This document shows, piece after piece, positions 1 to 64,000 of a DNA stretch of 64,000 nucleotides; positions within the stretch are counted from its first letter, which is position 1; every line of letters starts with the position of its first letter. Made by a program: the position numbers and the translations under genes. Below the pieces are notes generated by a model. It made no database searches. It was not told where the DNA came from and worked only from the letters and a program-made list of their open reading frames with translations. This DNA comes from Synergistaceae bacterium. GTDB taxonomy: Bacteria; Synergistota; Synergistia; Synergistales; Aminobacteriaceae. Where the stretch lies: positions 28,404 to 92,403 of the forward strand of contig JAFSUD010000065.1 in the NCBI GenBank assembly GCA_017445405.1, in the 5' to 3' direction.

Positions 1-54
1 TGTCGTGCGGACGGTGAAACTGTTGTTGGAGAAAACCTGTAACTGATTGTTCAT
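1..54 (-). CDS. First 18 codons of a BRO-N-like antirepressor gene (continues past window start)
   Basis: Minus-strand ATG at 52-54 with AGGAG at 61-65. MNNQLQVFSNNSFTVRTT resembles BRO-N N-termini (compare MNDLVLFTTKTFNGVHF of the 1944-2717 gene). Confidence 0.35.
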   Translation of the reverse strand, partial: MNNQLQVFSNNSFTVRTT

Positions 55-169
55 TTGAACCTCCTGTGAAAGAAATCCTCCCCTGCTAAAATATTTGTGT
101 GTCAATCCAACGCAAGGGAGGTGATGTAAGAATGCAGACAAAACCGCTCTCTGGTAAGCGGCCTCACAG

Positions 170-253
170 CTACCATGACGATGTCTCGTCTAGCTCAGCT
201 ACCCAGCCGATAAGCACAACCACAGCGGCGAGCTTCAGTGCAAGCAGTGCCAT
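170..253 (-). CDS. 27-aa hydrophobic peptide MALLALKLAAVVVLIGWVAELDETSSW
   Basis: Below the ORF-track cutoff. ATG at 251-253 with GAGGAGG 8 nt upstream, overlapping the stop of the 268-570 gene. One predicted TM helix. Followed by a CCGCT/AGCGG hairpin (144-161) and a short T-run. Confidence 0.4.
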   Translation of the reverse strand: MALLALKLAAVVVLIGWVAELDETSSW

Positions 254-267
254 TCCTCTCGCCTCCT

Positions 268-570
268 CTATACCAATCTGTACCCGCAGGCTGTAGCAAA
301 AATATGCGCCTTATAGGTATGCACCTTGCGCAGAACTTCAAGCCTCTCCCACTCCGTACGCCTCTCGTTTGCGGACATCAAGGCGTACTCTCCCTTCCCA
401 GTCTCACAGTCCGACATCTTGGTGATGATGCCACTAAAAATTTTTGTGTGCTCTCGAAAGCACAGATACTCAGGTATGTCGGGCATAATCTCACTGTACC
501 CGCGCTCCTTCCGTAACAGCCTCCATTGGGGCAGGCACATTAACTCGAACAGTGCATCGCAATAGTTCAT
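268..570 (-). CDS. Hypothetical early protein (100 aa)
   Basis: ORF track. GGAAGGAGGAAG RBS directly upstream (573-586 on plus). No recognisable domain. Confidence 0.65.
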   Translation of the reverse strand: MNYCDALFELMCLPQWRLLRKERGYSEIMPDIPEYLCFREHTKIFSGIITKMSDCETGKGEYALMSANERRTEWERLEVLRKVHTYKAHIFATACGYRLV

Positions 571-590
571 AGAGCTTCCTCCTTCCTATA

Positions 591-621
591 AACAAAGACA
601 GGGGCAATGTTGCACCCTGTC
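591..621 (-). terminator. Rho-independent terminator/attenuator between early genes
   Basis: GACAGGG (597-603) pairs with CCCTGTC (615-621) across an 11-nt loop. On the minus strand a TTTGTT tail follows. Confidence 0.5.
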
Positions 622-627
622 TCAACC

Positions 628-1317
628 TTAGATGTGGCAGTCTACGATGGTCATCATCAGATTGGGGTCTGCATCCTTGATGAACTTCTCAAAGTAATGC
701 TCGTCCCAATCCGCTTCTTCATCAGGCGTTTCACCAGAAACTCCGAACCAGCCCATCTTCCCGCGTTCATGCCATTCACCATCCGGCGTTACTACAGCAT
801 GTGTCGTGAACGCCGCCCGCCTGCGGGCAAATGTCTCACGGTCTCCATAGCGGTCAATGTAGTACTTCTCGTTGTAGAGCGGGAAGTACTTTTCGTCAGG
901 CTCGGCATGGGCATGGCCGACTACTACGTCCCAGAAACGCAGAGCCCACCTGTGCGCTTCCTCATCGGGGCTGAAATCTATCTCTCCGATATGCGCCGTG
1001 TTCACGTGCTTCCCGTTCACCTGCAGATAGCCGTCCCAGCGGCCTCCTATTTCATACCAGTCCCACCTAGACTGCGGGTTGTACGTCGTATAGATGTTCC
1101 CGTCATCGTCCGTCTCGTACCCGTCCGCCATGAACTCCCAGCACTCTTCGTCGGATTTATCGCGGCACTCTTCGTAATGTTCCCTTGCGTAGCGTATCGC
1201 TTCTTCCTTCGTGTACTGCAAGCGCGGCTCGGTCTCCAGCTCCTCCGAGTATGGAGCTAACAGTTCATCAATGTCCTGCCATTCTTCGTGCAGGACTGCC
1301 AGTAAAAAATGCGACAT
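628..1317 (-). CDS. Acidic hypothetical protein (229 aa) with WDWYEIGGRW motif
   Basis: ORF track. AAGGAGGAG RBS upstream. Very D/E-rich. Family not recognised with certainty. Confidence 0.8.
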   Translation of the reverse strand: MSHFLLAVLHEEWQDIDELLAPYSEELETEPRLQYTKEEAIRYAREHYEECRDKSDEECWEFMADGYETDDDGNIYTTYNPQSRWDWYEIGGRWDGYLQVNGKHVNTAHIGEIDFSPDEEAHRWALRFWDVVVGHAHAEPDEKYFPLYNEKYYIDRYGDRETFARRRAAFTTHAVVTPDGEWHERGKMGWFGVSGETPDEEADWDEHYFEKFIKDADPNLMMTIVDCHI

Positions 1318-1336
1318 AACGTCTCCTCCTTAATTG

Positions 1337-1392
1337 TGGTCATCATCGGTAAACGCTTAACGTTTAGACCTGCACGCGGCAGGTTTCGACCT
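1337..1392 (-). promoter_or_regulatory. Conserved intercistronic leader motif, copy A
   Basis: Shares TGGTC-TCATCGG-AA.CGC..ACG.TT...ACGCGGCAGG...TTTCGACCT with 2741-2801. Contains hairpin AAACG/CGTTT (1351-1365). Confidence 0.5.
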
Positions 1393-1395
1393 CTC

Positions 1396-1467
1396 TTAGT
1401 CGAGGGCTAAGTACAATCCGAAGAGAACTGCGGCTAACAGTGCCTTTATAGCTATAACAAAGTTCAT
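1396..1467 (-). CDS. 23-aa hydrophobic peptide MNFVIAIKALLAAVLFGLYLALD
   Basis: Below the ORF-track cutoff. ATG at 1465-1467 preceded by AAGGAGGTGAG. Single TM-like segment. Confidence 0.4.
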   Translation of the reverse strand: MNFVIAIKALLAAVLFGLYLALD

Positions 1468-1547
1468 GTATCTCACCTCCTTAGATAAGCAAAAACCTCC
1501 TCTGTTAAAATAGCTGTGCAAGAACTCAGAACAGAGGAGGTGAAGAA

Positions 1548-1757
1548 ATGAAACGTATAGCTGTCAACTCCGGCGAACTGCTGTCTGTCGGCTACGATGC
1601 TGAACTCCAAGTGCTGGAAGCAGAGCTTACAGATGGAGGCCTATACCAGTTCGTGAAGGTATCTGCCGAAGTCTACGCGGCTTTGATGAATGCGCAAAAT
1701 AAGTACGGCTACTTCAAGGCATTCATCATGGAGCAGTATTTGGTTCGGAAGCTGTAG
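1548..1757 (+). CDS. KTSC domain protein (69 aa)
   Basis: GAGGAGGTGAAGAA RBS. LSVGYDAELQVLEAELTDGGLYQFVKVSAEVYAALMNAQNKYGYFKAFI matches the KTSC pattern (vgYd..L.veF..G.vY.y..Vp..vy..l..a.s.G.yf). Confidence 0.8.
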   Translation: MKRIAVNSGELLSVGYDAELQVLEAELTDGGLYQFVKVSAEVYAALMNAQNKYGYFKAFIMEQYLVRKL

Positions 1758-1932
1758 CCACAGAAGCAAGTGCTTCATCAATCAGGGTTATGGTTTCTTT
1801 GACGTTCACAACGTATGAACTACCGTCCGAATGAGACACTTGAACCCCGTCTAGAAGGCAGAGCTGAAAACGTGCATGTTCCAGTGCCCTTTGTACGGGG
1901 CTCATCTTATCTTCATCCACAAACCTAATCAC
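1726..1932 (-). CDS. Hypothetical protein (68 aa), GTG start
   Basis: ORF track. AGGAGGTGATGAT precedes the GTG and overlaps the end of the upstream antirepressor gene. Its 3' end overlaps the convergent KTSC gene by 32 nt. Confidence 0.5.
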   Translation of the reverse strand: MIRFVDEDKMSPVQRALEHARFQLCLLDGVQVSHSDGSSYVVNVKETITLIDEALASVATASEPNTAP

Positions 1933-1943
1933 ATCATCACCTC

Positions 1944-2717
1944 CTACAACAAAAGCCCGCTGTGCTCTTTGAACCAGTCAAGAGCGTTGCCGTTGTACAC
2001 AAACGTCGGGCATTGATGCGCAGAGTGTTGCGACTTGGAGAGTATCCATTTACCGAACTGCGAAACACCGCCCTCCTCTGACTTCAAGCCGTTCGCCTTC
2101 GCTATCCTGCCTATCTTCTTGGAGGACACTCCGAACAGTTCACCGAGCTCCGTTGCTGAGTAGAATTTCTCGTGTACCTCTGGGAGCATTGCTATGCATT
2201 CATGGCCGGTTATTATCTTGAACGCCTCGTGAATGAGAACAGCCTTGCTTTCGTCGGAGAGATGCAGTGCGGGCAGGTCTGCCATGCTCTGGATGAATTT
2301 AGCGCGCTCAAGGTCAATAGCCCTTAACTGCGCCTCATGGTTTGCTGTGCTGTGCAAGCTGTAGCTTCCTGTACGGCGTATCTCATCTGCAACATCCCAG
2401 AGCCAGTCCATAACTGCGTCGGCTTTCGGTTGGTTCGAGTACCGGCAAATCTCCAACAACCCCTTGAAGTTGTAGAGCACTACCTCCTGACTTCCTCCAG
2501 AGGGTAGCTCAATTTGAGCCACCCTTGAGAACCTATCGAGCCTGTCCTTATTGCGCAGGTGAATATTCTTGATTGCAGTACCAGGTTCAGAATATTCCAG
2601 TAATTCGCCTATCTGGGTACGTGTCGCCCAGAAGTCTCCGCTGTCTTCTTGTCCGACGTAGCAGTCGAAATGAACACCGTTAAATGTCTTGGTCGTAAAC
2701 AACACCAAGTCGTTCAT
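1944..2717 (-). CDS. Phage antirepressor (BRO-N domain plus C-terminal antirepressor-like domain)
   Basis: Start moved to MNDLVLF (ATG at 2715-2717, GGGGGTGA RBS). FNGVHFDCYV...DFWATRTQIGELLEY is BRO-N-like. The C-terminal half resembles KilAC/ANT modules. Confidence 0.85.
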   Translation of the reverse strand: MNDLVLFTTKTFNGVHFDCYVGQEDSGDFWATRTQIGELLEYSEPGTAIKNIHLRNKDRLDRFSRVAQIELPSGGSQEVVLYNFKGLLEICRYSNQPKADAVMDWLWDVADEIRRTGSYSLHSTANHEAQLRAIDLERAKFIQSMADLPALHLSDESKAVLIHEAFKIITGHECIAMLPEVHEKFYSATELGELFGVSSKKIGRIAKANGLKSEEGGVSQFGKWILSKSQHSAHQCPTFVYNGNALDWFKEHSGLLL

Positions 2718-2740
2718 GTAATCACCCCCTAAAAGTTTTC

Positions 2741-2801
2741 TGGTCGTCATCGGCAAGCGCATCACGCTTGGACGCGGCAGGATTTCACCGCGTTTCGACC
2801 T
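2741..2801 (-). promoter_or_regulatory. Conserved leader motif, copy B
   Basis: Paralogous to 1337-1392. Hairpin AAGCG/CGCTT (2755-2769) differs from copy A by a compensatory A-T to G-C pair. Confidence 0.5.
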
Positions 2802-3061
2802 GTCGTTGAGCGCGGGGCTCTCGCAGTCCCCTTCCTTTTACGCTCCTCCGCAGGTGTTTTCGCTCCTGTACTTTCGCTATTCCTGCTCGGCATCGGCTTT
2901 CATCGCAGGGCCGTAACGAATTTCCGTTGGCTTTTGGTTGGGTCTTCGCGGGTCTATTCGCTCGCCTCAACTTTCCCTTTGGGGCAACCCTCTGCGTCTC
3001 GGTTGCTGAGTTCCTACTTGTCAATTTGCCGGAGTTCCCTCCGTGTATCTGCTAGTTCTCC

Positions 3062-3295
3062 CTAGTCGTTGCAGTAAAAGAAGTCGTTGGGAGTTCTGTA
3101 TGTCATGTGAGCGATTTCAGCTATGTGCTCTGGTTTAAGCCTTAACTTTCCGTGCAGGACTTTCCATAACGTGCTGTAATTCACTCCAAGCCTTCTAGCT
3201 ATTTCCGCTTTGGAAATATGAGTTTCATCTATAGCTTTATTGATGTTCCGTAAAATGAGTTGACTAAAGCCACTATCCTTATTTTTCTTTATCAC
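3062..3295 (-). CDS. Cro-like XRE-family HTH regulator (77 aa, GTG start)
   Basis: ISKAEIARRLGVNYSTLWKVLHGK is a helix-turn-helix. GGAGG RBS. First gene of the leftward arm, divergent from the 3449 gene. Confidence 0.85.
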   Translation of the reverse strand: MIKKNKDSGFSQLILRNINKAIDETHISKAEIARRLGVNYSTLWKVLHGKLRLKPEHIAEIAHMTYRTPNDFFYCND

Positions 3296-3448
3296 CGCTC
3301 ACCTCCTTCATTTCAATGACAGAAATTATATTTCTATTTTAGAAAAAAATAATGCGTATAAATACTAAAATAAATCTAAATAATTTCCGAAAATGAAATT
3401 GAAAAGTATTTCCAATCTGGCATAATTACAAAAAGGAGAAGATAACAT
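3296..3448. promoter_or_regulatory. Divergent promoter/operator region (genetic switch)
   Basis: AT-rich. Palindrome AGAAATTATATTTCT (3321-3335) overlaps a leftward TATAAT. AATTTC-N7-GAAATT at 3382-3400. Rightward TTGAAA (3399-3404)-N16-CATAAT (3421-3426). Recurrent GAAAT/ATTTC half-sites. Confidence 0.55.
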
Positions 3449-3877
3449 ATGAGTAGTCAAGTTCCAGAAGTATTAATGCAAAGGACAAATAAGTTAATGG
3501 CGGAAAGGTATCTTACCAAGAAGGAAATGGCTGAAAGGCTGAAGATGGAATACCTTACTTTGTGGCGAAAGTTGAACGGAAAACGCGGTATAGATGTAAT
3601 CCTACTCATGGATATAGCTAAAGTGCTAGGAACATCTGTATCCTACCTAATCGGGGAGACAGATAATCCCTCTGCAAATATATCTGAGACACCCGTAGTA
3701 ATTCAGACTAATGATCCTTCTAGGGAGATAGTCTCCAAACCAGGCCGATTGAGCTTCAACAATGGTGAGGTCTCCATAGACATGCCAGATACGCCCGCTA
3801 ATAGAAGCTGGCTTGATAGCTTCGTAAGGAAAACGTTTGAGGGTAAATCTGGGAAGCCTGAACCGACATTAGCCTAA
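3449..3877 (+). CDS. CI-like XRE-family HTH repressor candidate (142 aa)
   Basis: AAAGGAGAAG RBS. LTKKEMAERLKMEYLTLWRKLNGKRGIDVILLMDIAKVLGTSVSYLIGE is an XRE HTH with a C-terminal extension. Confidence 0.85.
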   Translation: MSSQVPEVLMQRTNKLMAERYLTKKEMAERLKMEYLTLWRKLNGKRGIDVILLMDIAKVLGTSVSYLIGETDNPSANISETPVVIQTNDPSREIVSKPGRLSFNNGEVSIDMPDTPANRSWLDSFVRKTFEGKSGKPEPTLA

Positions 3878-3903
3878 GCATTACACGAAAGGAGACACTT
3901 CTA

Positions 3904-4446
3904 GTGAACCCGAAAGCAGGATATAAATCCAATTCGCTAATAGCTATGGCCAGCCATTACATGAAGCCATACCGTTTTTCGCCAGACGAGGCCGCTGAAG
4001 TCGGGATGTTTCCCAAAGACACAGGCTTAATCGTTCTGTTAATTCTTTATCTACTAGACTTCGAGGAGAAAGTCTGTCGCTCGAAGCTGGAGTACTATAT
4101 TCTGCTCCTAGACAGAAAGTGCTTTGGAGAAAAAGGTGCACCACTTTTCACCTGGAACTTAAAGAACGGGCGGATACGTAACTTCGACAAGTTCACTAAG
4201 TTCATGATGGAGAAAAGGCTGATATTCTCCAACGGCAGTGCGTACTTCATTTTGGATGAGGCGGGGCAGACTATCATCAATCAATGTTCTGCCTTACTAG
4301 TCAACGTCAAGTGCTGGCTGGACACTCTTCTGGCTGAATGGGGAGATAAAACGGTTGCCCAGATGAAGAACGAAGTAATGGGTGCACGACATGACAGGCA
4401 GTACCAAGATGCCCTGAACAATGTACGAGAGCTACTAGGCCTATAA
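3904..4446 (+). CDS. Hypothetical protein (180 aa, GTG start)
   Basis: ORF track. AAAGGAGA RBS. The segment SKLEYYILLLDRKCFGEKGAPLFTW only weakly recalls DUF4065/Panacea N-termini, so no assignment is made. Confidence 0.7.
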   Translation: MNPKAGYKSNSLIAMASHYMKPYRFSPDEAAEVGMFPKDTGLIVLLILYLLDFEEKVCRSKLEYYILLLDRKCFGEKGAPLFTWNLKNGRIRNFDKFTKFMMEKRLIFSNGSAYFILDEAGQTIINQCSALLVNVKCWLDTLLAEWGDKTVAQMKNEVMGARHDRQYQDALNNVRELLGL

Positions 4447-4473
4447 ATGATGTCATTCGGAGGCTACGCTAAC

Positions 4474-5163
4474 ATGAAGAAAGTTATTTTAGCTCTGTTA
4501 TTGATTATTCTGCTCCCATTAGTAGCTTGTTCTGATGATAGATTTGTCTATGTAGGGCTGGAAGCTAATGGTAATAGGTGGTATGTAGATAAAACTAATA
4601 TCACTAAAGATACTGGGACTGGTGTTATTAATTGCTGTTGTTGGGTTGTATTCAGCTCGCAATATCATAAAGATTTGATTTATAAGGCATTAAATAGCTC
4701 ACAGAAAGAACAGGACATAGCTAATAGAGCTACTGGTGTGCTTGTGTATCAGAAAATAGATACGGAGAAGCGTACATTCAGTAACTCTCGTATAGATTTC
4801 TACGATAAAAATGGCAAGTTCTTGAAGGAAGATACTCATAGGAGTAATGCTTGGCACACGATACCTCCCACTTCTATGGTTGATGCGACTTTAGCATTAA
4901 TAAATGGTGGTTCATTGCCTGTAACTAAGACTTCTTCAAAGACAGTAAGTTACGATACTCGAAGCATAGTATTTACTGCGCTGATTGGAGGAGTAACAAT
5001 AATCGCATTATTATTGGGGTTATACACAAAGTTCTCTCCAACAACACCTTCGAACTCTGCCAGCCAACAAAATACTCATCAAACTGGCTACGGCTCAGAC
5101 AGCAGGGCGGAGTATGATTTCGACTATCCTTACGAGGACATCGGGAAGGTAACGGGGATGTAG
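4474..5163 (+). CDS. Lipoprotein with C-terminal TM anchor
   Basis: Start moved to MKKVILALLLIILLPLVAC (lipobox LVAC, GGAGG RBS). Second hydrophobic helix IVFTALIGGVTIIALLLGLY. AT-rich. Confidence 0.8.
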   Translation: MKKVILALLLIILLPLVACSDDRFVYVGLEANGNRWYVDKTNITKDTGTGVINCCCWVVFSSQYHKDLIYKALNSSQKEQDIANRATGVLVYQKIDTEKRTFSNSRIDFYDKNGKFLKEDTHRSNAWHTIPPTSMVDATLALINGGSLPVTKTSSKTVSYDTRSIVFTALIGGVTIIALLLGLYTKFSPTTPSNSASQQNTHQTGYGSDSRAEYDFDYPYEDIGKVTGM

Positions 5164-5187
5164 CCATTATGTTGTACATAAAGGACG

Positions 5188-5766
5188 ATGACGATGGACG
5201 AGTTAATAATAATATTTTTACTGGTTATGGGCTATATAGGGATTATATACGCTTTAACGAGATGGTTGGATAACCCTAAGTATTATAAAGACCTTGAACG
5301 GATAAAACCGCTTTTTGGTAGCAAGCATCTAGGTATAATATTTTCAGCCTCTTGGAAATTTTGTGTTTGCGTTGCATTGCTTGTTTTGGGACTTGGAGCT
5401 AAAGGTTTAGTTAATGAGATAACTCATAAAACGCTTACACCATCTCCTGCAACGCTTATGCGTCAGTATGCTGAAGAAGGACTGAGGCGTTCTTACTCCT
5501 CTGAATATGTAAATCAATACACTTCTTATCAGCTAGAAGATTATCGCCGGTTTTGTAATTATATTACAACGTTATCTTCTCAGCCCGATTTTAATGAGTT
5601 TAATGATTGGCTCATAAAGAAGAATAATGCTAAGGGGGTAACACAAGAACAATTTGAAGCGAATATCCTCAAAACAGTGCAAAGAAATGGGAGTTATTCA
5701 GCAGCTCAGAGAGTAATAGAAGATTGGTATTATTCCTTTCGCAGAGAGAAATACAAGGGACGCTAA
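5188..5766 (+). CDS. Membrane protein (192 aa, two TM helices)
   Basis: ORF track. N-terminal LIIIFLLVMGYIGIIYAL and a second helix FCVCVALLVLGLGA. AT-rich. Confidence 0.75.
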   Translation: MTMDELIIIFLLVMGYIGIIYALTRWLDNPKYYKDLERIKPLFGSKHLGIIFSASWKFCVCVALLVLGLGAKGLVNEITHKTLTPSPATLMRQYAEEGLRRSYSSEYVNQYTSYQLEDYRRFCNYITTLSSQPDFNEFNDWLIKKNNAKGVTQEQFEANILKTVQRNGSYSAAQRVIEDWYYSFRREKYKGR

Positions 5767-5785
5767 CATTGCGAGAGGCATAAAC

Positions 5786-6586
5786 ATGAAAAAAGTTATC
5801 TTAGCACTGATACTACTTATGATGTTCGTATCATGTGGATATGCAAGTACACGACATCCTAGAAGTTGCGGAGAGATTACTGTTAGTTCCGCTATTACTG
5901 CACTAATCCTAACAGTAATTCAGTGGGCAGGAAGAGGAGAAGACAAGCACAATGAAGAAGAACCGCATTCCTCTTCATCAGGCCAAGCCCCGCCTCCGCA
6001 CGGGCATGATAGCTTCTCCAGCACCGAGCAGAGCACATATACCGAGCAGGACGCGGTTAGCCAGTTAGTAAACTTAGGCTTAGCATGTATAGGGCGCAGG
6101 TCCCAGTATCCTAACCCGTACTTTACCTCAGCACGAGAAGCTGAACGGCACAGGGCAGAGTATATTTTTCTTCGGCAACTAGCAGGAAGATACCATGATG
6201 CAGAGGTTCGCAAAGTACTAGCCAAGCACTTTATGCTGTTCAAGGAAGTCTGTCTGTATATCGCCTTCAGTTCTCTCCTTAAGAACGATACAGAGCTACA
6301 TATTCCAGTGAAAGAGGAACTGAATAAACGATTAACAGAGGGATTAGGGTTAGCAAGCATTGTACGCCGTAAAGACTATATGTACGCATTCTCCAAAGCC
6401 TTCTATGAAGAGTATAAGCGTACTCATGACATGGCACAGGCTCTCGGCTATATGTTTTGGAGCGTGGCGGCTAGCAAGTACCCCAGTTGGGTGCAAACTG
6501 CTGAACTCCACGCGTTGATGGGGTTAGGCGGCCTGTTGGACATCTACACGTACACCTACAGCGCGTTGAAGGAGGAGCTCGGGTAG
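5786..6586 (+). CDS. Putative lipoprotein (266 aa)
   Basis: MKKVILALILLMMFVSCGY signal peptide with lipobox FVSC. Its first 7 residues are identical to those of the 4474 lipoprotein. Confidence 0.75.
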   Translation: MKKVILALILLMMFVSCGYASTRHPRSCGEITVSSAITALILTVIQWAGRGEDKHNEEEPHSSSSGQAPPPHGHDSFSSTEQSTYTEQDAVSQLVNLGLACIGRRSQYPNPYFTSAREAERHRAEYIFLRQLAGRYHDAEVRKVLAKHFMLFKEVCLYIAFSSLLKNDTELHIPVKEELNKRLTEGLGLASIVRRKDYMYAFSKAFYEEYKRTHDMAQALGYMFWSVAASKYPSWVQTAELHALMGLGGLLDIYTYTYSALKEELG

Positions 6587-6606
6587 TGGGGGAAAGGAGA
6601 GATATT

Positions 6607-7302
6607 ATGCCAGACGAGGCAGAAAAATTAAGTGGCTATGTTAAGCTCTTGCAAGAAATGCAAGAAATACAGCAATTGCTTGGTTTAACAACAGAGTGGA
6701 AATGCCTGTTTCTCACTCTGTTTATCTCGATTACAGCATTGCTAGTGTGTGAAATACCGTCAATACGTATTATACTAGATAATATGTATACGACTATAAG
6801 AACAGCGGCGGCGTGTGGGTTAATAGTTGGGATTGTCGGAGTGGCTTACAGAATTGCGGCGGCATTGTATCAGACAATAGAACATTATTTTTCTGCAAAG
6901 AAAGAACAATGCGAGCAGGCTGAACGGGAAGAAAAAGAACGCCGAGAGCAAGCTGAACGTGAGGAAGCGGAGCGAAAATCATTTGCTGAGAGGTTAAGCC
7001 ATTTAACAGACACAGAGTTGAGCGTGCTCAAGTACATGGTGCAGAAAGGCGGAATAAGCTGGCTTCCTATCTCTGAGGGCACTACTCTAAATTTATATGG
7101 TACAGGCTTTATCTGCCCAGTATTTAACGTAACTATGTTACGAGGCGAATTGCTCGGAGAACATAAGCAGTGTTTGGCTTGCAAGGTCTCTGAGGAATGC
7201 GAGAAGAACATTCATTGGCTCTATGGCGATATGCTTCGCAGGTGGCAGTCCGTATCTCCAGCAGATTGGCTAGACATTTACGCGAACGCTATCGAGGCTT
7301 GA
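6607..7302 (+). CDS. Membrane protein with charged coiled-coil (SieB-like architecture, tentative)
   Basis: Start moved to MPDEAEK (AAGGAGAG RBS). Two TM helices, an EQAEREEKERREQAEREEAERK repeat, and a Cys-containing C-terminal domain. Confidence 0.7.
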   Translation: MPDEAEKLSGYVKLLQEMQEIQQLLGLTTEWKCLFLTLFISITALLVCEIPSIRIILDNMYTTIRTAAACGLIVGIVGVAYRIAAALYQTIEHYFSAKKEQCEQAEREEKERREQAEREEAERKSFAERLSHLTDTELSVLKYMVQKGGISWLPISEGTTLNLYGTGFICPVFNVTMLRGELLGEHKQCLACKVSEECEKNIHWLYGDMLRRWQSVSPADWLDIYANAIEA

Positions 7303-7307
7303 AGTCG

Positions 7308-7961
7308 ATGAACACAATGAAGAAGCTAGCAGTTACCCTCTGGAACTTCAAGGGCGGCGTTGGTAAGTCTACCATTGCTCTCGTCCTCGCTGAGATTGCC
7401 GCACAACAAGACTTGAAGGTACTCGCTATTGACTTGGATGAACAGCAGAACCTTGCGGGAGCTCTCAGCCTTTCACAGCGGACGTTTCCTACTCTGGAGG
7501 TCAGAACATCCTTCGCTCCTGAGTTCGCTGATGAGGACTTCGACTTCTTTGTCCTTGATACTCATCCGGCCAAGAACAACAGCATCAAAGAAGCTATCTG
7601 TTTTGCTGATATTGTCCTCGTTCCTGTGCTGTGCGATTACCTCAGCATCCTTAACCTCCGCTCTGTTTTCTCCTACCTCATTGAAACCGGCTTAGGCAAT
7701 GAACAGCTTGTTATCATCAAGAACTGCGTGAATGCTCTCAAAACATCTACTGAGGTTGAACACGCGCTCGATGAACACAGCTACCTTTCCGCTGGCAGGC
7801 TTCCCCGCAGCAACTTGCTTGTCAGGAACATCGCTGAGGGAAACAGATGGGATAAATACATGCAGGGGCATCAGCGCAATCCGTTCTTGGCTTTGTATGC
7901 TAACATATGGGAAGCCTTCAGCCGTATGTGCTCAGGGAAATTTCATAACGTTTGGAAGTGA
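7308..7961 (+). CDS. parA: ParA/Soj-type partition ATPase (small, no N-terminal HTH)
   Basis: Deviant Walker A FKGGVGKST, then VLAIDLDEQQNL and FFVLDTHP. Start taken at MNTMKK. Confidence 0.85.
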   Translation: MNTMKKLAVTLWNFKGGVGKSTIALVLAEIAAQQDLKVLAIDLDEQQNLAGALSLSQRTFPTLEVRTSFAPEFADEDFDFFVLDTHPAKNNSIKEAICFADIVLVPVLCDYLSILNLRSVFSYLIETGLGNEQLVIIKNCVNALKTSTEVEHALDEHSYLSAGRLPRSNLLVRNIAEGNRWDKYMQGHQRNPFLALYANIWEAFSRMCSGKFHNVWK

Positions 7962-7965
7962 TTTG

Positions 7966-9105
7966 ATGCCAGGTTTACGCGAAAACTTAACCGAAAGACT
8001 GAGCTGGGAACTCCAGATTGATGATGAGTTCGCCGCTCTCATTCCGCCGCTGACGGCCGATGAACTCTCACGCTTAGAGCAGAGCATCATCAAAGAGGGA
8101 TGCCGCGAGGCCATCATCACGTGGAACAACATCATTGTTGACGGGCACAACAGATATCGTATCTGCAAGGCTCACAACATACCGTATCAGACTGTCTCCA
8201 TGAGCTTCGAGGACAGAAATGCCGTCATGCTCTGGATGCTCCAGAACCAGTTAGCAAGGCGCAACCTCAATGACTTTCAGCGCGTCGAGCTCGTCCGCAA
8301 GTGCGAGGACGCTATCAAGGCAAGGGCAAGAGAACGGCAGGGTACACGCACTGACTTGATGCCGTCTGCTGAGCAACAGCTTTCTCTTACCGAAGAGGAC
8401 AACATTGTGGAAAAATTACCACAAGGTTCGAAATCTCGTGATGAGCTTGGTGCAATTGCAGGGGTCTCCGGCAAGACGTACGAACATGCAACCGCCATCC
8501 TCGACACCGCTCCAGCTCCTGTCGTTGATGCTACCCGTAGGAAGGAGCTCTCCATCAATGCCGCCTATCAGGTTACGAAGCTCCCGCCGGAACAACAGCA
8601 GGAAGTTGCCGAGCGCATCAGTCAGGGTGAGCAGCCCCGAAAGGTTGTTGCTGAGGTCAGAAAAAATGTTTCGGCTTCTGAGCCTATACCTAAAACAGAA
8701 CCTGCTATAGAGACTGAGCAAGTGGATACGCAGGAGGCGGGTTACTCGCTATGCATTCCCTTTATTGATGCCTTCATCAAAAACGGATGTTCTCCTGTAG
8801 ACGGCGTAACGGTCAACAAGTTCCTCCTGCACGCTTACGAACATTCTAAAGAGTTCAGGTTCAACAGGCTTGACATTTATGAAGGTAACCTTCAGCCGGA
8901 TGATGTCGAAGATATTGCGGCTCTCCTTAAACAACACGACATTCACGAGTTCACTCTCTCTGCTGATGGCGGGAAACTGTTACAATGCCTCGCTGACTTC
9001 CAAGCTCACGGCTTCTATGTTCACGAGATGGTTGCCCTGAAGTACAACAATATGGGGCACGACACCATTCCGGCCATCCTACTGCGCGACACCTCCCGCT
9101 CGTAA
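7966..9105 (+). CDS. ParB/Srx N-terminal-domain protein (379 aa)
   Basis: Start at MPGLREN, 4 nt after the parA stop. IIVDGHNRYRICKAHNIPY is the ParB-nuclease-domain DGHxR motif. Central HTH-like LGAIAGVSGKTYEHA. Confidence 0.85.
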   Translation: MPGLRENLTERLSWELQIDDEFAALIPPLTADELSRLEQSIIKEGCREAIITWNNIIVDGHNRYRICKAHNIPYQTVSMSFEDRNAVMLWMLQNQLARRNLNDFQRVELVRKCEDAIKARARERQGTRTDLMPSAEQQLSLTEEDNIVEKLPQGSKSRDELGAIAGVSGKTYEHATAILDTAPAPVVDATRRKELSINAAYQVTKLPPEQQQEVAERISQGEQPRKVVAEVRKNVSASEPIPKTEPAIETEQVDTQEAGYSLCIPFIDAFIKNGCSPVDGVTVNKFLLHAYEHSKEFRFNRLDIYEGNLQPDDVEDIAALLKQHDIHEFTLSADGGKLLQCLADFQAHGFYVHEMVALKYNNMGHDTIPAILLRDTSRS

Positions 9106-9141
9106 CCTAACGCTCTATGGGCTTCGCGTACTCTACCTGTA

Positions 9142-9210
9142 CTTATCAAAACTGGCTGTTTTTGACAAGATGACGGTGTATACTTGTCAAAATCACCACT
9201 TTTTGACAAG
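9142..9210. repeat. Two tandem 28-bp palindromes (candidate parS/operator)
   Basis: CTTATCAAAA-N8-TTTTGACAAG (9142-9169) and CTTGTCAAAA-N8-TTTTGACAAG (9183-9210), 13 bp apart, between the parB-like stop and the fic start. Confidence 0.7.
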
Positions 9211-9225
9211 ATAAGTGAAGTTAGG

Positions 9226-10434
9226 ATGGATGTTATGTTCGAGAGCCTCGCTAAAATCTTTTACACCAATGGAAAATCTCATGCTCAAATCTACAAGGAA
9301 AGGTTTTACTCCCCATCGGCTGTGCACTTGCCTATAACTATCAGACAGTTCAACCATGATAGGGCTTTTCAGGCGTTCTTCTATTACAATCAAGACTTAT
9401 CTATAGCTCTGGAGAAAATATACCTCAGGTTCTCCGATTTCTTGAGCATCCTGCCTAAACTCGCACTCATCATTCAGCGTCAGTTCGCTTTAGCGTCTAT
9501 CGTTGATGAAGTTCATTCTACAAGCGATATTGAGGGCATACATAGCACGCATAGGGAGCTGAGGGATATTATTGACGGAGGCGGCAATAACCAGCACTTC
9601 TCCAGCATCATCAAGATGTACGACCTACTCTCTTCCGGCGACTATCCTCAATTCAGCACTTGCGAGGACGTTAGGAGGTTCTATGACGAGTTCGTTCATC
9701 AGGATGCTATTGCGTATGACTTCAATAACCGGCTAGATGGGAAGCTGTTTCGCAAGGAGGGCGTTGATGTCAAAAACCCTTCAGGCAAGATTATCCACAG
9801 GGGAGTTGAACCTGAAGGCAAAATCATTGCCGTCATGTCGGAGGCTCTGCACTTCTTGAACTCGGACGAATATCCCGCCCTTATCCGTATCGCCATCTTC
9901 CACTATCTCTTCGTCTACATTCATCCATTCTACGACGGCAACGGCAGAACAGCACGTTTTATCTCGTCTTGCTACCTTGCCCAGCATTTGCATCCGCTTG
10001 TCGCTCTCAGGCTCGCCGTTACCATAAAGAGGCACAAGGGAAGGTATTACTCTCTCCTAAAGGAGACTGACGCTGAAATCAACTGCGGGGATATTACTCC
10101 CTTCATTCTAGGCTTCTTGCAGTTTGTTGCCGATACCCTGCTGGAGATTAACAGCAAGCTCCAGCATAAACTTACCCAGCTCAAGCGCATGAAGCAAGCT
10201 CTCTTCTCTGTCCTGCCTCACGATGAGGACACCCAGAACATCGCTTGGGCTATCCTTCAGGCCTGCACTTTCTATGGCAGAGGAGCATCCATAGAGGAAC
10301 TCATTGCCGCATCCGGCAAGACCAGAAACACCGTCATGAAGAAATTGGCTACTATGCCTGTACGTACTCTCACAAACGTGAGAAAACACTTTTACAAAAT
10401 CGACTGGGCGGCTATGAGGTACTTAGCTCACTAG
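9226..10434 (+). CDS. Fic-family protein, class II (intramolecular inhibitory helix)
   Basis: Active-site motif HPFYDGNGRTAR. Upstream TSDIEG fits the inhibitory [ST]xxxE[GN] motif. The start (ATG 9226 versus TTG 9184) is uncertain. Confidence 0.9.
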   Translation: MDVMFESLAKIFYTNGKSHAQIYKERFYSPSAVHLPITIRQFNHDRAFQAFFYYNQDLSIALEKIYLRFSDFLSILPKLALIIQRQFALASIVDEVHSTSDIEGIHSTHRELRDIIDGGGNNQHFSSIIKMYDLLSSGDYPQFSTCEDVRRFYDEFVHQDAIAYDFNNRLDGKLFRKEGVDVKNPSGKIIHRGVEPEGKIIAVMSEALHFLNSDEYPALIRIAIFHYLFVYIHPFYDGNGRTARFISSCYLAQHLHPLVALRLAVTIKRHKGRYYSLLKETDAEINCGDITPFILGFLQFVADTLLEINSKLQHKLTQLKRMKQALFSVLPHDEDTQNIAWAILQACTFYGRGASIEELIAASGKTRNTVMKKLATMPVRTLTNVRKHFYKIDWAAMRYLAH

Positions 10435-10440
10435 CTGCCC

Positions 10441-10890
10441 TTATAGCCCTAAATACTGAATGGCAGAAGTAACGAGGAACTTTCTGCGCTCGTAGAAGAC
10501 AGTTCTGCAACAATTGAGCTCGCCGAGAACCGTATCGACGCTGTTCCGCCCGAAGTAAAACAGTTTGAGTATCTTTCTGCAGTCATTTTTCTTGGAGTTC
10601 TCCAAGACGTTTGAGCTGTTGAAGTCATTAACAAGTCTTGTGATAGGTTCGGTGTAGCGTCTGACGTAGTTGATGCGGTACTCAAGGCGCATCTTGTGTT
10701 CGATGAAAGATGCTACAGGGTCAGAATGAACGCCGCAGACATTCTCCCCGACGTTGTAAGAGTGTCCGCGAGCATCGGATGAGCCGCAAACCAGAGCGAG
10801 TTCCTGCTCCAGACTGAGTAGCTTAGAGCAGTTAGAGGGGTACTCGTAAAGGCACTTCTCGGCGAAACGGTAATTATCTCTCTTCTTCAT
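10441..10890 (-). CDS. RinA/ArpU-like phage late-gene transcriptional activator
   Basis: 149 aa. N-terminal AEKCLYEYPS and C-terminal HTH-like CRTVFYERRKFLVTSAIQYLGL match the RinA/ArpU architecture. Coupled to the upstream rusA (ATGA overlap). Confidence 0.65.
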   Translation of the reverse strand: MKKRDNYRFAEKCLYEYPSNCSKLLSLEQELALVCGSSDARGHSYNVGENVCGVHSDPVASFIEHKMRLEYRINYVRRYTEPITRLVNDFNSSNVLENSKKNDCRKILKLFYFGRNSVDTVLGELNCCRTVFYERRKFLVTSAIQYLGL

Positions 10891-11252
10891 TGCCGGTATT
10901 CCTCGAGAGTGAGGCAGGTGGTGTCCTTAGTGCCATAGATACGCCTGACATGGAGGCTCTCGACCTGCCTGTCGTTGAGGATGATACCCGCACGTTCTAA
11001 GCAGTCCTGCAATGGCTTGATGCGGTTGTCTATATCCCACTTTCTGCGGTTGCTGGTCTCGAAAACAATGGAGAGTTCGAGAGGTAGAGAGATGGGAGGC
11101 TTGTTGTGCCATTCAGCGGCGAGCTGAGCAGTAGTTTTGAGCTGCCAGAGCCTGACGTGAGGTTTCCTGCAGACAGTTCTAGCAGTGCGGAGGTAGAAAG
11201 TATTAACGGTAGGGGGAAGCCCCTCTAAAAGGAACTGAGCGAGCACATGCAC
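10887..11252 (-). CDS. rusA: RusA-family Holliday junction resolvase
   Basis: WDIDNRIKPLQDCLERAGIILNDRQV matches the RusA catalytic Asp cluster (D.DN..K...D.L......DD.qv). Confidence 0.85.
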   Translation of the reverse strand: MHVLAQFLLEGLPPTVNTFYLRTARTVCRKPHVRLWQLKTTAQLAAEWHNKPPISLPLELSIVFETSNRRKWDIDNRIKPLQDCLERAGIILNDRQVESLHVRRIYGTKDTTCLTLEEYRQ

Positions 11253-11415
11253 AACACCTTTCTGAATAAATTGTCAATAGACGAAGAAAAATTTAGGCAA
11301 TTATAGCAAGAATATGTAAGAGGCGGAAAAAAGTCGAATAAAACGCGGACAAAACAGGGACAAAAGTTGCGTATCTGGTAGTAGACTAATAGCATCGCAA
11401 GAAAGCGCAGAGGAG

Positions 11416-11443
11416 ACGGCATCTGGAAGGGTGTCGTTTTTTT
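11416..11443 (+). terminator. Hairpin + T7 run in an intergenic region (possible terminator)
   Basis: ACGGCA (11416-11421) pairs with TGTCGT (11432-11437), including one G-U pair, and is followed by TTTTTTT. No annotated plus-strand gene lies upstream. Confidence 0.35.
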
Positions 11444-11579
11444 GTGTTCATAGCGAACCTCTTTTGTGAAAAGTTGGGTAACCGCGGCAGGGGAGCAAGT
11501 ATATAGATGGGGCAGCCAGAACGCGCGGGCAGCTTAACTGTGAAGCATGAGAGGAACAGTAAGGAAGGAGAGAGGATGA

Positions 11580-11861
11580 ATGGCAGAATTAGGTGGCTGG
11601 AATATCGATGAGATGAAGGGATGCAACCTCCCGCAGAAGGCGGAGAGTGCGTTTACGGCCGTAACGGGCGGAATGACGGGAGCAGAGTATCAGCCTGTGT
11701 TGTACGTAGGCTCACAGCTGGTGAATGGGACGAACTACTGCATTCTGGCGGTACAGACGCTGGTAACGGCGACTGCATCGAAGCGACTGGTGAAGATGGT
11801 AATCCATGAGACATTAGACGGGACGGCGACGCTTGTGAGCATCAGGGGAGTAGCCCTGTAG
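11580..11861 (+). CDS. Stefin/cystatin-like protein (93 aa)
   Basis: GGAAGGAGAGAGG RBS. YQPVLYVGSQLVNGTNYCILA parallels the stefin A segment AVQYKTQVVAGTNYYIKV, including the QxVxG inhibitory loop. Confidence 0.65.
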   Translation: MAELGGWNIDEMKGCNLPQKAESAFTAVTGGMTGAEYQPVLYVGSQLVNGTNYCILAVQTLVTATASKRLVKMVIHETLDGTATLVSIRGVAL

Positions 11862-11871
11862 CAATAGACAT

Positions 11872-11937
11872 GTCGGAGTAGCTCAAGGGAGGAGCGGTCA
11901 GAGATGGCGGGTGAAGGTTCGAGCCCTTCCTCCGGCG
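11872..11937 (+). other. tRNA-like element (acceptor, D and T arms present, anticodon arm defective)
   Basis: GTCGGAG pairs with CTCCGGC as a 7-bp acceptor stem. D arm GCTC-AAGGGAG-GAGC. T arm GAAGG-TTCGAGC-CCTTC. Only 17 nt lie where 22-23 are needed. Confidence 0.3.
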
Positions 11938-11980
11938 CAACTTAAGAAAGGCACAGTCCGCAGCGCGCAAATAGCGGAAT

Positions 11981-12011
11981 ACACGGGGTTGTCTCCTTCC
12001 CCGTGTTTTTT
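11981..12011 (+). terminator. Rho-independent terminator
   Basis: ACACGGGG (11981-11988) pairs with CCCCGTGT (11999-12006) across a 10-nt loop, followed by a T6 run. Confidence 0.6.
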
Positions 12012-12045
12012 GTGCCACGCAAGGGGACAGAGAAGGAGACGGAGA

Positions 12046-13071
12046 ATGATGAATTATCAGGTAATGCCGGAACTGACGGCTGAGGAATACGCGGAGCTGA
12101 AGGCAGATATAGCCCTTCGCGGTGTGATGGTGCCGATAGAGTACGACGAGGCGGGAAATGTCCTTGACGGTTACCACCGGCTGAAGATATGCTCGGAGTT
12201 AGGCATCAAGGACTATCCGCGCGTGATACGTTCTGGGATGTCGGAGAGTGAGAAGCTAACCCATGCACGAAAGCTGAACATGGCACGTCGGCACTTAACC
12301 AGTGAGCAGAAGCGCGGGCTAATCCGAGAGCAACTGAAGGAAACGCCCGAGCAGTCAGACCGGCAGATAGCACAAGCACTTGGAGTACATCACACGACAG
12401 TAAGTAGCCAACGTAGGGAGCTAGAAGCGAACGGAGATGTGGCTAAATTAGCCACGTCAACGGATACTCTGGGGCGAGAACAGCCCCGTGCCCGCAAGCC
12501 GGTGAGTATTTTCATCCCCGCCGAGCCCGAAGAGCCCGAAGCTCAAGCAGCTCCCGAAGAACCTGCATCACCGCGACCTTTCGTGTCGTACAACAGCGGC
12601 AACAACGAGTGGTACACACCCGCTGAATACATCGAGCTTGCCCGAGAAGTTATGAGGAGCATAGACTTAGACCCCGCAAGCAGTGATATAGCGAATGAGG
12701 TAGTGAGAGCAAGGGAATACTATACCAGCGATACGGACGGGCTGTCTAACGGCTGGTTCGGGAAAGTGTGGCTGAACCCGCCTTATAGTTCAGAGCTGAT
12801 AACGAAGTTCACGGATAAGCTGCTGGAGGAACTGCCCAACATTGAGGAGGCTATAATGCTTGTAAACAACGCAACGGAGACGGAATGGTTCAACAAGCTG
12901 GTGAAAAGTTCCAGTGCAGTATGTTTCCCTAGAGGCAGAGTGAAATTCCATATGCCAGACGGAACGACAGGTGCGCCATTGCAGGGACAGGCATTGCTTT
13001 ACTTTGGAGGAGACAGGGGAAAGTTCATCGAAGTATTCAGCAGAAAAGGCTGGTGCGCAGTCCCCGAATGA
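12046..13071 (+). CDS. ParB-like nuclease domain fused to DNA N6-adenine methyltransferase (phage Dam family)
   Basis: Start moved to MMNYQ (GAAGGAGACGGAGA RBS). VLDGYHRLKIC is a ParB-domain motif. NNEWYTPAEYI...DLDPASS...VWLNPPYS are N6A-methylase motifs. Confidence 0.85.
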   Translation: MMNYQVMPELTAEEYAELKADIALRGVMVPIEYDEAGNVLDGYHRLKICSELGIKDYPRVIRSGMSESEKLTHARKLNMARRHLTSEQKRGLIREQLKETPEQSDRQIAQALGVHHTTVSSQRRELEANGDVAKLATSTDTLGREQPRARKPVSIFIPAEPEEPEAQAAPEEPASPRPFVSYNSGNNEWYTPAEYIELAREVMRSIDLDPASSDIANEVVRAREYYTSDTDGLSNGWFGKVWLNPPYSSELITKFTDKLLEELPNIEEAIMLVNNATETEWFNKLVKSSSAVCFPRGRVKFHMPDGTTGAPLQGQALLYFGGDRGKFIEVFSRKGWCAVPE

Positions 13072-13499
13072 AATACGAAGACAGCAGTCGTGGAAAGATA
13101 CAGTACCGAGACAGAGCCCGACAACTGATAGACTTCAGCGGAATAAAGTACGGACGAATAACACCGACGGACATAGACGGATTTCTTGAGTACAAGGGTA
13201 AGGCGTTCGTGTTCTATGAGTATAAACTGCCAGAGGTGGAGATGCCGGACGGACAAGGATTGGCGTTGACGCGAATGGTGGATGTTCTGAGCACTGCAGG
13301 GAAAGAGGCGGTGCTTTTTTTATGCCGTCATAACGAGACGAACCCGAACAAGGACATCATCGGCTCAGACGCGATAGTGGAGGGAGTATATTGGCACGGT
13401 AAATGGCATCAGGGAGCGCAGCAGACAGTGAAACAGCAGACGGATAAATTCATACAATGGGTAAATAGGAAGTCTAAGAGGAACGGAGTGGGTGTATAG
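13068..13499 (+). CDS. Hypothetical protein, possible PD-(D/E)xK fold (143 aa)
   Basis: ATGA overlap with the methyltransferase stop. ITPTDIDGFLEYKGKAFVFYEYK contains a D...ExK arrangement. The fold assignment is tentative. Confidence 0.65.
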   Translation: MKYEDSSRGKIQYRDRARQLIDFSGIKYGRITPTDIDGFLEYKGKAFVFYEYKLPEVEMPDGQGLALTRMVDVLSTAGKEAVLFLCRHNETNPNKDIIGSDAIVEGVYWHGKWHQGAQQTVKQQTDKFIQWVNRKSKRNGVGV

Positions 13500-13582
13500 T
13501 GAAAATGATGAAGAAATTGTTAGGGCGTGTGTACCCGTAAAGGTGAGAAGCAGCATGGGGAGCTGTTATGTCCCCCGTAAGG

Positions 13583-14005
13583 CTAATTATAGCGACGGGC
13601 AGATACTTTGCGGTATATGCCGAGTTTGCTCATTAGAGCATCACGCAGAGTTTCCGAGAAGTTGATTTTCTCCCTGAGAGCGGCTCTGTTGAGCCATCTC
13701 GGAAGTGTAACAGTGCGTTTCTCAGACTTGCTATCCATCTCTTCGCGGTAAGCTGGGAGATAGATGCGTACAGGAACAGTAGCAGTATCCTCTTCATGAG
13801 GAATATCCTGAATGCGGGACGGCTCAGGCAAGGTTTCTACTTCAGCATCAGCGAGATAAAAGCCAAGAGTTTCCTGAGCATAGGCGTAAACATCGCAGTC
13901 TTTTCTGCACTGCCCCGTGCATCCCGGCAAATCGGGAAAGGTAACCGCGACTTCATCAGGAATGTCATACCAGAATAGAGCTGGATAAACGATAAAATCA
14001 TTCAT
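13583..14005 (-). CDS. hicB: HicB-family antitoxin (HicB fold + C-terminal RHH)
   Basis: YPALFWYDIPDEVAVTFPDLPGCTGQC is typical of a HicB N-terminus. The C-terminus RTVTLPRWLNRAALREKINFSETLRDAL is RHH-like. AAAGGAGAC RBS. Confidence 0.85.
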   Translation of the reverse strand: MNDFIVYPALFWYDIPDEVAVTFPDLPGCTGQCRKDCDVYAYAQETLGFYLADAEVETLPEPSRIQDIPHEEDTATVPVRIYLPAYREEMDSKSEKRTVTLPRWLNRAALREKINFSETLRDALMSKLGIYRKVSARRYN

Positions 14006-14020
14006 TGTGTATAGTCTCCT

Positions 14021-14092
14021 TTATGCGAGCACAACAACCCATCTATTAGCTTCAAGAAGAGCCTTAATTTCCCTTGAGGAGTAAGACTTCAT
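14021..14092 (-). pseudogene. hicA: hicA toxin remnant (23 codons)
   Basis: MKSYSSREIKALLEANRWVVVLA* matches a HicA N-terminus (MKs.elik.Le.nGW) but stops before the GSH catalytic region, 15 nt upstream of hicB. Confidence 0.5.
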
Positions 14093-14165
14093 GAACATCA
14101 CCTCTTTTCCCCTCAAGGATTGTGAGATTATAGCACATATAAAAAATACATATTAGGTGAAAGAT

Positions 14166-14498
14166 ATGGATAACGAGACAACGATAGAGCGAGATGACAA
14201 AGGCCGTTTCGTGAAAGGGCAGTCTGGCAATCCGTCCGGCCGCCCGAGAGTACCTGAAGAGGTACGGAACGCCATCAAGGCAGCGTGTCCCGAAGCAGTG
14301 CAGAGGCTGATAGGGTTCATGAGCCACGAGAACGCGAAGATAGCGATGATGGCAATCACGGAGATACTGGACAGGGGCTACGGGAAGGCGACGCAAATGC
14401 AGGATGTGCAGATAGACGTGAACGGAGCGGCAGGATTGCGTGAGGAGATACGCAGTCTATTGCTGGAGCGCGAGGCGGAACGTGGAACTGACAGCTGA
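14166..14498 (+). CDS. Small terminase candidate (DUF5681-like)
   Basis: GRFVKGQSGNPSGRPR is the DUF5681 signature often found just upstream of TerL. It overlaps the terminase large subunit start. Confidence 0.6.
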   Translation: MDNETTIERDDKGRFVKGQSGNPSGRPRVPEEVRNAIKAACPEAVQRLIGFMSHENAKIAMMAITEILDRGYGKATQMQDVQIDVNGAAGLREEIRSLLLEREAERGTDS

Positions 14499-15933
14499 GG
14501 AACTCCAAGAGACACTAGCCGCCGAAGAGCGCGCGATGCATTCACTAGTAGCGTTCCGAGAGACGTTCATCCCGTCGAAGGATGATGTACGCCCTGCGCC
14601 GTTTCATGAAGAGTGGAGCAAAATCCTCTTGGAGGGCAAGGAGAACTTTGCGATAGAGGCGTTCCGAGAGAGCGCGAAGACGCAGATAGTAATCCGAGCA
14701 AACCTTCTTCACGCGCTGACATACCCGCAGGAGCACCGCAGCTACCTAGTGATAATCTGCGCCACGCAGACGCAGGCGAGCAAGAAGCTGGTAGAGGTAT
14801 CGCGTGAGTACATGGCGAACGCTGCGATGAACGGCCTGATGGAGAGTGTTAGGGACAACTCCGGGCTAGCGTTAGAGGTGCATTACCGCAACGGAGCGAA
14901 AGTGAGGATAGAGGCATACGGTAAAGGAGCGGCAGTACGAGGTCTCTCGTGGGGAGCAAAACGACCCGACCTAGTGATAATCGATGACCCGCAAGATAGT
15001 GAGGACGCGCGTAGTGAGGCAGTAACGACGAGCGACTGGGACTGGTTTCTCTCAGACGTATATTTCTTGGGAAAGAACACGAGAATATTCCTAATCGGGA
15101 ACAATCTCGGAGAACGCTGCATAATAGAACGAGTAATCAAGTCAAGCGAGCTGCTGAACTTCACATCGAGGCGCATCCCGATACTGACGGAGGATGGCAA
15201 AAGCGCGTGGCCTTCGAAGTGGCCTCTGAGGGAGATAGAACGTAGCCGTGATAACGCCGCCCTACTAGGGAAGACGGACATCTGGTACAGGGAGAGGATG
15301 TGCGAGACAATCAGCCCCGACAGCCAGAAGTTCAAGCGACAGTATTTCAGGTACTACGAGAAAGCCCCCTCGCCGCGCGAGCTGAACATCTACACAGCGG
15401 TAGACCTAGCAATCAGCCAGAAAGCGAACGCCGACTGTTCAGCAATAGTAACAGTAGGGGTAAACAAGGAAGGGCACTGGTTCGTGCTAGATGTGGAGTA
15501 CGGGAGATATGACCCAAGCACGACAATGGACGCGATATTCAGTGCAGTGAAGAAGTGGCGGCCTTTGTGCGTAGGAGTAGAGGCAGTAGCCTATCAGGCA
15601 GCCCTGCAGCATTTCTTGGAGAAGGAGATGCCGAAACGCGGGGTATTCTTCCGCATCCAGCCGTTGAAGGCTGAGAAGAAGAAGGAGCTCAGGATAGACG
15701 CGATACAGCCGCGATTTGTGGTAGGGACGGTTTGGTTCAAGGCTCGTGCCTCGTGGCTGGACAAGATAGAGAGCGAGCTCTTGGCGTACCCGAACGGAGC
15801 GCATGATGACGTGATAGACGCGCTGGCATACATGGAACAGATGACAAATGAGCCGTTCGATAATGGATATGACAAAGATTATTACGGAGGGAGTGAAACA
15901 GATGAATGGAATCCGATAGCTGGGATGATGTAA
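14482..15933 (+). CDS. terL: Terminase large subunit
   Basis: ATPase motifs (AFRESAKTQ, Walker B LVIIDDPQDSED) and C-terminal nuclease motifs (YTAVDLAIS..., HDDVIDALAY). The start (GTG 14482) is uncertain. Confidence 0.85.
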   Translation: MELTAEELQETLAAEERAMHSLVAFRETFIPSKDDVRPAPFHEEWSKILLEGKENFAIEAFRESAKTQIVIRANLLHALTYPQEHRSYLVIICATQTQASKKLVEVSREYMANAAMNGLMESVRDNSGLALEVHYRNGAKVRIEAYGKGAAVRGLSWGAKRPDLVIIDDPQDSEDARSEAVTTSDWDWFLSDVYFLGKNTRIFLIGNNLGERCIIERVIKSSELLNFTSRRIPILTEDGKSAWPSKWPLREIERSRDNAALLGKTDIWYRERMCETISPDSQKFKRQYFRYYEKAPSPRELNIYTAVDLAISQKANADCSAIVTVGVNKEGHWFVLDVEYGRYDPSTTMDAIFSAVKKWRPLCVGVEAVAYQAALQHFLEKEMPKRGVFFRIQPLKAEKKKELRIDAIQPRFVVGTVWFKARASWLDKIESELLAYPNGAHDDVIDALAYMEQMTNEPFDNGYDKDYYGGSETDEWNPIAGMM

Positions 15934-17885
15934 GGATAGTCTCGGACAAAGAGACGGAGCAGGACAAGAAGGTAAAGAAGGCGGTGCTTGCGGACATCCA
16001 GAGAGCTAATGACTTTTTCACATCAAAGATAGAACCAGTGCTACGAGTTAGACACAAGATATATGAGGCAGACCGAGAGTACTACAAACAGCGTTTCAGG
16101 AACACGGCGGCGCAGAGCGACTTTGTGAGCTTTGACTTCTGGAGCATGGTGCAATGGGCAATTCCGAACGTGATGAACTCATTTTTCGGGAGTGATGACG
16201 CAGTAGTTATCGTAGGGCGCAGTGAAGAGGACGTGCCGCGCGCGGAGGTTCTGAAGTCGTTAATTAACTTCCAGCTGATGACGCAGAACAAGGGCTTCTT
16301 GGTGCTGTGGGACTGGTTCAGCGACGCATTCGAGTACAATCTCGGAGCAGTAAAAATTTGGTGGGAGAGAGTAGAGGACTGGCAGGACGAGCACCTGGAG
16401 TACGTAGACGCAATGACGCTGTTGCAGATGCAGATGAATGAATGGTGTCAGATAGAGTACGCGCTCGGGCCAGACTTGCTAGGAAACTATCAGATAGGCT
16501 ACCGAATAGGACGGCTGAAGAGCAACAAGCCTGTGATAGAGCCAGTGAGGGTAACAGACCTGCGCTGGTCTCCAGAGGCCAAGAGCCTGAAGGACGCGAA
16601 CTTTGTAGCACACCGACAGGCAGTAACAGCCGACCACCTTCGCAGACAGGCACAGCGCGAGGTGTATGACCCTGAAGCAGTAGAGAAGGCCATAGAGAAA
16701 GCAGGCAACGGAGGGATAATCTATAACTCCTTCGAGACAGAGCTGAACGACGAGCTGAATACGCGCCCCAATGAGGAAGATGATGCGCGCTCGCTGTATG
16801 AGCTGTATGAATGCTATGTGAAGGTAGACATCAATGGCGACGGAATGCTTGAAGACGCGATAGTCTCAGTGGTTGGGGACGAAATCCTGAGAGTGATGGA
16901 GAACCCGTACAACCGAGTACCGATATTCACGCTCTCGCCAGTGCGCGACCCGTTCAAGGTGCTTGCTGATGTATCTCTAGCGGAGATAGTAGGCGAAGTG
17001 CAGACAATCAAGACCGCGCTGATGCGCCAGCTGTTGGTGAACACGGTGAACATAAACAATCAGCGATGGTTCATCGACGGTAAGGGAGTAGACGTGAAGG
17101 ACATCCAGCAGGGTCGCCAGTTCATCAAGGTGAGCGGCAACCCGAGCGCGATAGTGTATCCGTTCCCCCAGCAGGGGATAGCCCCCTGGACTATGAACCT
17201 GTTTGAGTACCTCGAAGGAGCACTAGAGGAATGGACAGGACGTAGCCGATACAACCAGGGCTTGAGTAGCAAGACGCTGAACAAGACGGCGACGGGAATA
17301 TCGCTTCTCCAGCAGGCAAGTGAACAGCGAATAGACTACATAGTGAGGGTGTTCGCGGAGACGGGAGTTGGAGAGGTACTGCGTTTCTTGGTGGAGCTGA
17401 ACCAGAGGTATATAGACCAGCCGCAGGTGATACGACTGCAGAACACGATGCTAGAGGTAAGTCCCGATGACTTGAAAGGCGAGTTCGACATAGATGTGAA
17501 CACTGAGGCCGGAATAGGGAAGAGGAAGCAGACGATAGAGAACCTGCAGGTGTATCTTGCCAGCTTGGCGCAGACAGGTATCCAACTTGGAGCAATAACG
17601 CCCGCTGAATGGGCAATAGCGGCACGTAAGCTACTGCAGGAGAGCGGTATCCGAGATGCAAGCCAGTACGTGAAAGACCCCGAGCAGGTGAAGCAGGAGT
17701 TCTATACGGCGATGATGCAGCAGATGCAAGCTCAACAGGCACAGGAACAGGCAGCGCAAGAACAGGCGGCACTAGAAGGACTGCAGAACGCGGCGAAACA
17801 GCAGGCAGTGCTAGGGAAGTTGCAGGCAGCGGCTCAGCAGGGAGGCGGGTATGTTGCGCCGAACTTAGGAGGGCTGCAGTTATGA
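15906..17885 (+). CDS. Portal protein (659 aa)
   Basis: Position immediately after TerL with an overlapping start. Size and Q/A-rich C-terminal tail (QQMQAQQAQEQAAQEQAA) are typical of portal proteins. Confidence 0.8.
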   Translation: MESDSWDDVRIVSDKETEQDKKVKKAVLADIQRANDFFTSKIEPVLRVRHKIYEADREYYKQRFRNTAAQSDFVSFDFWSMVQWAIPNVMNSFFGSDDAVVIVGRSEEDVPRAEVLKSLINFQLMTQNKGFLVLWDWFSDAFEYNLGAVKIWWERVEDWQDEHLEYVDAMTLLQMQMNEWCQIEYALGPDLLGNYQIGYRIGRLKSNKPVIEPVRVTDLRWSPEAKSLKDANFVAHRQAVTADHLRRQAQREVYDPEAVEKAIEKAGNGGIIYNSFETELNDELNTRPNEEDDARSLYELYECYVKVDINGDGMLEDAIVSVVGDEILRVMENPYNRVPIFTLSPVRDPFKVLADVSLAEIVGEVQTIKTALMRQLLVNTVNINNQRWFIDGKGVDVKDIQQGRQFIKVSGNPSAIVYPFPQQGIAPWTMNLFEYLEGALEEWTGRSRYNQGLSSKTLNKTATGISLLQQASEQRIDYIVRVFAETGVGEVLRFLVELNQRYIDQPQVIRLQNTMLEVSPDDLKGEFDIDVNTEAGIGKRKQTIENLQVYLASLAQTGIQLGAITPAEWAIAARKLLQESGIRDASQYVKDPEQVKQEFYTAMMQQMQAQQAQEQAAQEQAALEGLQNAAKQQAVLGKLQAAAQQGGGYVAPNLGGLQL

Positions 17886-18106
17886 CAGATGTACTTCATG
17901 TGATAGCGGATGTACTGTTGCTGGTAATAGTAGTGTGGTACGACCGGCGAATAGAACAGCTAGAGGCTGATAGCGAGGAATATGAAGCCCATCTAAGGAC
18001 GTTAAGGCGGAGGCTGGACAGTCTTGCGGAACGAACGCCGCCTGTAGCTGGAGGAACGTCGGGCTGGCATGAATTGTGGTGTGCAGAGCCGACATGCGAG
18101 GCTTGA
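17882..18106 (+). CDS. Small N-terminally TM-anchored coiled-coil protein (74 aa)
   Basis: ATGA overlap with the portal stop. VIADVLLLVIVVWY hydrophobic helix, then a charged helix. Confidence 0.5.
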   Translation: MTDVLHVIADVLLLVIVVWYDRRIEQLEADSEEYEAHLRTLRRRLDSLAERTPPVAGGTSGWHELWCAEPTCEA

Positions 18107-18202
18107 TTAACAAGAGCGGGTAGTCTTAATTCAAAAATCGGCGAAAATTGAACTAAGACGAGCAAAAATACTCTCCATATTGCAATTTCAGGTAGATACC
18201 GA

Positions 18203-18230
18203 TTACAACATCATGGACTAAAGGTATACT
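18203..18230 (+). promoter_or_regulatory. Sigma70-like promoter of the Panacea moron
   Basis: TTACAA (18203-18208)-N16-TATACT (18225-18230), 25 nt upstream of the first Panacea gene. A 12-bp inverted repeat (18123-18134 / 18148-18159) lies just upstream. Confidence 0.35.
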
Positions 18231-18254
18231 TCAAAGAGAAAGGATGTGTGTAGT

Positions 18255-18689
18255 ATGCTGAGTATCTTTGATGTAGCCGCATATATTCTCGAACGTTGCG
18301 GGGCAATGTCAGCAATGAAGCTCCAAAAGTTGTGTTATTACTCTCAGGCATGGAGCTTGGTGTGGGATGATGAACCGCTGTTCCCCGAACCGATAGAAGC
18401 GTGGGTCAATGGACCTGTTATCCCAGTTCTTTACAGTAAGCATAAGGGTATCTTTAAGATTGAAGTCGGAGCAGTTGGAGGAAATCCCGATGCTTTAAGC
18501 GACCGCCAGAGAGAAACTGTTAATGCGGTATGCGATGCATATTCCCGCATGAATGCGCAGGAGTTAAGCGACCTTACGCACTCCGAGCAGCCATACATAA
18601 GAGCAAGGAGAGGGCTGGAACCTTTTGAGAGAGGGCATGAGGTTATCTCTTTGGCGGATATGTCAGAATACTATTCCAGTATCCAGTAA
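18255..18689 (+). CDS. Panacea/SocA (DUF4065) domain protein, copy 1
   Basis: FDVAAYILERCGAMSAMKLQKLCYYSQAWSLVWDDEPLFPEPIEAWVNGPV is the canonical DUF4065 N-terminal pattern. Confidence 0.85.
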   Translation: MLSIFDVAAYILERCGAMSAMKLQKLCYYSQAWSLVWDDEPLFPEPIEAWVNGPVIPVLYSKHKGIFKIEVGAVGGNPDALSDRQRETVNAVCDAYSRMNAQELSDLTHSEQPYIRARRGLEPFERGHEVISLADMSEYYSSIQ

Positions 18690-18799
18690 TGGGACGGGAC
18701 AAGGATATATGATTAAGGAATAATCATCGTAGTGAACGCTCAGTACGTAAGAGCGAAGTTGATTATTCTTCTCTCCCCGTATGCTGGCAGTTTTCCTTA

Positions 18800-19120
18800 A
18801 TGGATATGTCTGGTCCTTTTTCTTGTGCAGATATTACGCTCGACGAGTGGCGGCTTATCCTAGACAAGATGCGGCTGTGGGAGAAAATGACATGGCATGA
18901 AATAGCAGGCAGACGAGACCACGCTATCGAGGTTGATAATATCAGCCCTGAAGCGAAGAAAAGGTTAATCGAGCTTCAGCTTGATGATATTGACGAAGTG
19001 TTTTCTCTTCATATAGATGGCATTAAACGTTTGTTTGGCATAAGGGATAGACACATCTTCAAAGTGCTTTGGTGGGACAGAGAGCATAAAGTCTGCCCAT
19101 CGTATCTGAAGCATACGTGA
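18800..19120 (+). CDS. Unknown 106-aa protein between the two Panacea genes (candidate toxin/effector)
   Basis: ORF track. No domain recognised. C-terminal RLFGIRDRHIFKVLWWDREHKVCPS. No clear RBS at 18800, and an alternative start at 18887 (GGGAGAAA-ATG) is possible. Ends 14 nt before Panacea copy 2. Confidence 0.6.
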   Translation: MDMSGPFSCADITLDEWRLILDKMRLWEKMTWHEIAGRRDHAIEVDNISPEAKKRLIELQLDDIDEVFSLHIDGIKRLFGIRDRHIFKVLWWDREHKVCPSYLKHT

Positions 19121-19134
19121 GGACGGTGAATAGT

Positions 19135-19572
19135 ATGGCGACAGTATTCGACGTAGCGAAATATATTCTGAAACGTCAAGGAAGTATGTCATCATGGAAG
19201 TTGCAAAAGCTCTGTTACTATTCACAGGCATGGGCTTTGGCATGGACTGAACATGAGCTATTCCCAGAGGACTTCGAGGCATGGAGCAACGGGCCTGTTT
19301 GTTCTGTACTTTTCAGAGAGCACAAGGGGCTGTTTATGGTTAATGCCTCAGACATCACCAAAGGCACGCCAGAAAATCTTACCCACGATGAGCAAGATAC
19401 TGTAGACGTAGTATTGCGGGACTATGGCGGCATGTCTCCCTATGAGCTGCGCGAGCTTTCTCACAGTGAAGCTCCATACATAGAAGCCAGACATGGTTTG
19501 CCCGACGGAGCACGGTGCAGTTCAGTAATCTCGAAGGCATCAATGGGAGCTTTTTACCGAAGGAGGCCGTAA
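19135..19572 (+). CDS. Panacea/SocA (DUF4065) domain protein, copy 2, C-terminus replaced by IS insertion
   Basis: FDVAKYILKRQGSMSSWKLQKLCYYSQAWALAWTEHELFPEDFEAWSNGPV. After codon Tyr (19555-19557) the frame enters the IS left end and stops after RRRP. Confidence 0.8.
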   Translation: MATVFDVAKYILKRQGSMSSWKLQKLCYYSQAWALAWTEHELFPEDFEAWSNGPVCSVLFREHKGLFMVNASDITKGTPENLTHDEQDTVDVVLRDYGGMSPYELRELSHSEAPYIEARHGLPDGARCSSVISKASMGAFYRRRP

Positions 19573-19659
19573 AGCCCCTAGCTTCAGCTATGGGGATATA
19601 AGGCCTTTATCTTTTAATATTGCTTTGTATTATTTATACTATTCTTATATAATACATGC

Positions 19660-20064
19660 ATGCAATATAAATCTAATCGTAATATCGTTTATTCCTGCAA
19701 ATATCATGTCGTTTGGTGTCCTAAGTATCGCCGTAAAGTCCTCGTCGAGGCAGTTGAGACTAGGCTTAGAGAACTCATTATCTCCATGTGTCGTGAGTCC
19801 TCCGTTGAACTACTTAAACTTGAGATTATGCCTGACCATGTTCACTTGCTCGTTGATGTTGACCCCCAGCTTGGTATCCATACTTTGATAAAGAAGCTCA
19901 AAGGCAGGACATCAAGGCTGCTCAGGCAGGAGTTCCCATACCTTAAAACAAAGTTGCCTACGTTATGGACGAACAGCTACTTTGTCTCAACCGTAGGCGG
20001 AGCACCGCTAAAGATAGTGAAGCAGTACATAGAAAGCCAAAAGACAAGTCAACGGCAGAAATGA
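19660..20064 (+). CDS. tnpA: IS200/IS605 Y1 (HUH) transposase TnpA
   Basis: YHVVWCPKYRRKVL, HUH motif DHVHLLV, and catalytic Tyr context WTNSYFVSTVG. Confidence 0.92.
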   Translation: MQYKSNRNIVYSCKYHVVWCPKYRRKVLVEAVETRLRELIISMCRESSVELLKLEIMPDHVHLLVDVDPQLGIHTLIKKLKGRTSRLLRQEFPYLKTKLPTLWTNSYFVSTVGGAPLKIVKQYIESQKTSQRQK

Positions 20065-21221
20065 AAACGTTTCGCTTCAAGCTATATCACTCTGACCATA
20101 ACAGTGCATTGATGAGACAGATTAACATCGCTGGCCTCATATATAACCATTGCATAGCCCTGCAAAAGAGATACTACCGGCTGTTCGGCAAGTACATCAA
20201 ACCCTATGCTCTGATGAAGCACCTGACGAAGCTGAAGCGCACAAAACGTTTTGCGTATATGCGCCAGCTTGGGTCGCAGGCAGTGCAGGATGTGGCAGAG
20301 AGAATAGACCGTGCCTATAACCTGTTCTGGTCGAACCTGAAACGCAAGGTTAAGTGCTCGCCGCCAAAGTTCAAGGCTGTCCGCCGCTACAAATCGTTCA
20401 CGCTGAAGCAAGCGGGCTGGTCTCTTGATGAGGCTTGTGGACGTATTCGCTTGGGCAAAAGGTGGTACGGATACTTTCAGAGCCGTCGTATAGAGGGCAA
20501 AGTCAAAACGGTAACGGTGAAGCGTGATGCAGTAGGAAATATATACGTCTATCTGTGCTGTGATACTCAGTCTGTGCCGGTCGAGACACGAACGGGTAAG
20601 AGCGTCGGTTTCGACTTCGGGCTGAAACAGTTTCTCACAGCGAGTGATGGACAAGATATAACTTCACCCGATTTCTTCAAGCAGAACGTAAGAACAATAA
20701 GAACCAAATGCCGCGCACTCTCCCGCAAACAGAAAGGATCTCATAGCCGAGAACGTGCCCGCCTTGAACTGGCTCGTGCCTACCGCAGAATGGAGAACCA
20801 GCGCAAAGATTTTCACTTCAAGCTGGCCCGGAAACTCTGTGAGGAGTATGCGTGTATCTGCCTAGAGACGCTGAACATCAAGGGGATGGCGCGTTTGTTG
20901 GGACAAAAGATACACTCTCTAGGCTTCTCGGAGTTCGTGAAGATTCTTGAGTACGAGGCATCAAAGTTCGGGACGCAGATAGTCTTTGTGCCGCCGTTCT
21001 TCCCGTCCTCTCAGCTGTGCAGTGCCTGCGGGTATCAGAATCCTGATGTGAAGAATCTCAAAGTTCGTGAGTGGACTTGTCCGCAGTGCCATACGCACCA
21101 CGAACGGGACAGGAACGCGGCCAAGAATATATTGATGGCAGGGGCATCAGCCATTAGCGGAGACGCAGTAAGCCCGGAGCAATCCGGCAGTGTTGTAGAT
21201 GCTAGAAGCCCCCGCCTTTAG
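20061..21221 (+). CDS. tnpB: TnpB RNA-guided endonuclease (OrfB_IS605 + zinc ribbon)
   Basis: ATGA overlap with tnpA. RuvC triad contexts VGFDFG, ICLETLN and ERDRNAAKNI. Zinc ribbon CSACG...CPQC. Confidence 0.92.
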   Translation: MKTFRFKLYHSDHNSALMRQINIAGLIYNHCIALQKRYYRLFGKYIKPYALMKHLTKLKRTKRFAYMRQLGSQAVQDVAERIDRAYNLFWSNLKRKVKCSPPKFKAVRRYKSFTLKQAGWSLDEACGRIRLGKRWYGYFQSRRIEGKVKTVTVKRDAVGNIYVYLCCDTQSVPVETRTGKSVGFDFGLKQFLTASDGQDITSPDFFKQNVRTIRTKCRALSRKQKGSHSRERARLELARAYRRMENQRKDFHFKLARKLCEEYACICLETLNIKGMARLLGQKIHSLGFSEFVKILEYEASKFGTQIVFVPPFFPSSQLCSACGYQNPDVKNLKVREWTCPQCHTHHERDRNAAKNILMAGASAISGDAVSPEQSGSVVDARSPRL

Positions 21222-21239
21222 GCGTGGGGAGTATGTCAA

Positions 21240-21332
21240 TGGGACAGCATAGCCGAACCAGTAAGCATAGAGGAGCTAGAACGGGTACTAGAAGAGCTAG
21301 ATGCAGATATACCCGACATAGAACAAAGATAG
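21240..21332 (+). pseudogene. Displaced 3' end (30 codons) of Panacea copy 2
   Basis: Joining 19557 to 21240 keeps the frame: ...MGAFY|WDSIAEPVSIEELERVLEELDADIPDIEQR*. Confidence 0.65.
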
Positions 21333-21356
21333 CACTCCAGCAATGGGGTGCTTTTT
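21332..21356 (+). terminator. Rho-independent terminator closing the moron
   Basis: GCACTCC (21332-21338) pairs with GGGGTGC (21345-21351), followed by TTTTT. Confidence 0.6.
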
Positions 21357-21373
21357 CATGCACAGGAGGCAGA

Positions 21374-21454
21374 ATGGGAATAGCGGTACGTATCCCCGCA
21401 CTGGGGCGCGTAATAGAGTGGCTTCGCAAGAAGCTGAGGGAATTAGGTTACTAG
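21374..21454 (+). CDS. Possible 26-aa peptide MGIAVRIPALGRVIEWLRKKLRELGY
   Basis: AGGAGG 5 nt upstream of ATG 21374. It is the only plausible part of the 21224-21454 track ORF. Confidence 0.3.
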   Translation: MGIAVRIPALGRVIEWLRKKLRELGY

Positions 21455-21469
21455 AGAGGAGAGGTAGCT

Positions 21470-21769
21470 ATGGACACGAGAGAACTGAGGACGCTTGAAT
21501 ACAGTCCCGAACGTGAGCGCGAAGAACTAATGGCGCAGGCGGAGCAGGGACGGCGGTACAGGGTAGCGAACGATGTGCTCGACGAGATATTCGTCGCTCA
21601 GAGAGAACACGTAATCCGCCAGCTGGAGAGTGCCGACCTGCACTCGGACAATGACGCAATAGGGCTGGTGCAGTATCTTCGGGTACTGAAGATATTTGTA
21701 GACACGATAAGAAGCCGGATAGACAGCGGAGAAATCGCAGAAAAGGAGTTGATTAATGATGGCGACTAA
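21470..21769 (+). CDS. Hypothetical head-module protein (99 aa)
   Basis: ORF track. GAGAGGAGAGG RBS. Confidence 0.7.
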   Translation: MDTRELRTLEYSPEREREELMAQAEQGRRYRVANDVLDEIFVAQREHVIRQLESADLHSDNDAIGLVQYLRVLKIFVDTIRSRIDSGEIAEKELINDGD

Positions 21770-21956
21770 GAAGGCAATCGAGCTTGATGCAAGGTTGGAA
21801 GCAATAATCCGTGAAGAATACGCTGAGTTCAAAACATATCTTCCAATGCCGCAGGAGAAGGCAATGTATGACCGTAAGCAGAATGAGTACTGGGACAGGA
21901 TACATGCGCGCGTAAAGGAAGGAGAGCTTATCGATGGACGAACAGCAGACGAGTAG
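21756..21956 (+). CDS. Hypothetical protein (66 aa)
   Basis: ORF track. Overlapping start and stop with both neighbours. Confidence 0.6.
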   Translation: MMATKKAIELDARLEAIIREEYAEFKTYLPMPQEKAMYDRKQNEYWDRIHARVKEGELIDGRTADE

Positions 21957-22884
21957 CTGGTCAGTGGAGGCGGACGGCCTTGTATACAGTGAGGGAGAAG
22001 CGAGCGTAGCCGAAAGTTACGCCCCCGAACCCGAATCCGAGCCCGCCCCAATAACGAGCGACAACGGTAATGTAAGCCTGAACGAGGACGGAGAAGTAGA
22101 GTTCCGTGATGAGTTCTTCGGAGACTTGGGACTAGATGAGCCCGAACGTCCCGCAAGGTACACAGAGCAGGAGCTTAGGCAGACCCCGTACGAGCAGTGG
22201 GACGAAAGCCGTCTGGAAGGCGACGTTAAGGACTACATCCCGATAGTGAGGGAGCAGATGCAGCGTCGCCAGATAGAGGAGCAGATGGCGCAGCGTTCGC
22301 AGACCCCGCCGATGTTCACCGCCCCCCAGCAGTACACTCCGAAAGAACTCGCCGACGACGCACAGAAGCTCGCCTGTGAAAGGTTAGGGCTTGAAGACCC
22401 AGACGACTTTGACGAATACGAGAGCGAGCACCGAGCGGCACTGAGCTTGGCGATGCAGGAGCTCTCAAACCGCCGCACAGCTGAAATAGCGCAGTATCAG
22501 AGGATGTCGAACGACTACCAGCAGCTGCAGAACTTCAACGCCCAGTTAGTAAGGCAGCCAGACTACATGGAGTTTGACCGCTGGTTCACGGGCAAGCTGC
22601 AGGAAGCTAAGGTAACCCCTGCACAGGTGAACGCCGGACTGATGGAGTACGCGAGGCAGAGCGGAGGAGACTTCCGCAGTATTCAGGGAGTGCTGTCGAA
22701 TTGGTATCAGGAGTTCCGTGCAGAGCAGGGCAGAAACCGTCCTGCACCGCGCAACCGTCCTCCTGTACTTGAGGGAGCTGGAGGAACGTCGTACGAAGGC
22801 CGCCGTAGTGTGGACATGAGGAAGTTCAGCAGCATGGACATGGACGGACAGGCAGAGGCATTGATGAGGATGGGCTACGCGTGA
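21934..22884 (+). CDS. Scaffolding-protein candidate (316 aa)
   Basis: Acidic, helix-rich, low-complexity protein lying upstream of the major capsid gene. Called by position and composition only. Confidence 0.55.
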   Translation: MDEQQTSSWSVEADGLVYSEGEASVAESYAPEPESEPAPITSDNGNVSLNEDGEVEFRDEFFGDLGLDEPERPARYTEQELRQTPYEQWDESRLEGDVKDYIPIVREQMQRRQIEEQMAQRSQTPPMFTAPQQYTPKELADDAQKLACERLGLEDPDDFDEYESEHRAALSLAMQELSNRRTAEIAQYQRMSNDYQQLQNFNAQLVRQPDYMEFDRWFTGKLQEAKVTPAQVNAGLMEYARQSGGDFRSIQGVLSNWYQEFRAEQGRNRPAPRNRPPVLEGAGGTSYEGRRSVDMRKFSSMDMDGQAEALMRMGYA

Positions 22885-22894
22885 GGTGATAGCA

Positions 22895-23065
22895 ATGGAT
22901 GAGGAACTGAAACCCTGCCCGTTCTGCGGCAGTATCCCCGAAGTCTGTGAAGCGGAGAATGACGGTGAACTACTGAAGATGGTAGCGTGCCTCAATTGCG
23001 GAGTATCGACGTTTGCCAGCGAGGACGAAGCCAAAGTGATAGAAGCATGGAACAGACGGGTGTAG
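22895..23065 (+). CDS. Lar-family restriction-alleviation protein (56 aa)
   Basis: Below the ORF-track cutoff. KPCPFCGS...ACLNCG...EDEAKVIEAWNRR matches the Lar pattern (CPFCG, CxxC, A..WN.R). Confidence 0.7.
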   Translation: MDEELKPCPFCGSIPEVCEAENDGELLKMVACLNCGVSTFASEDEAKVIEAWNRRV

Positions 23066-23067
23066 CA

Positions 23068-23388
23068 ATGCAGAAAATATTTGTCTCCATGCCGATGCGG
23101 GACTTGTTCGAGGACGAGATACGCAGTCGGCAGGAGACCCTGCTCAAAAAGGTTGGAGAGTATCTAGGCAAGCCCGTGATGCTTGTAGAGACATTCATAA
23201 ACGACGGGAAGCTGACAGCTCTTGAGTGCTTAGGTGAGCTCATAAAAAGGATGGCCGGAGCAGACTGGGTATTGTTTGCGTCCGGCTGGGAAACGGCGCG
23301 CGGGTGCAAGATAGAGATGGCCTGCGCATTGCAGTATAACAAAAAAATTCTATTAGAGAATGGAAGTATAATTCAGGAGGTTAATTAA
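23068..23388 (+). CDS. DUF4406 / nucleoside 2-deoxyribosyltransferase-like protein (106 aa)
   Basis: Start moved to MQKIFVSMPM. ADWVLFASGWETARGCKIEMACALQYNKKI matches the DUF4406 C-terminal pattern. Confidence 0.65.
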   Translation: MQKIFVSMPMRDLFEDEIRSRQETLLKKVGEYLGKPVMLVETFINDGKLTALECLGELIKRMAGADWVLFASGWETARGCKIEMACALQYNKKILLENGSIIQEVN

Positions 23389-24285
23389 ATGGCAAGTAAT
23401 ACTTACGCAGCAGTAGGAAACAAGGAAGATGTAAGCGACATCATAACGAACATAGCTCCGTATGATACGCCGCTGTACTCGAGGATAGGAAAGACGAGGG
23501 CAACACAGGTACTTCATGAATGGCTTGAAGATGAGTTAGGACAGCCTGTAGTGAACCAGCAGGATGAAGGCTACACTTACTTCACGCTGAATGTAGTACC
23601 GCGCACGAGACTGCACAACTACACGCAGATAATGCACAGGGGTATTCAGGTAACGGACAGCCAGGAGGCAGTACTTCATTATGGTATACGTTCAGAAATG
23701 GCGTACCAGATGGCAAAGACGCTCAAGGAGCTGGCGTTCGACTGTGAAAAGGCACTGATAGAGCAGGCTACCCAGTCTCCAGGTGCTATGGGTTCACCTA
23801 GAATATTCGGAGGCCTGCCGTTCTGGATAGTAACGAACGTGTTTGCTAACGGCGGCACTCCGAGACCTCTTACGTTCGACCTTGTAAACACTGCATTAGA
23901 GCAGACATGGACAGCCGGAGGAAAGCCCAGCATTCTGCTTGTCTCGCCGCGCAACAAGAGGGTAATCTCAACATTCACAGCCGGAAATACGAAGTACATG
24001 GACGGGAATAAGACGAACAAGCTGACGCAGATGATTAGCGTACTTGAGACAGATTTCGGAACGCTCCAGTGCATAACGGACAGGTTCATGCCTACAGATA
24101 ACAGAGAGATTTACGGCCTCAGCCCCGAATACATGAAGAAGGCGTTTCTGAGGAACTTCAAGACGGGCGACATTCCGAAGATAAACGACATGCAGCGCAG
24201 GATGATAAATGGAGAATGGACGCTTGAGATGAGAGCTGAGAAAGCACACTTCGTGATTAAGGACCTCGACGGTGTAGTGTATTAG
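23389..24285 (+). CDS. Major capsid protein (SU10/DUF5309-type HK97 fold)
   Basis: NKEDVSDIITNIAPYDTPLYSRIGKTRATQVLHEWLEDEL matches the DUF5309 N-terminal signature. Size and position fit. Confidence 0.85.
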   Translation: MASNTYAAVGNKEDVSDIITNIAPYDTPLYSRIGKTRATQVLHEWLEDELGQPVVNQQDEGYTYFTLNVVPRTRLHNYTQIMHRGIQVTDSQEAVLHYGIRSEMAYQMAKTLKELAFDCEKALIEQATQSPGAMGSPRIFGGLPFWIVTNVFANGGTPRPLTFDLVNTALEQTWTAGGKPSILLVSPRNKRVISTFTAGNTKYMDGNKTNKLTQMISVLETDFGTLQCITDRFMPTDNREIYGLSPEYMKKAFLRNFKTGDIPKINDMQRRMINGEWTLEMRAEKAHFVIKDLDGVVY

Positions 24286-24295
24286 TAAGCGGCTA

Positions 24296-24601
24296 ATGAT
24301 TTTAGAGCAAGAGCTAGAGGAGCACGGCGGTGAGTATCGGCTCCTTACTCATTTCAACACAGACGACGAGCAAAGGCTGAACTGGGAGATGCTGCAACAT
24401 TCCGGCAAGGGATTTATCCGCGATGAACGGGGAAGTGTCTCTGGCCGTCTGGTAGCGAACATTCCAGTAGAGGAGGCGGCAATGTTAGAGGCAGCATACG
24501 ACCTCGACTACCTGAGCTTCTCGAGAAACAACGACAAAGCGGCGTTCCGTCGTCTGCTGAAGAGATTTCCGCACTGGAAGTGCTGTGAAGGAGGAGTGTA
24601 G
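24296..24601 (+). CDS. Hypothetical head protein (101 aa)
   Basis: ORF track. Position after the capsid gene. Confidence 0.6.
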   Translation: MILEQELEEHGGEYRLLTHFNTDDEQRLNWEMLQHSGKGFIRDERGSVSGRLVANIPVEEAAMLEAAYDLDYLSFSRNNDKAAFRRLLKRFPHWKCCEGGV

Positions 24602-24604
24602 GCT

Positions 24605-25168
24605 ATGGCAATACCGGTGGTAAGGCTGGTAAAGTCCCTGCGGTACGCGTTGAAGGACATGCAGGGCATCAAGTATTCGGACTATGAGCTAGTAGAGAGT
24701 ATAAATCAGGCGGCCTCTCTCCTCTACGGCCGTCTGAGTGAACGATATGTGTACGCGGCGCAGAAGAAGGCGGTGCTGAACATACCCTCAACAGGGTATG
24801 CACCGTTGCCGAATGACTTTGTGCGGATTCATCAGATAGTGGGAGATGACGGAGAGCTTATTCCGACAACGAAGCTTCCAGCAGTCGAAGGGACGTACAG
24901 GATAATCAACGACACGATATACGCAACGCCCGCGATGTACAGCTTGGAGTACTACTATGTGCCGAACCGAGTAAGGGACTTGGGCGACAACCTCGATGTG
25001 CCTTTGTCAATGGAGGCATACATCCAGCAGATAAGCCTAGCGATGTTTGGTAACAACCCTGCGCTGGCAGAACAGATAGTACAGCAGTGCAGCCAGACAC
25101 TGGCAGTTCGTGAGCTGTCGCACTTCACGGATGCCGGGCCTGTACAGGTACTCGGAGGGAAGATATGA
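24605..25168 (+). CDS. Head-tail connector/adaptor candidate (187 aa)
   Basis: ORF track. Called by position only. Confidence 0.6.
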   Translation: MAIPVVRLVKSLRYALKDMQGIKYSDYELVESINQAASLLYGRLSERYVYAAQKKAVLNIPSTGYAPLPNDFVRIHQIVGDDGELIPTTKLPAVEGTYRIINDTIYATPAMYSLEYYYVPNRVRDLGDNLDVPLSMEAYIQQISLAMFGNNPALAEQIVQQCSQTLAVRELSHFTDAGPVQVLGGKI

Positions 25169-25674
25169 CACCTGCTCAGATGGTAGCAATGGTGAGGCGT
25201 TTCATAAGCGACGAACAGGCGACAGGTTTCTCAACTGGCGGGAATATGGAACAGCCTGAAGGAACGCAGGAACTGTTGACGTACCTAGATAGGGCGGTAG
25301 ATGACTACTCGAAGCGTCAGGCCGCACTTGGTGATGTACGTCTGTTGAAGACGATAACCGGCTCAAGCGGGACAATGCTGCCGCCGGATTTTTTGATGCT
25401 GTGCGGGACAGTGCCCGTGAGTGTAGAAGGTAGAGTGCTGCGGTACTATGACGATGAAGGAACAATGCCCTATATGCCGGTTCGATACTTTGCGCGTTTG
25501 CCGTACGTAACAGACTACGGCGACACACAGAATATCCCGTACCAGCGCGACCAAGAGATGAGTATCTGTGCATTGGCGGCAATCTATGCACTGAACAAGC
25601 ATGAGTTCAACGTGTCGCAGGATTTGATGCTTTTGGGATATGGGGCGGTGAACAATGCCAACGCTGAGCAGTAA
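25165..25674 (+). CDS. Head-tail joining candidate (169 aa)
   Basis: ORF track. ATGA overlap with the upstream gene. Confidence 0.6.
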   Translation: MTPAQMVAMVRRFISDEQATGFSTGGNMEQPEGTQELLTYLDRAVDDYSKRQAALGDVRLLKTITGSSGTMLPPDFLMLCGTVPVSVEGRVLRYYDDEGTMPYMPVRYFARLPYVTDYGDTQNIPYQRDQEMSICALAAIYALNKHEFNVSQDLMLLGYGAVNNANAEQ

Positions 25675-27202
25675 GCATCCCAACGCGCGCAGAGAGTTTT
25701 ACCCAAGCTTCGACGGAGGCGTGAACTTGGCCGTACCCGCCGAGAGCATGGCAAAGAATGAGCTGAAAGAAGCCATGAACGTAGAGTTCTCACCGCTGAC
25801 AGGAAGCATGAAGGTACGCGGAGGGCTTGTGTGGTCAGGACGCTTCGGCAGTAAGACGGGCGATGTAGTGCCTGTGTACGGACGCAGAGGATTTCTGGTG
25901 AACGAGCAAAACACGCCTTCACTGCGCTACTTCAAGTGGAACAATGTCTGGCCAGTTGCACAAAGCGGGGTATCATGGCTGACGGACTGGGACGAGAAGA
26001 TGTCGATAGCCTCGTGGGAGGAAAAAGTAGACGATGGGGATGACGCAGAAGAGAGAGACTGCTGGCTATTATCAGCTGGAGGTTCTCTTCAGAAATTCAC
26101 TGAGAGCCCAATACCAACCTTGAAGACAATAACGTCTGCACCAGAGAATTGCCGCCTAGTGTTCGTGAGGAACGGACGAGTAGGAGTAGTGGACGGGACA
26201 GACAGAATAACTTTCTCAGCGGTTGGAGACTGCGAGAACTGGACGACGGACGATAACGATACAAGTAGTGCGCAGTGGATAGACATCGGGTATAAGGACG
26301 GGATGGACATCACAGCAGTAATCCCGCTCTCGAAAGACCTGATAATCTTCAAGAACCCGCCAGGTGAACCCGACAAGGGCATAATCTGGAGGCTCACAGG
26401 AGACTATCCCGACTGGCAGGCAGTAGAGGTAGCGCACAACACAGGAACATTCAGCCAGCAGAGCGTGTGTGCAGTCGGCAATGACATATTCTATGCGACA
26501 GTGGCAGGCATCGCGACACTCTCGACGGTAACGAACTACGGCGAGGTCAAGACAGCATGGCCAGACAGGAAGGTAAACAATGCCTTAACTCCATTGCTGA
26601 CGGATACGGCAAAGCTGTTTGACGTGCCGGTGAAGCAACAGCTGTGGATAATGCCAAGCGCAGACAGCAAAGAAGTGTGGGTGTTCGACTATGCGCACGG
26701 TATCTGGACGACGTTCAAGTTCCCCGAGCCCGTGATTTACGCGGCAGGAGTGGATAACAGCCTGTATGTGTTCATGGGGCGCAACCTGTACGAACTGAGC
26801 GATGGCTACACGCAGGATGAAGTAGAGTACGGGAGCACTGGTACGCTGTGGAAGAGTACGATAGAGGCGCGGATGAAGCTGGGCACTGTGCTGAGCGGGA
26901 TGCAAACGCTGATTAAAGGAGTGTTCGCGTCGTTCGAGCTGATGCCGCAGTGCGACGCTGAGCTGTGGCTGGGGAAGTTCAAAATGCCGTTCAGCTATGG
27001 AGGAGACGTAGAGCTTATCTACGACCCGCCGAACGATACGCAGTACGCCTGCGAAGATGATGACCCGCTAGTGCCGACCGGCGGAGTGTTGACTTCGCGG
27101 CGCAGGTGCATAGTGAGGGAGTGGGCAATAACGCCTGAGATAAAGATACGCGGCGGAGGCTGTGCAGTGTCAACGCTCGGGCTAGAAGTAGCGGAGGTGT
27201 AA
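25655..27202 (+). CDS. Virion structural protein, tail hub/nozzle candidate (515 aa)
   Basis: ORF track. Repetitive beta-rich sequence lying between the connector genes and the first fibre gene. Confidence 0.65.
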   Translation: MPTLSSKHPNARREFYPSFDGGVNLAVPAESMAKNELKEAMNVEFSPLTGSMKVRGGLVWSGRFGSKTGDVVPVYGRRGFLVNEQNTPSLRYFKWNNVWPVAQSGVSWLTDWDEKMSIASWEEKVDDGDDAEERDCWLLSAGGSLQKFTESPIPTLKTITSAPENCRLVFVRNGRVGVVDGTDRITFSAVGDCENWTTDDNDTSSAQWIDIGYKDGMDITAVIPLSKDLIIFKNPPGEPDKGIIWRLTGDYPDWQAVEVAHNTGTFSQQSVCAVGNDIFYATVAGIATLSTVTNYGEVKTAWPDRKVNNALTPLLTDTAKLFDVPVKQQLWIMPSADSKEVWVFDYAHGIWTTFKFPEPVIYAAGVDNSLYVFMGRNLYELSDGYTQDEVEYGSTGTLWKSTIEARMKLGTVLSGMQTLIKGVFASFELMPQCDAELWLGKFKMPFSYGGDVELIYDPPNDTQYACEDDDPLVPTGGVLTSRRRCIVREWAITPEIKIRGGGCAVSTLGLEVAEV

Positions 27203-27205
27203 GCA

Positions 27206-27898
27206 ATGCCAATATTAGGGCCGTTCGATGTGGGATACCCAGTGGACTTTAGGAGCGGCGGAGATACGACAAGGGACGCATTCGGGAAGCATATCCAAGA
27301 GATAAAGAGGATATACGGCTGCCTTAACGCTTTGGACGCAGGGAAAGTAAGTGCAGAAGAGGTGGCAGGAGGAATAGGTAGCATAAGCAACGACCTCCTG
27401 AACCACATAAACAGTACGAACCCGCACCCGAACTGGAAGCCGAGCTGGTCAGACATAAGGAACAAGCCGAACCTTTCCGACTTGAGCGGTAATCTTGATG
27501 CATCAAGGATAACTGGGCTCACTAGCTTGATAGACGGGAAAATCCCAGAACCAAGCGGAGACGGAATAACGTCAGGCAGTTACGAAGAGAATGGGTACGT
27601 GAAGTTCAAAAGCGGGCTGATAGTAGAGTGGGGAAATCATTATGTAGACACGAAGTCAGATAACAAAGAATATGTAGTAGATTTTCCACTTAGTTTCCCC
27701 AATAGATGCCTAAATGTAACGTTGTCAACGCAGGTAGATAAGTTCTCAGGAGTAGCGGATGCGTGGGCTGAATTAATTAAAGAGGCAATATCGTCGACAT
27801 CATTCAAGTATTTTTTGCAGTACACAACAGAGGCCTATAACGGAATGAGCAACTTTACAGGCAATATAGGAGTTTCATACATAGCGATGGGAGTGTGA
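27206..27898 (+). CDS. Tail fibre protein with gp53-like C-terminal domain
   Basis: NGYVKFKSGLIVEWGNHYV...VDFPLSFPNRCLNV matches the common fibre-tip pattern (nG..k..nGli.qWG...v.FP..Fpn.c). Confidence 0.75.
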   Translation: MPILGPFDVGYPVDFRSGGDTTRDAFGKHIQEIKRIYGCLNALDAGKVSAEEVAGGIGSISNDLLNHINSTNPHPNWKPSWSDIRNKPNLSDLSGNLDASRITGLTSLIDGKIPEPSGDGITSGSYEENGYVKFKSGLIVEWGNHYVDTKSDNKEYVVDFPLSFPNRCLNVTLSTQVDKFSGVADAWAELIKEAISSTSFKYFLQYTTEAYNGMSNFTGNIGVSYIAMGV

Positions 27899-27902
27899 GG
27901 AA

Positions 27903-28322
27903 ATGCCGACATACAGGAACAACACAGACACAGCAATAAATTATTCGAGCAACGGGAAGCTGTACAGTTTTCCGCCGAAGACAGATTACCCGTGCAATTT
28001 TTGGGTGCCGTATCAGGAACTCGGGCTGAAGCTAGTGAACCCAGACTATCCGCCCGTACCGAACAGCATAATGCTGAGCGGGACGTTCAAGTTCGCGAAG
28101 GGAGTAGAGCGGAGGTTCAACTTCGAGCACTGCGGGAAGTACCGCGTGAAAGTGCGAGTGAAGAGCGGAGCTGTAAGGCTGTTCACGGGCAGTTCAAGGA
28201 CAGGCGCGGAGATAGATGGAGAATACGAGGCAGTATTCGACTGGGAGAAAGCACCGCATATCAGGGTAACAGGCATAGAGGGCGAGAATGAAATACGGAT
28301 AGACGCAGAGGCCGTAGACTGA
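27903..28322 (+). CDS. Hypothetical tail-module protein (139 aa)
   Basis: ORF track. Confidence 0.6.
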   Translation: MPTYRNNTDTAINYSSNGKLYSFPPKTDYPCNFWVPYQELGLKLVNPDYPPVPNSIMLSGTFKFAKGVERRFNFEHCGKYRVKVRVKSGAVRLFTGSSRTGAEIDGEYEAVFDWEKAPHIRVTGIEGENEIRIDAEAVD

Positions 28323-28702
28323 TGCCAACGCCGTACAGTGAACTAGTCGAAGAGTTCTTCATGCGTTACGAGTACCCGAGCGTGGAGGAACTGACAGTAG
28401 GCTTCAGCGACATCGACCCTCCGCTGAAGAATGACAACGCCACGATGAACCATGAGGAGCTGGAGAACCTGATGGGCGGGGACGAAGACGGGCATTACCA
28501 CTTGACGCGGGACTTGTGGCTCAAAGTGATAGAGCTGCTAAACAGGAAGGACTACGACGGCGGGTATGCGTCAACAAGAGAGACAGAGTACTTGGAGAAC
28601 GAAGACGAGTGGTTTGATGGAGGGTACGCCACGACAACAGACGAGGAGTACCTAGAGAGTGAAGACAACTGGCGGGACGGAGGCGAGGCGGACAATGATT
28701 GA
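28322..28702 (+). CDS. Short adaptor-motif protein (126 aa)
   Basis: LTVGFSDIDPP plus NHEELENLMGGDEDGHYHLT (motif family 1). Confidence 0.65.
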   Translation: MPTPYSELVEEFFMRYEYPSVEELTVGFSDIDPPLKNDNATMNHEELENLMGGDEDGHYHLTRDLWLKVIELLNRKDYDGGYASTRETEYLENEDEWFDGGYATTTDEEYLESEDNWRDGGEADND

Positions 28703-28844
28703 GCGCGGGATAGCCGACAGGTTCTGCATATGCTGGTGGGACGGAGACGGCGAAGACTGGGTGCAACAGCTGGCTAGTCTCATCGGCTGGCCTGTAGTAA
28801 TAGAAACAGATAACATAGAAGTATGGGATGCGGGAGGAGCTTAG
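28695..28844 (+). CDS. Possible small protein (49 aa)
   Basis: Internal ATG of track ORF 28659-28844, overlapping the upstream stop by 8 nt. Weak support. Confidence 0.3.
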   Translation: MIERGIADRFCICWWDGDGEDWVQQLASLIGWPVVIETDNIEVWDAGGA

Positions 28845-28848
28845 AGAC

Positions 28849-29643
28849 ATGCCAACATACATCAAGATAAAGATACGTAGGGACAGCACAGAGAACTGGG
28901 AGAGCGTGAACCCCGTGCTGGACATGGGAGAACTTGGCGCGGATATGACCAAGCATGGCCTGAAGGTGGGCAACGGGTTATCCAACTGGACAGAGCTGCC
29001 GTTCTGCAGTCCCGAGATAGTGAATGACCTAGTAACGGGCGGAGCTACTTCAGCTCTCAGCGCAGAGATGGGTGTGGAGCTGAAACAGTTAGTGGATAGC
29101 AAGCCTGATGCAACGACAGTCAATACTCTGATTCAGAGTAGCAAAGTAACAGTAGAAGACCAGAACTGGAGCAGCACCAGTACGACAAATGCATTGAGTG
29201 CAAACAGCGGGCGTGTGTTGAAGAACCTATTAAACGGCAAAGCAGACCAGTCAGCATTGAACAGCTTGCAGACGCAGGTGAATAACATTATTACGTCTGG
29301 AGGGACAACCGTAGTAGACAGCCTGACTAGCACAAGTCCGACAAGTGCTCTGAGCGCAAATCAGGGACGGGTGTTGAAGGACTTAGTGGATGCCGTCAGT
29401 AACCAAGTAACGAACCTCAACAACCAAGTGAACGGCTTGGGAATGTTCGGGATGGGGTATACGATAAACAGCTGGAACGCATACGACAAGCCGACGAAAA
29501 TAACCTTTGAGGATGGGGTAACGGCAACATTGACATGGACGGGACAGTTCCTTCAGAGGATAACGGCGAGTACGGGCGAGGTAATGACGCTGAACTATGA
29601 CGGGAACGGCAGGATAACCGGCAGGACAATAACGAGGAGCTGA
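28849..29643 (+). CDS. Tail fibre protein with Mtd-N-like N-terminus (264 aa)
   Basis: GGGAGGAG RBS. IKIRRDSTENW...LDMGELGADMTKHGLKVGNGLSNWTELP (motif family 2), then GGATSALSAEMGVELKQLV and repeated SALSANxGRVLK units. Confidence 0.75.
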   Translation: MPTYIKIKIRRDSTENWESVNPVLDMGELGADMTKHGLKVGNGLSNWTELPFCSPEIVNDLVTGGATSALSAEMGVELKQLVDSKPDATTVNTLIQSSKVTVEDQNWSSTSTTNALSANSGRVLKNLLNGKADQSALNSLQTQVNNIITSGGTTVVDSLTSTSPTSALSANQGRVLKDLVDAVSNQVTNLNNQVNGLGMFGMGYTINSWNAYDKPTKITFEDGVTATLTWTGQFLQRITASTGEVMTLNYDGNGRITGRTITRS

Positions 29644-29650
29644 TGGGCAG

Positions 29651-30379
29651 ATGGCGGATGTTATCTTTAAGGTGCGGGGGAAGACGGCGGAGGAGTGGGA
29701 GGCATTCCCCTTCGCCCCCGTAACCAACGAAATAACGTTAGACAAGACGAGCGGGCGCATCAAGATAGGGGACGGTGTGAGCGCGTGGAAAGACCTCCCG
29801 TTCGTGAAGCCGGAAGTTATAGATGACCTAACGACTGGCGGGAGCTATGACGCACTGAGTGCGGAACAGGGCAAGAGGCTGAAGCTGTTAGTGGACAAGA
29901 AGGCTGAGCAGACTGCGCTTAATACACTGGTGCAAACAGTCAATAACAACTACTCCACGCTCGATAATCGCATAACGAATGTTCAGAACAGCCTTACCAC
30001 ATTAATTAACAACAAACCCAGCACGACCGCCACAATCTCCATAGGAAAAGTAACGACACTTGCTGCGGGTAAAAGAGCGACAGTAACGAACAGCGGAACA
30101 GATACCAATGTAGTTCTTGACTTCGGCATCCCGCGCGGAGCAATGGGAGCAACTGGATCAACGGGTGATAGAGGACCGCAGGGAGTAAAGGGTGATAAAG
30201 GCGATAAAGGAGACAGCGTAACCGTCCTGAACAGCTGGAGCACCAGCACAACAGCGGCTTTGAGTGCGGCGAAAGGTAAGGAACTGAATGACAAGTTGTC
30301 AGCATATTCTACGGAGAACTGGACATTCACGCTGACTGGCGGAAGTACGGTAACAAAGAAAGTAGTGTTGAGTTCATGA
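29651..30379 (+). CDS. Tail fibre protein with Mtd-N-like N-terminus and collagen-like triplets
   Basis: FKVRGKTAEEW...IKIGDGVSAWKDLP. G-X-Y run GAMGATGSTGDRGPQGVKGDKGDKGDS. Confidence 0.8.
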   Translation: MADVIFKVRGKTAEEWEAFPFAPVTNEITLDKTSGRIKIGDGVSAWKDLPFVKPEVIDDLTTGGSYDALSAEQGKRLKLLVDKKAEQTALNTLVQTVNNNYSTLDNRITNVQNSLTTLINNKPSTTATISIGKVTTLAAGKRATVTNSGTDTNVVLDFGIPRGAMGATGSTGDRGPQGVKGDKGDKGDSVTVLNSWSTSTTAALSAAKGKELNDKLSAYSTENWTFTLTGGSTVTKKVVLSS

Positions 30380-31170
30380 CTGTAGCTTTTGCAAATGTTA
30401 CTGCTGTTAGGATACCGCAGGGAGAAGTTGTGAAGATAGCGGAGACTTCCGGCGGGCGTGTGCTTTGGCAGAAGCAAACTGCAGAAACAGGCTATCCGCG
30501 TTTCTTTATGCTCGCAGAAACTACTTTAGGCAAGTGGTCAACAGATTTCCGTAAGTATAATGCTCCGAGTTACACTTCGTATGACCCTCCGTCCGGCATC
30601 ATAAAGACACGGAGCTTAGGTATAAATTCGGTGCTCTTAACACCAACAGGAGCTATCCAGACAACTACAGTGCTATCAACGGGCAACAAATTTACAGCAT
30701 GTTATGTTACCGGCTCATCAGATGAAACAAATATCCCGACAACAGCCAGGAAGCTGACGGATGCAAGATGGGGAGTTACTAAACTTCGGTTAAGGGCATG
30801 TACTCAAGGACGAGCGTATGTCGGTCAGGGGCTTGATATGAGCAGCAGTGTTGGTATAGATTTGCCTACCAGCCAGACACCGATAAAATTCTCAGGGACG
30901 AGCGGGGCTTCAATAAGCATAACGAGCATAACAGCACCTGCTTCATATAGCAGTATATACGAAAGTTATTCAGGGGACAGCCGTTACGTGAACAAAACGA
31001 CAGCACCTTATTTGCTAGGAGAGTTCGTTTTGGGATATACCTCAGCAAGTTTAGAAACTCTTGCAGGTGGAATGTCCTCAACATATAGCGGTTACGCGAG
31101 CCAATCTATATTCTATGGTTTCCCAGACTACAGCCCAACTATAACATTTTTCTTCGTAATCCAGAGATAA
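30376..31170 (+). CDS. Hypothetical fibre-associated protein (264 aa)
   Basis: ORF track. ATGA overlap with the upstream gene. Visibly lower GC than its neighbours. Confidence 0.6.
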   Translation: MTVAFANVTAVRIPQGEVVKIAETSGGRVLWQKQTAETGYPRFFMLAETTLGKWSTDFRKYNAPSYTSYDPPSGIIKTRSLGINSVLLTPTGAIQTTTVLSTGNKFTACYVTGSSDETNIPTTARKLTDARWGVTKLRLRACTQGRAYVGQGLDMSSSVGIDLPTSQTPIKFSGTSGASISITSITAPASYSSIYESYSGDSRYVNKTTAPYLLGEFVLGYTSASLETLAGGMSSTYSGYASQSIFYGFPDYSPTITFFFVIQR

Positions 31171-31191
31171 TCAAAGGAGATGTAAACAACA

Positions 31192-31647
31192 ATGTACTAT
31201 GTAAATTACGATGAAGACACAGGAGAAATTTTAGGGATATACCCATCAAGCGAGAGCTACGATGATGTTCCTTATCCGAAGATAACCATAACAGACGAAG
31301 AATACGAGAGGCTCGGCAGCGGAGAATGGACAGTCAGAGATAACGCCCTCCAGCTTGTCTCCGAAGAGCCCACCCCAAGCGCAGGGAGCGTCGAGGTGCT
31401 GCAAACCGAGTATGCGGAGAAGTTCGCACGTTTGAGAAACTCCTATACTGGAGCAGAAATCATGGGAGACAGAACCAACACGGCGGACATTCAGAGGGAC
31501 TACAGACTGCTAATAGACGACTTCAAGGCAGCTTTAGCCGCACTAGATGACGGCCAGCCCTACGAGGGAGGAGCGCACGAACACTGCGAGATTTGCGGTG
31601 CAAGACTGAATGCTGGCGAATGCCTACGCTGCCACTGGAGGCTGTAA
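31192..31647 (+). CDS. Tail-fibre assembly/chaperone-like protein (151 aa)
   Basis: MYYVNYDEDTGEILGIY... N-terminus is typical of Tfa-like proteins. C-terminal CxxC...CxxC. Tentative. Confidence 0.5.
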   Translation: MYYVNYDEDTGEILGIYPSSESYDDVPYPKITITDEEYERLGSGEWTVRDNALQLVSEEPTPSAGSVEVLQTEYAEKFARLRNSYTGAEIMGDRTNTADIQRDYRLLIDDFKAALAALDDGQPYEGGAHEHCEICGARLNAGECLRCHWRL

Positions 31648-31653
31648 GATGAC

Positions 31654-31959
31654 ATGCTGGAACGTTTTGAGGAGTTCTACAAGCACTACGAGCGTCCCGA
31701 AATTGAGGAGCTGACGGTAGGCTTCAGCGGAATTGACCCGCCGGAGAAGACTGGCACAAATGACCACGAAGAGCTAGAGAACCTTCTAGGTGGCGACGCT
31801 ATGGGGCACTATCACCTGACAGGCTCTCAGCTAGAGAAGCTCGCCGCAATGTTCAGAGAGAGTTACCCGCCATACATAACTACCAGACAAATAACAGTAA
31901 CAGCCGACGAACCAATGACCCCGTATACGATAACGGGGGAGAACACGACACTAAGTTAG
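31654..31959 (+). CDS. Short adaptor-motif protein (101 aa)
   Basis: LTVGFSGIDPP plus DHEELENLLGGDAMGHYHLT. Ends MTPYTITGENTTLS, then TAG. Confidence 0.65.
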   Translation: MLERFEEFYKHYERPEIEELTVGFSGIDPPEKTGTNDHEELENLLGGDAMGHYHLTGSQLEKLAAMFRESYPPYITTRQITVTADEPMTPYTITGENTTLS

Positions 31960-31971
31960 AGGAGCGATAAG

Positions 31972-32268
31972 ATGCCCAAGAATATAACGAGCGTAACATG
32001 GAGCGCAACAGGACTGCCGAGCGCGCTGACCATCAACAGTGCCACAGGAGTAATAAGCGGCACACCGAACGTCCAGCCTGGAGACTATACCGCTTCAGTA
32101 ACGGTAACGACGAATTACGGGACGGACACGAAGCCTGTAACAGTCAGAGTAGGTATACCTGCAGCTTGGTTGCCGCAGATTGACCCTAATCAGATAGTGA
32201 ACACCATAGCAGGCGATGTAATGACCCCCTACACCGTAACCGGCCAGAATGTAACGCTTGGAGGCTAG
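31972..32268 (+). CDS. He_PIG-like (putative Ig) domain protein (98 aa)
   Basis: WSATGLPSALTINSATGVISGTPNVQPGDYTASVTVTTNYG. Same frame as 31654-31959, separated by one TAG plus 4 sense codons. Confidence 0.65.
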   Translation: MPKNITSVTWSATGLPSALTINSATGVISGTPNVQPGDYTASVTVTTNYGTDTKPVTVRVGIPAAWLPQIDPNQIVNTIAGDVMTPYTVTGQNVTLGG

Positions 32269-32270
32269 AG

Positions 32271-33485
32271 ATGCCGACCAAGCAGATAACCAGCGTAGTA
32301 TGGAGCTGCGGAGCACTGCCCGCCGGTGTTAGCTTCAACACAGCGACGGGGACATTCAGCGGTACTCCAGAGGTTGAGGGCGAGTATATAGTGCCTGTAA
32401 CAGTAACGACCAACTACGGGACAGACATGAAGAATGTAACTCTGAGCGTAGCAGAGCCTGAGGTAGAGGAAGACGGAGAATACGGACCGGTGTACGCTAT
32501 AGGGACGAAAGCCAAAACATGGAGCGGGAATGCGGAGGCTGATGCTGACGGTTTCAGGAAGCTCAACATGCCTGACGCTTGCAGACTTGTGAAATTGTGT
32601 ACTGGTTTTGCGGCGAAAACAGACAGCCTCCAGTGGTACGTTTGCGGCACCACTATACATGGTTCTTCAAGCGCGCATCCTAAACCATATGGTGTTACTG
32701 GCCTTTCACCTTCTGTGCCTGTGCAATTTCCAGTTGAAGATGTTGTTGATATGTCATCAGGTTGGTATCGCGTTACAAGTTCAGTTTCCGGCTCTTACTA
32801 CTTTGCTTATCTCACTTCAGACCACGTATCTCATGTAGTTCTGCTAATGACCGCAAATTCTGCTATTACTAGTGTCGGTAATATAAAGAAATTGAGTAGC
32901 GGGTATGGTGCTGGTGTAATGACAATCGACAACACTGGAGCAACACGCTATGAGAATGCAACAGTGCGTGGGCAGCTAGCAGTGGGTGTATCACCTTCTC
33001 AGGTAAAAAAACTCTTAGCTACTGGTATGTACTCTAAACCTCGAATGCCTACATACATTACAACGTCCGGCTATCTTTATAAAGGGGCAGAACGCGTGGA
33101 TTTTGGCGGTGGGAAGATAAGAAACATTTGGGGATACCCGCATGGTGAAAAACAGCATCTGTTCGCTGTTACCGAAGATAATCAGCTCTATGCGATGGGA
33201 GAAAACACGTATCACAGTCTCGGACTTGATGGAACAGAAACAAGGACAGAGCTTGAATTAGTCGGAGAATGGGACGTTAAGACTATAGCTCAGGGAAGTA
33301 CAATGGACACGTTTTTGCTTACTAACGACGGTAAACTGTACCATTCAGGTGCGGCTATGTCAGTATACGACATATCGAAAATTGTTAGTACGCATGAGAG
33401 TTTTACACACATATACCCAGACAAAAGATTTATTGATATAGCAATGTATTCCAGCACTACATTAGTAGCTATACTGAAGGAGTGA
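32271..33485 (+). CDS. He_PIG-like domain + propeller-like C-terminal domain protein (404 aa)
   Basis: WSCGALPAGVSFNTATGTFSGTPEVEGEYIVPVTVTTNYG. The C-terminus has RCC1-like strings (NQLYAMGENTYHSLG, DGKLYHSGA). The C-terminal part has lower GC. Confidence 0.7.
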   Translation: MPTKQITSVVWSCGALPAGVSFNTATGTFSGTPEVEGEYIVPVTVTTNYGTDMKNVTLSVAEPEVEEDGEYGPVYAIGTKAKTWSGNAEADADGFRKLNMPDACRLVKLCTGFAAKTDSLQWYVCGTTIHGSSSAHPKPYGVTGLSPSVPVQFPVEDVVDMSSGWYRVTSSVSGSYYFAYLTSDHVSHVVLLMTANSAITSVGNIKKLSSGYGAGVMTIDNTGATRYENATVRGQLAVGVSPSQVKKLLATGMYSKPRMPTYITTSGYLYKGAERVDFGGGKIRNIWGYPHGEKQHLFAVTEDNQLYAMGENTYHSLGLDGTETRTELELVGEWDVKTIAQGSTMDTFLLTNDGKLYHSGAAMSVYDISKIVSTHESFTHIYPDKRFIDIAMYSSTTLVAILKE

Positions 33486-33489
33486 GACG

Positions 33490-33831
33490 ATGAGATACTT
33501 AGAATATGAGACAGCGACAGGACGGATAATCAGCGAGCTGACCAGCAGGGACAAACCCACCCCTTCCGAAGGGTTCTCTCTGCTTGAGATACCTGAAGAC
33601 GCAGATATAGACACCACGCTGTACGCGGTGAAGAACGGAGTACTGGTGAAGTGCTACGAAACAAACGAGGAGCGTCTGGAGCGAGAGAGGCTGAAGCGCG
33701 AGCATCTGGAGAAAGTGCGAATGAGGATGAAGGCGATGATGTACGAGGTGGGAATAGCACTCCTTGAAGAGGACGACAATGCAATAAAGCAACTCAGACA
33801 GGAATACCGAGAACTGAAGGCGTATCTGTGA
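33490..33831 (+). CDS. Tail-fibre assembly/chaperone-like protein (113 aa)
   Basis: MRYLEYETATGRIISEL... resembles the 31192 gene N-terminus. Tentative. Confidence 0.5.
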   Translation: MRYLEYETATGRIISELTSRDKPTPSEGFSLLEIPEDADIDTTLYAVKNGVLVKCYETNEERLERERLKREHLEKVRMRMKAMMYEVGIALLEEDDNAIKQLRQEYRELKAYL

Positions 33832-35906
33832 TGAGCTACCTAGATGAATTTCTCAAGAAATACCATGCACCAAGCGTTAATGACATCACAGTAGGCTTCT
33901 CTGGCATAGACCCATCACCGATAGTCAGCAGTAGTACGAGCCTCACTGAGGAGGAGATAACTCGGCTGATAGCTCTGTACCTCTCAAGGCTGAAGGTGCG
34001 GGTAGACAGCGGAAACGTTGTCCCTGATGCGGAAGAGCCCGAAGTGCCTGCGGATGTAGGGAGCGTCGTGCTCCCTGAAGAGATAGATATGACCTGCGAC
34101 GGCAAGTGCCGGAAGAATTGTTCATTCTACGACGGGCACTGGTTCAAGTGTTTTGACGAGCTCAAGACATGGCATGAAGCGAAGGCGGCCTGTGAAGCTC
34201 TGGGCGGGCATCTGGCGACATCAACCAGTGCGGAGAAGAACGAGTTTCTGGCTGACCTTGTGGGCAAAGCAGAAGCAACGCTGGGGGGCAACAGGCAGGT
34301 GTGGCTTGGAGCGACGGACGAAGAGCGGGAAGGTACGTGGAAGTGGGTAACCGGCGAAGACTGGAATTACACAAACTGGCGAACAGGACAGCCGGACAAT
34401 GCAGGCGGGAAGGAACATTATCTGCACTTCAACTGGGGCGAGAGAGGCAAATGGAATGATTATCTGCCCACTGTTAGGCTGGGTTATGTCTGCGAGTGTG
34501 ATGCAGTACTGCACGAAGCTCTGCCTGACCTTATGGGCGGCAACGCAAATGGACATTATCACCTGACACTGGATGAGCTCTCCAAGCTGTATATGCTGAT
34601 TAGGGAGCTGATACCTGCAGGGCGTGTAGTTATCCCGCCAAGCGGCACAGACGACCACGAGGAGCTGAACAGCCTTCTCGGAGGAGACAGCACAGGGCAC
34701 TATCATTTCAATGCTGACGAATGGCATAAGATTAAGACACTAATAACAACGACGTTCCCGCCGGGCAGTACTACGCCGGTGTTCCCGGGCAGTCCGACGA
34801 ATCCCAACATCCCTGACGTTCCTTTGCCAGATTACAGCGCGATGTTCGCTGGGAAAGCCCCACAGTGGGGTAAGAGCAGCATACCAGGCAGCTACAAGTC
34901 AGCGGCTGACGGGGGAAGGATGTACTCAGGGACAATAGCAATAACCTCCAGCCCCTATGTATTCCCTGCTCTTGTTATGCCGATGACGTATAAGAACAGT
35001 AGCACGAAGGTGAAGTTAATGTACACCACAGACCTCACCAGCTGGAAGTTGTTGCGAGACCTCACGATAAAGTCGCACGGTTCATCATTGGGAGAGCTAG
35101 TATACGGACATATCTCCCCGACATCAAAACTGAAAGCGAGATCTGAAGCCAAAGCGCACTTCATCTTCTACGCATCATATGCCGGAACAAGCAAAGCCGT
35201 GTATTACAAGAGTGCGGGCACGGGCAGCAGTATCCATAATCCAAGTACTAATGCTTCAGGATACTTAGCGGGCGACTATAGCCCTGATGGACGGAAATTT
35301 GTCCTCTCGAATGGCAACGGCAACATTGTTGTTGTCTCATACAAGAAAGATACTTCAACCGCTGTTATTCTTCAGGTAACGGACAAGGGCGCAACAATAG
35401 GAATGAGTGTAAACCCGGGATGCTTGAAGTACGGCAAGGGGATATATTGCGCGACCGGCCCGAACGGAACAGCGCAGAGTGCGGACGGAGCGAACTGGAC
35501 AGTGAACAACAATGCGCCCAAAGATATGATAGGTTTGGCGTACCGCGAGGACTGGACATACACTGACAGTAACGGGGCGAGCTTCACTGGAGCGTTTTTG
35601 GCGTGCAGTCGAGATACGAGAGTGTTCTACTACTCAGGGGACGGCAAGAACTGGACGCAGTGCAGTACGGTGAGGATACCGCTTGAGGGTGTGAGCGGAG
35701 TAGCCTATAGTCCCGAACGGCAGGAATATTGTGCAGTAGGGATGCCAGGCAATGTGGCTTGTATCAGCAAGGACTTGGTAACGTGGACACCGACATACGT
35801 ATCAGTGGCAGACATAACCGCATCTGATGTAGTGTGGGCATCATTTGCAGGCAAGTTTGTGCTGATGCCGAATAGTAGCAATGATTTCTACACATACCCC
35901 CAGTGA
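33831..35906 (+). CDS. Receptor-binding protein: adaptor motifs + C-type lectin domain (QPD) + BNR/Asp-box propeller
   Basis: ITVGFSGIDP. C-type lectin domain (CTLD) WHEAKAACEALGGHLATS...WLGATDEEREGTWKWVTGEDWNYTNWRTGQPDNAG...WNDY...YVCE (QPD at 34389-34397). Two GGDxxGHYH motifs. Asp-box strings SADGANWT and SGDGKNWT. Confidence 0.85.
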   Translation: MSYLDEFLKKYHAPSVNDITVGFSGIDPSPIVSSSTSLTEEEITRLIALYLSRLKVRVDSGNVVPDAEEPEVPADVGSVVLPEEIDMTCDGKCRKNCSFYDGHWFKCFDELKTWHEAKAACEALGGHLATSTSAEKNEFLADLVGKAEATLGGNRQVWLGATDEEREGTWKWVTGEDWNYTNWRTGQPDNAGGKEHYLHFNWGERGKWNDYLPTVRLGYVCECDAVLHEALPDLMGGNANGHYHLTLDELSKLYMLIRELIPAGRVVIPPSGTDDHEELNSLLGGDSTGHYHFNADEWHKIKTLITTTFPPGSTTPVFPGSPTNPNIPDVPLPDYSAMFAGKAPQWGKSSIPGSYKSAADGGRMYSGTIAITSSPYVFPALVMPMTYKNSSTKVKLMYTTDLTSWKLLRDLTIKSHGSSLGELVYGHISPTSKLKARSEAKAHFIFYASYAGTSKAVYYKSAGTGSSIHNPSTNASGYLAGDYSPDGRKFVLSNGNGNIVVVSYKKDTSTAVILQVTDKGATIGMSVNPGCLKYGKGIYCATGPNGTAQSADGANWTVNNNAPKDMIGLAYREDWTYTDSNGASFTGAFLACSRDTRVFYYSGDGKNWTQCSTVRIPLEGVSGVAYSPERQEYCAVGMPGNVACISKDLVTWTPTYVSVADITASDVVWASFAGKFVLMPNSSNDFYTYPQ

Positions 35907-35920
35907 GGACGTGATTTAGA

Positions 35921-36271
35921 ATGGCAAATGAATGCAAGACTGTCAAGATAAACCTGAAGACAGCCCCACACGAGAGGCTTGGCGGACTTCTCGGCGGGGA
36001 TGATGGAGGGCACTACCACCTCTCGGAGGAGGAGTACGGGCTAGTATCGGAGCTGGTTGAGGAACGTCGGCTAGAGAACGAAGCGGGCGGATGTTTTCAT
36101 AAACTCCAAGATGATGAACACGACAAGCTGTTAAAGCTGCTTGATATATTCTTCCCTGACGAAGAGGCAGATATAGCAGACACCTTCGCGACGCTGATGG
36201 ATGCGCGTATAGCGGCCTACATCAAGACGATAGACAGCGGAGAGATAACAGCTCCGAACGCAGGAGGCTAG
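35921..36271 (+). CDS. Short adaptor-motif protein (116 aa)
   Basis: PHERLGGLLGGDDGGHYHLSEEEY. Paralogue of the 37712 gene (shared GGCFHKL...LLDIFFPDE). Confidence 0.65.
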   Translation: MANECKTVKINLKTAPHERLGGLLGGDDGGHYHLSEEEYGLVSELVEERRLENEAGGCFHKLQDDEHDKLLKLLDIFFPDEEADIADTFATLMDARIAAYIKTIDSGEITAPNAGG

Positions 36272-36273
36272 CG

Positions 36274-37707
36274 ATGACATTCACAGATAACTTCGGAAAT
36301 GAGTATTTAGACACCTACATACCTGACAAGATAGTAGGCTTCATAGGGATAGACCCTGACATGAAGAACGGTGGCGGCGGCGGAAGCGACATAGATAACC
36401 ACGAAGAACTGTCCACGCTTCTTGGAGGTGATGTTTCTGGGCACTGGCATTTGACGTTTGAGGAGCTGGATAAGTTGAAGGCACTGCTGAGCTTAACCTT
36501 CCCGCCTGGCAGCACAACACCTGTTTTCCCAAGCGGGCCGGTTACTCCAAGCGAGCCAGATGACCCCACACCTGCTGATGACCCAGACCTTGAGACAGAC
36601 GCGGGATTGCCGCCAAACGAACCTCCAGCATGGGGAACAGCGAAGTTAAAGTCCGATAAGTACACAGCATACGAAGACGCAGGAGCTATGTATTACGGGC
36701 AGATAGTCCAGACCTCAAAGCCTTACTTCCCCGAAGCCCTTGTAGTCCCAATGATAAACAACGGGAGCACGAAGAACATAGATTGCGAATGGACAACAGA
36801 TTTAGCTACATGGAAAGCATTTGACAGCTCCATAGCGATAAAGACATACGGCAAGACATTAGCACAGTGCTTGTTCATAGACTGGAACATAGGGACATCG
36901 ATAAGCAATGACAGCTACCGCAAGATTGCCTGCATAACCTATCCGTCAACCTCAACATACGTACGGTGGAAGTACAAAGGCGGATGGGGAAATATGGGAC
37001 TGGCACAGGCGAAGTCATTAGTTGCTATGGCATACTCGTCATCTCTGGGCAGAGCAATATTCATTACGGACACAGGGACAGTATCAATAGTGGACAGAAA
37101 AACCAGCAAGTCAACAATGAGCTTCAAGAAGGTAACTACATCCTACAACTGCAGCATAGGCTCGGTAAATCATGGTTGCGCAATATGGCTTGACGCGTAT
37201 AACTGCTTCTGCGTAACAGGTGCAGACGGTGTAGCAACAAGCCAGCTTGGCGAGGTGTGGACTAAAAAAACTGGCGACGGAGTGAACATTCCGAAAGACT
37301 TGCGCGGCCTGACATACCGCTCAGACATCGTATATACCGACACGAACGACCAAGAATACACAGGGTGCGTATTCGGCTGGAGTGGAGACGATAAGACATT
37401 CTGGAAGTCGTACGACGGGCAGAACTGGATGCGGCACAACACGAAGCCCATTCCCCTCCAAGAGGTAAAGTCTGTAGCTTACAGTCCAGAGCATGGCATA
37501 TACTGTGCCGTAGGAATACCTAATACAGCAGAGGAAGGGATGTTCGCCTACCTCAGCAAGGACTTGACGGGCTGGAGGAAGTCGAAAGTTACGAGCGATA
37601 GCAATACGGCAGAGAGCGTAATCTGGATGCCGAGCACGAGTAAGTTTGTGCTCTTGCCGACAAGCGGAAGCAAACTATACACATTTAACCCTGCAGATTG
37701 GAGATAG
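36274..37707 (+). CDS. Receptor-binding protein: adaptor N-terminus + BNR/Asp-box propeller (477 aa)
   Basis: MTFTDNFGNEYLDTYIPDKIVGFIGIDPDMKNGGGGG, NHEELSTLLGGDVSGHWHLT, and a C-terminal propeller paralogous to the 33831 and 38647 genes (SYDGQNWM). Confidence 0.8.
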   Translation: MTFTDNFGNEYLDTYIPDKIVGFIGIDPDMKNGGGGGSDIDNHEELSTLLGGDVSGHWHLTFEELDKLKALLSLTFPPGSTTPVFPSGPVTPSEPDDPTPADDPDLETDAGLPPNEPPAWGTAKLKSDKYTAYEDAGAMYYGQIVQTSKPYFPEALVVPMINNGSTKNIDCEWTTDLATWKAFDSSIAIKTYGKTLAQCLFIDWNIGTSISNDSYRKIACITYPSTSTYVRWKYKGGWGNMGLAQAKSLVAMAYSSSLGRAIFITDTGTVSIVDRKTSKSTMSFKKVTTSYNCSIGSVNHGCAIWLDAYNCFCVTGADGVATSQLGEVWTKKTGDGVNIPKDLRGLTYRSDIVYTDTNDQEYTGCVFGWSGDDKTFWKSYDGQNWMRHNTKPIPLQEVKSVAYSPEHGIYCAVGIPNTAEEGMFAYLSKDLTGWRKSKVTSDSNTAESVIWMPSTSKFVLLPTSGSKLYTFNPADWR

Positions 37708-37711
37708 AGAG

Positions 37712-38167
37712 ATGGCAGAAGAATACAGTGCGGTAACGATAAACATAAAGACAGCTCCACATGAAGAGCTTGACGGGCTTCAGGGAGGAGACGACGACGG
37801 GCACTATCACCTGACAGAGGAAGAGTATTCGCTGATGTCGTCTGTGCTCGGTGAACGCCGTGAAGAAGATGAAAGCGGCGGATGTTTCCACAAGCTGGAG
37901 GACGAACAGTACGAGAAACTGCTTGAGCTGCTTGATGTGTTTTTCCCTGACGAAAATTCAATGGCAGAGGACACGCTGGCAGAGCTAATAGATGAGCGAG
38001 CGGGCACAGAAGACCATGAACAGCTCACCCATCTTTTGGGCGGGGAAGATACGGGACATTACCACGTAACAGCGGCTCAGTACCAGATACTCCAAAACTT
38101 AGATGAGTACATCGCAGAACGGGTAGCAGCTGTTCTTAGGGAAATGTCGGTTGATGTTCACCCATAA
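37712..38167 (+). CDS. Short double adaptor-motif protein (151 aa)
   Basis: Start moved to MAEEYSAV. PHEELDGLQGGDDDGHYHLT and DHEQLTHLLGGEDTGHYHVT. Confidence 0.65.
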   Translation: MAEEYSAVTINIKTAPHEELDGLQGGDDDGHYHLTEEEYSLMSSVLGERREEDESGGCFHKLEDEQYEKLLELLDVFFPDENSMAEDTLAELIDERAGTEDHEQLTHLLGGEDTGHYHVTAAQYQILQNLDEYIAERVAAVLREMSVDVHP

Positions 38168-38182
38168 GCAGGAGGCTAGGGC

Positions 38183-38647
38183 ATGAGCTTCAGAGACAGC
38201 TTCGGGAATGAGTACTTAGACACTTGTATTCCCGATAAGATAGTTGGCTTCACAGGAATAGACCCCAGTCTCATACCAAACATCGACACCGAAGATATTG
38301 TCGGTGGTGAAGATGAGCACCCAGTTGCATGGCATGACAGCCTTGAAGAAATCTTAGGCGGGGATGATGACGGATGCTACCATTTGACGCATGACGAGTA
38401 CGAAAAATTAGTACTGCTCCTGAATGAACGCTATGGAGAGAATGATGATGACGAGGGAGATGCACCAGAAGACAATAACCGAACTCTGACAGCAGAAGAG
38501 TATGCTATGCTATCAAGGCTGTTGAGTGAAGTTTACGGCGAAGAAGGCGACGACCCAGTCTTTCCCCTCAACTTGGCCGATGAAGAGCTAACGGAGCTGA
38601 TTGATAATAGGATAGCTGAGTATCTCAGCAGCACAGGAGTCCACTGA
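38183..38647 (+). CDS. Short adaptor-motif protein (154 aa)
   Basis: MSFRDSFGNEYLDTCIPDKIVGFTGIDPS and WHDSLEEILGGDDDGCYHLT. Acidic. Confidence 0.65.
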   Translation: MSFRDSFGNEYLDTCIPDKIVGFTGIDPSLIPNIDTEDIVGGEDEHPVAWHDSLEEILGGDDDGCYHLTHDEYEKLVLLLNERYGENDDDEGDAPEDNNRTLTAEEYAMLSRLLSEVYGEEGDDPVFPLNLADEELTELIDNRIAEYLSSTGVH

Positions 38648-41168
38648 TGCCGTATATAACTAGTGATTATCCTGAAATGATGAGCTACGAAGGCGGAGCG
38701 GCAATGCTCTGCAGCGGAATGGGGTTCGGCGAAAGATGCGCTTATTTGCCTGACAGCTCCAGCCGCATCAAGATAACCAACTCCACCGGCATGTTTAATC
38801 TGTCTCCGTCAAAAGCCTGCGAGTTTGAAGTCTTCATCAAGCCGACAGACCGTACAGCCCAATACACAGAGCAGGGTTACAGCTTCTACGACGGGCACAC
38901 GTTCAAATGCTTCACCACACTCATGACGTGGGCAGAGGCAAAGGCGGCCTGTGAGGAGATAGGCGGACATTTAGCCACAAGCACTAACTCGGCGAAGAAT
39001 GCCTTTCTGGCCAGCCTAACCAATGCTAATGCGTGGCTTGGAGCGACAGATGAAGAAAGCGAGGGTACGTGGAAATGGATTACGGGCGAAGATTGGAGCT
39101 ACACCAATTGGAACGTCGGCCAGCCTGACAATGCAGGACAGAATGAACACTACCTGAACATCAATTTCGGTTCGGCGGGAAAATGGAATGACTGGACACC
39201 AACTAAAACTCTGCACTTCATTTGCGAATGGGATTACGATTTCAGGGACAACAGCAGCATCATCAGGCTCGGAGATTTAGTGCTTGCTTTGACTGCCGAG
39301 AACCACCTCAAGCTGAGCTCTTCTACATGGAGCATAGAGAAAAACATACAGCAGGATTTAGCGGCTCAGGGGTATAAATTCTATGACGGGCACTCCTTCA
39401 AGTTCTTCAACGACAAAGTCTCGTGGACAACAGCAAAGGCAGCCTGCGAGGCTCTAGGGGGACATCTTGCTACCAGCACCAGCGCAGAGAAAAATTCGTT
39501 CTTAACCGCTATCACGACTGAGTACTCATGGCTCGGAGCAACAGACGAGGCACAGGAAGGCGTTTGGCAGTGGGTTACAGGCGAGGACTGGAACTATAAC
39601 AACTGGAACAGTAACGAGCCTAACAATAGCGGCGGTGCTGAGCACTATTTGCAGCTCAACTATGGAAGGGTAGGAGGCTGGAACGATTACTCCAACTATC
39701 AGCAACTCGGCTATATCTGTGAATGGGACGAAGATTTCAACAAGTGCTTAAAGCCTGAGCAGTGGTATCGCATCATTCTCAGAGTAAGTGATGAGTGTGT
39801 AACAGTAATTCTCGACGGTGTTGAAGTAATCAGGGAGAACATTACGGGTTCAGAGGAGATAAAGCCTGAGTGTCTAGAGTTAGGCGGGTTCAGCGGTTAC
39901 ATGGATGGTTTCTCGTATAGGAGGAGTAGCGATTCAGGAGGTTTTGAAGTGTATCATGAAGAGTTAATCGGCATATTGGGCGGTGATAATAACGGGCACT
40001 ATCACTTCACTAGCGAAGAATGGGCAAAAATGAGGAAGCTGATAGCAGCAGCTTATCCAGATGGAGCAGAAGACCCTGTAATAGGCGGAGGGAATGTTTC
40101 TAACCCAGACTTACCAGACGACACGATGATAGATTACGGTCCGGCTGGTATGTTGCCTAGTAGTCAGCCGCCTGCGTGGGGTATTGCCGCTCTGCCCAAG
40201 AAATACAGTCTGTGGGGTAACCCTAGCAAAATGTATTACGGGTGTATCGACAAGAAAGGGTATTTCACTAATGAAGTCCTTGTCGTCCCCATGAGGTACG
40301 GGAACTCCACCAAAAGTCAGGATCTCATGTTCACTAATGACTTGCAGACCTGGACTAGACATCGCTCGCTGAGGACAAGTACTTATGGGACGGGTTTCAC
40401 TGAATATGCCTATGCCTCGATGGATAATAAGTGCAGTCTCTATACCGTCGGCCTCCAGAGTAATAAAAAGCAGATATACTATCATTACACCTTCACAGCG
40501 AGCAAAGGAGGAGGTATCTCCAGTTTCGCAACGAAGATTGCGGGGTTTTCTGATACGCAGTCTTTCATCGCCTGTGCTCATTCGCCGGAGATTAACCTTA
40601 CTATCTTTGTTGCTGATAACGGCGCAGTGATTCGCAGAAGAGCAGGTTTATGGCAACGAAAAGAAGGCATACACATAGGTATGAATGTCAATCCCGGCTG
40701 TGCAGCTTGGGACAGCTACCACAAGATATTCTGTGTAACTGGAGCAAACGCCTCAGCAGTTAGTTCGAACGGAGTGGACTGGACTGTATCGGAAAATGCA
40801 CCTCAGCTTCTCTATGGGCTCGAGTACAGAGATGATTTGAAGGTATTTATAGCTTGGAGCTTGGAGGACAGACTTTTCTACGTCTCTGCGGACGGTATCA
40901 ACTGGACGAGGTACAGTCAGACAGCTATACCGCTTGCTAATGCCAGTGCAGTAGCTTATTGTCCTGACTTCGGGTGGTATTGTGCAATAGGCAGCAGAAG
41001 CCAGTACGCATACTTCAGCAAAAACCTCAAGACTGGACAGGCACGAAAGTCAGTAATGCAGACTTGAATATGTCCGACGTAATCTGGATGCCGAGCACCA
41101 AGAAATTCGTATTAACAACACAGGGCGGAGAAAGCCTTTATGTCTTTGACCCTGCAGATTGGCAGTGA
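38647..41168 (+). pseudogene. Receptor-binding protein with two C-type lectin domains (QPD, EPN), LamG-like domain and BNR propeller, frameshifted near the 3' end
   Basis: CTLD signatures around QPD (39121-39129) and EPN (39616-39624). Frame 1 stops at 41067, but the -1 frame from the A5 run (41020-41024) encodes the conserved paralogue C-terminus ...DWTGTKVSNADLNMSDVIWMPSTKKFVLTTQGGESLYVFDPADWQ*. Confidence 0.8.
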
Positions 41169-41178
41169 GGAGAATAAA

Positions 41179-41466
41179 ATGAGCTTTAGAGACAACTTCG
41201 GGAACGAGTATTTAGACACCTACATACCAGATAAGATAGTGGGTTTCATAGGCATAGACCCCGATATGAAGAACGGCGGAGGGGGCGGAAGCGGAACGGA
41301 TGACCACGAACAGCTGACGAACCTTCTCGGAGGAGATGCTACGGGACATTGGCACGTAAATGCAGAGCAGTATCACTGTCTCTTAGACATAATGAGCGGA
41401 AGGCTGAACAGCATAATAGATGCCCGGGTGGCGAAGTACATAACCGACAACAACATAGGCGGCTAA
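41179..41466 (+). CDS. Short adaptor-motif protein (95 aa)
   Basis: MSFRDNFGNEYLDTYIPDKIVGFIGIDPDMKNGGGGGSG and DHEQLTNLLGGDATGHWHV. The 5' DNA is closely similar to that of 36274. Confidence 0.65.
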   Translation: MSFRDNFGNEYLDTYIPDKIVGFIGIDPDMKNGGGGGSGTDDHEQLTNLLGGDATGHWHVNAEQYHCLLDIMSGRLNSIIDARVAKYITDNNIGG

Positions 41467-41532
41467 CGGGATTAACGGGCAGAGCCCAGAACAATCCATA
41501 GATAATCACAACTCACAGGAGGAACAAACAAC

Positions 41533-41859
41533 ATGGCAACATTCAATGAAGGCGTAATGTCAATCAGCGGCCCCATCCAGCATAAGAGAGGAACTAGCGC
41601 GGCTCTTGCTGCTTCGGGCTACGTACCTGCGGCGGGAGAAATTATCATCGCAACAGATACGGGCGAAATACGTTCAGGCGATGGAGTAAACACTTGGAGC
41701 AACCTCCCCAGCTATGATGGGACGGAAATCGCGAACAACCTCACGACAGCTACGGCCGGAAAGGCACTTGATGCTTCGCAGGGCAAGGCACTCAACGACA
41801 GGGTAGGAACTCTCGAGAACATCACAGGCATTGACTGCGGCGTAATCACAGCTGACTAA
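41533..41859 (+). CDS. Mtd-N-like N-terminal module only (108 aa)
   Basis: IQHKRGTSAALAASGYVPAAGEIIIATDTGEIRSGDGVNTWSNLP...GKALDASQGKALNDR...IDCG. Followed by a terminator. Confidence 0.7.
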   Translation: MATFNEGVMSISGPIQHKRGTSAALAASGYVPAAGEIIIATDTGEIRSGDGVNTWSNLPSYDGTEIANNLTTATAGKALDASQGKALNDRVGTLENITGIDCGVITAD

Positions 41860-41884
41860 CCAGAACATCGCAAGAACTTAACAG

Positions 41885-41925
41885 GGGAGCATTCAACCAG
41901 AGGAGTGCTCCCTTAATCTTTTATC
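41885..41925 (+). terminator. Hairpin + T-rich tail
   Basis: GGGAGCA (41885-41891) pairs with TGCTCCC (41906-41912), followed by TTAATCTTTT. Confidence 0.45.
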
Positions 41926-41940
41926 TGCAGGAGGATAAAC

Positions 41941-42618
41941 ATGGCGATAAATGAAGGTATTATGCAGTTCACAAGGGCTATTCAGTACAAGCGCGGCATC
42001 AGCTCAGACCTTGAGGATTTGCTCTACATCCCAACTGAGGGTGAAATCATCATAGCTACAGACACAGGGGATATTCGGGCTGGAGACGGAGTTCATATGT
42101 GGAAAGACCTTCCCAGCTACGACGGAACAGAGATTGCAAACAACCTCAACACTGCAACTGCAGGGAAAGCTCTCGACGCATCTCAGGGCAAGCTGCTGAA
42201 TGACAGGGTAGAAGTGCTTGAAGCTGTCGGCGGCATCGACTGCGGAGCTCTTGTCAGGGCACGGAGCAACATCACATGCACGCAGAACTACGACGGAAGC
42301 GCATCCCAGACCGCTAACTTCAATGCAGGCTTCGGCTTCGGGCACATCAGCAAGACCTATCTCAGCTATGAGCAGATACTCTCTGACCTCGAACTCAACG
42401 CTTCATCAGAGGCTGCAGCAGTAACCCAGAAGTTCACGGCCGCATTCTCTCTCACCAACGGCACAAACACCTATACCTATGGCACAGACTTCAACATCAT
42501 TCAGGGGAGCGATACTGACAGCACCACAAACGAACATACTGTGCAGGTTCAGTGGATTAGCGGCGGAGAACATCCTGCGGGAGACTACGACATTATTTAC
42601 AGCGGACGGGCAGCATAA
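41941..42618 (+). CDS. Fibre/receptor-binding protein with Mtd-N-like N-terminus (225 aa)
   Basis: IQYKRGISSDLEDLLYIPTEGEIIIATDTGDIRAGDGVHMWKDLP. The C-terminal domain is paralogous to that of 42634. Confidence 0.75.
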   Translation: MAINEGIMQFTRAIQYKRGISSDLEDLLYIPTEGEIIIATDTGDIRAGDGVHMWKDLPSYDGTEIANNLNTATAGKALDASQGKLLNDRVEVLEAVGGIDCGALVRARSNITCTQNYDGSASQTANFNAGFGFGHISKTYLSYEQILSDLELNASSEAAAVTQKFTAAFSLTNGTNTYTYGTDFNIIQGSDTDSTTNEHTVQVQWISGGEHPAGDYDIIYSGRAA

Positions 42619-42633
42619 TTGAGGTGATTAGAC

Positions 42634-43338
42634 ATGGCAGACTTTAACAGAAACGTAATGACAATAACCGGGCCTATTCAGCACAGGCGCGGCACGAGTG
42701 CGGCACTGGAAGCGAGCACATACATCCCTGCGGCGGGAGAAATCGTTATCGCCACCGACACAGGAGAGATACGCTCCGGCGACGGCATCAACACATGGAG
42801 CAATCTTCCGAGCTACGACGGAACAGAACTTGCAGATAACCTCACGACGGCAGACACCGGCAAAGCCTTAGACGCTACTCAGGGTAAAATCCTCAACGAC
42901 AGGATTAACGATGTAGCGGGCAGAGTTGAGATTGTGGAGGACTTCGACAGCATTGACTGCGGAGAAATAGCACCGGCAAACGGAGACATCAGATGCACGC
43001 TCCATTATGAGGACGGAGACAGTCAGGAGCTCGTGTTCAATGCGGGGCTGGGCTTCGGGCACATCGGAGGTATCTCGCTCAGCTACGAGCAGGTACTTGA
43101 TGACTTGGGGCTCACAGCTTCATCGGACGCAGAGACTGTTGCTCAGAAGTTTGCGGAAGCCTTCAGTCTCAGCGACGGAACGGACCCCTACGCTTACGGG
43201 GAGGACTTCAGCATTGTTCAGGGCACGGCAGTTGATGCAAGCTCCAATGAGCACAGCATACTTCTCGTCTGGCAGGAAGACGTTGCGCCTTCTGAAGGAG
43301 AGCTCTACGCAGTCTATAGCGGACGCAGCAACGGATAG
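42634..43338 (+). CDS. Fibre/receptor-binding protein with Mtd-N-like N-terminus (234 aa)
   Basis: IQHRRGTSAALEASTYIPAAGEIVIATDTGEIRSGDGINTWSNLP. Shares FNAGLGFGHI...LSYEQ with 41941. Confidence 0.75.
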   Translation: MADFNRNVMTITGPIQHRRGTSAALEASTYIPAAGEIVIATDTGEIRSGDGINTWSNLPSYDGTELADNLTTADTGKALDATQGKILNDRINDVAGRVEIVEDFDSIDCGEIAPANGDIRCTLHYEDGDSQELVFNAGLGFGHIGGISLSYEQVLDDLGLTASSDAETVAQKFAEAFSLSDGTDPYAYGEDFSIVQGTAVDASSNEHSILLVWQEDVAPSEGELYAVYSGRSNG

Positions 43339-43354
43339 GGCATAGGCAGGCACG

Positions 43355-44650
43355 ATGGCAGACATCAACGAAGGCGTGATATTCTTCGATCATGCTCTCC
43401 AGAACAGACGGGGCACAAGTGCTGACCTGGCTCTATGCGAGTACGTGCCTGCACCTGGCGAGCTGGTGATTGCTACAGATACCGGCGAGATACGCTACGG
43501 GGACGGAGTGAATGTTTGGGCGAACCTGAAGACGTGCGACAACACAAAGATTACGAACAACTTGGAGACCTCCGACACAGGCGAGGCACTTGATGCGGCG
43601 CAGGGTAAAGTGCTGAACGATAGGCTGAGGATGCTTGAGGGATTGAGGGGAATAGACTGCGGGGAGATTACGCTGTTCATACGCATTGACCAAGATGATA
43701 CTGAACCTGTTACCGATTTCTACTACTACAAGTACGCGTCCCTGACCTTTACAGCGACATACGTTGCCCCGCCGGAACTGGAAGGCTCGTATCCAGTCTG
43801 GAACGTAGAAGGACTGCCCGAAGGCCTGACAGCCGCGAGCTCGAACGGTGTGCTGACTATCTCGGGGTATGCTCAGGAGCAGGGAATGAAGGATGTTGCT
43901 ATCACAGCTAGCTTCGGGACGTGCTCAGACACTAAGGTGTACAGCTTCGAAGTGCAAGGCGGCCCGAGCATAGAAATTTCGAACTCTGGCTTAGGGGATT
44001 GGAATATAGGTAGCAGCAAATCAGTTACGCTCACTTCATCCGTAATAGGGGATATATCGGGGACGACAACGTATTATGCTGAAGACAGGCCGTCGTGGAT
44101 GTCTCTGAACTCTTCGACTGGTGTGCTGTCAGGCAGCCCTTCGGGAAGTGCAGGCACGTACTCTGTTTCTGCTTATGTTACGAAAGGAGATTACAGAAGT
44201 CCGGCTAAATCTCTGAGCTATAGGGTTATCAATTTGACACCAAGATGGGCACGCTCCAGTATTACTCTTGACATTACAGCTCTTAGCAGAAATTCAAAGA
44301 GCATTAGTTCCGAATCAGTTAGTTTGATGAATTTTATTGCCTCATCTGATAAGAGTTTAAATTTCTCAATAGATGATGAGTCGGTTCATCTATCATCAGG
44401 AACATCGTTTTTGGCTATTTCCCTATCATGTTCATACAACTTAACCCAAACCCGTCCTTTCTGTTCGCTCATAATAGGGAGAAAAGGAAAGAATACTCAA
44501 TCAAAGAGCTATTCAGGAAGCACGACCATCGTGATGAGTAATGCTTATGGTTCAAGCAGTATGCACATATTCTTAAAAATAGCCGATAAAGCCACTTACA
44601 CGAATAATTCATCAGGGAAATATGCCAGTACAGCCCCAATAGTAACGTAG
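43355..44650 (+). CDS. Fibre/receptor-binding protein: Mtd-N-like N-terminus + He_PIG-like repeats (431 aa)
   Basis: LQNRRGTSADLALCEYVPAPGELVIATDTGEIRYGDGVNVWANL, then WNVEGLPEGLTAASSNGVLTISGY. The C-terminal ~150 codons are AT-rich. Confidence 0.75.
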   Translation: MADINEGVIFFDHALQNRRGTSADLALCEYVPAPGELVIATDTGEIRYGDGVNVWANLKTCDNTKITNNLETSDTGEALDAAQGKVLNDRLRMLEGLRGIDCGEITLFIRIDQDDTEPVTDFYYYKYASLTFTATYVAPPELEGSYPVWNVEGLPEGLTAASSNGVLTISGYAQEQGMKDVAITASFGTCSDTKVYSFEVQGGPSIEISNSGLGDWNIGSSKSVTLTSSVIGDISGTTTYYAEDRPSWMSLNSSTGVLSGSPSGSAGTYSVSAYVTKGDYRSPAKSLSYRVINLTPRWARSSITLDITALSRNSKSISSESVSLMNFIASSDKSLNFSIDDESVHLSSGTSFLAISLSCSYNLTQTRPFCSLIIGRKGKNTQSKSYSGSTTIVMSNAYGSSSMHIFLKIADKATYTNNSSGKYASTAPIVT

Positions 44651-44663
44651 GGAGGGAAATCAC

Positions 44664-44918
44664 ATGCAGGTAGAACATATACAGTTATTGCGCGGAACAT
44701 CAGATGCACTCGCCAGCACAAACCCGACGCTTCTAGCCGGAGAGCTCGGTTTCGAGACAGACACGGGAAAGTTCAAGTTCGGAGACGGAGTTACGGCATG
44801 GAGGGAGCTGAAGTACGCGGCGGCAAAAGCAGACGGCCTCACGCAGGAGACGTGGAGGGTTGTTCTCGATGACGGATTGGACACCGAGATACAGAAAAAG
44901 GTAGCAATATGGAGTTAG
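44664..44918 (+). CDS. Mtd-N-like module protein (84 aa)
   Basis: IQLLRGTSDALASTNPTLLAGELGFETDTGKFKFGDGVTAWRELKY. Confidence 0.65.
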   Translation: MQVEHIQLLRGTSDALASTNPTLLAGELGFETDTGKFKFGDGVTAWRELKYAAAKADGLTQETWRVVLDDGLDTEIQKKVAIWS

Positions 44919-45937
44919 AAGACGTTAAGCAGGTATTCATGCCCGAAGGCGAGGCAAGGAAGATACTTGAGGGGGAAACGGTGCTGTGGGAGAAGCTGGA
45001 AGGCATACTGATAACCGACTTCAAGCACTACAGGTACGCCTCGTACGCAATCCTAGCACCAGCCGGAGTACCTGAAGATGTTACCCCAGTCTGGGAGGTA
45101 TCGGAGCTTCCCGCAGGGCTGTCATACAAAACAGCTCCAAAGGGGATTACTATCAGCGGCTACGCGGAACGTGTCGGCAGAAAGCGAGTAACAGTCAGGG
45201 TAACTCTCGGAGAACAGACAGAAGAAACGCTGTACACATTTGCGATAACCAGCGATGGGAACGAGATAGCCATTGCAAGCCCTGATTTGGGTGTCTGGTA
45301 CAATGCTGAGAGCGGCGCAAAGAGCGGCACTACAGCTTTGTCTTTATCTGGCAGTGGAGCTAGCGGAAGTTCGGTAACATACTACAGCACAGGTAAACCG
45401 TTATGGATGGGTATCAACAGCAGCTCAGGGGCACTCTCTGGTACGCCGAACATAGGCTACGAGGCTCAGAGCGGGTGGGTTACTGTCTACGCAATCAGGG
45501 GCGGAGTAAATGCGGAAGGAAGCTATAAAACGCCACGCAAGGTTCTGCAGTGGAGAACAACCAACTCAGTACCGCACTTCAGGTACACGAATATAAGACT
45601 TGACTGCACTACTGCCTTGAGAGCGAGCGGTAATAATAAAACTACATTCTTCAGCCTAGACTTATCTCAGTACTATTATCCCATAGAAGGCGGAGCGAAC
45701 GGAATAACCTACACGATAGACAGTGCGCAGGGCAAGCACGTAACGCCGTATATCTCAGGGAATACCTTGCACCTGCAGAAGAAGAGCAAATGCACGACAA
45801 CAAGCGGCTGTGATTCGTACATCACTATCGTAGCCAGAAACTCTAGCGGCGCGAGCGGAACACTGTACATTCATTGCGACGTACACGCCAAAAAAGCTGC
45901 GTGCTCAACCACCACAGTTGTAGAAGCAGTCAGTTAA
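44909..45937 (+). CDS. He_PIG-like repeat protein, paralogue of the 43355 C-terminal part (342 aa)
   Basis: WEVSELPAGLSYKTAPKGITISGYAERVG and YYSTGKPLWMGINSSSGALSGTPN parallel the 43355 protein. Confidence 0.7.
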   Translation: MELEDVKQVFMPEGEARKILEGETVLWEKLEGILITDFKHYRYASYAILAPAGVPEDVTPVWEVSELPAGLSYKTAPKGITISGYAERVGRKRVTVRVTLGEQTEETLYTFAITSDGNEIAIASPDLGVWYNAESGAKSGTTALSLSGSGASGSSVTYYSTGKPLWMGINSSSGALSGTPNIGYEAQSGWVTVYAIRGGVNAEGSYKTPRKVLQWRTTNSVPHFRYTNIRLDCTTALRASGNNKTTFFSLDLSQYYYPIEGGANGITYTIDSAQGKHVTPYISGNTLHLQKKSKCTTTSGCDSYITIVARNSSGASGTLYIHCDVHAKKAACSTTTVVEAVS

Positions 45938-45948
45938 GGGGAGACAGC

Positions 45949-46296
45949 ATGAGTATAGAACACATACAGTTATTGAGAGGGACGGCGGAAGCTCTGGCGG
46001 CAAAGAACCCTGTCCTTCTAGCCGGTGAGCTTGGACTGGAGACGGACACCGGCAGGTTCAAGTTCGGAGACGGGACAGCAGCGTGGAACAGCCTCAGCTA
46101 CGCAGGGGGCGGGACAGAGCTGCCAACTAATGGAGTATACATAATTAAGGACGGGCAGTACGTGCAGGCACAGACAGTAGACATGACCACAGACTGGCAA
46201 CCTGACATAGATAACACGCAGCAGATTGTGGTGGCAGTAGACGAGGATATGATAGCCTACCAGCTCACGGGCGTGAACGTGGAGGTGAGCGAATGA
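45949..46296 (+). CDS. Mtd-N-like module protein (115 aa)
   Basis: Start moved to MSIEHIQ (AAGGGGAGA RBS). IQLLRGTAEALAAKNPVLLAGELGLETDTGRFKFGDGTAAWNSLSY. Confidence 0.65.
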   Translation: MSIEHIQLLRGTAEALAAKNPVLLAGELGLETDTGRFKFGDGTAAWNSLSYAGGGTELPTNGVYIIKDGQYVQAQTVDMTTDWQPDIDNTQQIVVAVDEDMIAYQLTGVNVEVSE

Positions 46297-47891
46297 GTTT
46301 CAGGAACTTCGGGCACATTAAGAGCCTTCTGCACTTCGACTACCCGTATTTTAATGAGCCAGGCGACGGACTGGGAGACGAGGTAGGACTAGAGACATGG
46401 AGCAGAGAAAATTCTAACGTTAAGCTGTACGGCTCGGCAATCCCTAACGAGGGCACGCAAGCTCCTAAATTCGGGTACAGGTGTGCATACTTCGGGGCGG
46501 GGGCAGTTCTAGGCACAAACACCAGCGGGATGTGGAACTTGAACTCCAGCGGAAAGCACGAGATAGAGTTTTTCTTGTACCTTAAAGCTACAGGCACACC
46601 GCAATACCTGTTCAGGCTAATGGACGGTGATACGGCAGTCCTGACGCTGAGTATCGACGACAGCGCATACATTGGATTAACGTGCAGTGCATGGAATGTC
46701 AGCATGACGGGCACAATTGCTGTTGCGACTGACGGCTGGCGGCATGTATTGCTGAGGATTTCGGGTAGCAAGGCTGCGCTTTACCTTGACGGCGAAGAGT
46801 ACGCATCACAGACATTGACTGAAGATGTAACACTGTCAGTCTCTCAGGCAAGGATAGGCTACGCCGAAAGCGGAAGTTTCTGCATAGACGAATTTGCGTT
46901 TAGAGACTACGCTAGGACAGGCGCACCTACAATTCCGACAGAACCGTACAGTGGGAAGCTGGACATCTCCAAAATAGGTGGCTACGGCACTGGAGCGCAG
47001 GGAGACGTAACCATCAGTGCAAACACACAGATAAATAGTTACGGGAAGGTAAACACTGTAACAGACAACCACAAATTCAAAGTATCATCGTGGAGCAACG
47101 GTTCATATATAGCCAGTGCAGGGAGTGAAGTAATGCTCCAGAATGTGTATAACGGGCTGTACTGCTTCGCGAAGGTAAAGAGCATCGCCGGTACTACCGT
47201 AACACTGGAGCAGGATATTTCTACGGAGAACGGTTATCCCTTTAACCTCAACACACAGCTTCAGGTAATCACTGTACCGAACTATAAGAGCCTGATGGTG
47301 AACGCGGGATGCTACGTGATGCCTCTGACATATGATTCAAGCAAGGGCGGCGGCATCGTAGCTTTCAGGTGTAAGGGAGACTGTACAATCAACGGCGCAA
47401 TCCTTACACACGGGGCTGGTAAGGAACGTTCAGACACAATCCAGATGACACACGGACAGCTGGTAGACCATTTTCTGCTGACTAGTGGCGGCAATACATT
47501 TATCACCTGTGGAGGGACATTCACAGCTCCCAGCACGGCGCGTCTCGGCGCATCATGGGGCGGGAACGGAGGAAGCGGCAACGGTGCGGCAGGCTATGGC
47601 GGAAATGGCGGAAGCACACAACAGGCTTCTGGAGGTAATGGCGGTGTAGGAGGCGGTGGAGGCGGTGCTCCAAGCGGCAATGGCGGTAATGGCGCAAAAT
47701 TAAACAACTCTTTAGCAGGTGGAATTGCCGGTGCGAACGTCCTCCTTGTGTGCGATACCTTGAAGCTCGATAAAGAGGCTCTATCCACCGGCGGACAGAC
47801 GGGAGAGAGTGATATAAATACAACACGTATAGGAGCGGCAGGCGGCGGCGGTACAGGCTTCGCGTACATAGCCTGCAGAAAGAGGGGGTAA
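46293..47891 (+). CDS. LamG/ConA-like domain protein with beta-rich middle and glycine-rich C-terminal tract (532 aa)
   Basis: DGWRHVLLRISGSKAALYLDGEEY...CIDEFAFRDYA is LamG-like. GGNGGSGNGAAGYGGNGGS...GGVGGGGGGAPSGNGGNG at about 47556-47700. Confidence 0.75.
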   Translation: MSFRNFGHIKSLLHFDYPYFNEPGDGLGDEVGLETWSRENSNVKLYGSAIPNEGTQAPKFGYRCAYFGAGAVLGTNTSGMWNLNSSGKHEIEFFLYLKATGTPQYLFRLMDGDTAVLTLSIDDSAYIGLTCSAWNVSMTGTIAVATDGWRHVLLRISGSKAALYLDGEEYASQTLTEDVTLSVSQARIGYAESGSFCIDEFAFRDYARTGAPTIPTEPYSGKLDISKIGGYGTGAQGDVTISANTQINSYGKVNTVTDNHKFKVSSWSNGSYIASAGSEVMLQNVYNGLYCFAKVKSIAGTTVTLEQDISTENGYPFNLNTQLQVITVPNYKSLMVNAGCYVMPLTYDSSKGGGIVAFRCKGDCTINGAILTHGAGKERSDTIQMTHGQLVDHFLLTSGGNTFITCGGTFTAPSTARLGASWGGNGGSGNGAAGYGGNGGSTQQASGGNGGVGGGGGGAPSGNGGNGAKLNNSLAGGIAGANVLLVCDTLKLDKEALSTGGQTGESDINTTRIGAAGGGGTGFAYIACRKRG

Positions 47892-47897
47892 AGCAAG

Positions 47898-48752
47898 ATG
47901 GCAAATATCACAACAGCTAACAGAATAGCTTACGAGCTAGACAGCATAGCATCAGCTCCCGCAGACGTAGACGGCCTCTCAGTACTCCAGCATTTCGACT
48001 ACCCTGAAAGCCTGAGCTGGAACGGCAACTCTTCATTCTTGGATAGTGGCGCGAAGTTCGGCAAGGGATGCGCGTACTTCCCTGACACAGAGAGCAACAT
48101 CACTATCACCAACAAGACGAGAATGTTCACCCTCTCGCCGTTAGGGAACTATGAAGCAGAATGCTTCATCAAACTTGACAGCGTAACAGCGGAGGGAGGA
48201 GAAGACGCGCCACACGGCAACATCCTAGATTTCGGCGGTGAGCTTATCCTCAGTCATTCAGGCACAATCCTTATGCTAACTTCCAGTACATGGGACATCG
48301 ACAAAACCTCACAGGCTACCATCACAGCCGAAGAGTGGCATCACATCCTTCTGCGAATTACGGGAGAGGAAGTGTACGTCTACCTTGACGGGGCAGAAGC
48401 TCTCCGTGCGCCAATCTACGGCAATTTAGAGGACATTACTCCAGAAGTCATGACGCTCGGCGGTTACGTCGGATACATGGATGAGTTTGCTTTCCGGCGC
48501 AACGCTGGCACAGGTGCTCCCGCAGTACCTGAATACCCCTATGAGACGAACGTGGTAACGAAGCAGGTAGTCAGGAGCGCGCCCGTAACACGTGCATCAT
48601 GGAGCTGTGCTAACCTCCCCGAAGGCCTGACGCTCTCAAGCTCGGGACAGCTCACGGGGCATCCCACGACGGCGGGAACTTACGACTGCGATGTAACAGT
48701 AGCCACGAACTGGGGCACGGACACAAAGACGATAAAGATAGTGGTTCAGTGA
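47898..48752 (+). CDS. LamG-like + He_PIG-like domain protein (284 aa)
   Basis: EEWHHILLRITGEEVYVYLDGAEAL...GYMDEFAFRRNA, then WSCANLPEGLTLSSSGQLTGHPTTAGTYDCDVTVATNWG. Confidence 0.75.
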   Translation: MANITTANRIAYELDSIASAPADVDGLSVLQHFDYPESLSWNGNSSFLDSGAKFGKGCAYFPDTESNITITNKTRMFTLSPLGNYEAECFIKLDSVTAEGGEDAPHGNILDFGGELILSHSGTILMLTSSTWDIDKTSQATITAEEWHHILLRITGEEVYVYLDGAEALRAPIYGNLEDITPEVMTLGGYVGYMDEFAFRRNAGTGAPAVPEYPYETNVVTKQVVRSAPVTRASWSCANLPEGLTLSSSGQLTGHPTTAGTYDCDVTVATNWGTDTKTIKIVVQ

Positions 48753-48781
48753 TTGATAAATAAGTGTATACGGTATATACT
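48753..48781 (+). promoter_or_regulatory. Near-consensus sigma70 promoter of the vapBC cassette
   Basis: TTGATA (48753-48758)-N17-TATACT (48776-48781), immediately after the last fibre gene stop. Confidence 0.45.
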
Positions 48782-48807
48782 TAATAAAAAGTATGGGGGA
48801 TGAGGCT

Positions 48808-49077
48808 ATGCTAATCAAGGCAAGAAAAGTCGGGAACAGCTTTGCATTAACAATCCCTTCGTCTATTGTTGAGACTATGGATTTGGCGGACGGGCAGGAA
48901 ATGCTCGTTGACTATAACCCGTACAGTAGGACACTGTCGTACCGTCTTAACAGAGTTAGCGAAATCAACTGGGGAGAGTTCGTGTCGAAAGACGGAGAAG
49001 ACATCAGGGATGGAATGTCGCCGGAGGATTATGTCAGAAGTCTGAGGGATAACGACCGTGAAGAAATCGTTTTTTGA
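48808..49077 (+). CDS. AbrB/MazE/SpoVT-type antitoxin (VapB-like)
   Basis: LIKARKVGNSFALTIPSSIVETMDLADGQEMLV is the SpoVT-AbrB swapped-hairpin pattern. Overlaps the PIN gene start. Confidence 0.8.
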   Translation: MLIKARKVGNSFALTIPSSIVETMDLADGQEMLVDYNPYSRTLSYRLNRVSEINWGEFVSKDGEDIRDGMSPEDYVRSLRDNDREEIVF

Positions 49078-49474
49078 TACGTCGATTTTTATCTACGCGT
49101 TAGAGAACAACTCCACAGCGGCCCAGAACTTATTTCAGCGGGCACTTACTGAGGGGACAGTCGGCACATCCACCATTACAATCATGGAGTATGCTACGGG
49201 TTGCCTGAAGTACGGTAAGATAGAGCGTCTCAATAACTTTAGGTATTTCTTGAAATCCCTGATGTTCGAGGTTGTGTCAGTGGATGATGTTATTGCTCTG
49301 AAAGCTGCGGAGATACGTGCTAACTATCAGTTCTTCAAGCCTATGGATGCTCTACAGCTCGCAACAGCTTTTGTTGCCAGAGCTGATGTGTTCTATACGA
49401 ATGATAAGCAGCTTTTACAGTATCAAGATATTGCGGTAGAGCTACTCCCAAACGTTGAAGATGCCCAATCCTGA
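49058..49474 (+). CDS. vapC: PIN-domain toxin VapC
   Basis: GTG start. FFDTSIFIYALE (first acidic residue), MEYATG, MDALQLATA and FYTNDKQL fit the four conserved PIN acidic positions. Confidence 0.8.
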   Translation: MKKSFFDTSIFIYALENNSTAAQNLFQRALTEGTVGTSTITIMEYATGCLKYGKIERLNNFRYFLKSLMFEVVSVDDVIALKAAEIRANYQFFKPMDALQLATAFVARADVFYTNDKQLLQYQDIAVELLPNVEDAQS

Positions 49475-49709
49475 ATGGGTAGTAAATGCTGTAGAAATCC
49501 GAGAGGATTATATTCTGCGCCTCTGGTTTGAAGACGGTAGTATCAAAGACTTCGACTGCCATGAAATCTTCAACGACAAACCTTTTGAACCATTGCAGGA
49601 TAGGCTGTTCTTTGCTCGGGCACATGTGTTTGCGGACACAGTAGCATGGAGCGACGAAATCGACATTGCGCCGGAGTACCTCTACGAACACGGCAAGGAC
49701 GTAACTTAA
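49461..49709 (+). CDS. DUF2442 domain protein
   Basis: VVNAVEIREDYILRLWFEDGSIKDFD...FADTVAWSDEIDIAPEYLYE matches the DUF2442 pattern. Confidence 0.7.
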   Translation: MPNPEWVVNAVEIREDYILRLWFEDGSIKDFDCHEIFNDKPFEPLQDRLFFARAHVFADTVAWSDEIDIAPEYLYEHGKDVT

Positions 49710-49738
49710 TCCCAAATACTACAACAAGATAATTTTAT

Positions 49739-49773
49739 GAGAGAAGCTCTCGACGGGCTTCTCTCTCATTTTA
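49739..49773 (+). terminator. Hairpin terminator closing the vapBC-DUF2442 cassette
   Basis: GAGAGAAGC (49739-49747) pairs with GCTTCTCTC (57-65 of the same kb) across a 9-nt loop, followed by TCATTTTA. Confidence 0.5.
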
Positions 49774-49784
49774 TGGAGGTAAAT

Positions 49785-50165
49785 ATGGCTAACGACACAA
49801 AAAATTTCAAGGTGAGCGAGTTCGCCTGCAAGCACTGCGGCGAGAATAAGATAGACCAGAAAGTTATCGACATAGCACAGGCACTGCGTGATGAGCTCGG
49901 CGTTCCTGTCCGCGTAAACTCTGGCTACAGGTGTGAGAAGCACAACGCCAAAGTCGGAGGAGTGAAGGGCAGTTTCCACACTAAGGGACTGGCGGCTGAC
50001 CTCTCTTGCGAGCTTGGCGCGGCCAAGATGTTCGACACTGTCCAGAAGCTGTGGCGGCAGAACAAGCTCCCCGAGCTGAAGTACTGCATCTACTACGCAC
50101 ACAAGAACTTCATCCACGTGGACTGCGGGAAACAGAGGAAGAATTATTTTGAGGTACGTACGTAA
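49785..50165 (+). CDS. Peptidase M15A-family endolysin
   Basis: Start moved to MANDTK (GGAGG RBS). VNSGYRCEKHNAKVGGVKGSFHTKGLAADL and FIHVD are the M15 zinc-ligand motifs. Confidence 0.85.
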   Translation: MANDTKNFKVSEFACKHCGENKIDQKVIDIAQALRDELGVPVRVNSGYRCEKHNAKVGGVKGSFHTKGLAADLSCELGAAKMFDTVQKLWRQNKLPELKYCIYYAHKNFIHVDCGKQRKNYFEVRT

Positions 50166-50647
50166 TGGAGGATACAGCAGCAGATTTCGCTGTAGGCGCA
50201 TCAATCGGCCTCTTCGGCTGGTTCTTCGGTGGGTTGGACGGCTTCTTCAAGGTGCTGCTCACCTTCGCAATCATCGACTACTTCTCGGGACTGTCGGTAG
50301 CTGCGTGGGTTAAGCACAACATCTCCAGCACGATAGGTTTCAAGGGCATCACGAAGAAGTGCTTGATGTTCTCATTCGTCGGGATTGCACATATCCTAGA
50401 CAAGTACCTTCTTGGAGGGACGCGGGCACTGAGGACTGCGGTGTGCTTGTTTTACATCGGGAATGAAGGCATCAGCATAATCGAGAATGCTGACCTGCTG
50501 GGAGTGCCCTTCCCGAAGATACTGAAGGATAAGTTCTTGGGGATGAAAGAGCACCGAAGCGATGATAAGAAGCCAACCAGACGCAAACACAGTAAGCATG
50601 ACAGCAAAGACGGCGATGCGAGCAGTGAGGATGGCGGCGAAGAGTGA
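50165..50647 (+). CDS. Holin (Phage_holin_4_1 / TcdE-like family)
   Basis: TM helices, and FYIGNEGISIIENADLLGVPFP matches the family signature. Charged C-terminal tail. Confidence 0.8.
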   Translation: MEDTAADFAVGASIGLFGWFFGGLDGFFKVLLTFAIIDYFSGLSVAAWVKHNISSTIGFKGITKKCLMFSFVGIAHILDKYLLGGTRALRTAVCLFYIGNEGISIIENADLLGVPFPKILKDKFLGMKEHRSDDKKPTRRKHSKHDSKDGDASSEDGGEE

Positions 50648-50660
50648 AGGAGGATAAAAT

Positions 50661-52148
50661 ATGGCAAACTTTTGGCCAGGCATTACAAAAACACGAAATC
50701 AAGCAAACAACAACAGCTTAACCGACCTACTAGGTAATAACACAGGGAATAGCAACAATATAATCAATAATAATCCAGCCCCTGTGAACCCACAGACAAG
50801 CCCACAGCAGAGAGACATTTTCACTCAGCGTGTTGGAGACGGGACATTCATAAGTGTACCTAAACGCGACCCAGAGCCAGAAGCATTGACAGATTTGCGC
50901 AAACAGCTCAGCGATATAGCAAAGCAGGGACTGGGTAATTTCAATAATGATAACTGGCAACAGGCACAGAACCTCACAAACCAAGCGTTGGCTCAACAGG
51001 GCAAACTTCTTGGACAGAGCAGTGATATTGTTCAGCAAATATTGAACATTGCACAGAACGGTACACTTCCCAGCAACCTCATCAATGCAATGAATGCGAG
51101 CGTAAATCAGGGCTTGCAGTCCTCGATGGGCAACATGCTGAATAACCTCGCCAACAGAGGAATACTGAACAGCTCGGTAACTACAGCGGGAACTAATCAG
51201 CTCTCACAGGCGGCAGCAGATGCCTTCAACCGCAACTACCTCACGGCATACCAGTCCGCGCTTGGTGGTTTAGGACAGGGCTTGCAGAGTACTCTATCGG
51301 CACTAAGTGCGGCAGGAAGTGCGCCATCGCAGGCATACAACAGCATAGGTGCTGGACTGACAATACCATATAACTTCTGGAAGGACTGGCAGAACTTCTA
51401 TCAGAGCGATGACCCTTACGAGAGCATTTACGTACAAGACACTCCTAAGCAGAAATCGGGATGCCTGACTGGCGATACGCTGGTAACTCTTGAGGATGGG
51501 CATGAAATCCCTGTCCGCGAGCTTAAGGATAATGACAGACTGAGAGTTTGGGACTTTGAGAGTGGTCGTATCTCTTCTGCTCCGCTGGCTGCTTTCGTCA
51601 AACGTACCAACGCTGACGGATTCGACGTTATACGCGTGGAGTTCGAGGACGGTTCTAGCGTAGGTGTTGTTCTCGGGCATCTGTTCTTTGACATCACGCT
51701 CGGGAAGTTTGTTGAAATTAACGCAGATAATCAGGACTTCGTGGGGCAGGAGTTCGCAAAGGTGATTGACGGAAAGGCTGTGCCTGTGAAGGTTACGGCA
51801 ATCCACACGGACGGCAGAGAGAAAGAGTGCTATGCTCCGCAGGCTGAGGGAAGCTGGAACTACATCACCGAAGGTTTCATCACGGGCAACGAGGGACAGC
51901 TGGCAATATGCAACATGTTCTACTTCGACGGCTTGCGCTGGGACGCAAAGAAGAGAGCTAAAGATTTAGCACAGTTCGGGCTTCTGGACTATGACGTGTT
52001 CAATGGCATTATCTCCAAGAGAGTATTCGACGCTAATCACGCTGAGGAACTCTCTGTAGCGTTCGGCAAGGGGTTAGCAGACTGTGAGGAGTTCAGAGCT
52101 TACCTGAAGAAGTATTCGGATGATATATTCGGCAAGGAGGGCGCGTAA
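50661..52148 (+). CDS. Q/N-rich virion protein with internal Hint (bacterial intein-like) domain
   Basis: SGCLTGDTLVTLEDGHEIPV (Cys codon 51462-51464) ... VLGHLFF ... GFITGN (Asn codon 51888-51890). The N-terminal 260 aa are Q/N/L-rich. Confidence 0.75.
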   Translation: MANFWPGITKTRNQANNNSLTDLLGNNTGNSNNIINNNPAPVNPQTSPQQRDIFTQRVGDGTFISVPKRDPEPEALTDLRKQLSDIAKQGLGNFNNDNWQQAQNLTNQALAQQGKLLGQSSDIVQQILNIAQNGTLPSNLINAMNASVNQGLQSSMGNMLNNLANRGILNSSVTTAGTNQLSQAAADAFNRNYLTAYQSALGGLGQGLQSTLSALSAAGSAPSQAYNSIGAGLTIPYNFWKDWQNFYQSDDPYESIYVQDTPKQKSGCLTGDTLVTLEDGHEIPVRELKDNDRLRVWDFESGRISSAPLAAFVKRTNADGFDVIRVEFEDGSSVGVVLGHLFFDITLGKFVEINADNQDFVGQEFAKVIDGKAVPVKVTAIHTDGREKECYAPQAEGSWNYITEGFITGNEGQLAICNMFYFDGLRWDAKKRAKDLAQFGLLDYDVFNGIISKRVFDANHAEELSVAFGKGLADCEEFRAYLKKYSDDIFGKEGA

Positions 52149-52670
52149 ATGTCATTAACGTATGTAAAACCTCAACAGCAGCAGAAGAGCGGTGGTATTC
52201 TTGGCACTCTCGGAACGCTGGCAAGCATTGGCGGTATGGCATTCGGGCAACCGTGGCTAAGTGCTCTTGGAATGGGAATGAGCGGAGTTGACAGCCTGAT
52301 GAATGGAGGGAGCAGTAGCGGAGGTAGTACTCAGGCAGCAAAGCAGACCGGCGGAGCATTAAGCGAGTTGCTGAAAGGGATAAAAACAGGCTGGGAGAAC
52401 CCTGCGGCTGGCAACATAGGAAGCGGCCAGCCTGGTGATGATACGAAAGTTTTGCAGAAGATAAGGGAGATAAACTCTGAGCCCTCAGATGACGAGTTTG
52501 CGCAGAGATGGGGCGGCTATTCAACGCCAGTATGGAGTACTGGTGCTACTGGCAATATGACACCGCCGCTAGGAATGGAATTTGACCCTAGAGGCGGTTG
52601 TTTTGGCACAGGCGGTTGGAGAGCGGCAAATCCTTTCAATGGAGTATTTGACCTTTTTAGGGGGTATTAG
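52149..52670 (+). CDS. Glycine-rich hypothetical virion protein (173 aa)
   Basis: ORF track. The start abuts the upstream stop. Confidence 0.6.
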   Translation: MSLTYVKPQQQQKSGGILGTLGTLASIGGMAFGQPWLSALGMGMSGVDSLMNGGSSSGGSTQAAKQTGGALSELLKGIKTGWENPAAGNIGSGQPGDDTKVLQKIREINSEPSDDEFAQRWGGYSTPVWSTGATGNMTPPLGMEFDPRGGCFGTGGWRAANPFNGVFDLFRGY

Positions 52671-52673
52671 CGG

Positions 52674-55600
52674 ATGAGTTTACACGTAATACAGCAACCG
52701 CAGCAAACGAATGTTCCCGACTGGCGTTGGCAGATGGCGGCTAATTTCTTGATGCCGCTGGTTACGGACGCAATACAGGGGCAGAGACAGCGCGACGCAA
52801 ACAGGAAGCAGAATGCTATGGCAGGAGAGGTGCTTAAACAGCTGGCGGAGCTGCAAGGTGGGACAACTACTCAGCAGAGTAGAGGCTTGCAGGGGTTGCC
52901 TGAGCCTGAAGGATACAACTCTAACGGCTGGACACAGGTATTTCACCAGCAGGGTAGCCCTCTGGCGCAGATGGACGCTGGGCTTCTGCCACCGAGCACT
53001 CAGGGACAGCAGAGGATACCTACACAGGCAGATATTCAGAAAGTTATTGCGCAGACACTAGTAACGCCTAGATTTTCGATGCTTGACCCGAAAGCTGTAC
53101 AGGAGTACTTAGCTCCAATGCTTCAGGCTAATGAGGCGGCGAGAAAAGAAGCACAGCGTCAGAGCATTGCTGACCAGTACATGAACGCGACGGATGCAAG
53201 GACAAAACGCGATGCGTTGATGTATGGGGCTATTCAGCAGATAATCTCTGAGAACCTCGCGAACATGGGGCAGGGACAGTACGTAGCAGACAGGCCGCAG
53301 TATGCAGGACGTGATTTAGGTGGCTCGATACAGGACGGGTACGTTGACACGACGACTGGCACATTCACTCCTACAGGTACAACGCCCAAGACACTTAATC
53401 CCCAGCAGGTAGGAGATAATGCATATAGAGACAGAACTTTTGCTGAAACTGTAAGGGCGAACAGAGCCAATGAGGACTATCGGGACAGGCAGCTTAGACA
53501 GCAGAATGACCAGTTCAACACCCAGATTGGTTACAACAGGGAGACCCGAGACCTGCAGAGAGAAGATGCGCGCCGTGTAGCAGAAGCAGACTTCAGCTCT
53601 GTAGAGAAAACGCAAATGGCACAGCTAGAGGCTAAGAGGCAAGGGCTTATTCAGCAACAGACGGCGTTAATGACTGCTCTCGGGACTGCGACGACAGACC
53701 AGCAGCGCGCAGCGATACAGGCAGAGCTTGACAAGATAAACGTTCAGCTGAACACCATAAACAATAGAATAGACACTATGTACAGGGACAAACTTGCTCC
53801 TGCTAGGATGAGAGCAGCTGGTAAACTATGGAACTCCCCGAAGTCTGATGACCCGCTGAATGACGACATCGGTGCTCACATGACGGGCAACGCGCACGGC
53901 GGGGTTAAGGGTATCTCTACTCCGTACAAGACCATACGTGTCAAAAAGGGCGGAGATAAGTACACTCATTACGGAGTAGATTACATGACCCCGAACGGTA
54001 CAGAAATACTCGTGCCGGATATTGGTGTACCGCTGACAGTAAGTTATGTCGGTAATCAGCCGGACGGATACGGCCATCACGTGAAGCTCACAGGCCAAGT
54101 CAACGGGCACAGAGTAGACTTCACAATAGCGCACATGCAGGATGGTGTAAACGTTAAGAGGGGAGACACAGTTGGTGCGGGAGAATTGATAGGGTTGTCC
54201 GGCAACAGCGGGAACTCCAGAGGCAAGAACGGCGGCTATCATATGCATCTGGAAGTCAAGGTAGACGGAGAATACGTAGACCCGACAAAAGCTAGGGCGA
54301 TAATCAGGCAATACGCAGGGGAAAAAGCGGATAGCAACCCTGCAACCCCGAACAACCCTAGTGATATCCCGCCTGTAGCTCCAGAATATGCACCGCAGGG
54401 ACAGCAGCAAGCAAATGGTGAGCACGCATTCCTTCCCCTGCCGAATGGACTTAATCGTGAAGATGTCTTACAAATGATAGAGGTTGCTAGAAATTCAGGA
54501 GTATCTGAGGATGATATAAAGGCAACATATGGCGATTATGTAGATATACCACTATCGTCTCAAGGCGATACTACTACTGTTGCACAGGCAGTGAATGCGT
54601 TGGGTAATTTCTTTGGAGCACAGCCTGCTTATGCTGACGAAATCGACAGTGCTACGGAAGCTGTACCAGCGCAAGGCAAAGCGACGCTACCTCCATCATC
54701 AGACAGCAGCGTTTCAGACCAGATAGATTACTACGCCAGTCAGCCAATGCCAGAGATGACAGACGACATGGAGCTAGCAGCAAGCCTCCGTCCCTCATTG
54801 CGCAGACCTGTAGCACGGCATACCGCGCCTGCACGTCAGACAGGAGGCAGGACGAGCTACGCCGAGCAGAAGAGCATCATTGACGGGGCAGCTCAGAAGC
54901 ACGGCATAGACAACGAGCTCATACAGGCAATCATTGAGGTAGAGAGCACGTGGAAGCCTAACGCACGCTCTAAGGCTGGGGCTATGGGGTTAATGCAGCT
55001 CATGCCCGCAACCGCGCACAGCTTGGGTGTACGTAACGCTTATGACCCTGCACAGAACGTCGAGGGCGGCTCAAGGTACATCGCACAGCTCATCAGGCGA
55101 TACGGTGGAGATGTTAGCAAAGCCCTCATGGCATACAACTGCGGGCCTGGAAATGTCGCTAAGGGAAGGATACCGCAGGCTTCAAGAAACTACGCGCAGA
55201 AAGTAATGAACATCTACAACCGTCTCAAGGGACAGCGCACCGCTCCGACAGTACAGCCGCAGACAGCTCCAGATGGCGGAAATATATCGTGGCTGAACAG
55301 TAACGGACAGCCAGCGGTAACGAGCAGCGGCCAGCCCTTTACCGACGAAACCTACAGAGGATGGGTAAACGCGGTGAACGCCGGAGAGTACCGCGATGTA
55401 GGGCTGAACTCACAGGCTGACCTTGACAGATGGCTTGAGAGCAGAGGTATGCGCATGGCACGTCCCGCAGAAGAACAAGGGCTGTCGCGCCTTAACTCGG
55501 GCAGCAGAGGCAGTACGGAGGATGTTTACGATGCAAACATAGCCCCACTGCCGCCGACACCGCAGAACAGTCCGACACTCTACCCTGCTCCGTACTTCAC

Positions 55601-55739
55601 GGATGAGATTAACGGGACGAGGGCGCAAGACACACAGGCGATGCTTGATGCGTTGAACGGGATAACGAGGGGCGAGAGCTCGGGCTGGAGCTCAGCATTT
55701 CACGATAGATTTGGTGCACCAGCACTATTATGGAGGTAG
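52674..55739 (+). CDS. Virion-associated peptidoglycan hydrolase: M23 peptidase + SLT lytic transglycosylase (1021 aa)
   Basis: HYGVDYMTPNGTEI...GYGHHV...GNSGNSRGKNGGYHMHLEV is M23/LytM. EVESTWKPNARSKAGAMGLMQLMPATA...AYNCGPGNV is SLT. Confidence 0.85.
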   Translation: MSLHVIQQPQQTNVPDWRWQMAANFLMPLVTDAIQGQRQRDANRKQNAMAGEVLKQLAELQGGTTTQQSRGLQGLPEPEGYNSNGWTQVFHQQGSPLAQMDAGLLPPSTQGQQRIPTQADIQKVIAQTLVTPRFSMLDPKAVQEYLAPMLQANEAARKEAQRQSIADQYMNATDARTKRDALMYGAIQQIISENLANMGQGQYVADRPQYAGRDLGGSIQDGYVDTTTGTFTPTGTTPKTLNPQQVGDNAYRDRTFAETVRANRANEDYRDRQLRQQNDQFNTQIGYNRETRDLQREDARRVAEADFSSVEKTQMAQLEAKRQGLIQQQTALMTALGTATTDQQRAAIQAELDKINVQLNTINNRIDTMYRDKLAPARMRAAGKLWNSPKSDDPLNDDIGAHMTGNAHGGVKGISTPYKTIRVKKGGDKYTHYGVDYMTPNGTEILVPDIGVPLTVSYVGNQPDGYGHHVKLTGQVNGHRVDFTIAHMQDGVNVKRGDTVGAGELIGLSGNSGNSRGKNGGYHMHLEVKVDGEYVDPTKARAIIRQYAGEKADSNPATPNNPSDIPPVAPEYAPQGQQQANGEHAFLPLPNGLNREDVLQMIEVARNSGVSEDDIKATYGDYVDIPLSSQGDTTTVAQAVNALGNFFGAQPAYADEIDSATEAVPAQGKATLPPSSDSSVSDQIDYYASQPMPEMTDDMELAASLRPSLRRPVARHTAPARQTGGRTSYAEQKSIIDGAAQKHGIDNELIQAIIEVESTWKPNARSKAGAMGLMQLMPATAHSLGVRNAYDPAQNVEGGSRYIAQLIRRYGGDVSKALMAYNCGPGNVAKGRIPQASRNYAQKVMNIYNRLKGQRTAPTVQPQTAPDGGNISWLNSNGQPAVTSSGQPFTDETYRGWVNAVNAGEYRDVGLNSQADLDRWLESRGMRMARPAEEQGLSRLNSGSRGSTEDVYDANIAPLPPTPQNSPTLYPAPYFTDEINGTRAQDTQAMLDALNGITRGESSGWSSAFHDRFGAPALLWR

Positions 55740-55745
55740 TAAACA

Positions 55746-56348
55746 ATGGCAAGCAAATACGGAGACGGCAGAAGCGGGAGAAGTATTGCAGTGAACCCTG
55801 AGAGCGGAGACGTTAGGGTTCGCGGTGCAAGGCAGGATAACTTCATGGGGGTATACGACGATGAAGAAGACTACAACCCTTACAGGGATTTCGGCCAAGA
55901 GAGGGACAACGACCCCAACTGGGGCTATGACAATTTCGACACCTATGATGATGGACTTACGGAAGAAGAGTACGGCAGGTACATGGGTAGCAGAGCGAAT
56001 AAATACGCTGACTACATGAGCCGTCCTCTAGAAGACTACGAGCGTCCAGAGCGTGAGATAGGGGTAAACTCCAATAATCATAGCCCACAGTGGGAGAACG
56101 GCTATACGACCTCAAGCAGCGATGAGGATGAGTACCTCGACTATCTCGAGCAATACGATAAGGGAGAAATCAGCAATCATGAGATGAGCCGTATCCAGAG
56201 GCGGTACGCAGAAAAGCCCTTCTGGGACACATTCAACCCGTCAGAGGAGCTCATAGAGCAGTACGGTAGCGGCAACGAGAGCACACGCTGGCCGATGTTT
56301 GAGCGCAGAGGAGGCCGCTGGAGGCCGGTTTTCTGGCGCAATGACTAG
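55746..56348 (+). CDS. Acidic Tyr/Asp/Glu-rich hypothetical protein (200 aa)
   Basis: ORF track. Confidence 0.6.
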   Translation: MASKYGDGRSGRSIAVNPESGDVRVRGARQDNFMGVYDDEEDYNPYRDFGQERDNDPNWGYDNFDTYDDGLTEEEYGRYMGSRANKYADYMSRPLEDYERPEREIGVNSNNHSPQWENGYTTSSSDEDEYLDYLEQYDKGEISNHEMSRIQRRYAEKPFWDTFNPSEELIEQYGSGNESTRWPMFERRGGRWRPVFWRND

Positions 56349-57120
56349 GACAATCGATACAAGCAGGCTATTAGGCGATACAGTAATCCCTTTATGGCTC
56401 GGAGCTGGCAAGACTGCAGGAAACCTTGTTCTTGGAGCAACCGGCGAAGCACTTAGAGGGCTTGGAAGCTACTTTGAGCCCACAGAGGAGCAGCTGAGAC
56501 AGCAACGGGAGCTGTACCGTCAGAGTGCGCAATTCTTTAGACTGCCCGAAGGAGTAACGTTCTATGAGCCTCCAGAACCGAACGCACTGACGACGGCAGG
56601 AAGGTATCTTCTGGGACTAAACGGGCAGGTGCAGGATAGCGTAGAGCAAGCGAGAGATGACCTGCTGGGAGACAGGCAGGGAGTATACACGAAAGCAATG
56701 GAGGGTGTCGGCGCAATGCTGATACCCTTTTTACTTGGCCGGAGCGGTATGGGGATTAAGGCACTGGCAGAGGCGGCATCAGAGACAGGGGACTTCGCGA
56801 CGCAGATGCACTCTCAAGGTAAGGATGCCAGCACGTCCCTGAAGAACTTTCTGGCTAACCTAGCACTGAACGCGGGGCTTGAGGCATTGCCGGAGGGGAG
56901 CGACCTGCTGAAGATGTATGACGGCGCGAGGGACTGGACACCGCTACAAAAGATTATAGCGGACTTCGGCAAGGAGATGCTTGAACAGCTGGCAGTACAA
57001 GAGCCGGTGCAAAGAGTAATTCAGGACGCTTCACAGGAGCAGGGAGGTTTTGCAGAGAACATGAGCAACGAATTAAGAAAATTACCTAACAAGGTTTATG
57101 AAGTTTGGACAGGGAGATAA
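56341..57120 (+). CDS. Hypothetical internal virion protein (259 aa)
   Basis: Start moved to MTRTIDTS (8-nt overlap with the upstream stop). Confidence 0.55.
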   Translation: MTRTIDTSRLLGDTVIPLWLGAGKTAGNLVLGATGEALRGLGSYFEPTEEQLRQQRELYRQSAQFFRLPEGVTFYEPPEPNALTTAGRYLLGLNGQVQDSVEQARDDLLGDRQGVYTKAMEGVGAMLIPFLLGRSGMGIKALAEAASETGDFATQMHSQGKDASTSLKNFLANLALNAGLEALPEGSDLLKMYDGARDWTPLQKIIADFGKEMLEQLAVQEPVQRVIQDASQEQGGFAENMSNELRKLPNKVYEVWTGR

Positions 57121-57123
57121 CAG

Positions 57124-60100
57124 ATGAATACTAACATACCAGGCTTAGCAGAGCTTCAGGAACAGAGGGCAGAAGAGGAGAGGCGGCGCAGGGCTGAACA
57201 ACAGAGGGCGTTGCAAAGCGGGCAGTATGTGCTTATGCCGCAGTCAATGACCAACATACCAGGCCTAGCGGACGCACAGGCGCGGGCGTACTCCATTGCG
57301 CATGAAGCACAGCCGCAGGATGCAGAAATACTCAGCGACGGGTTACCAGCCAATGTAGACAGAAGCAGGCCTATCGGGTTCAATATTTATGGAGATATAG
57401 GGTATGTAGACACTCAGGAAAAGATATTATCATGGAAGGATAGAATATCGAGAGACGGAGGAGTACCGCCAAGCCTGCAAAGGTATATGGGAAACTTCGG
57501 GCTTGGAGTAACTGATACATTTATAAGAGGTGCACTGAACGTACCAGCACAATACATACTTGACCCGCTGGGCAGAGCTTCGGAGACGTTATTCGGCGGA
57601 GAGAGCACGTTAAAAAGTGCAGCTAAACAGCTTTTCGACTGGGATGCAGCGTACAGTAAAGCGTCTACAGGTACACGTGAAGTGCTTAATGGTACTTCTG
57701 GACCTACATTTGCCGACAATGTGCTGCATGGTTCAGGAACAAGTCTAGGGCATATGCTGTTAGGGTACGGTGCGGGGAAAATAGCAAGCCTTCTCGGAGT
57801 AGTCTCGCCCCAAGCACTTAATTTCATCCGTTTTCTCGGAGAGAATTTTTCTGAATCATTAACTGAGGGCGGAAATGCGGCTAGTGATGCCTACGCTTCG
57901 GACAAAAGCCGCTACGATGATGCAATCCGTACAGGATGGTACAGCTTTTTACCCAATGCCGGAGTTAGCTTAGGGCAGAGCTGGCTCGAGGCAAAGCTCA
58001 AGACTTATCTTGATACACATATCATGCCCGGCACAACAGAGGGCATAAAGTGGCTGGGCAGAGAATGGCTCAAGGGCGCAATTAAGGAAGAAGCAAACGA
58101 GCTTCTAGAAGAGCCTAGACAACAAGCAATTGAACAGGCTGTGAAGAACACCTTTGATAGCGGCGACATGTCATGGGGCAATCTGTTCGTCAATCTCCTA
58201 GACGAGGGAAGGCGCATTCTGCCATACAGGGAGAAGGACGGCAGCATTAATCCTGGTTACTTCGCACAAGTAGCTCCTGAGACAGCGGCTTCAACTCTTT
58301 TAACCAGTCTGATAACTGCACCGCTGGAAATTAGCGGTGGCGGCAGACAGCAGAAACGTCAGAACGTAGACAACCGCACCCGAATGGAGCAGCTCACGAA
58401 GCGTCGCGACACTCTGCAGGAAGAGCTGACCAACACACAGATAGCGCAGGCCGAACATCCCAACGATGTTGACCTGTCCAGCATTATCGAAGGCCTCACC
58501 GCAGAGATAAACGGCATTAACCAGAGCATAGCAGACGTTCAGGACGAGCTTGACAGGGAGACGCTCAACCTTTACCCCAGTGATGATGATGCCACACCAT
58601 CCGCAGGACAGGACGGAGCACAGGATGAACAGTTCATCCCGCCGTTCGACCCCGACGAGAGCAACACCGCCGCCGCAGAACAGCAGGATGACTTAGACGG
58701 TGAGAGGTATAACCAAGCCAACAAGAGAAAGATGGGACTGAGAAACAGCCTCAGCTCCTTCTTTGATGCTTCATTGCCGTTGGACGACACGCGCCTAATC
58801 CCTCCGAGCACTCCAGAACGAAATACTAACACTGCTCGTATTCGTACAATGAGGGGCACAGAGGCGGACATACGCTACAGAGTTGTTGACGCTGATGACC
58901 TTATCACTTCGACAAATGAGCGCGGTGCTCCTAACTCTAATTATCCGCAGGAGCTCCAGCCCAGACAGAGAGACCGTGAAGCCAGCTTCCAGCAGATTGA
59001 AAGAATTGCGAATGACATCGACCCTGAGCTTCTGGCAGAGAGCAGGTTAGCGTCTAACGGTGCGCCTGTGATAGGTTCTGATATGGTTGTAGAGAGCGGC
59101 AACGGGCGCGTTATGGCACTCCGGCAGGCATACAGGACCGGCAAAGCTGAAGGGTATAGAAACTGGCTCAATGAAAGTGCAGGCAGGTTCGGACTTACTG
59201 CCAGAGACTTTGCAGGGATAGCTAACCCTGTGCTGGTACGCGAGAGGACTTCTGACGTTGACAGGGTACGCTTTGCACGTGAAGCCAACGAGAGCAGTAC
59301 CGCTGCATTCTCCGCAACCGAGAATGCCCAAGAGGATGCCCGCAGAATTACCACAGAGATGCTGAGGCTTTATGACCCCAGCAGAAATCTTCATGCTAAC
59401 CGTCAGTTCTTGAGCGCATTCATCGGCTCAATCCCTCCAAATGAGAGAGGTTCACTCATCCAGCATGACGGCATTATCTCCAGAGCAGGGCTTGAACGTG
59501 CACAGAATGCAATAGCGGCTCTGGCTTATGGCAATAACTCCATACTGAACAGGTTAGGCGAGCTATTCGATGATGACATAAAGAACATCAGCAATGCTCT
59601 AATTCAGGCCGCGCCCAAGATTGCTATGTTTGAGAACAGCGGCAGGAAGCAGGAACTCTCTCTCCAGAAAGATATTGCTGAAGCTGTGTCCTCTCTAGTC
59701 AATGCTAGAGAACAGGGCAAGAGCGTGGAAGCGTACCTTTCTCAGCCCAACCTATTTGGTGATGGCATTTCACCTGAGGCAGAAACACTCCTTCGCTTCT
59801 TCGATAAAAACAAGCGCAGTGCTAAGACGATAGCTGAAGGCCTGCAGCGTTATGCCGAGCTGGCCTCACGGGAAGCTGGAGCGGGACAAACGCTCATGTT
59901 TGACGACAGTGCAAGAGACAAGGGCGGTATTCTTGGCGAAGCTATAAACAACACGGGACGTGAGAGCTACAACCAGAGCGCAGAGGACGACACCGAACGC
60001 ACTGACATTACGCAGACTAGAGCAACCGATAAAGTCCGTACGCTGACGGTGGAGCATGAGGGCAAGAAGCAGACTTTCACGGTGCATGAGGGAGAGTTCA

Positions 60101-63100
60101 GCGACAAGCAGGCCAAGCATAAGCGACTGTTCGGGAAGTATCTGGAAGTCAGGGACAGCGATGGCAAGTCCGTAGCACGTTACTCTGTCTCTGGAGACAA
60201 GTTCTCCGCCGCACCAGACACGGATGCATCATTGGCTGAGGCAGTGGAAAGCGAACTTCGCGACAAGCTCGGGGCAATGCTGCGCACGGGACGTTCTGAC
60301 ACTCCGCACCGCCATACTGCCAAACCCACTGAGAAAAAGAGTTTCAGCGATAGACTGCATGACTTTGTGTTGGGACAGGAGGGCGACAGCAGAGGGTTCT
60401 TCCAGCGTACAAGAGATACTATCTCCGAGCGCAAGGCGTTTAATCACGCGCGCAAGCAGATACAGGAGAAGATAGAAAAGGCCTTTAGCGACTTAGTAGG
60501 TGGCAGCAAGCAGAATAAACAAGCCATAAGGTACATCGCTAAGCTCACCAGCTATGTATATGCGGCACGGCTTCAGGCATCAGCTCATCTTGGTGGCATG
60601 ACAATTAACGAACTTGCCGACATCTGGAGCTTGGATTTCCAGTTCAGCAACAAAACAACCAATAATAGAGGCACAACAGACTTTCAGCCCGCAGAGTTCG
60701 ACAAGAACGGCAACCTTCTTCACGCACCGAAGACCATCGTTTATCTGTACGAAGAAGCTAACCTCTCAACAATGCTCCATGAGGCGGGACACATCTTCTT
60801 ACACGATATGCGCAGGCTTGTGCAGATTGAGGGTGTGCCTGACAGCGTACTCAACGACTGGGCAACCCTGACTGAATGGCTGGGCGTGAGCGATATTGAC
60901 CTGACCAGAAGAACCGGCGAGCTGTCGCAGGAGGAGAAGGCTAGGTGGAAGGATGCGCACGAGAAGTTCGCGACGGCATTCGAGAAGTACCTTATGACTA
61001 ACGAAGCTCCTACAAGCAAGCTCAGGCGGGCATTCGAAGCGTTCAAGCGGTGGCTGTTAGACATCTACGAGCACATAACGAACATTCAGTACATGGGTTC
61101 GGACGGCAAGATGCATAGTTATCACATGTCCGACGAAATCCGCAAAGTGATGGACAGGATGCTGCAGGATGTGCAGTATGTGCCCGACACAGAGGCCGCT
61201 AAGAAGTCTCCATATCTGACAAACGAGAGGGAGATACACAGACAGGGGGCGGAGAGTGAAACCCAATCGTGGAGTGATACTATTGACCGCTTCATGAATG
61301 GAGAACTGAGCAGACGTGCGGATGGTAACCTTCTGCATGTTATGGATACGCCGGATGTCTTTACCCTCGTCGGTATGGAGAGGTTGCCTATCGAGATACA
61401 CATTGGCAACATAGATAAAATTCTGCGCAAGAAACATCATCTCAGCCCTGAAACTCTGAAGCAGATACCAAAAGCATTAGCTGACCCTGTTATGATATTC
61501 AAGTCTCAGCACGACATATCAAAAGACAGAGACAGTAGAGTTATTCTAACCGAGCTCAGGGAGAAAGATGCAAGAGGTATAGAGCGTAGCGTAATGGCGG
61601 CCATAACTCTAGGCAAGGCTAACTTATCCAGAGGATACGCTATCAATGAACTGACTACTGTATACAGAAAGGATACGAGCTCGAAACAACAGCTCACGCC
61701 TGAAGAGGATATATACAACTGGATAACTAGAACGTTCAAAGATGGTACTCCGATGAACTTGCTACTGTACATAAACAAAGAAAAAGCCCGTCAAGGAGCA
61801 ATGTCTCCAGGCATTTCGCCATTAGTATTTGACATCCTTAATGGACTGCCTAATAGTATACCAGATGAGCATGACCTTGCAAGGCTGAAATCACAGAGCA
61901 GAGAGCCCGACATACAGCAGGACAGCCTCTCCGATACTCCTGAAGGCTTCATCTCCAAGTCAGACATTGAGAGGTACGACCAGAGGCACTACCACGCCAC
62001 AGGGCACACGGTGAAGGATAACCGGCTGAGCACTGACTACGCATTTACTGGCGGCGGCTGGCACTCGAGAGGATACGGCATATACACTTCACAGCTGAAG
62101 AGTTCAGCAACACCGTACAGAACCAACAGCCTGAGTGAGGCAGACTTGGCCGAGCATGTCTACGAGTTCACACTCAGGGACGGGCGCAGAGTACGCAACG
62201 ACAACACTTCGATGAACTGGACTGACGGAGAGCGTACATTCGGGCAGGACACACCGGAAGGCAGGTTCTACAGCCACATCTTCAAGATGCTGGAGCAGTC
62301 GGGCGACAGGCAGGACACAGCCACGAAGATGCGGGCAGTAATAGAGGGCTATATCAACGGACTTACGAGGGAGATAGAGAACTACAGGAGTATTCTTGAC
62401 GGCCTCAAGGACAAGCCGGACAGCCCCAGAATGCGGATACGACGCAACTCAGTTGAACATAACCTAAGACAGGCTCAGGAGCAGCTGGCTTACGCACGGG
62501 ATAACGCACCAGTATATGCGGACTACATCGCGCCTAAGAAGGGCAACATATACACAGCGGAAGGGCCGGAGGATTACCAGCTGCTAGATTGGGACAAGCC
62601 GATACATGAGAGCCCGAGAGGTGTACGGAACATCCTGCGCTCGGTGATAAAGAACTTCGACAGGGTAAACATGACTGGCGGTGAGCTGTACCGCTTCTTG
62701 GCCAAGAGGTTCGGTTCAGAGAAGAAAGCCTCAATGTGGCTGATGAAGCAGGGTATACCTGGCTTGATGTACCTTGACGCGCAGAGCAGACAGGCGGGAG
62801 GCAACACCCATAACTACGTCGTGTGGGACGAGAATATGCTTCACCTGCTTGACGTTGAGGGGGACAGGGAGACGGTGGAGTACTTCAGGGAGACCAGAGA
62901 CACTCAGAAGACACCAACACGCATCGGCCGCACCAATGACACGCTGATTACGCCGGAGGAAATTGAACGCTACGACCAGATTGCCTATCAAGGTACTCCG
63001 CATATTGTGCACAACGGGTTCAATCTTAAGTATATCGGGACTGGTGAAGGTTCTCAGGTTTTTGGATGGGGGCTGTACTTCGCAGAAGAAAGAAGCACTG

Positions 63101-64000
63101 CAGAGACCTACAGGACTAACAGCAAAGATGAACTGACAATCAAGATGAAGGATGGCAGCCTATGGCACGGCGGCAATCTCTACAAAGTTGACCTGCCAGA
63201 CAATGATGTACTTCTTGACCTCGATGCAGAGCTCTCCGAACAGCCTCCGAAGGTTCAGAAAGCACTGCGCAAATTCATAGAGTGGGTTAAAGGCCGCAAC
63301 CTGTCTGATGGAGCGTTGAAGAGACTACAAATAGCTGAGACTGGATTTGCCTTTTACGGCGCGCTGGTTGACCAAGTTATGCCGGAACTCATGGATAAAT
63401 TCAAACGTCAGGGCGGAACACTCGGACGTATTGACAGGGCAGATATGGCTGCCTCTCTCTTCCTCAACAGATACGGCATCCCGGGCCTGCGTTTTCTCGA
63501 TAAATTCAGCAGGTACGACGAGACAGGCAATTACAACACCCACAATTTTGTAATCTGGAACACCGACCTCATCAAGATGCTGGGTATCTCTGCGGACAGT
63601 GCTCCAAGTGCTATAGACGCGTTCAGAAAGGAGTACGGCGGGGAAGTCTACCAGCAGTCAGCACTCGGGAGGCAGAACTCCATACGTGATGTGCTTGACA
63701 TCATGCAGACTGAGCAGGGCAGGAGAAACTCCGGCAATGTGTGGGCGGATTATGCCCGTGTATCACCAGAAGAGGCAAGACGCATCTCAGAGGCTACGGG
63801 GCTGGACATCAGCGACAGGTATGTTCATACAATCATAGGCAGTGCTGTAACCCACACGCTTAACCGTCATGGAGAAGGGAACGAACAGAGAGGCGACCAG
63901 CTGCCTATCACTGACGAGGACTTCGAACGCATACCGTATATCATTCAGAACGCCGATGAAATAAGGCTTGGCACTGACAAAACCACAGGCAACCTCAATG
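57124..64000 (+). CDS. Giant polyvalent protein (more than 2290 codons, 3' end outside window)
   Basis: No stop in this frame from ATG 57124 to the window end (absent from the track because it is unclosed). ParB-like GSDMVVESGNGRVMALRQAY (about 59.07-59.13 kb). HEAGH zincin motif (60778-60792). Two paralogous modules (YHATGHTV...GGGWHSRGYGIYTS / YQGTPHIV...GEGSQVFGWGLYFA, each followed by GIPGL.(Y/F)LD...N(Y/F)V(V/I)W). PBECR-like VHTIIGSAVTHTLNRHGEGNE at the end. Confidence 0.85.
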   Translation, partial: MNTNIPGLAELQEQRAEEERRRRAEQQRALQSGQYVLMPQSMTNIPGLADAQARAYSIAHEAQPQDAEILSDGLPANVDRSRPIGFNIYGDIGYVDTQEKILSWKDRISRDGGVPPSLQRYMGNFGLGVTDTFIRGALNVPAQYILDPLGRASETLFGGESTLKSAAKQLFDWDAAYSKASTGTREVLNGTSGPTFADNVLHGSGTSLGHMLLGYGAGKIASLLGVVSPQALNFIRFLGENFSESLTEGGNAASDAYASDKSRYDDAIRTGWYSFLPNAGVSLGQSWLEAKLKTYLDTHIMPGTTEGIKWLGREWLKGAIKEEANELLEEPRQQAIEQAVKNTFDSGDMSWGNLFVNLLDEGRRILPYREKDGSINPGYFAQVAPETAASTLLTSLITAPLEISGGGRQQKRQNVDNRTRMEQLTKRRDTLQEELTNTQIAQAEHPNDVDLSSIIEGLTAEINGINQSIADVQDELDRETLNLYPSDDDATPSAGQDGAQDEQFIPPFDPDESNTAAAEQQDDLDGERYNQANKRKMGLRNSLSSFFDASLPLDDTRLIPPSTPERNTNTARIRTMRGTEADIRYRVVDADDLITSTNERGAPNSNYPQELQPRQRDREASFQQIERIANDIDPELLAESRLASNGAPVIGSDMVVESGNGRVMALRQAYRTGKAEGYRNWLNESAGRFGLTARDFAGIANPVLVRERTSDVDRVRFAREANESSTAAFSATENAQEDARRITTEMLRLYDPSRNLHANRQFLSAFIGSIPPNERGSLIQHDGIISRAGLERAQNAIAALAYGNNSILNRLGELFDDDIKNISNALIQAAPKIAMFENSGRKQELSLQKDIAEAVSSLVNAREQGKSVEAYLSQPNLFGDGISPEAETLLRFFDKNKRSAKTIAEGLQRYAELASREAGAGQTLMFDDSARDKGGILGEAINNTGRESYNQSAEDDTERTDITQTRATDKVRTLTVEHEGKKQTFTVHEGEFSDKQAKHKRLFGKYLEVRDSDGKSVARYSVSGDKFSAAPDTDASLAEAVESELRDKLGAMLRTGRSDTPHRHTAKPTEKKSFSDRLHDFVLGQEGDSRGFFQRTRDTISERKAFNHARKQIQEKIEKAFSDLVGGSKQNKQAIRYIAKLTSYVYAARLQASAHLGGMTINELADIWSLDFQFSNKTTNNRGTTDFQPAEFDKNGNLLHAPKTIVYLYEEANLSTMLHEAGHIFLHDMRRLVQIEGVPDSVLNDWATLTEWLGVSDIDLTRRTGELSQEEKARWKDAHEKFATAFEKYLMTNEAPTSKLRRAFEAFKRWLLDIYEHITNIQYMGSDGKMHSYHMSDEIRKVMDRMLQDVQYVPDTEAAKKSPYLTNEREIHRQGAESETQSWSDTIDRFMNGELSRRADGNLLHVMDTPDVFTLVGMERLPIEIHIGNIDKILRKKHHLSPETLKQIPKALADPVMIFKSQHDISKDRDSRVILTELREKDARGIERSVMAAITLGKANLSRGYAINELTTVYRKDTSSKQQLTPEEDIYNWITRTFKDGTPMNLLLYINKEKARQGAMSPGISPLVFDILNGLPNSIPDEHDLARLKSQSREPDIQQDSLSDTPEGFISKSDIERYDQRHYHATGHTVKDNRLSTDYAFTGGGWHSRGYGIYTSQLKSSATPYRTNSLSEADLAEHVYEFTLRDGRRVRNDNTSMNWTDGERTFGQDTPEGRFYSHIFKMLEQSGDRQDTATKMRAVIEGYINGLTREIENYRSILDGLKDKPDSPRMRIRRNSVEHNLRQAQEQLAYARDNAPVYADYIAPKKGNIYTAEGPEDYQLLDWDKPIHESPRGVRNILRSVIKNFDRVNMTGGELYRFLAKRFGSEKKASMWLMKQGIPGLMYLDAQSRQAGGNTHNYVVWDENMLHLLDVEGDRETVEYFRETRDTQKTPTRIGRTNDTLITPEEIERYDQIAYQGTPHIVHNGFNLKYIGTGEGSQVFGWGLYFAEERSTAETYRTNSKDELTIKMKDGSLWHGGNLYKVDLPDNDVLLDLDAELSEQPPKVQKALRKFIEWVKGRNLSDGALKRLQIAETGFAFYGALVDQVMPELMDKFKRQGGTLGRIDRADMAASLFLNRYGIPGLRFLDKFSRYDETGNYNTHNFVIWNTDLIKMLGISADSAPSAIDAFRKEYGGEVYQQSALGRQNSIRDVLDIMQTEQGRRNSGNVWADYARVSPEEARRISEATGLDISDRYVHTIIGSAVTHTLNRHGEGNEQRGDQLPITDEDFERIPYIIQNADEIRLGTDKTTGNLN

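Follow-up and report, generated by a model that had tools for sequence, protein, structure and literature searches.

The fibre gene cluster

The window, the whole 64,000-nt stretch of DNA that was analysed, contains the structural module of a phage, with TerL, portal, MCP, a lysis cassette and an SLT+M23 virion protein, and at least 10 fibre-type genes with Mtd_N, Phage_fiber_rpt or He_PIG. The cluster described here is read from the + strand, and its attachment modules (adaptor and GHYH) are common to proteins with and without a C-type lectin domain (CTLD). ORF A (33828 or 33831 to 35906; 692 or 691 aa) consists of a GFSGIDP adaptor, a CTLD, two GHYH modules and a propeller. Its CTLD 1 (aa 97–226, 34116–34505) includes QPD at 34389–34397 (codons CAGCCGGAC), EHYL at 34413–34424, WND at 34452–34460 and VCECD at 34488–34502. 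It is followed by two shaft/adaptor modules of the form HExLxxLLGGxxxGHYH, each with a helix behind it (34536–34790), and by a C-terminal 7-bladed β-propeller (aa 338–692, 34839–35906).

Downstream lie a small ORF of 116 aa that encodes a GHYH module alone (35921–36271) and ORF B (36274–37707; 477 aa), a CTLD-less paralogue with a GFIGIDP adaptor, one GHWH module and a propeller like that of A (aa 113–477). Both A and B are intact. Two further small ORFs follow, one of 151 aa, counted from its ATG, that has two GHYH modules (37712–38167) and one of 154 aa with the N-terminal adaptor FRDSFGNEYLDT...GFTGIDP (38183–38647). Because the stop of the latter overlaps the start of ORF C, it is probably a separate adaptor for ORF C. 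ORF C (38647–41168) combines a LamG-like sandwich and two inserted CTLDs with one GHYH module and a propeller. CTLD 2 (aa 77–197, 38875–39237) has QPD at 39121–39129 and WND at 39184–39192, and CTLD 3 (aa 242–362, 39370–39732) has EPN at 39616–39624 and WND at 39679–39687. A last small ORF of 108 aa (41140–41466) holds only an adaptor N-terminus and one GHWH module. The original prediction placed the lectins between adaptor motifs and propellers. This arrangement is found in ORF A, but in ORF C the LamG-like domain encloses the CTLDs, and the adaptor is encoded by a different ORF upstream.

As called, ORF C spans 38647–41067 and encodes 806 aa. A 1-nt deletion near 41031 moves the last ~46 propeller residues to the −1 frame, which reaches a stop at 41166–41168, and thereby removes the last propeller blade. 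The end coordinate 41168 given earlier for this region is explained by the conserved C-terminus running on in the −1 frame. The deletion is real and was present in all assemblies examined; ORF C may be non-functional. Since ORF C is frameshifted in every assembly seen, it is uncertain whether one particle would carry all three lectins.

Both CTLDs of ORF C are inserted in loops of the LamG-like sandwich, and an insertion-free LamG-like paralogue aligns over both splice points (E=3e-14). The CTLDs behave as optional cassettes, and the fibres that carry them have another tip domain as well. Among 24 CTLDs of propeller-bearing proteins, 10 carry EPN and 10 carry QPD. The three copies in the window are only 57–69% identical to each other, which makes them old cassettes and not recent duplicates.

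The locus belongs to a rumen phage of ~108 kb with a member of the Synergistaceae as its probable host. This host assignment is based on metagenomic binning: ORFs A and C were binned by NCBI in a Synergistaceae MAG, and CTLD loci occur in two further Synergistaceae rumen MAGs, RGIG3696 (locus L084), which has the same kit of parts as the window, and RGIG1612 (locus L126). Syntenic fibre modules were found on related phage contigs, and this synteny suggests a virion location for A and C. A comparison with PHROGs gave no match.

Lectin domains and their predicted calcium sites

The original prediction recognized three full CTLD signatures, and profile searches agree. ORF A matches Pfam Lectin_C (PF00059) with one CTLD (E=3.4e-18, 66.8 bits) and ORF C with two CTLD stretches (E=3.1e-35, 121.6 bits), against a cutoff of 22.6 bits. 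The QPD, QPD and EPN codons are exactly where they had been predicted. After every triplet EHYL, WND and (I/V)CE(W/C)D follow at canonical spacing. A phmmer search of the PDB gave E values of 1e-14 to 1e-29 against MBP-A/C, SP-D, langerin, DC-SIGN and the mannose-receptor family. An AF2 model of CTLD 3 (pLDDT 96.6, pTM 0.90; long loop above 95) displays the double-loop CTLD fold with two helices, two sheets and the long-loop region. With the long loop included, it superimposes on the carbohydrate recognition domains (CRDs) of MBP, SP-D, DC-SIGN, mincle and langerin with Foldseek TM scores of 0.83–0.92 and rmsd values of 1.2–2.0 Å over 119–130 columns. The three domains are true Lectin_C CTLDs and do not have the CLec fold of variable proteins of diversity-generating retroelements (DGRs), as had been proposed.

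Numbered by alignment to rat MBP-A, the ligands of Ca2+ site 2 (Glu/Gln185, Asn/Asp187, Glu193, Asn205 and Asp206) are all five kept in all three copies, with the spacing of MBP-A. In Ca2+ site 1, Asp161, Glu165 and Asn188 are kept and Asp194 is replaced by His; site 1 is absent from some functional CRDs. The cysteines of the C1–C4 disulfide, which connects α1 to β5 (AAC-E ... (I/V)-C-E), are present in the sequences of all three copies and of ~95% of 285 relatives. The long-loop disulfide C2–C3 (Cys195–Cys209 in MBP-A) is missing from all three, position 195 being the Tyr of EHYL and no Cys following WND. Because of this loss and the His at position 194, these domains could depart from animal CRDs in how stable the loop is and how tightly Ca2+ is bound.

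The QPD copies (QPDNAGG) have neither Trp189 nor the Gly-rich loop. As these elements strengthen galactose binding in animal CRDs, a call of galactose versus mannose specificity from QPD or EPN alone is weak.

The label animal-type that had been attached to these domains is misleading. Their closest relatives are prokaryotic CTLDs with 40–55% identity, as compared to 22–33% for animal CRDs, and, as in most of these prokaryotic domains, the C2–C3 disulfide is lost. The prokaryotic subfamily has at least 590 matches in species-representative genomes, with many members in bacteria and archaea of free-living and environmental origin as well as in aquatic phages. Of the 285 related prokaryotic CTLDs, 177 have Tyr, 37 Phe and 5 Cys at position 195; EPN or QPD is found in 193, WND in 196 and Glu193 in 186. 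The close homologues are all from animal-gut or rumen metagenomes.

The propeller and the proposed function

The ORF A propeller was modelled as ~7 four-stranded blades (pLDDT 85–95). Asp-box-like hairpins occur at aa 400, 551, 603 and 647, in 2–4 blades, where the turns between strands 3 and 4 hold SADGANW and SGDGKNW together with the degenerate TTDLTSW and SKDLVTW. Similar strings are SYDGQNW in B and SADGINW and SSNGVDW in C. No direct match to Pfam BNR, BNR_2, PSII_BNR, a sialidase or any glycoside hydrolase (GH) family was found at E≤0.1. A profile of the propeller family, searched against a library of 1.8 billion proteins, reached at E ~1e-20 to 1e-25 proteins that themselves match PSII_BNR and DUF6242, the regions overlapping in P0195. 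These remote relatives are phage distal-tail (Dit) proteins with Ycf48-like propellers. The BNR/Asp-box propellers of the original prediction stand as to their strings and fold, with a BNR link that is remote and made by profile. The family is small and unannotated (~66 clusters at E≤1e-30), and members elsewhere have Mtd_N, collagen or He_PIG at the N-terminus. Most of its invariant columns are Gly, Trp, Pro or Cys with a structural role; a Y-R-(E/D)-D motif is also conserved (R236 and D238 in alignment A3). Judged from sequence and model, the propeller appears to be non-enzymatic and distantly related to Ycf48/PSII_BNR, and nothing points to a glycosidase.

In view of the above, the locus rather probably encodes modular side-fibre proteins that provide Ca2+-dependent binding to host glycans through CTLDs of the prokaryotic type, with the propeller as a non-catalytic second binding domain. 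In such a fibre an N-terminal motif (..GFxGIDP) would dock to the virion or to an adaptor, and one or more ~40-aa shaft modules (HExLxxLLGGDxxGHYHLT plus helix) would be followed by optional lectin cassettes and by the C-terminal 7-bladed BNR-type propeller as distal tip. Through the site-2 Ca2+ the CTLDs would hold a terminal sugar by its vicinal hydroxyls, as in MBP or DC-SIGN, and the QPD and EPN copies may bias sugar preference. Several copies on oligomeric fibres could give avid, reversible and Ca2+-dependent attachment. The target would be a glycan of the host-cell surface, such as LPS, capsule or S-layer glycan.

The propeller could instead be catalytic, which was the other half of the design originally predicted: CTLDs would dock on a polysaccharide that is cleaved by a depolymerase or sialidase-like Asp-box propeller, after the manner of the K1F endosialidase tailspike. 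A propeller joined to a lectin-like domain is a feature of endosialidase tailspikes, and the Asp-box hairpins, the profile link to BNR-type propellers and the Y-R-(E/D)-D motif, which could be a functional site, are compatible with such a role. However, there is no BNR_2, sialidase or GH match, the structural nature of most invariant columns does not suggest catalysis, and generic WD40-type propellers, 7-bladed ones among them, make up the top 50 PDB fold matches, without a single glycosidase. The remote relatives match PSII_BNR, the family of Ycf48, which is a non-enzymatic assembly factor, as well as DUF6242 in Dit proteins. Sialidases have six blades and the model has seven. An assignment to GH33 or GH74 was likewise rejected, since no family HMM matched, no catalytic residues were identified and the propeller is a single 7-bladed one, GH33 being 6-bladed and GH74 a tandem of 7-bladed propellers. 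A glycosidase fibre is therefore very unlikely.

The sugar ligand need not be bacterial. EPN sites bind Man, GlcNAc or Fuc and QPD sites Gal or GalNAc, sugars that are abundant on mucins, and the CTLDs could hold the phage in mucus by binding rumen or gut mucins or the epithelial glycocalyx (bacteriophage adherence to mucus), with no part in host recognition. The gut and rumen origin of the close homologues and the optional presence of CTLDs on fibres with another tip domain would fit. Yet bacteria and archaea from free-living or environmental settings and aquatic phages, for which no animal glycan is available, also have many members of the subfamily, and its fusion partners in gut Firmicutes (dockerin, CHAP, InlB-repeat and S8 domains) are in keeping with general glycan-binding modules; we consider mucus adherence unlikely. 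It is quite unlikely, too, that the CTLDs have lost sugar binding and serve as structural or protein-binding modules, or that decay affects the entire cluster, which would then matter little for infection. Protein ligands are common among natural CTLDs, the long-loop disulfide and Asp194 of site 1 are missing, and the fixed deletion in ORF C costs a propeller blade. Against this, the site-2 ligands are complete in all three copies, the same residues are common in the 285 relatives, a pattern that only selection on the Ca2+/sugar site would lead one to expect, the model of the long loop has high confidence, and ORFs A and B are intact.

Binding of host glycans by the CTLDs thus remains the preferred reading. 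A bolder version of it is possible but doubtful: the domains would be the first C-type lectins of the canonical, Ca2+-dependent kind to serve as phage receptor-binding modules, on multivalent collectin-like fibres that swap EPN (Man/GlcNAc-type) and QPD (Gal-type) cassettes among scaffolds to direct the phage to other host glycans, or even to anchor it to glycans of animal mucus, beside an undescribed metal-binding GHYH shaft repeat.

Comparison with known systems

The variable proteins of DGRs, such as Mtd of Bordetella phage BPP-1 and those of the Bacteroides Hankyphage, are related to the locus by Mtd_N, which occurs on neighbouring fibre genes in the window. Their CLec domain is Ca2+-independent, lacks EPN, QPD and WND, does not match PF00059 and is diversified by a retroelement, whereas the domains described here match PF00059 and keep the Ca2+ site. 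No reverse transcriptase (RVT family) was found among the scanned window ORFs of at least 300 aa, and an assignment as DGR variable proteins was rejected on these grounds. The related phage L002 carries a reverse transcriptase.

No canonical CTLD was found in fibre genes of 50,697 deposited phage genomes. A comparable PF00059 domain occurs in a single deposited phage genome, that of Flavobacterium phage vB_FspM_immuto (46% identity, EPN), and relatives exist in IMG/VR. The immuto lectin (~327 aa) has a signal peptide and a dockerin-like tail and lacks propeller, adaptor and GHYH modules. Its gene lies outside any fibre module, next to replication genes and one for a cohesin protein. Prokaryotic CTLD proteins share the loss of the second disulfide and the EPN/QPD/WND pattern, but their partners are dockerin, ricin-B, CHAP, InlB-repeat, LRR, S8 or kinase domains instead of fibre adaptors, GHYH modules and a propeller tip. 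The lectin family is common in bacteria and the phage fibre design built from it is apparently undescribed.

Propellers of the 7-bladed Ycf48/PSII_BNR type with Asp-box hairpins are also a part of phage tails in siphophage Dit (Pfam Sipho_tail). There the propeller lies inside the Dit protein; here it forms the C-terminal end of the fibre and lacks direct Pfam recognition. Animal CRDs (the collectins MBP-A/C, SP-D and CL-K1; DC-SIGN, langerin, mincle, SRCL and MGL) have in common with the CTLDs of the window the PF00059 family, the fold, the C1–C4 disulfide, the WxGxTD and WxW..G..W.Y.NW core and the spacing E/Q-P-N/D ... E ... W-N-D. They differ, at 22–33% identity, in having the C2–C3 disulfide and Asp194 of site 1. 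The collectin CRDs are carried on a collagen/neck stalk and those of the window inside phage fibre proteins, but lectin heads on an oligomeric stalk are the principle of the collectins and would also be that of the fibres proposed here.

Lectin domains and their predicted calcium site

The Lectin_C domain (PF00059) was recovered above the Pfam cutoff both in ORF A, with one match (E = 3.4e-18; 66.8 bits, cutoff 22.6), and in ORF C, with two (E = 3.1e-35). On translation, QPD triplets lie at 34389-34397 in the ORF A CTLD and at 39121-39129 in ORF C, and an EPN triplet at 39616-39624 in the other ORF C CTLD, all on the + strand and exactly where the original prediction had placed them. Each triplet is followed by EHYL, WND and (I/V)CE(W/C)D. 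Run against all PDB sequences, phmmer found 173-179 matches, and E-values ranged from 1e-11 to 1e-29 for MBP-A/C, SP-D, langerin, DC-SIGN, mincle, CD23 and the mannose-receptor family. Since these scores are far above chance, they confirm the presence of three full CTLDs at the predicted places.

The binding sites were examined by alignment to rat MBP-A, with residue numbers that agree with those published for its ligands. At Ca2+ site 2 the five ligands (E/Q185, N/D187, E193, N205 and D206) are all kept, with identical spacing. The site-1 ligands D161, E165 and N188 are kept too, and the site-1 position D194 is occupied by His. With Tyr in place of Cys195 and no Cys after the WND motif, the domains lack the C2-C3 disulfide of the long loop; they keep both cysteines of the C1-C4 pair. 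An AF2 model of the EPN copy, built from a 47-sequence domain alignment, had a pLDDT of 96.6 and a pTM of 0.90, and its long loop was confident as well. Foldseek superimposed the model on sugar-binding CRDs, including aggrecan CLD, SRCL, mincle, CL-K1, MBP, SP-D, DC-SIGN, langerin and MGL, with TM 0.83-0.92 and rmsd 1.2-2.0 Å over 119-130 columns. Model superposition and ligand conservation thus predict a canonical fold and a canonical primary sugar site, but a disulfide pattern and a site 1 that deviate.

The description of these domains as animal-type has to be abandoned. Identity is 40-55% to prokaryotic CTLDs (among the matches listed) as compared to 22-33% to animal CRDs, and the C2-C3 disulfide is missing. 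A full-length search, which recovered the exact NCBI entries (for ORF C 'MAG: hypothetical protein IJS28_07465 [Synergistaceae bacterium]'), also gave hundreds of prokaryotic PF00059 proteins, with dockerin, ricin-B, CHAP, InlB-repeat, LRR, S8 peptidase and kinase domains as fusion partners. The 285 near-complete CTLDs taken from 124 such proteins carry EPN (134), QPD (59) or EPS (23) among their triplets, WND in 196 cases and Glu193 in 186. At position 195 they have Tyr in 177 cases, Phe in 37 and Cys in only 5. A single peptide pattern, searched in one genome for each prokaryotic species, yielded at least 590 confirmed CTLD stretches; the listed matches include Clostridia, Oscillospiraceae, Lachnospiraceae, Synergistaceae, Planctomycetota, Verrucomicrobiota, Proteobacteria, Desulfobacterota, Flavobacteriales and Asgard archaea. 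The closer prokaryotic identity and the lack of the second disulfide that is typical of these relatives place the window CTLDs, as judged by sequence, in a large and essentially unstudied prokaryotic subfamily that has kept the Ca2+/sugar site and lost the second disulfide. Bacteria and archaea have an abundance of CTLDs whose sugar site is intact, so transfer from animals to phages need not be invoked, and the common assumption that such domains are an animal feature should be corrected. In several Asgard MAGs (Hodarchaeota, Promethearchaeota and Hermodarchaeota) canonical PF00059-type CTLDs of 39-49% identity are present on genome contigs (loci L096, L103, L132, L134, L138, L151 and L159), and these may be relevant to how the C-type lectins of eukaryotes arose.

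A recent triplication of the CTLD is rejected. The three CTLDs share 57-69% pairwise identity, and each is equally close or closer to CTLDs in fibres of other phages. The ORF A CTLD, for example, shares 88% identity with the QPD copy of the related protein P0005 and 75% with its EPN copy. In fibre proteins that bear a propeller, EPN and QPD are equally frequent, each in 10 of 24 CTLDs. The low mutual identity and the closer outside relatives argue that the copies are old, shuffled cassettes and not recent duplicates.

Fibre architecture and the C-terminal propeller

The fibre genes all lie on the + strand in the order ORF A (33828/33831-35906, 692/691 aa), a 116-aa ORF (35921-36271), ORF B (36274-37707, 477 aa), a 151-aa ORF (37712-38167), a 154-aa ORF (38183-38647), ORF C (38647-41067, 806 aa) and a 108-aa ORF (41140-41466). 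Two motifs, both found exclusively on the + strand of the window, connect them. The adaptor motif GFxGIDP, in the form FRDNFGNEYLDTYIPDKIVGFxGIDP or ..ITVGFSGIDP, stands at the N-terminus of five ORFs, namely those starting at 31654, 38183 and 41140 together with ORFs A and B (motif sites 31720, 33894, 36337, 38246 and 41242). The GHYH module of about 40 aa, 'HE(E/Q)LxxLLGGDxxGHYHLTxxExxKL..(F/Y)P' with a helix after GHYHLT, occurs in 11 copies between 28475 and 41430, for example at 34536, 34680, 35993, 36424, 37784, 38039, 39979 and 41329. It has no Pfam match and no relative among solved structures in the PDB, and its PHROGs matches are weak and only to families of unknown function; PHROGs gave nothing for ORFs A, B and C or for the small adaptor ORFs scanned. 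In the Synergistaceae locus L084 (267-2732) one protein carries 11 tandem GHYH modules from a GFSGIDP N-terminus to a propeller, which suggests that the module is a fibre-shaft repeat. Its HxH motif is a possible metal-binding element. Three of the five GFxGIDP ORFs encode short proteins of 101-154 aa with just this motif and GHYH modules, and these may therefore be separate adaptor or docking subunits.

The original prediction positioned the CTLDs between adaptor and propeller. This is correct for ORF A, where the order is adaptor, CTLD, two GHYH modules and propeller, but not for ORF C, where both CTLDs sit in loops of a beta-sandwich (38647-39970) and the adaptor is on a separate ORF, the 154-aa one that ends at the ORF C start codon. 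With its CTLDs removed, ORF C is colinear over both junctions with an uninterrupted L084 paralogue (E = 3e-14), and a second L084 paralogue has one EPN CTLD at the first insertion point of ORF C (paralogues at 2722-4014 and 4720-5790). Sandwich paralogues with zero, one and two CTLDs are, from these alignments, best described as domain-in-domain cassette insertion. The sandwich is labelled weakly LamG-like on the basis of sub-threshold Laminin_G_3 matches in homologues and the colinear alignment to the uninterrupted paralogue; spliced ORF C itself gave a single sub-threshold Pfam match in the ConA clan, 3keto-disac_hyd (E = 0.0023).

ORF C stops at 41067. In the -1 frame the conserved propeller end 'DWTGTKVSNADLNMSDVIWMPSTKKFVLTTQGGESLYVFDPADWQ' can be read on as far as 41168, and P0002 ('SKDLKDWRASKVSN') and other homologues are consistent with the loss of a single G at ~41031 (AAG GAC to AAGAC; 1-nt deletion within ~41029-41034, + strand). 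The identical 806-aa product is found in an ENA assembly, in an independent Logan assembly of SRR12529378 and in a different XIEF21 sample, so the deletion is real in the population. A mutation is favoured over programmed frameshifting, because the break lacks a canonical slippery heptamer and its sequence agrees with the loss of one G. The next ORF begins at 41140, within the out-of-frame tail. Because the deletion cuts ORF C short of its last propeller blade, the product may be impaired. The proposal that one particle carries lectins of different specificity is weakened by this frameshift.

ORFs A, B and C share a C-terminal domain of about 355 aa that has no Pfam annotation. Its AF2 model is all-beta (pLDDT 85-95), with a strand pattern of about seven four-stranded blades, and Foldseek matched it to 7-bladed WD40-type propellers in the PDB (TMt 0.55-0.66). 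Matches in BFVD are predicted propellers of structural proteins from phages, two of them named 'BNR repeat domain protein' and 'baseplate wedge initiator'. Asp-box-like strings are located in the strand 3-4 turns of four blades. A profile made from 15 family members and run against 1.84 billion representatives returned 66 clusters at E<=1e-30, followed by a long tail of large proteins, each matched in many stretches. The nearer members have an N-terminus of the Mtd_N, collagen or He_PIG type. In the tail, E-values of about 1e-20 to 1e-25 belong to proteins of ~830 aa with Pfam Sipho_tail, PSII_BNR and DUF6242. Sipho_tail is the phage distal tail protein and PSII_BNR the Ycf48-type Asp-box propeller. 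In genomes, the ORF B query gave 13 pattern matches, of which 0 were confirmed. A BNR/Asp-box propeller, as originally proposed, is thus supported by predicted fold, motif position and transitive homology through remote PSII_BNR kinship, but not by a direct Pfam BNR match at E<=0.1. The same proposal combined lectins with a glycosidase in one fibre, and this reading is ranked lower. Neither BNR nor GH families matched ORFs A, B and C in Pfam at E<=0.1, for which reason the glycosidase was dropped, and no glycosidase is among the top 50 PDB folds. The propeller's relatives are non-catalytic propellers of phage tails, and no observation favours a glycosidase.

Phage context and distribution

By gene content the window is a phage structural region, with the large terminase at 14440-15933, portal at 15906-17885, major head protein at 23389-24285, a 1021-aa SLT+M23 virion protein, more than 10 genes with Mtd_N, Phage_fiber_rpt, He_PIG, collagen or Laminin_G_3 domains at 28.8-48.8 kb, and an M15 peptidase and holin at 49.7-50.6 kb. 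Other genes include a He_PIG and RCC1-repeat propeller fibre protein (32271-33485), a PIN-domain gene between fibre and lysis genes (49058-49474), a Hint-domain protein (50661-52148) and two ParB-like proteins (7732-9105 and 11911-13071), one fused to a DNA methyltransferase. Near a GC dip at 18-20 kb, a transposase gene (19965-21221; phrog_506, E = 1e-96) lies between portal and head genes and probably represents an insertion sequence within the structural module. On the + strand, 57124-64000 is one open frame of >2,290 aa that extends past the window end and presumably encodes a giant virion or injected protein; in the related phage L001 a 1305-aa ART-PolyVal/LPD23 protein is encoded at about the corresponding place. 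The window has no tRNAs. Scanned window ORFs include no reverse transcriptase and no integrase; the lack of the latter would fit a lifestyle that is plasmid-like or lytic.

Related contigs from other animal-gut metagenomes (L001, 90 kb; L002, 48 kb) have fibre modules that are syntenic and contain a CTLD-propeller gene at the same place. L002 also has an RVT_1 reverse transcriptase immediately 3' of Mtd_N fibre genes (16073-19152), probably a DGR. Exact ORF C is present on 10 contigs, 8 of them 50-200 kb long. Two more goat-rumen Synergistaceae MAGs (L084 and L126) have related CTLD loci, and L084, when inspected, contains the same parts kit, which supports a Synergistaceae host by inference from binning.

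Megablast with the 7.2-kb region found no near-identical deposited phage. In 50,697 deposited phage genomes tblastn detected neither the propeller nor any CTLD in a fibre module. The sole CTLD match was Flavobacterium phage vB_FspM_immuto (4 records; L003, MW353176.1 10527-13422), whose CTLD protein (332 aa) adjoins replication genes and a cohesin protein. A CTLD profile found at least 147 encoding contigs in IMG/VR; the best 80 (L004-L083) are all immuto-type, with signal peptide, EPN CTLD and dockerin-like tail (~327 aa), and so provide no evidence for fibre CTLDs. From its domains, the immuto-type protein and its cohesin neighbour could be a phage cohesin-dockerin lectin pair.

Proposed role and relation to known lectins

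In view of the above, the CTLD fibre is a real and well-defined feature, accurately described in the original prediction save for 'animal-type' and 'glycosidase'. On the best-supported reading, the prokaryote-type CTLD cassettes of oligomeric side fibres would bind glycans in a Ca2+-dependent manner, giving avid, reversible attachment to host surface glycans, and the BNR-type propeller would form a second, non-catalytic binding tip. The analysis shows what the domains are, their fold, the conserved ligands, their use as cassettes, the fibre context and the remote kinship of the propeller; Ca2+ and sugar binding, ligand identity, oligomeric state and virion location of the fibres are inferred. 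Adherence to mucus through the CTLDs, and a non-lectin or decaying state of these domains, are both ranked below host attachment. QPD or EPN alone is a weak predictor of monosaccharide preference, because the window QPD copies read QPDNAGG, without the Trp and the Gly-rich loop. In MBP-A specificity-switch work these elements reportedly strengthen Gal binding in animal CRDs. If binding is confirmed, the EPN or QPD triplet would be a simple sequence read-out from which the glycan receptors of uncultivated phages in rumen and gut could be predicted, the cassettes would exemplify fibre retargeting, and the domains would offer small, disulfide-poor, bacterially expressible C-type lectins as glycan tools.

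Sugar-binding modules on receptor-binding proteins of phages are well known, as is the C-type lectin domain itself, and the CTLD of the window proteins is auto-annotated in NCBI. The principle is expected; what a specialist would find noteworthy, and readily testable, is that CTLDs with a canonical Ca2+ site occur on phage fibres and are abundant in prokaryotes. Neither canonical Lectin_C domains in phage fibres nor the prokaryotic CTLD subfamily turned up in searches of open-access full texts, and a fibre with canonical Ca2+-site CTLDs in both QPD and EPN versions is apparently undescribed. The phage 'C-type lectin' papers found there all concern the CLec fold of DGRs, which is Ca2+-independent, whereas the window CTLDs carry a canonical Ca2+ site.
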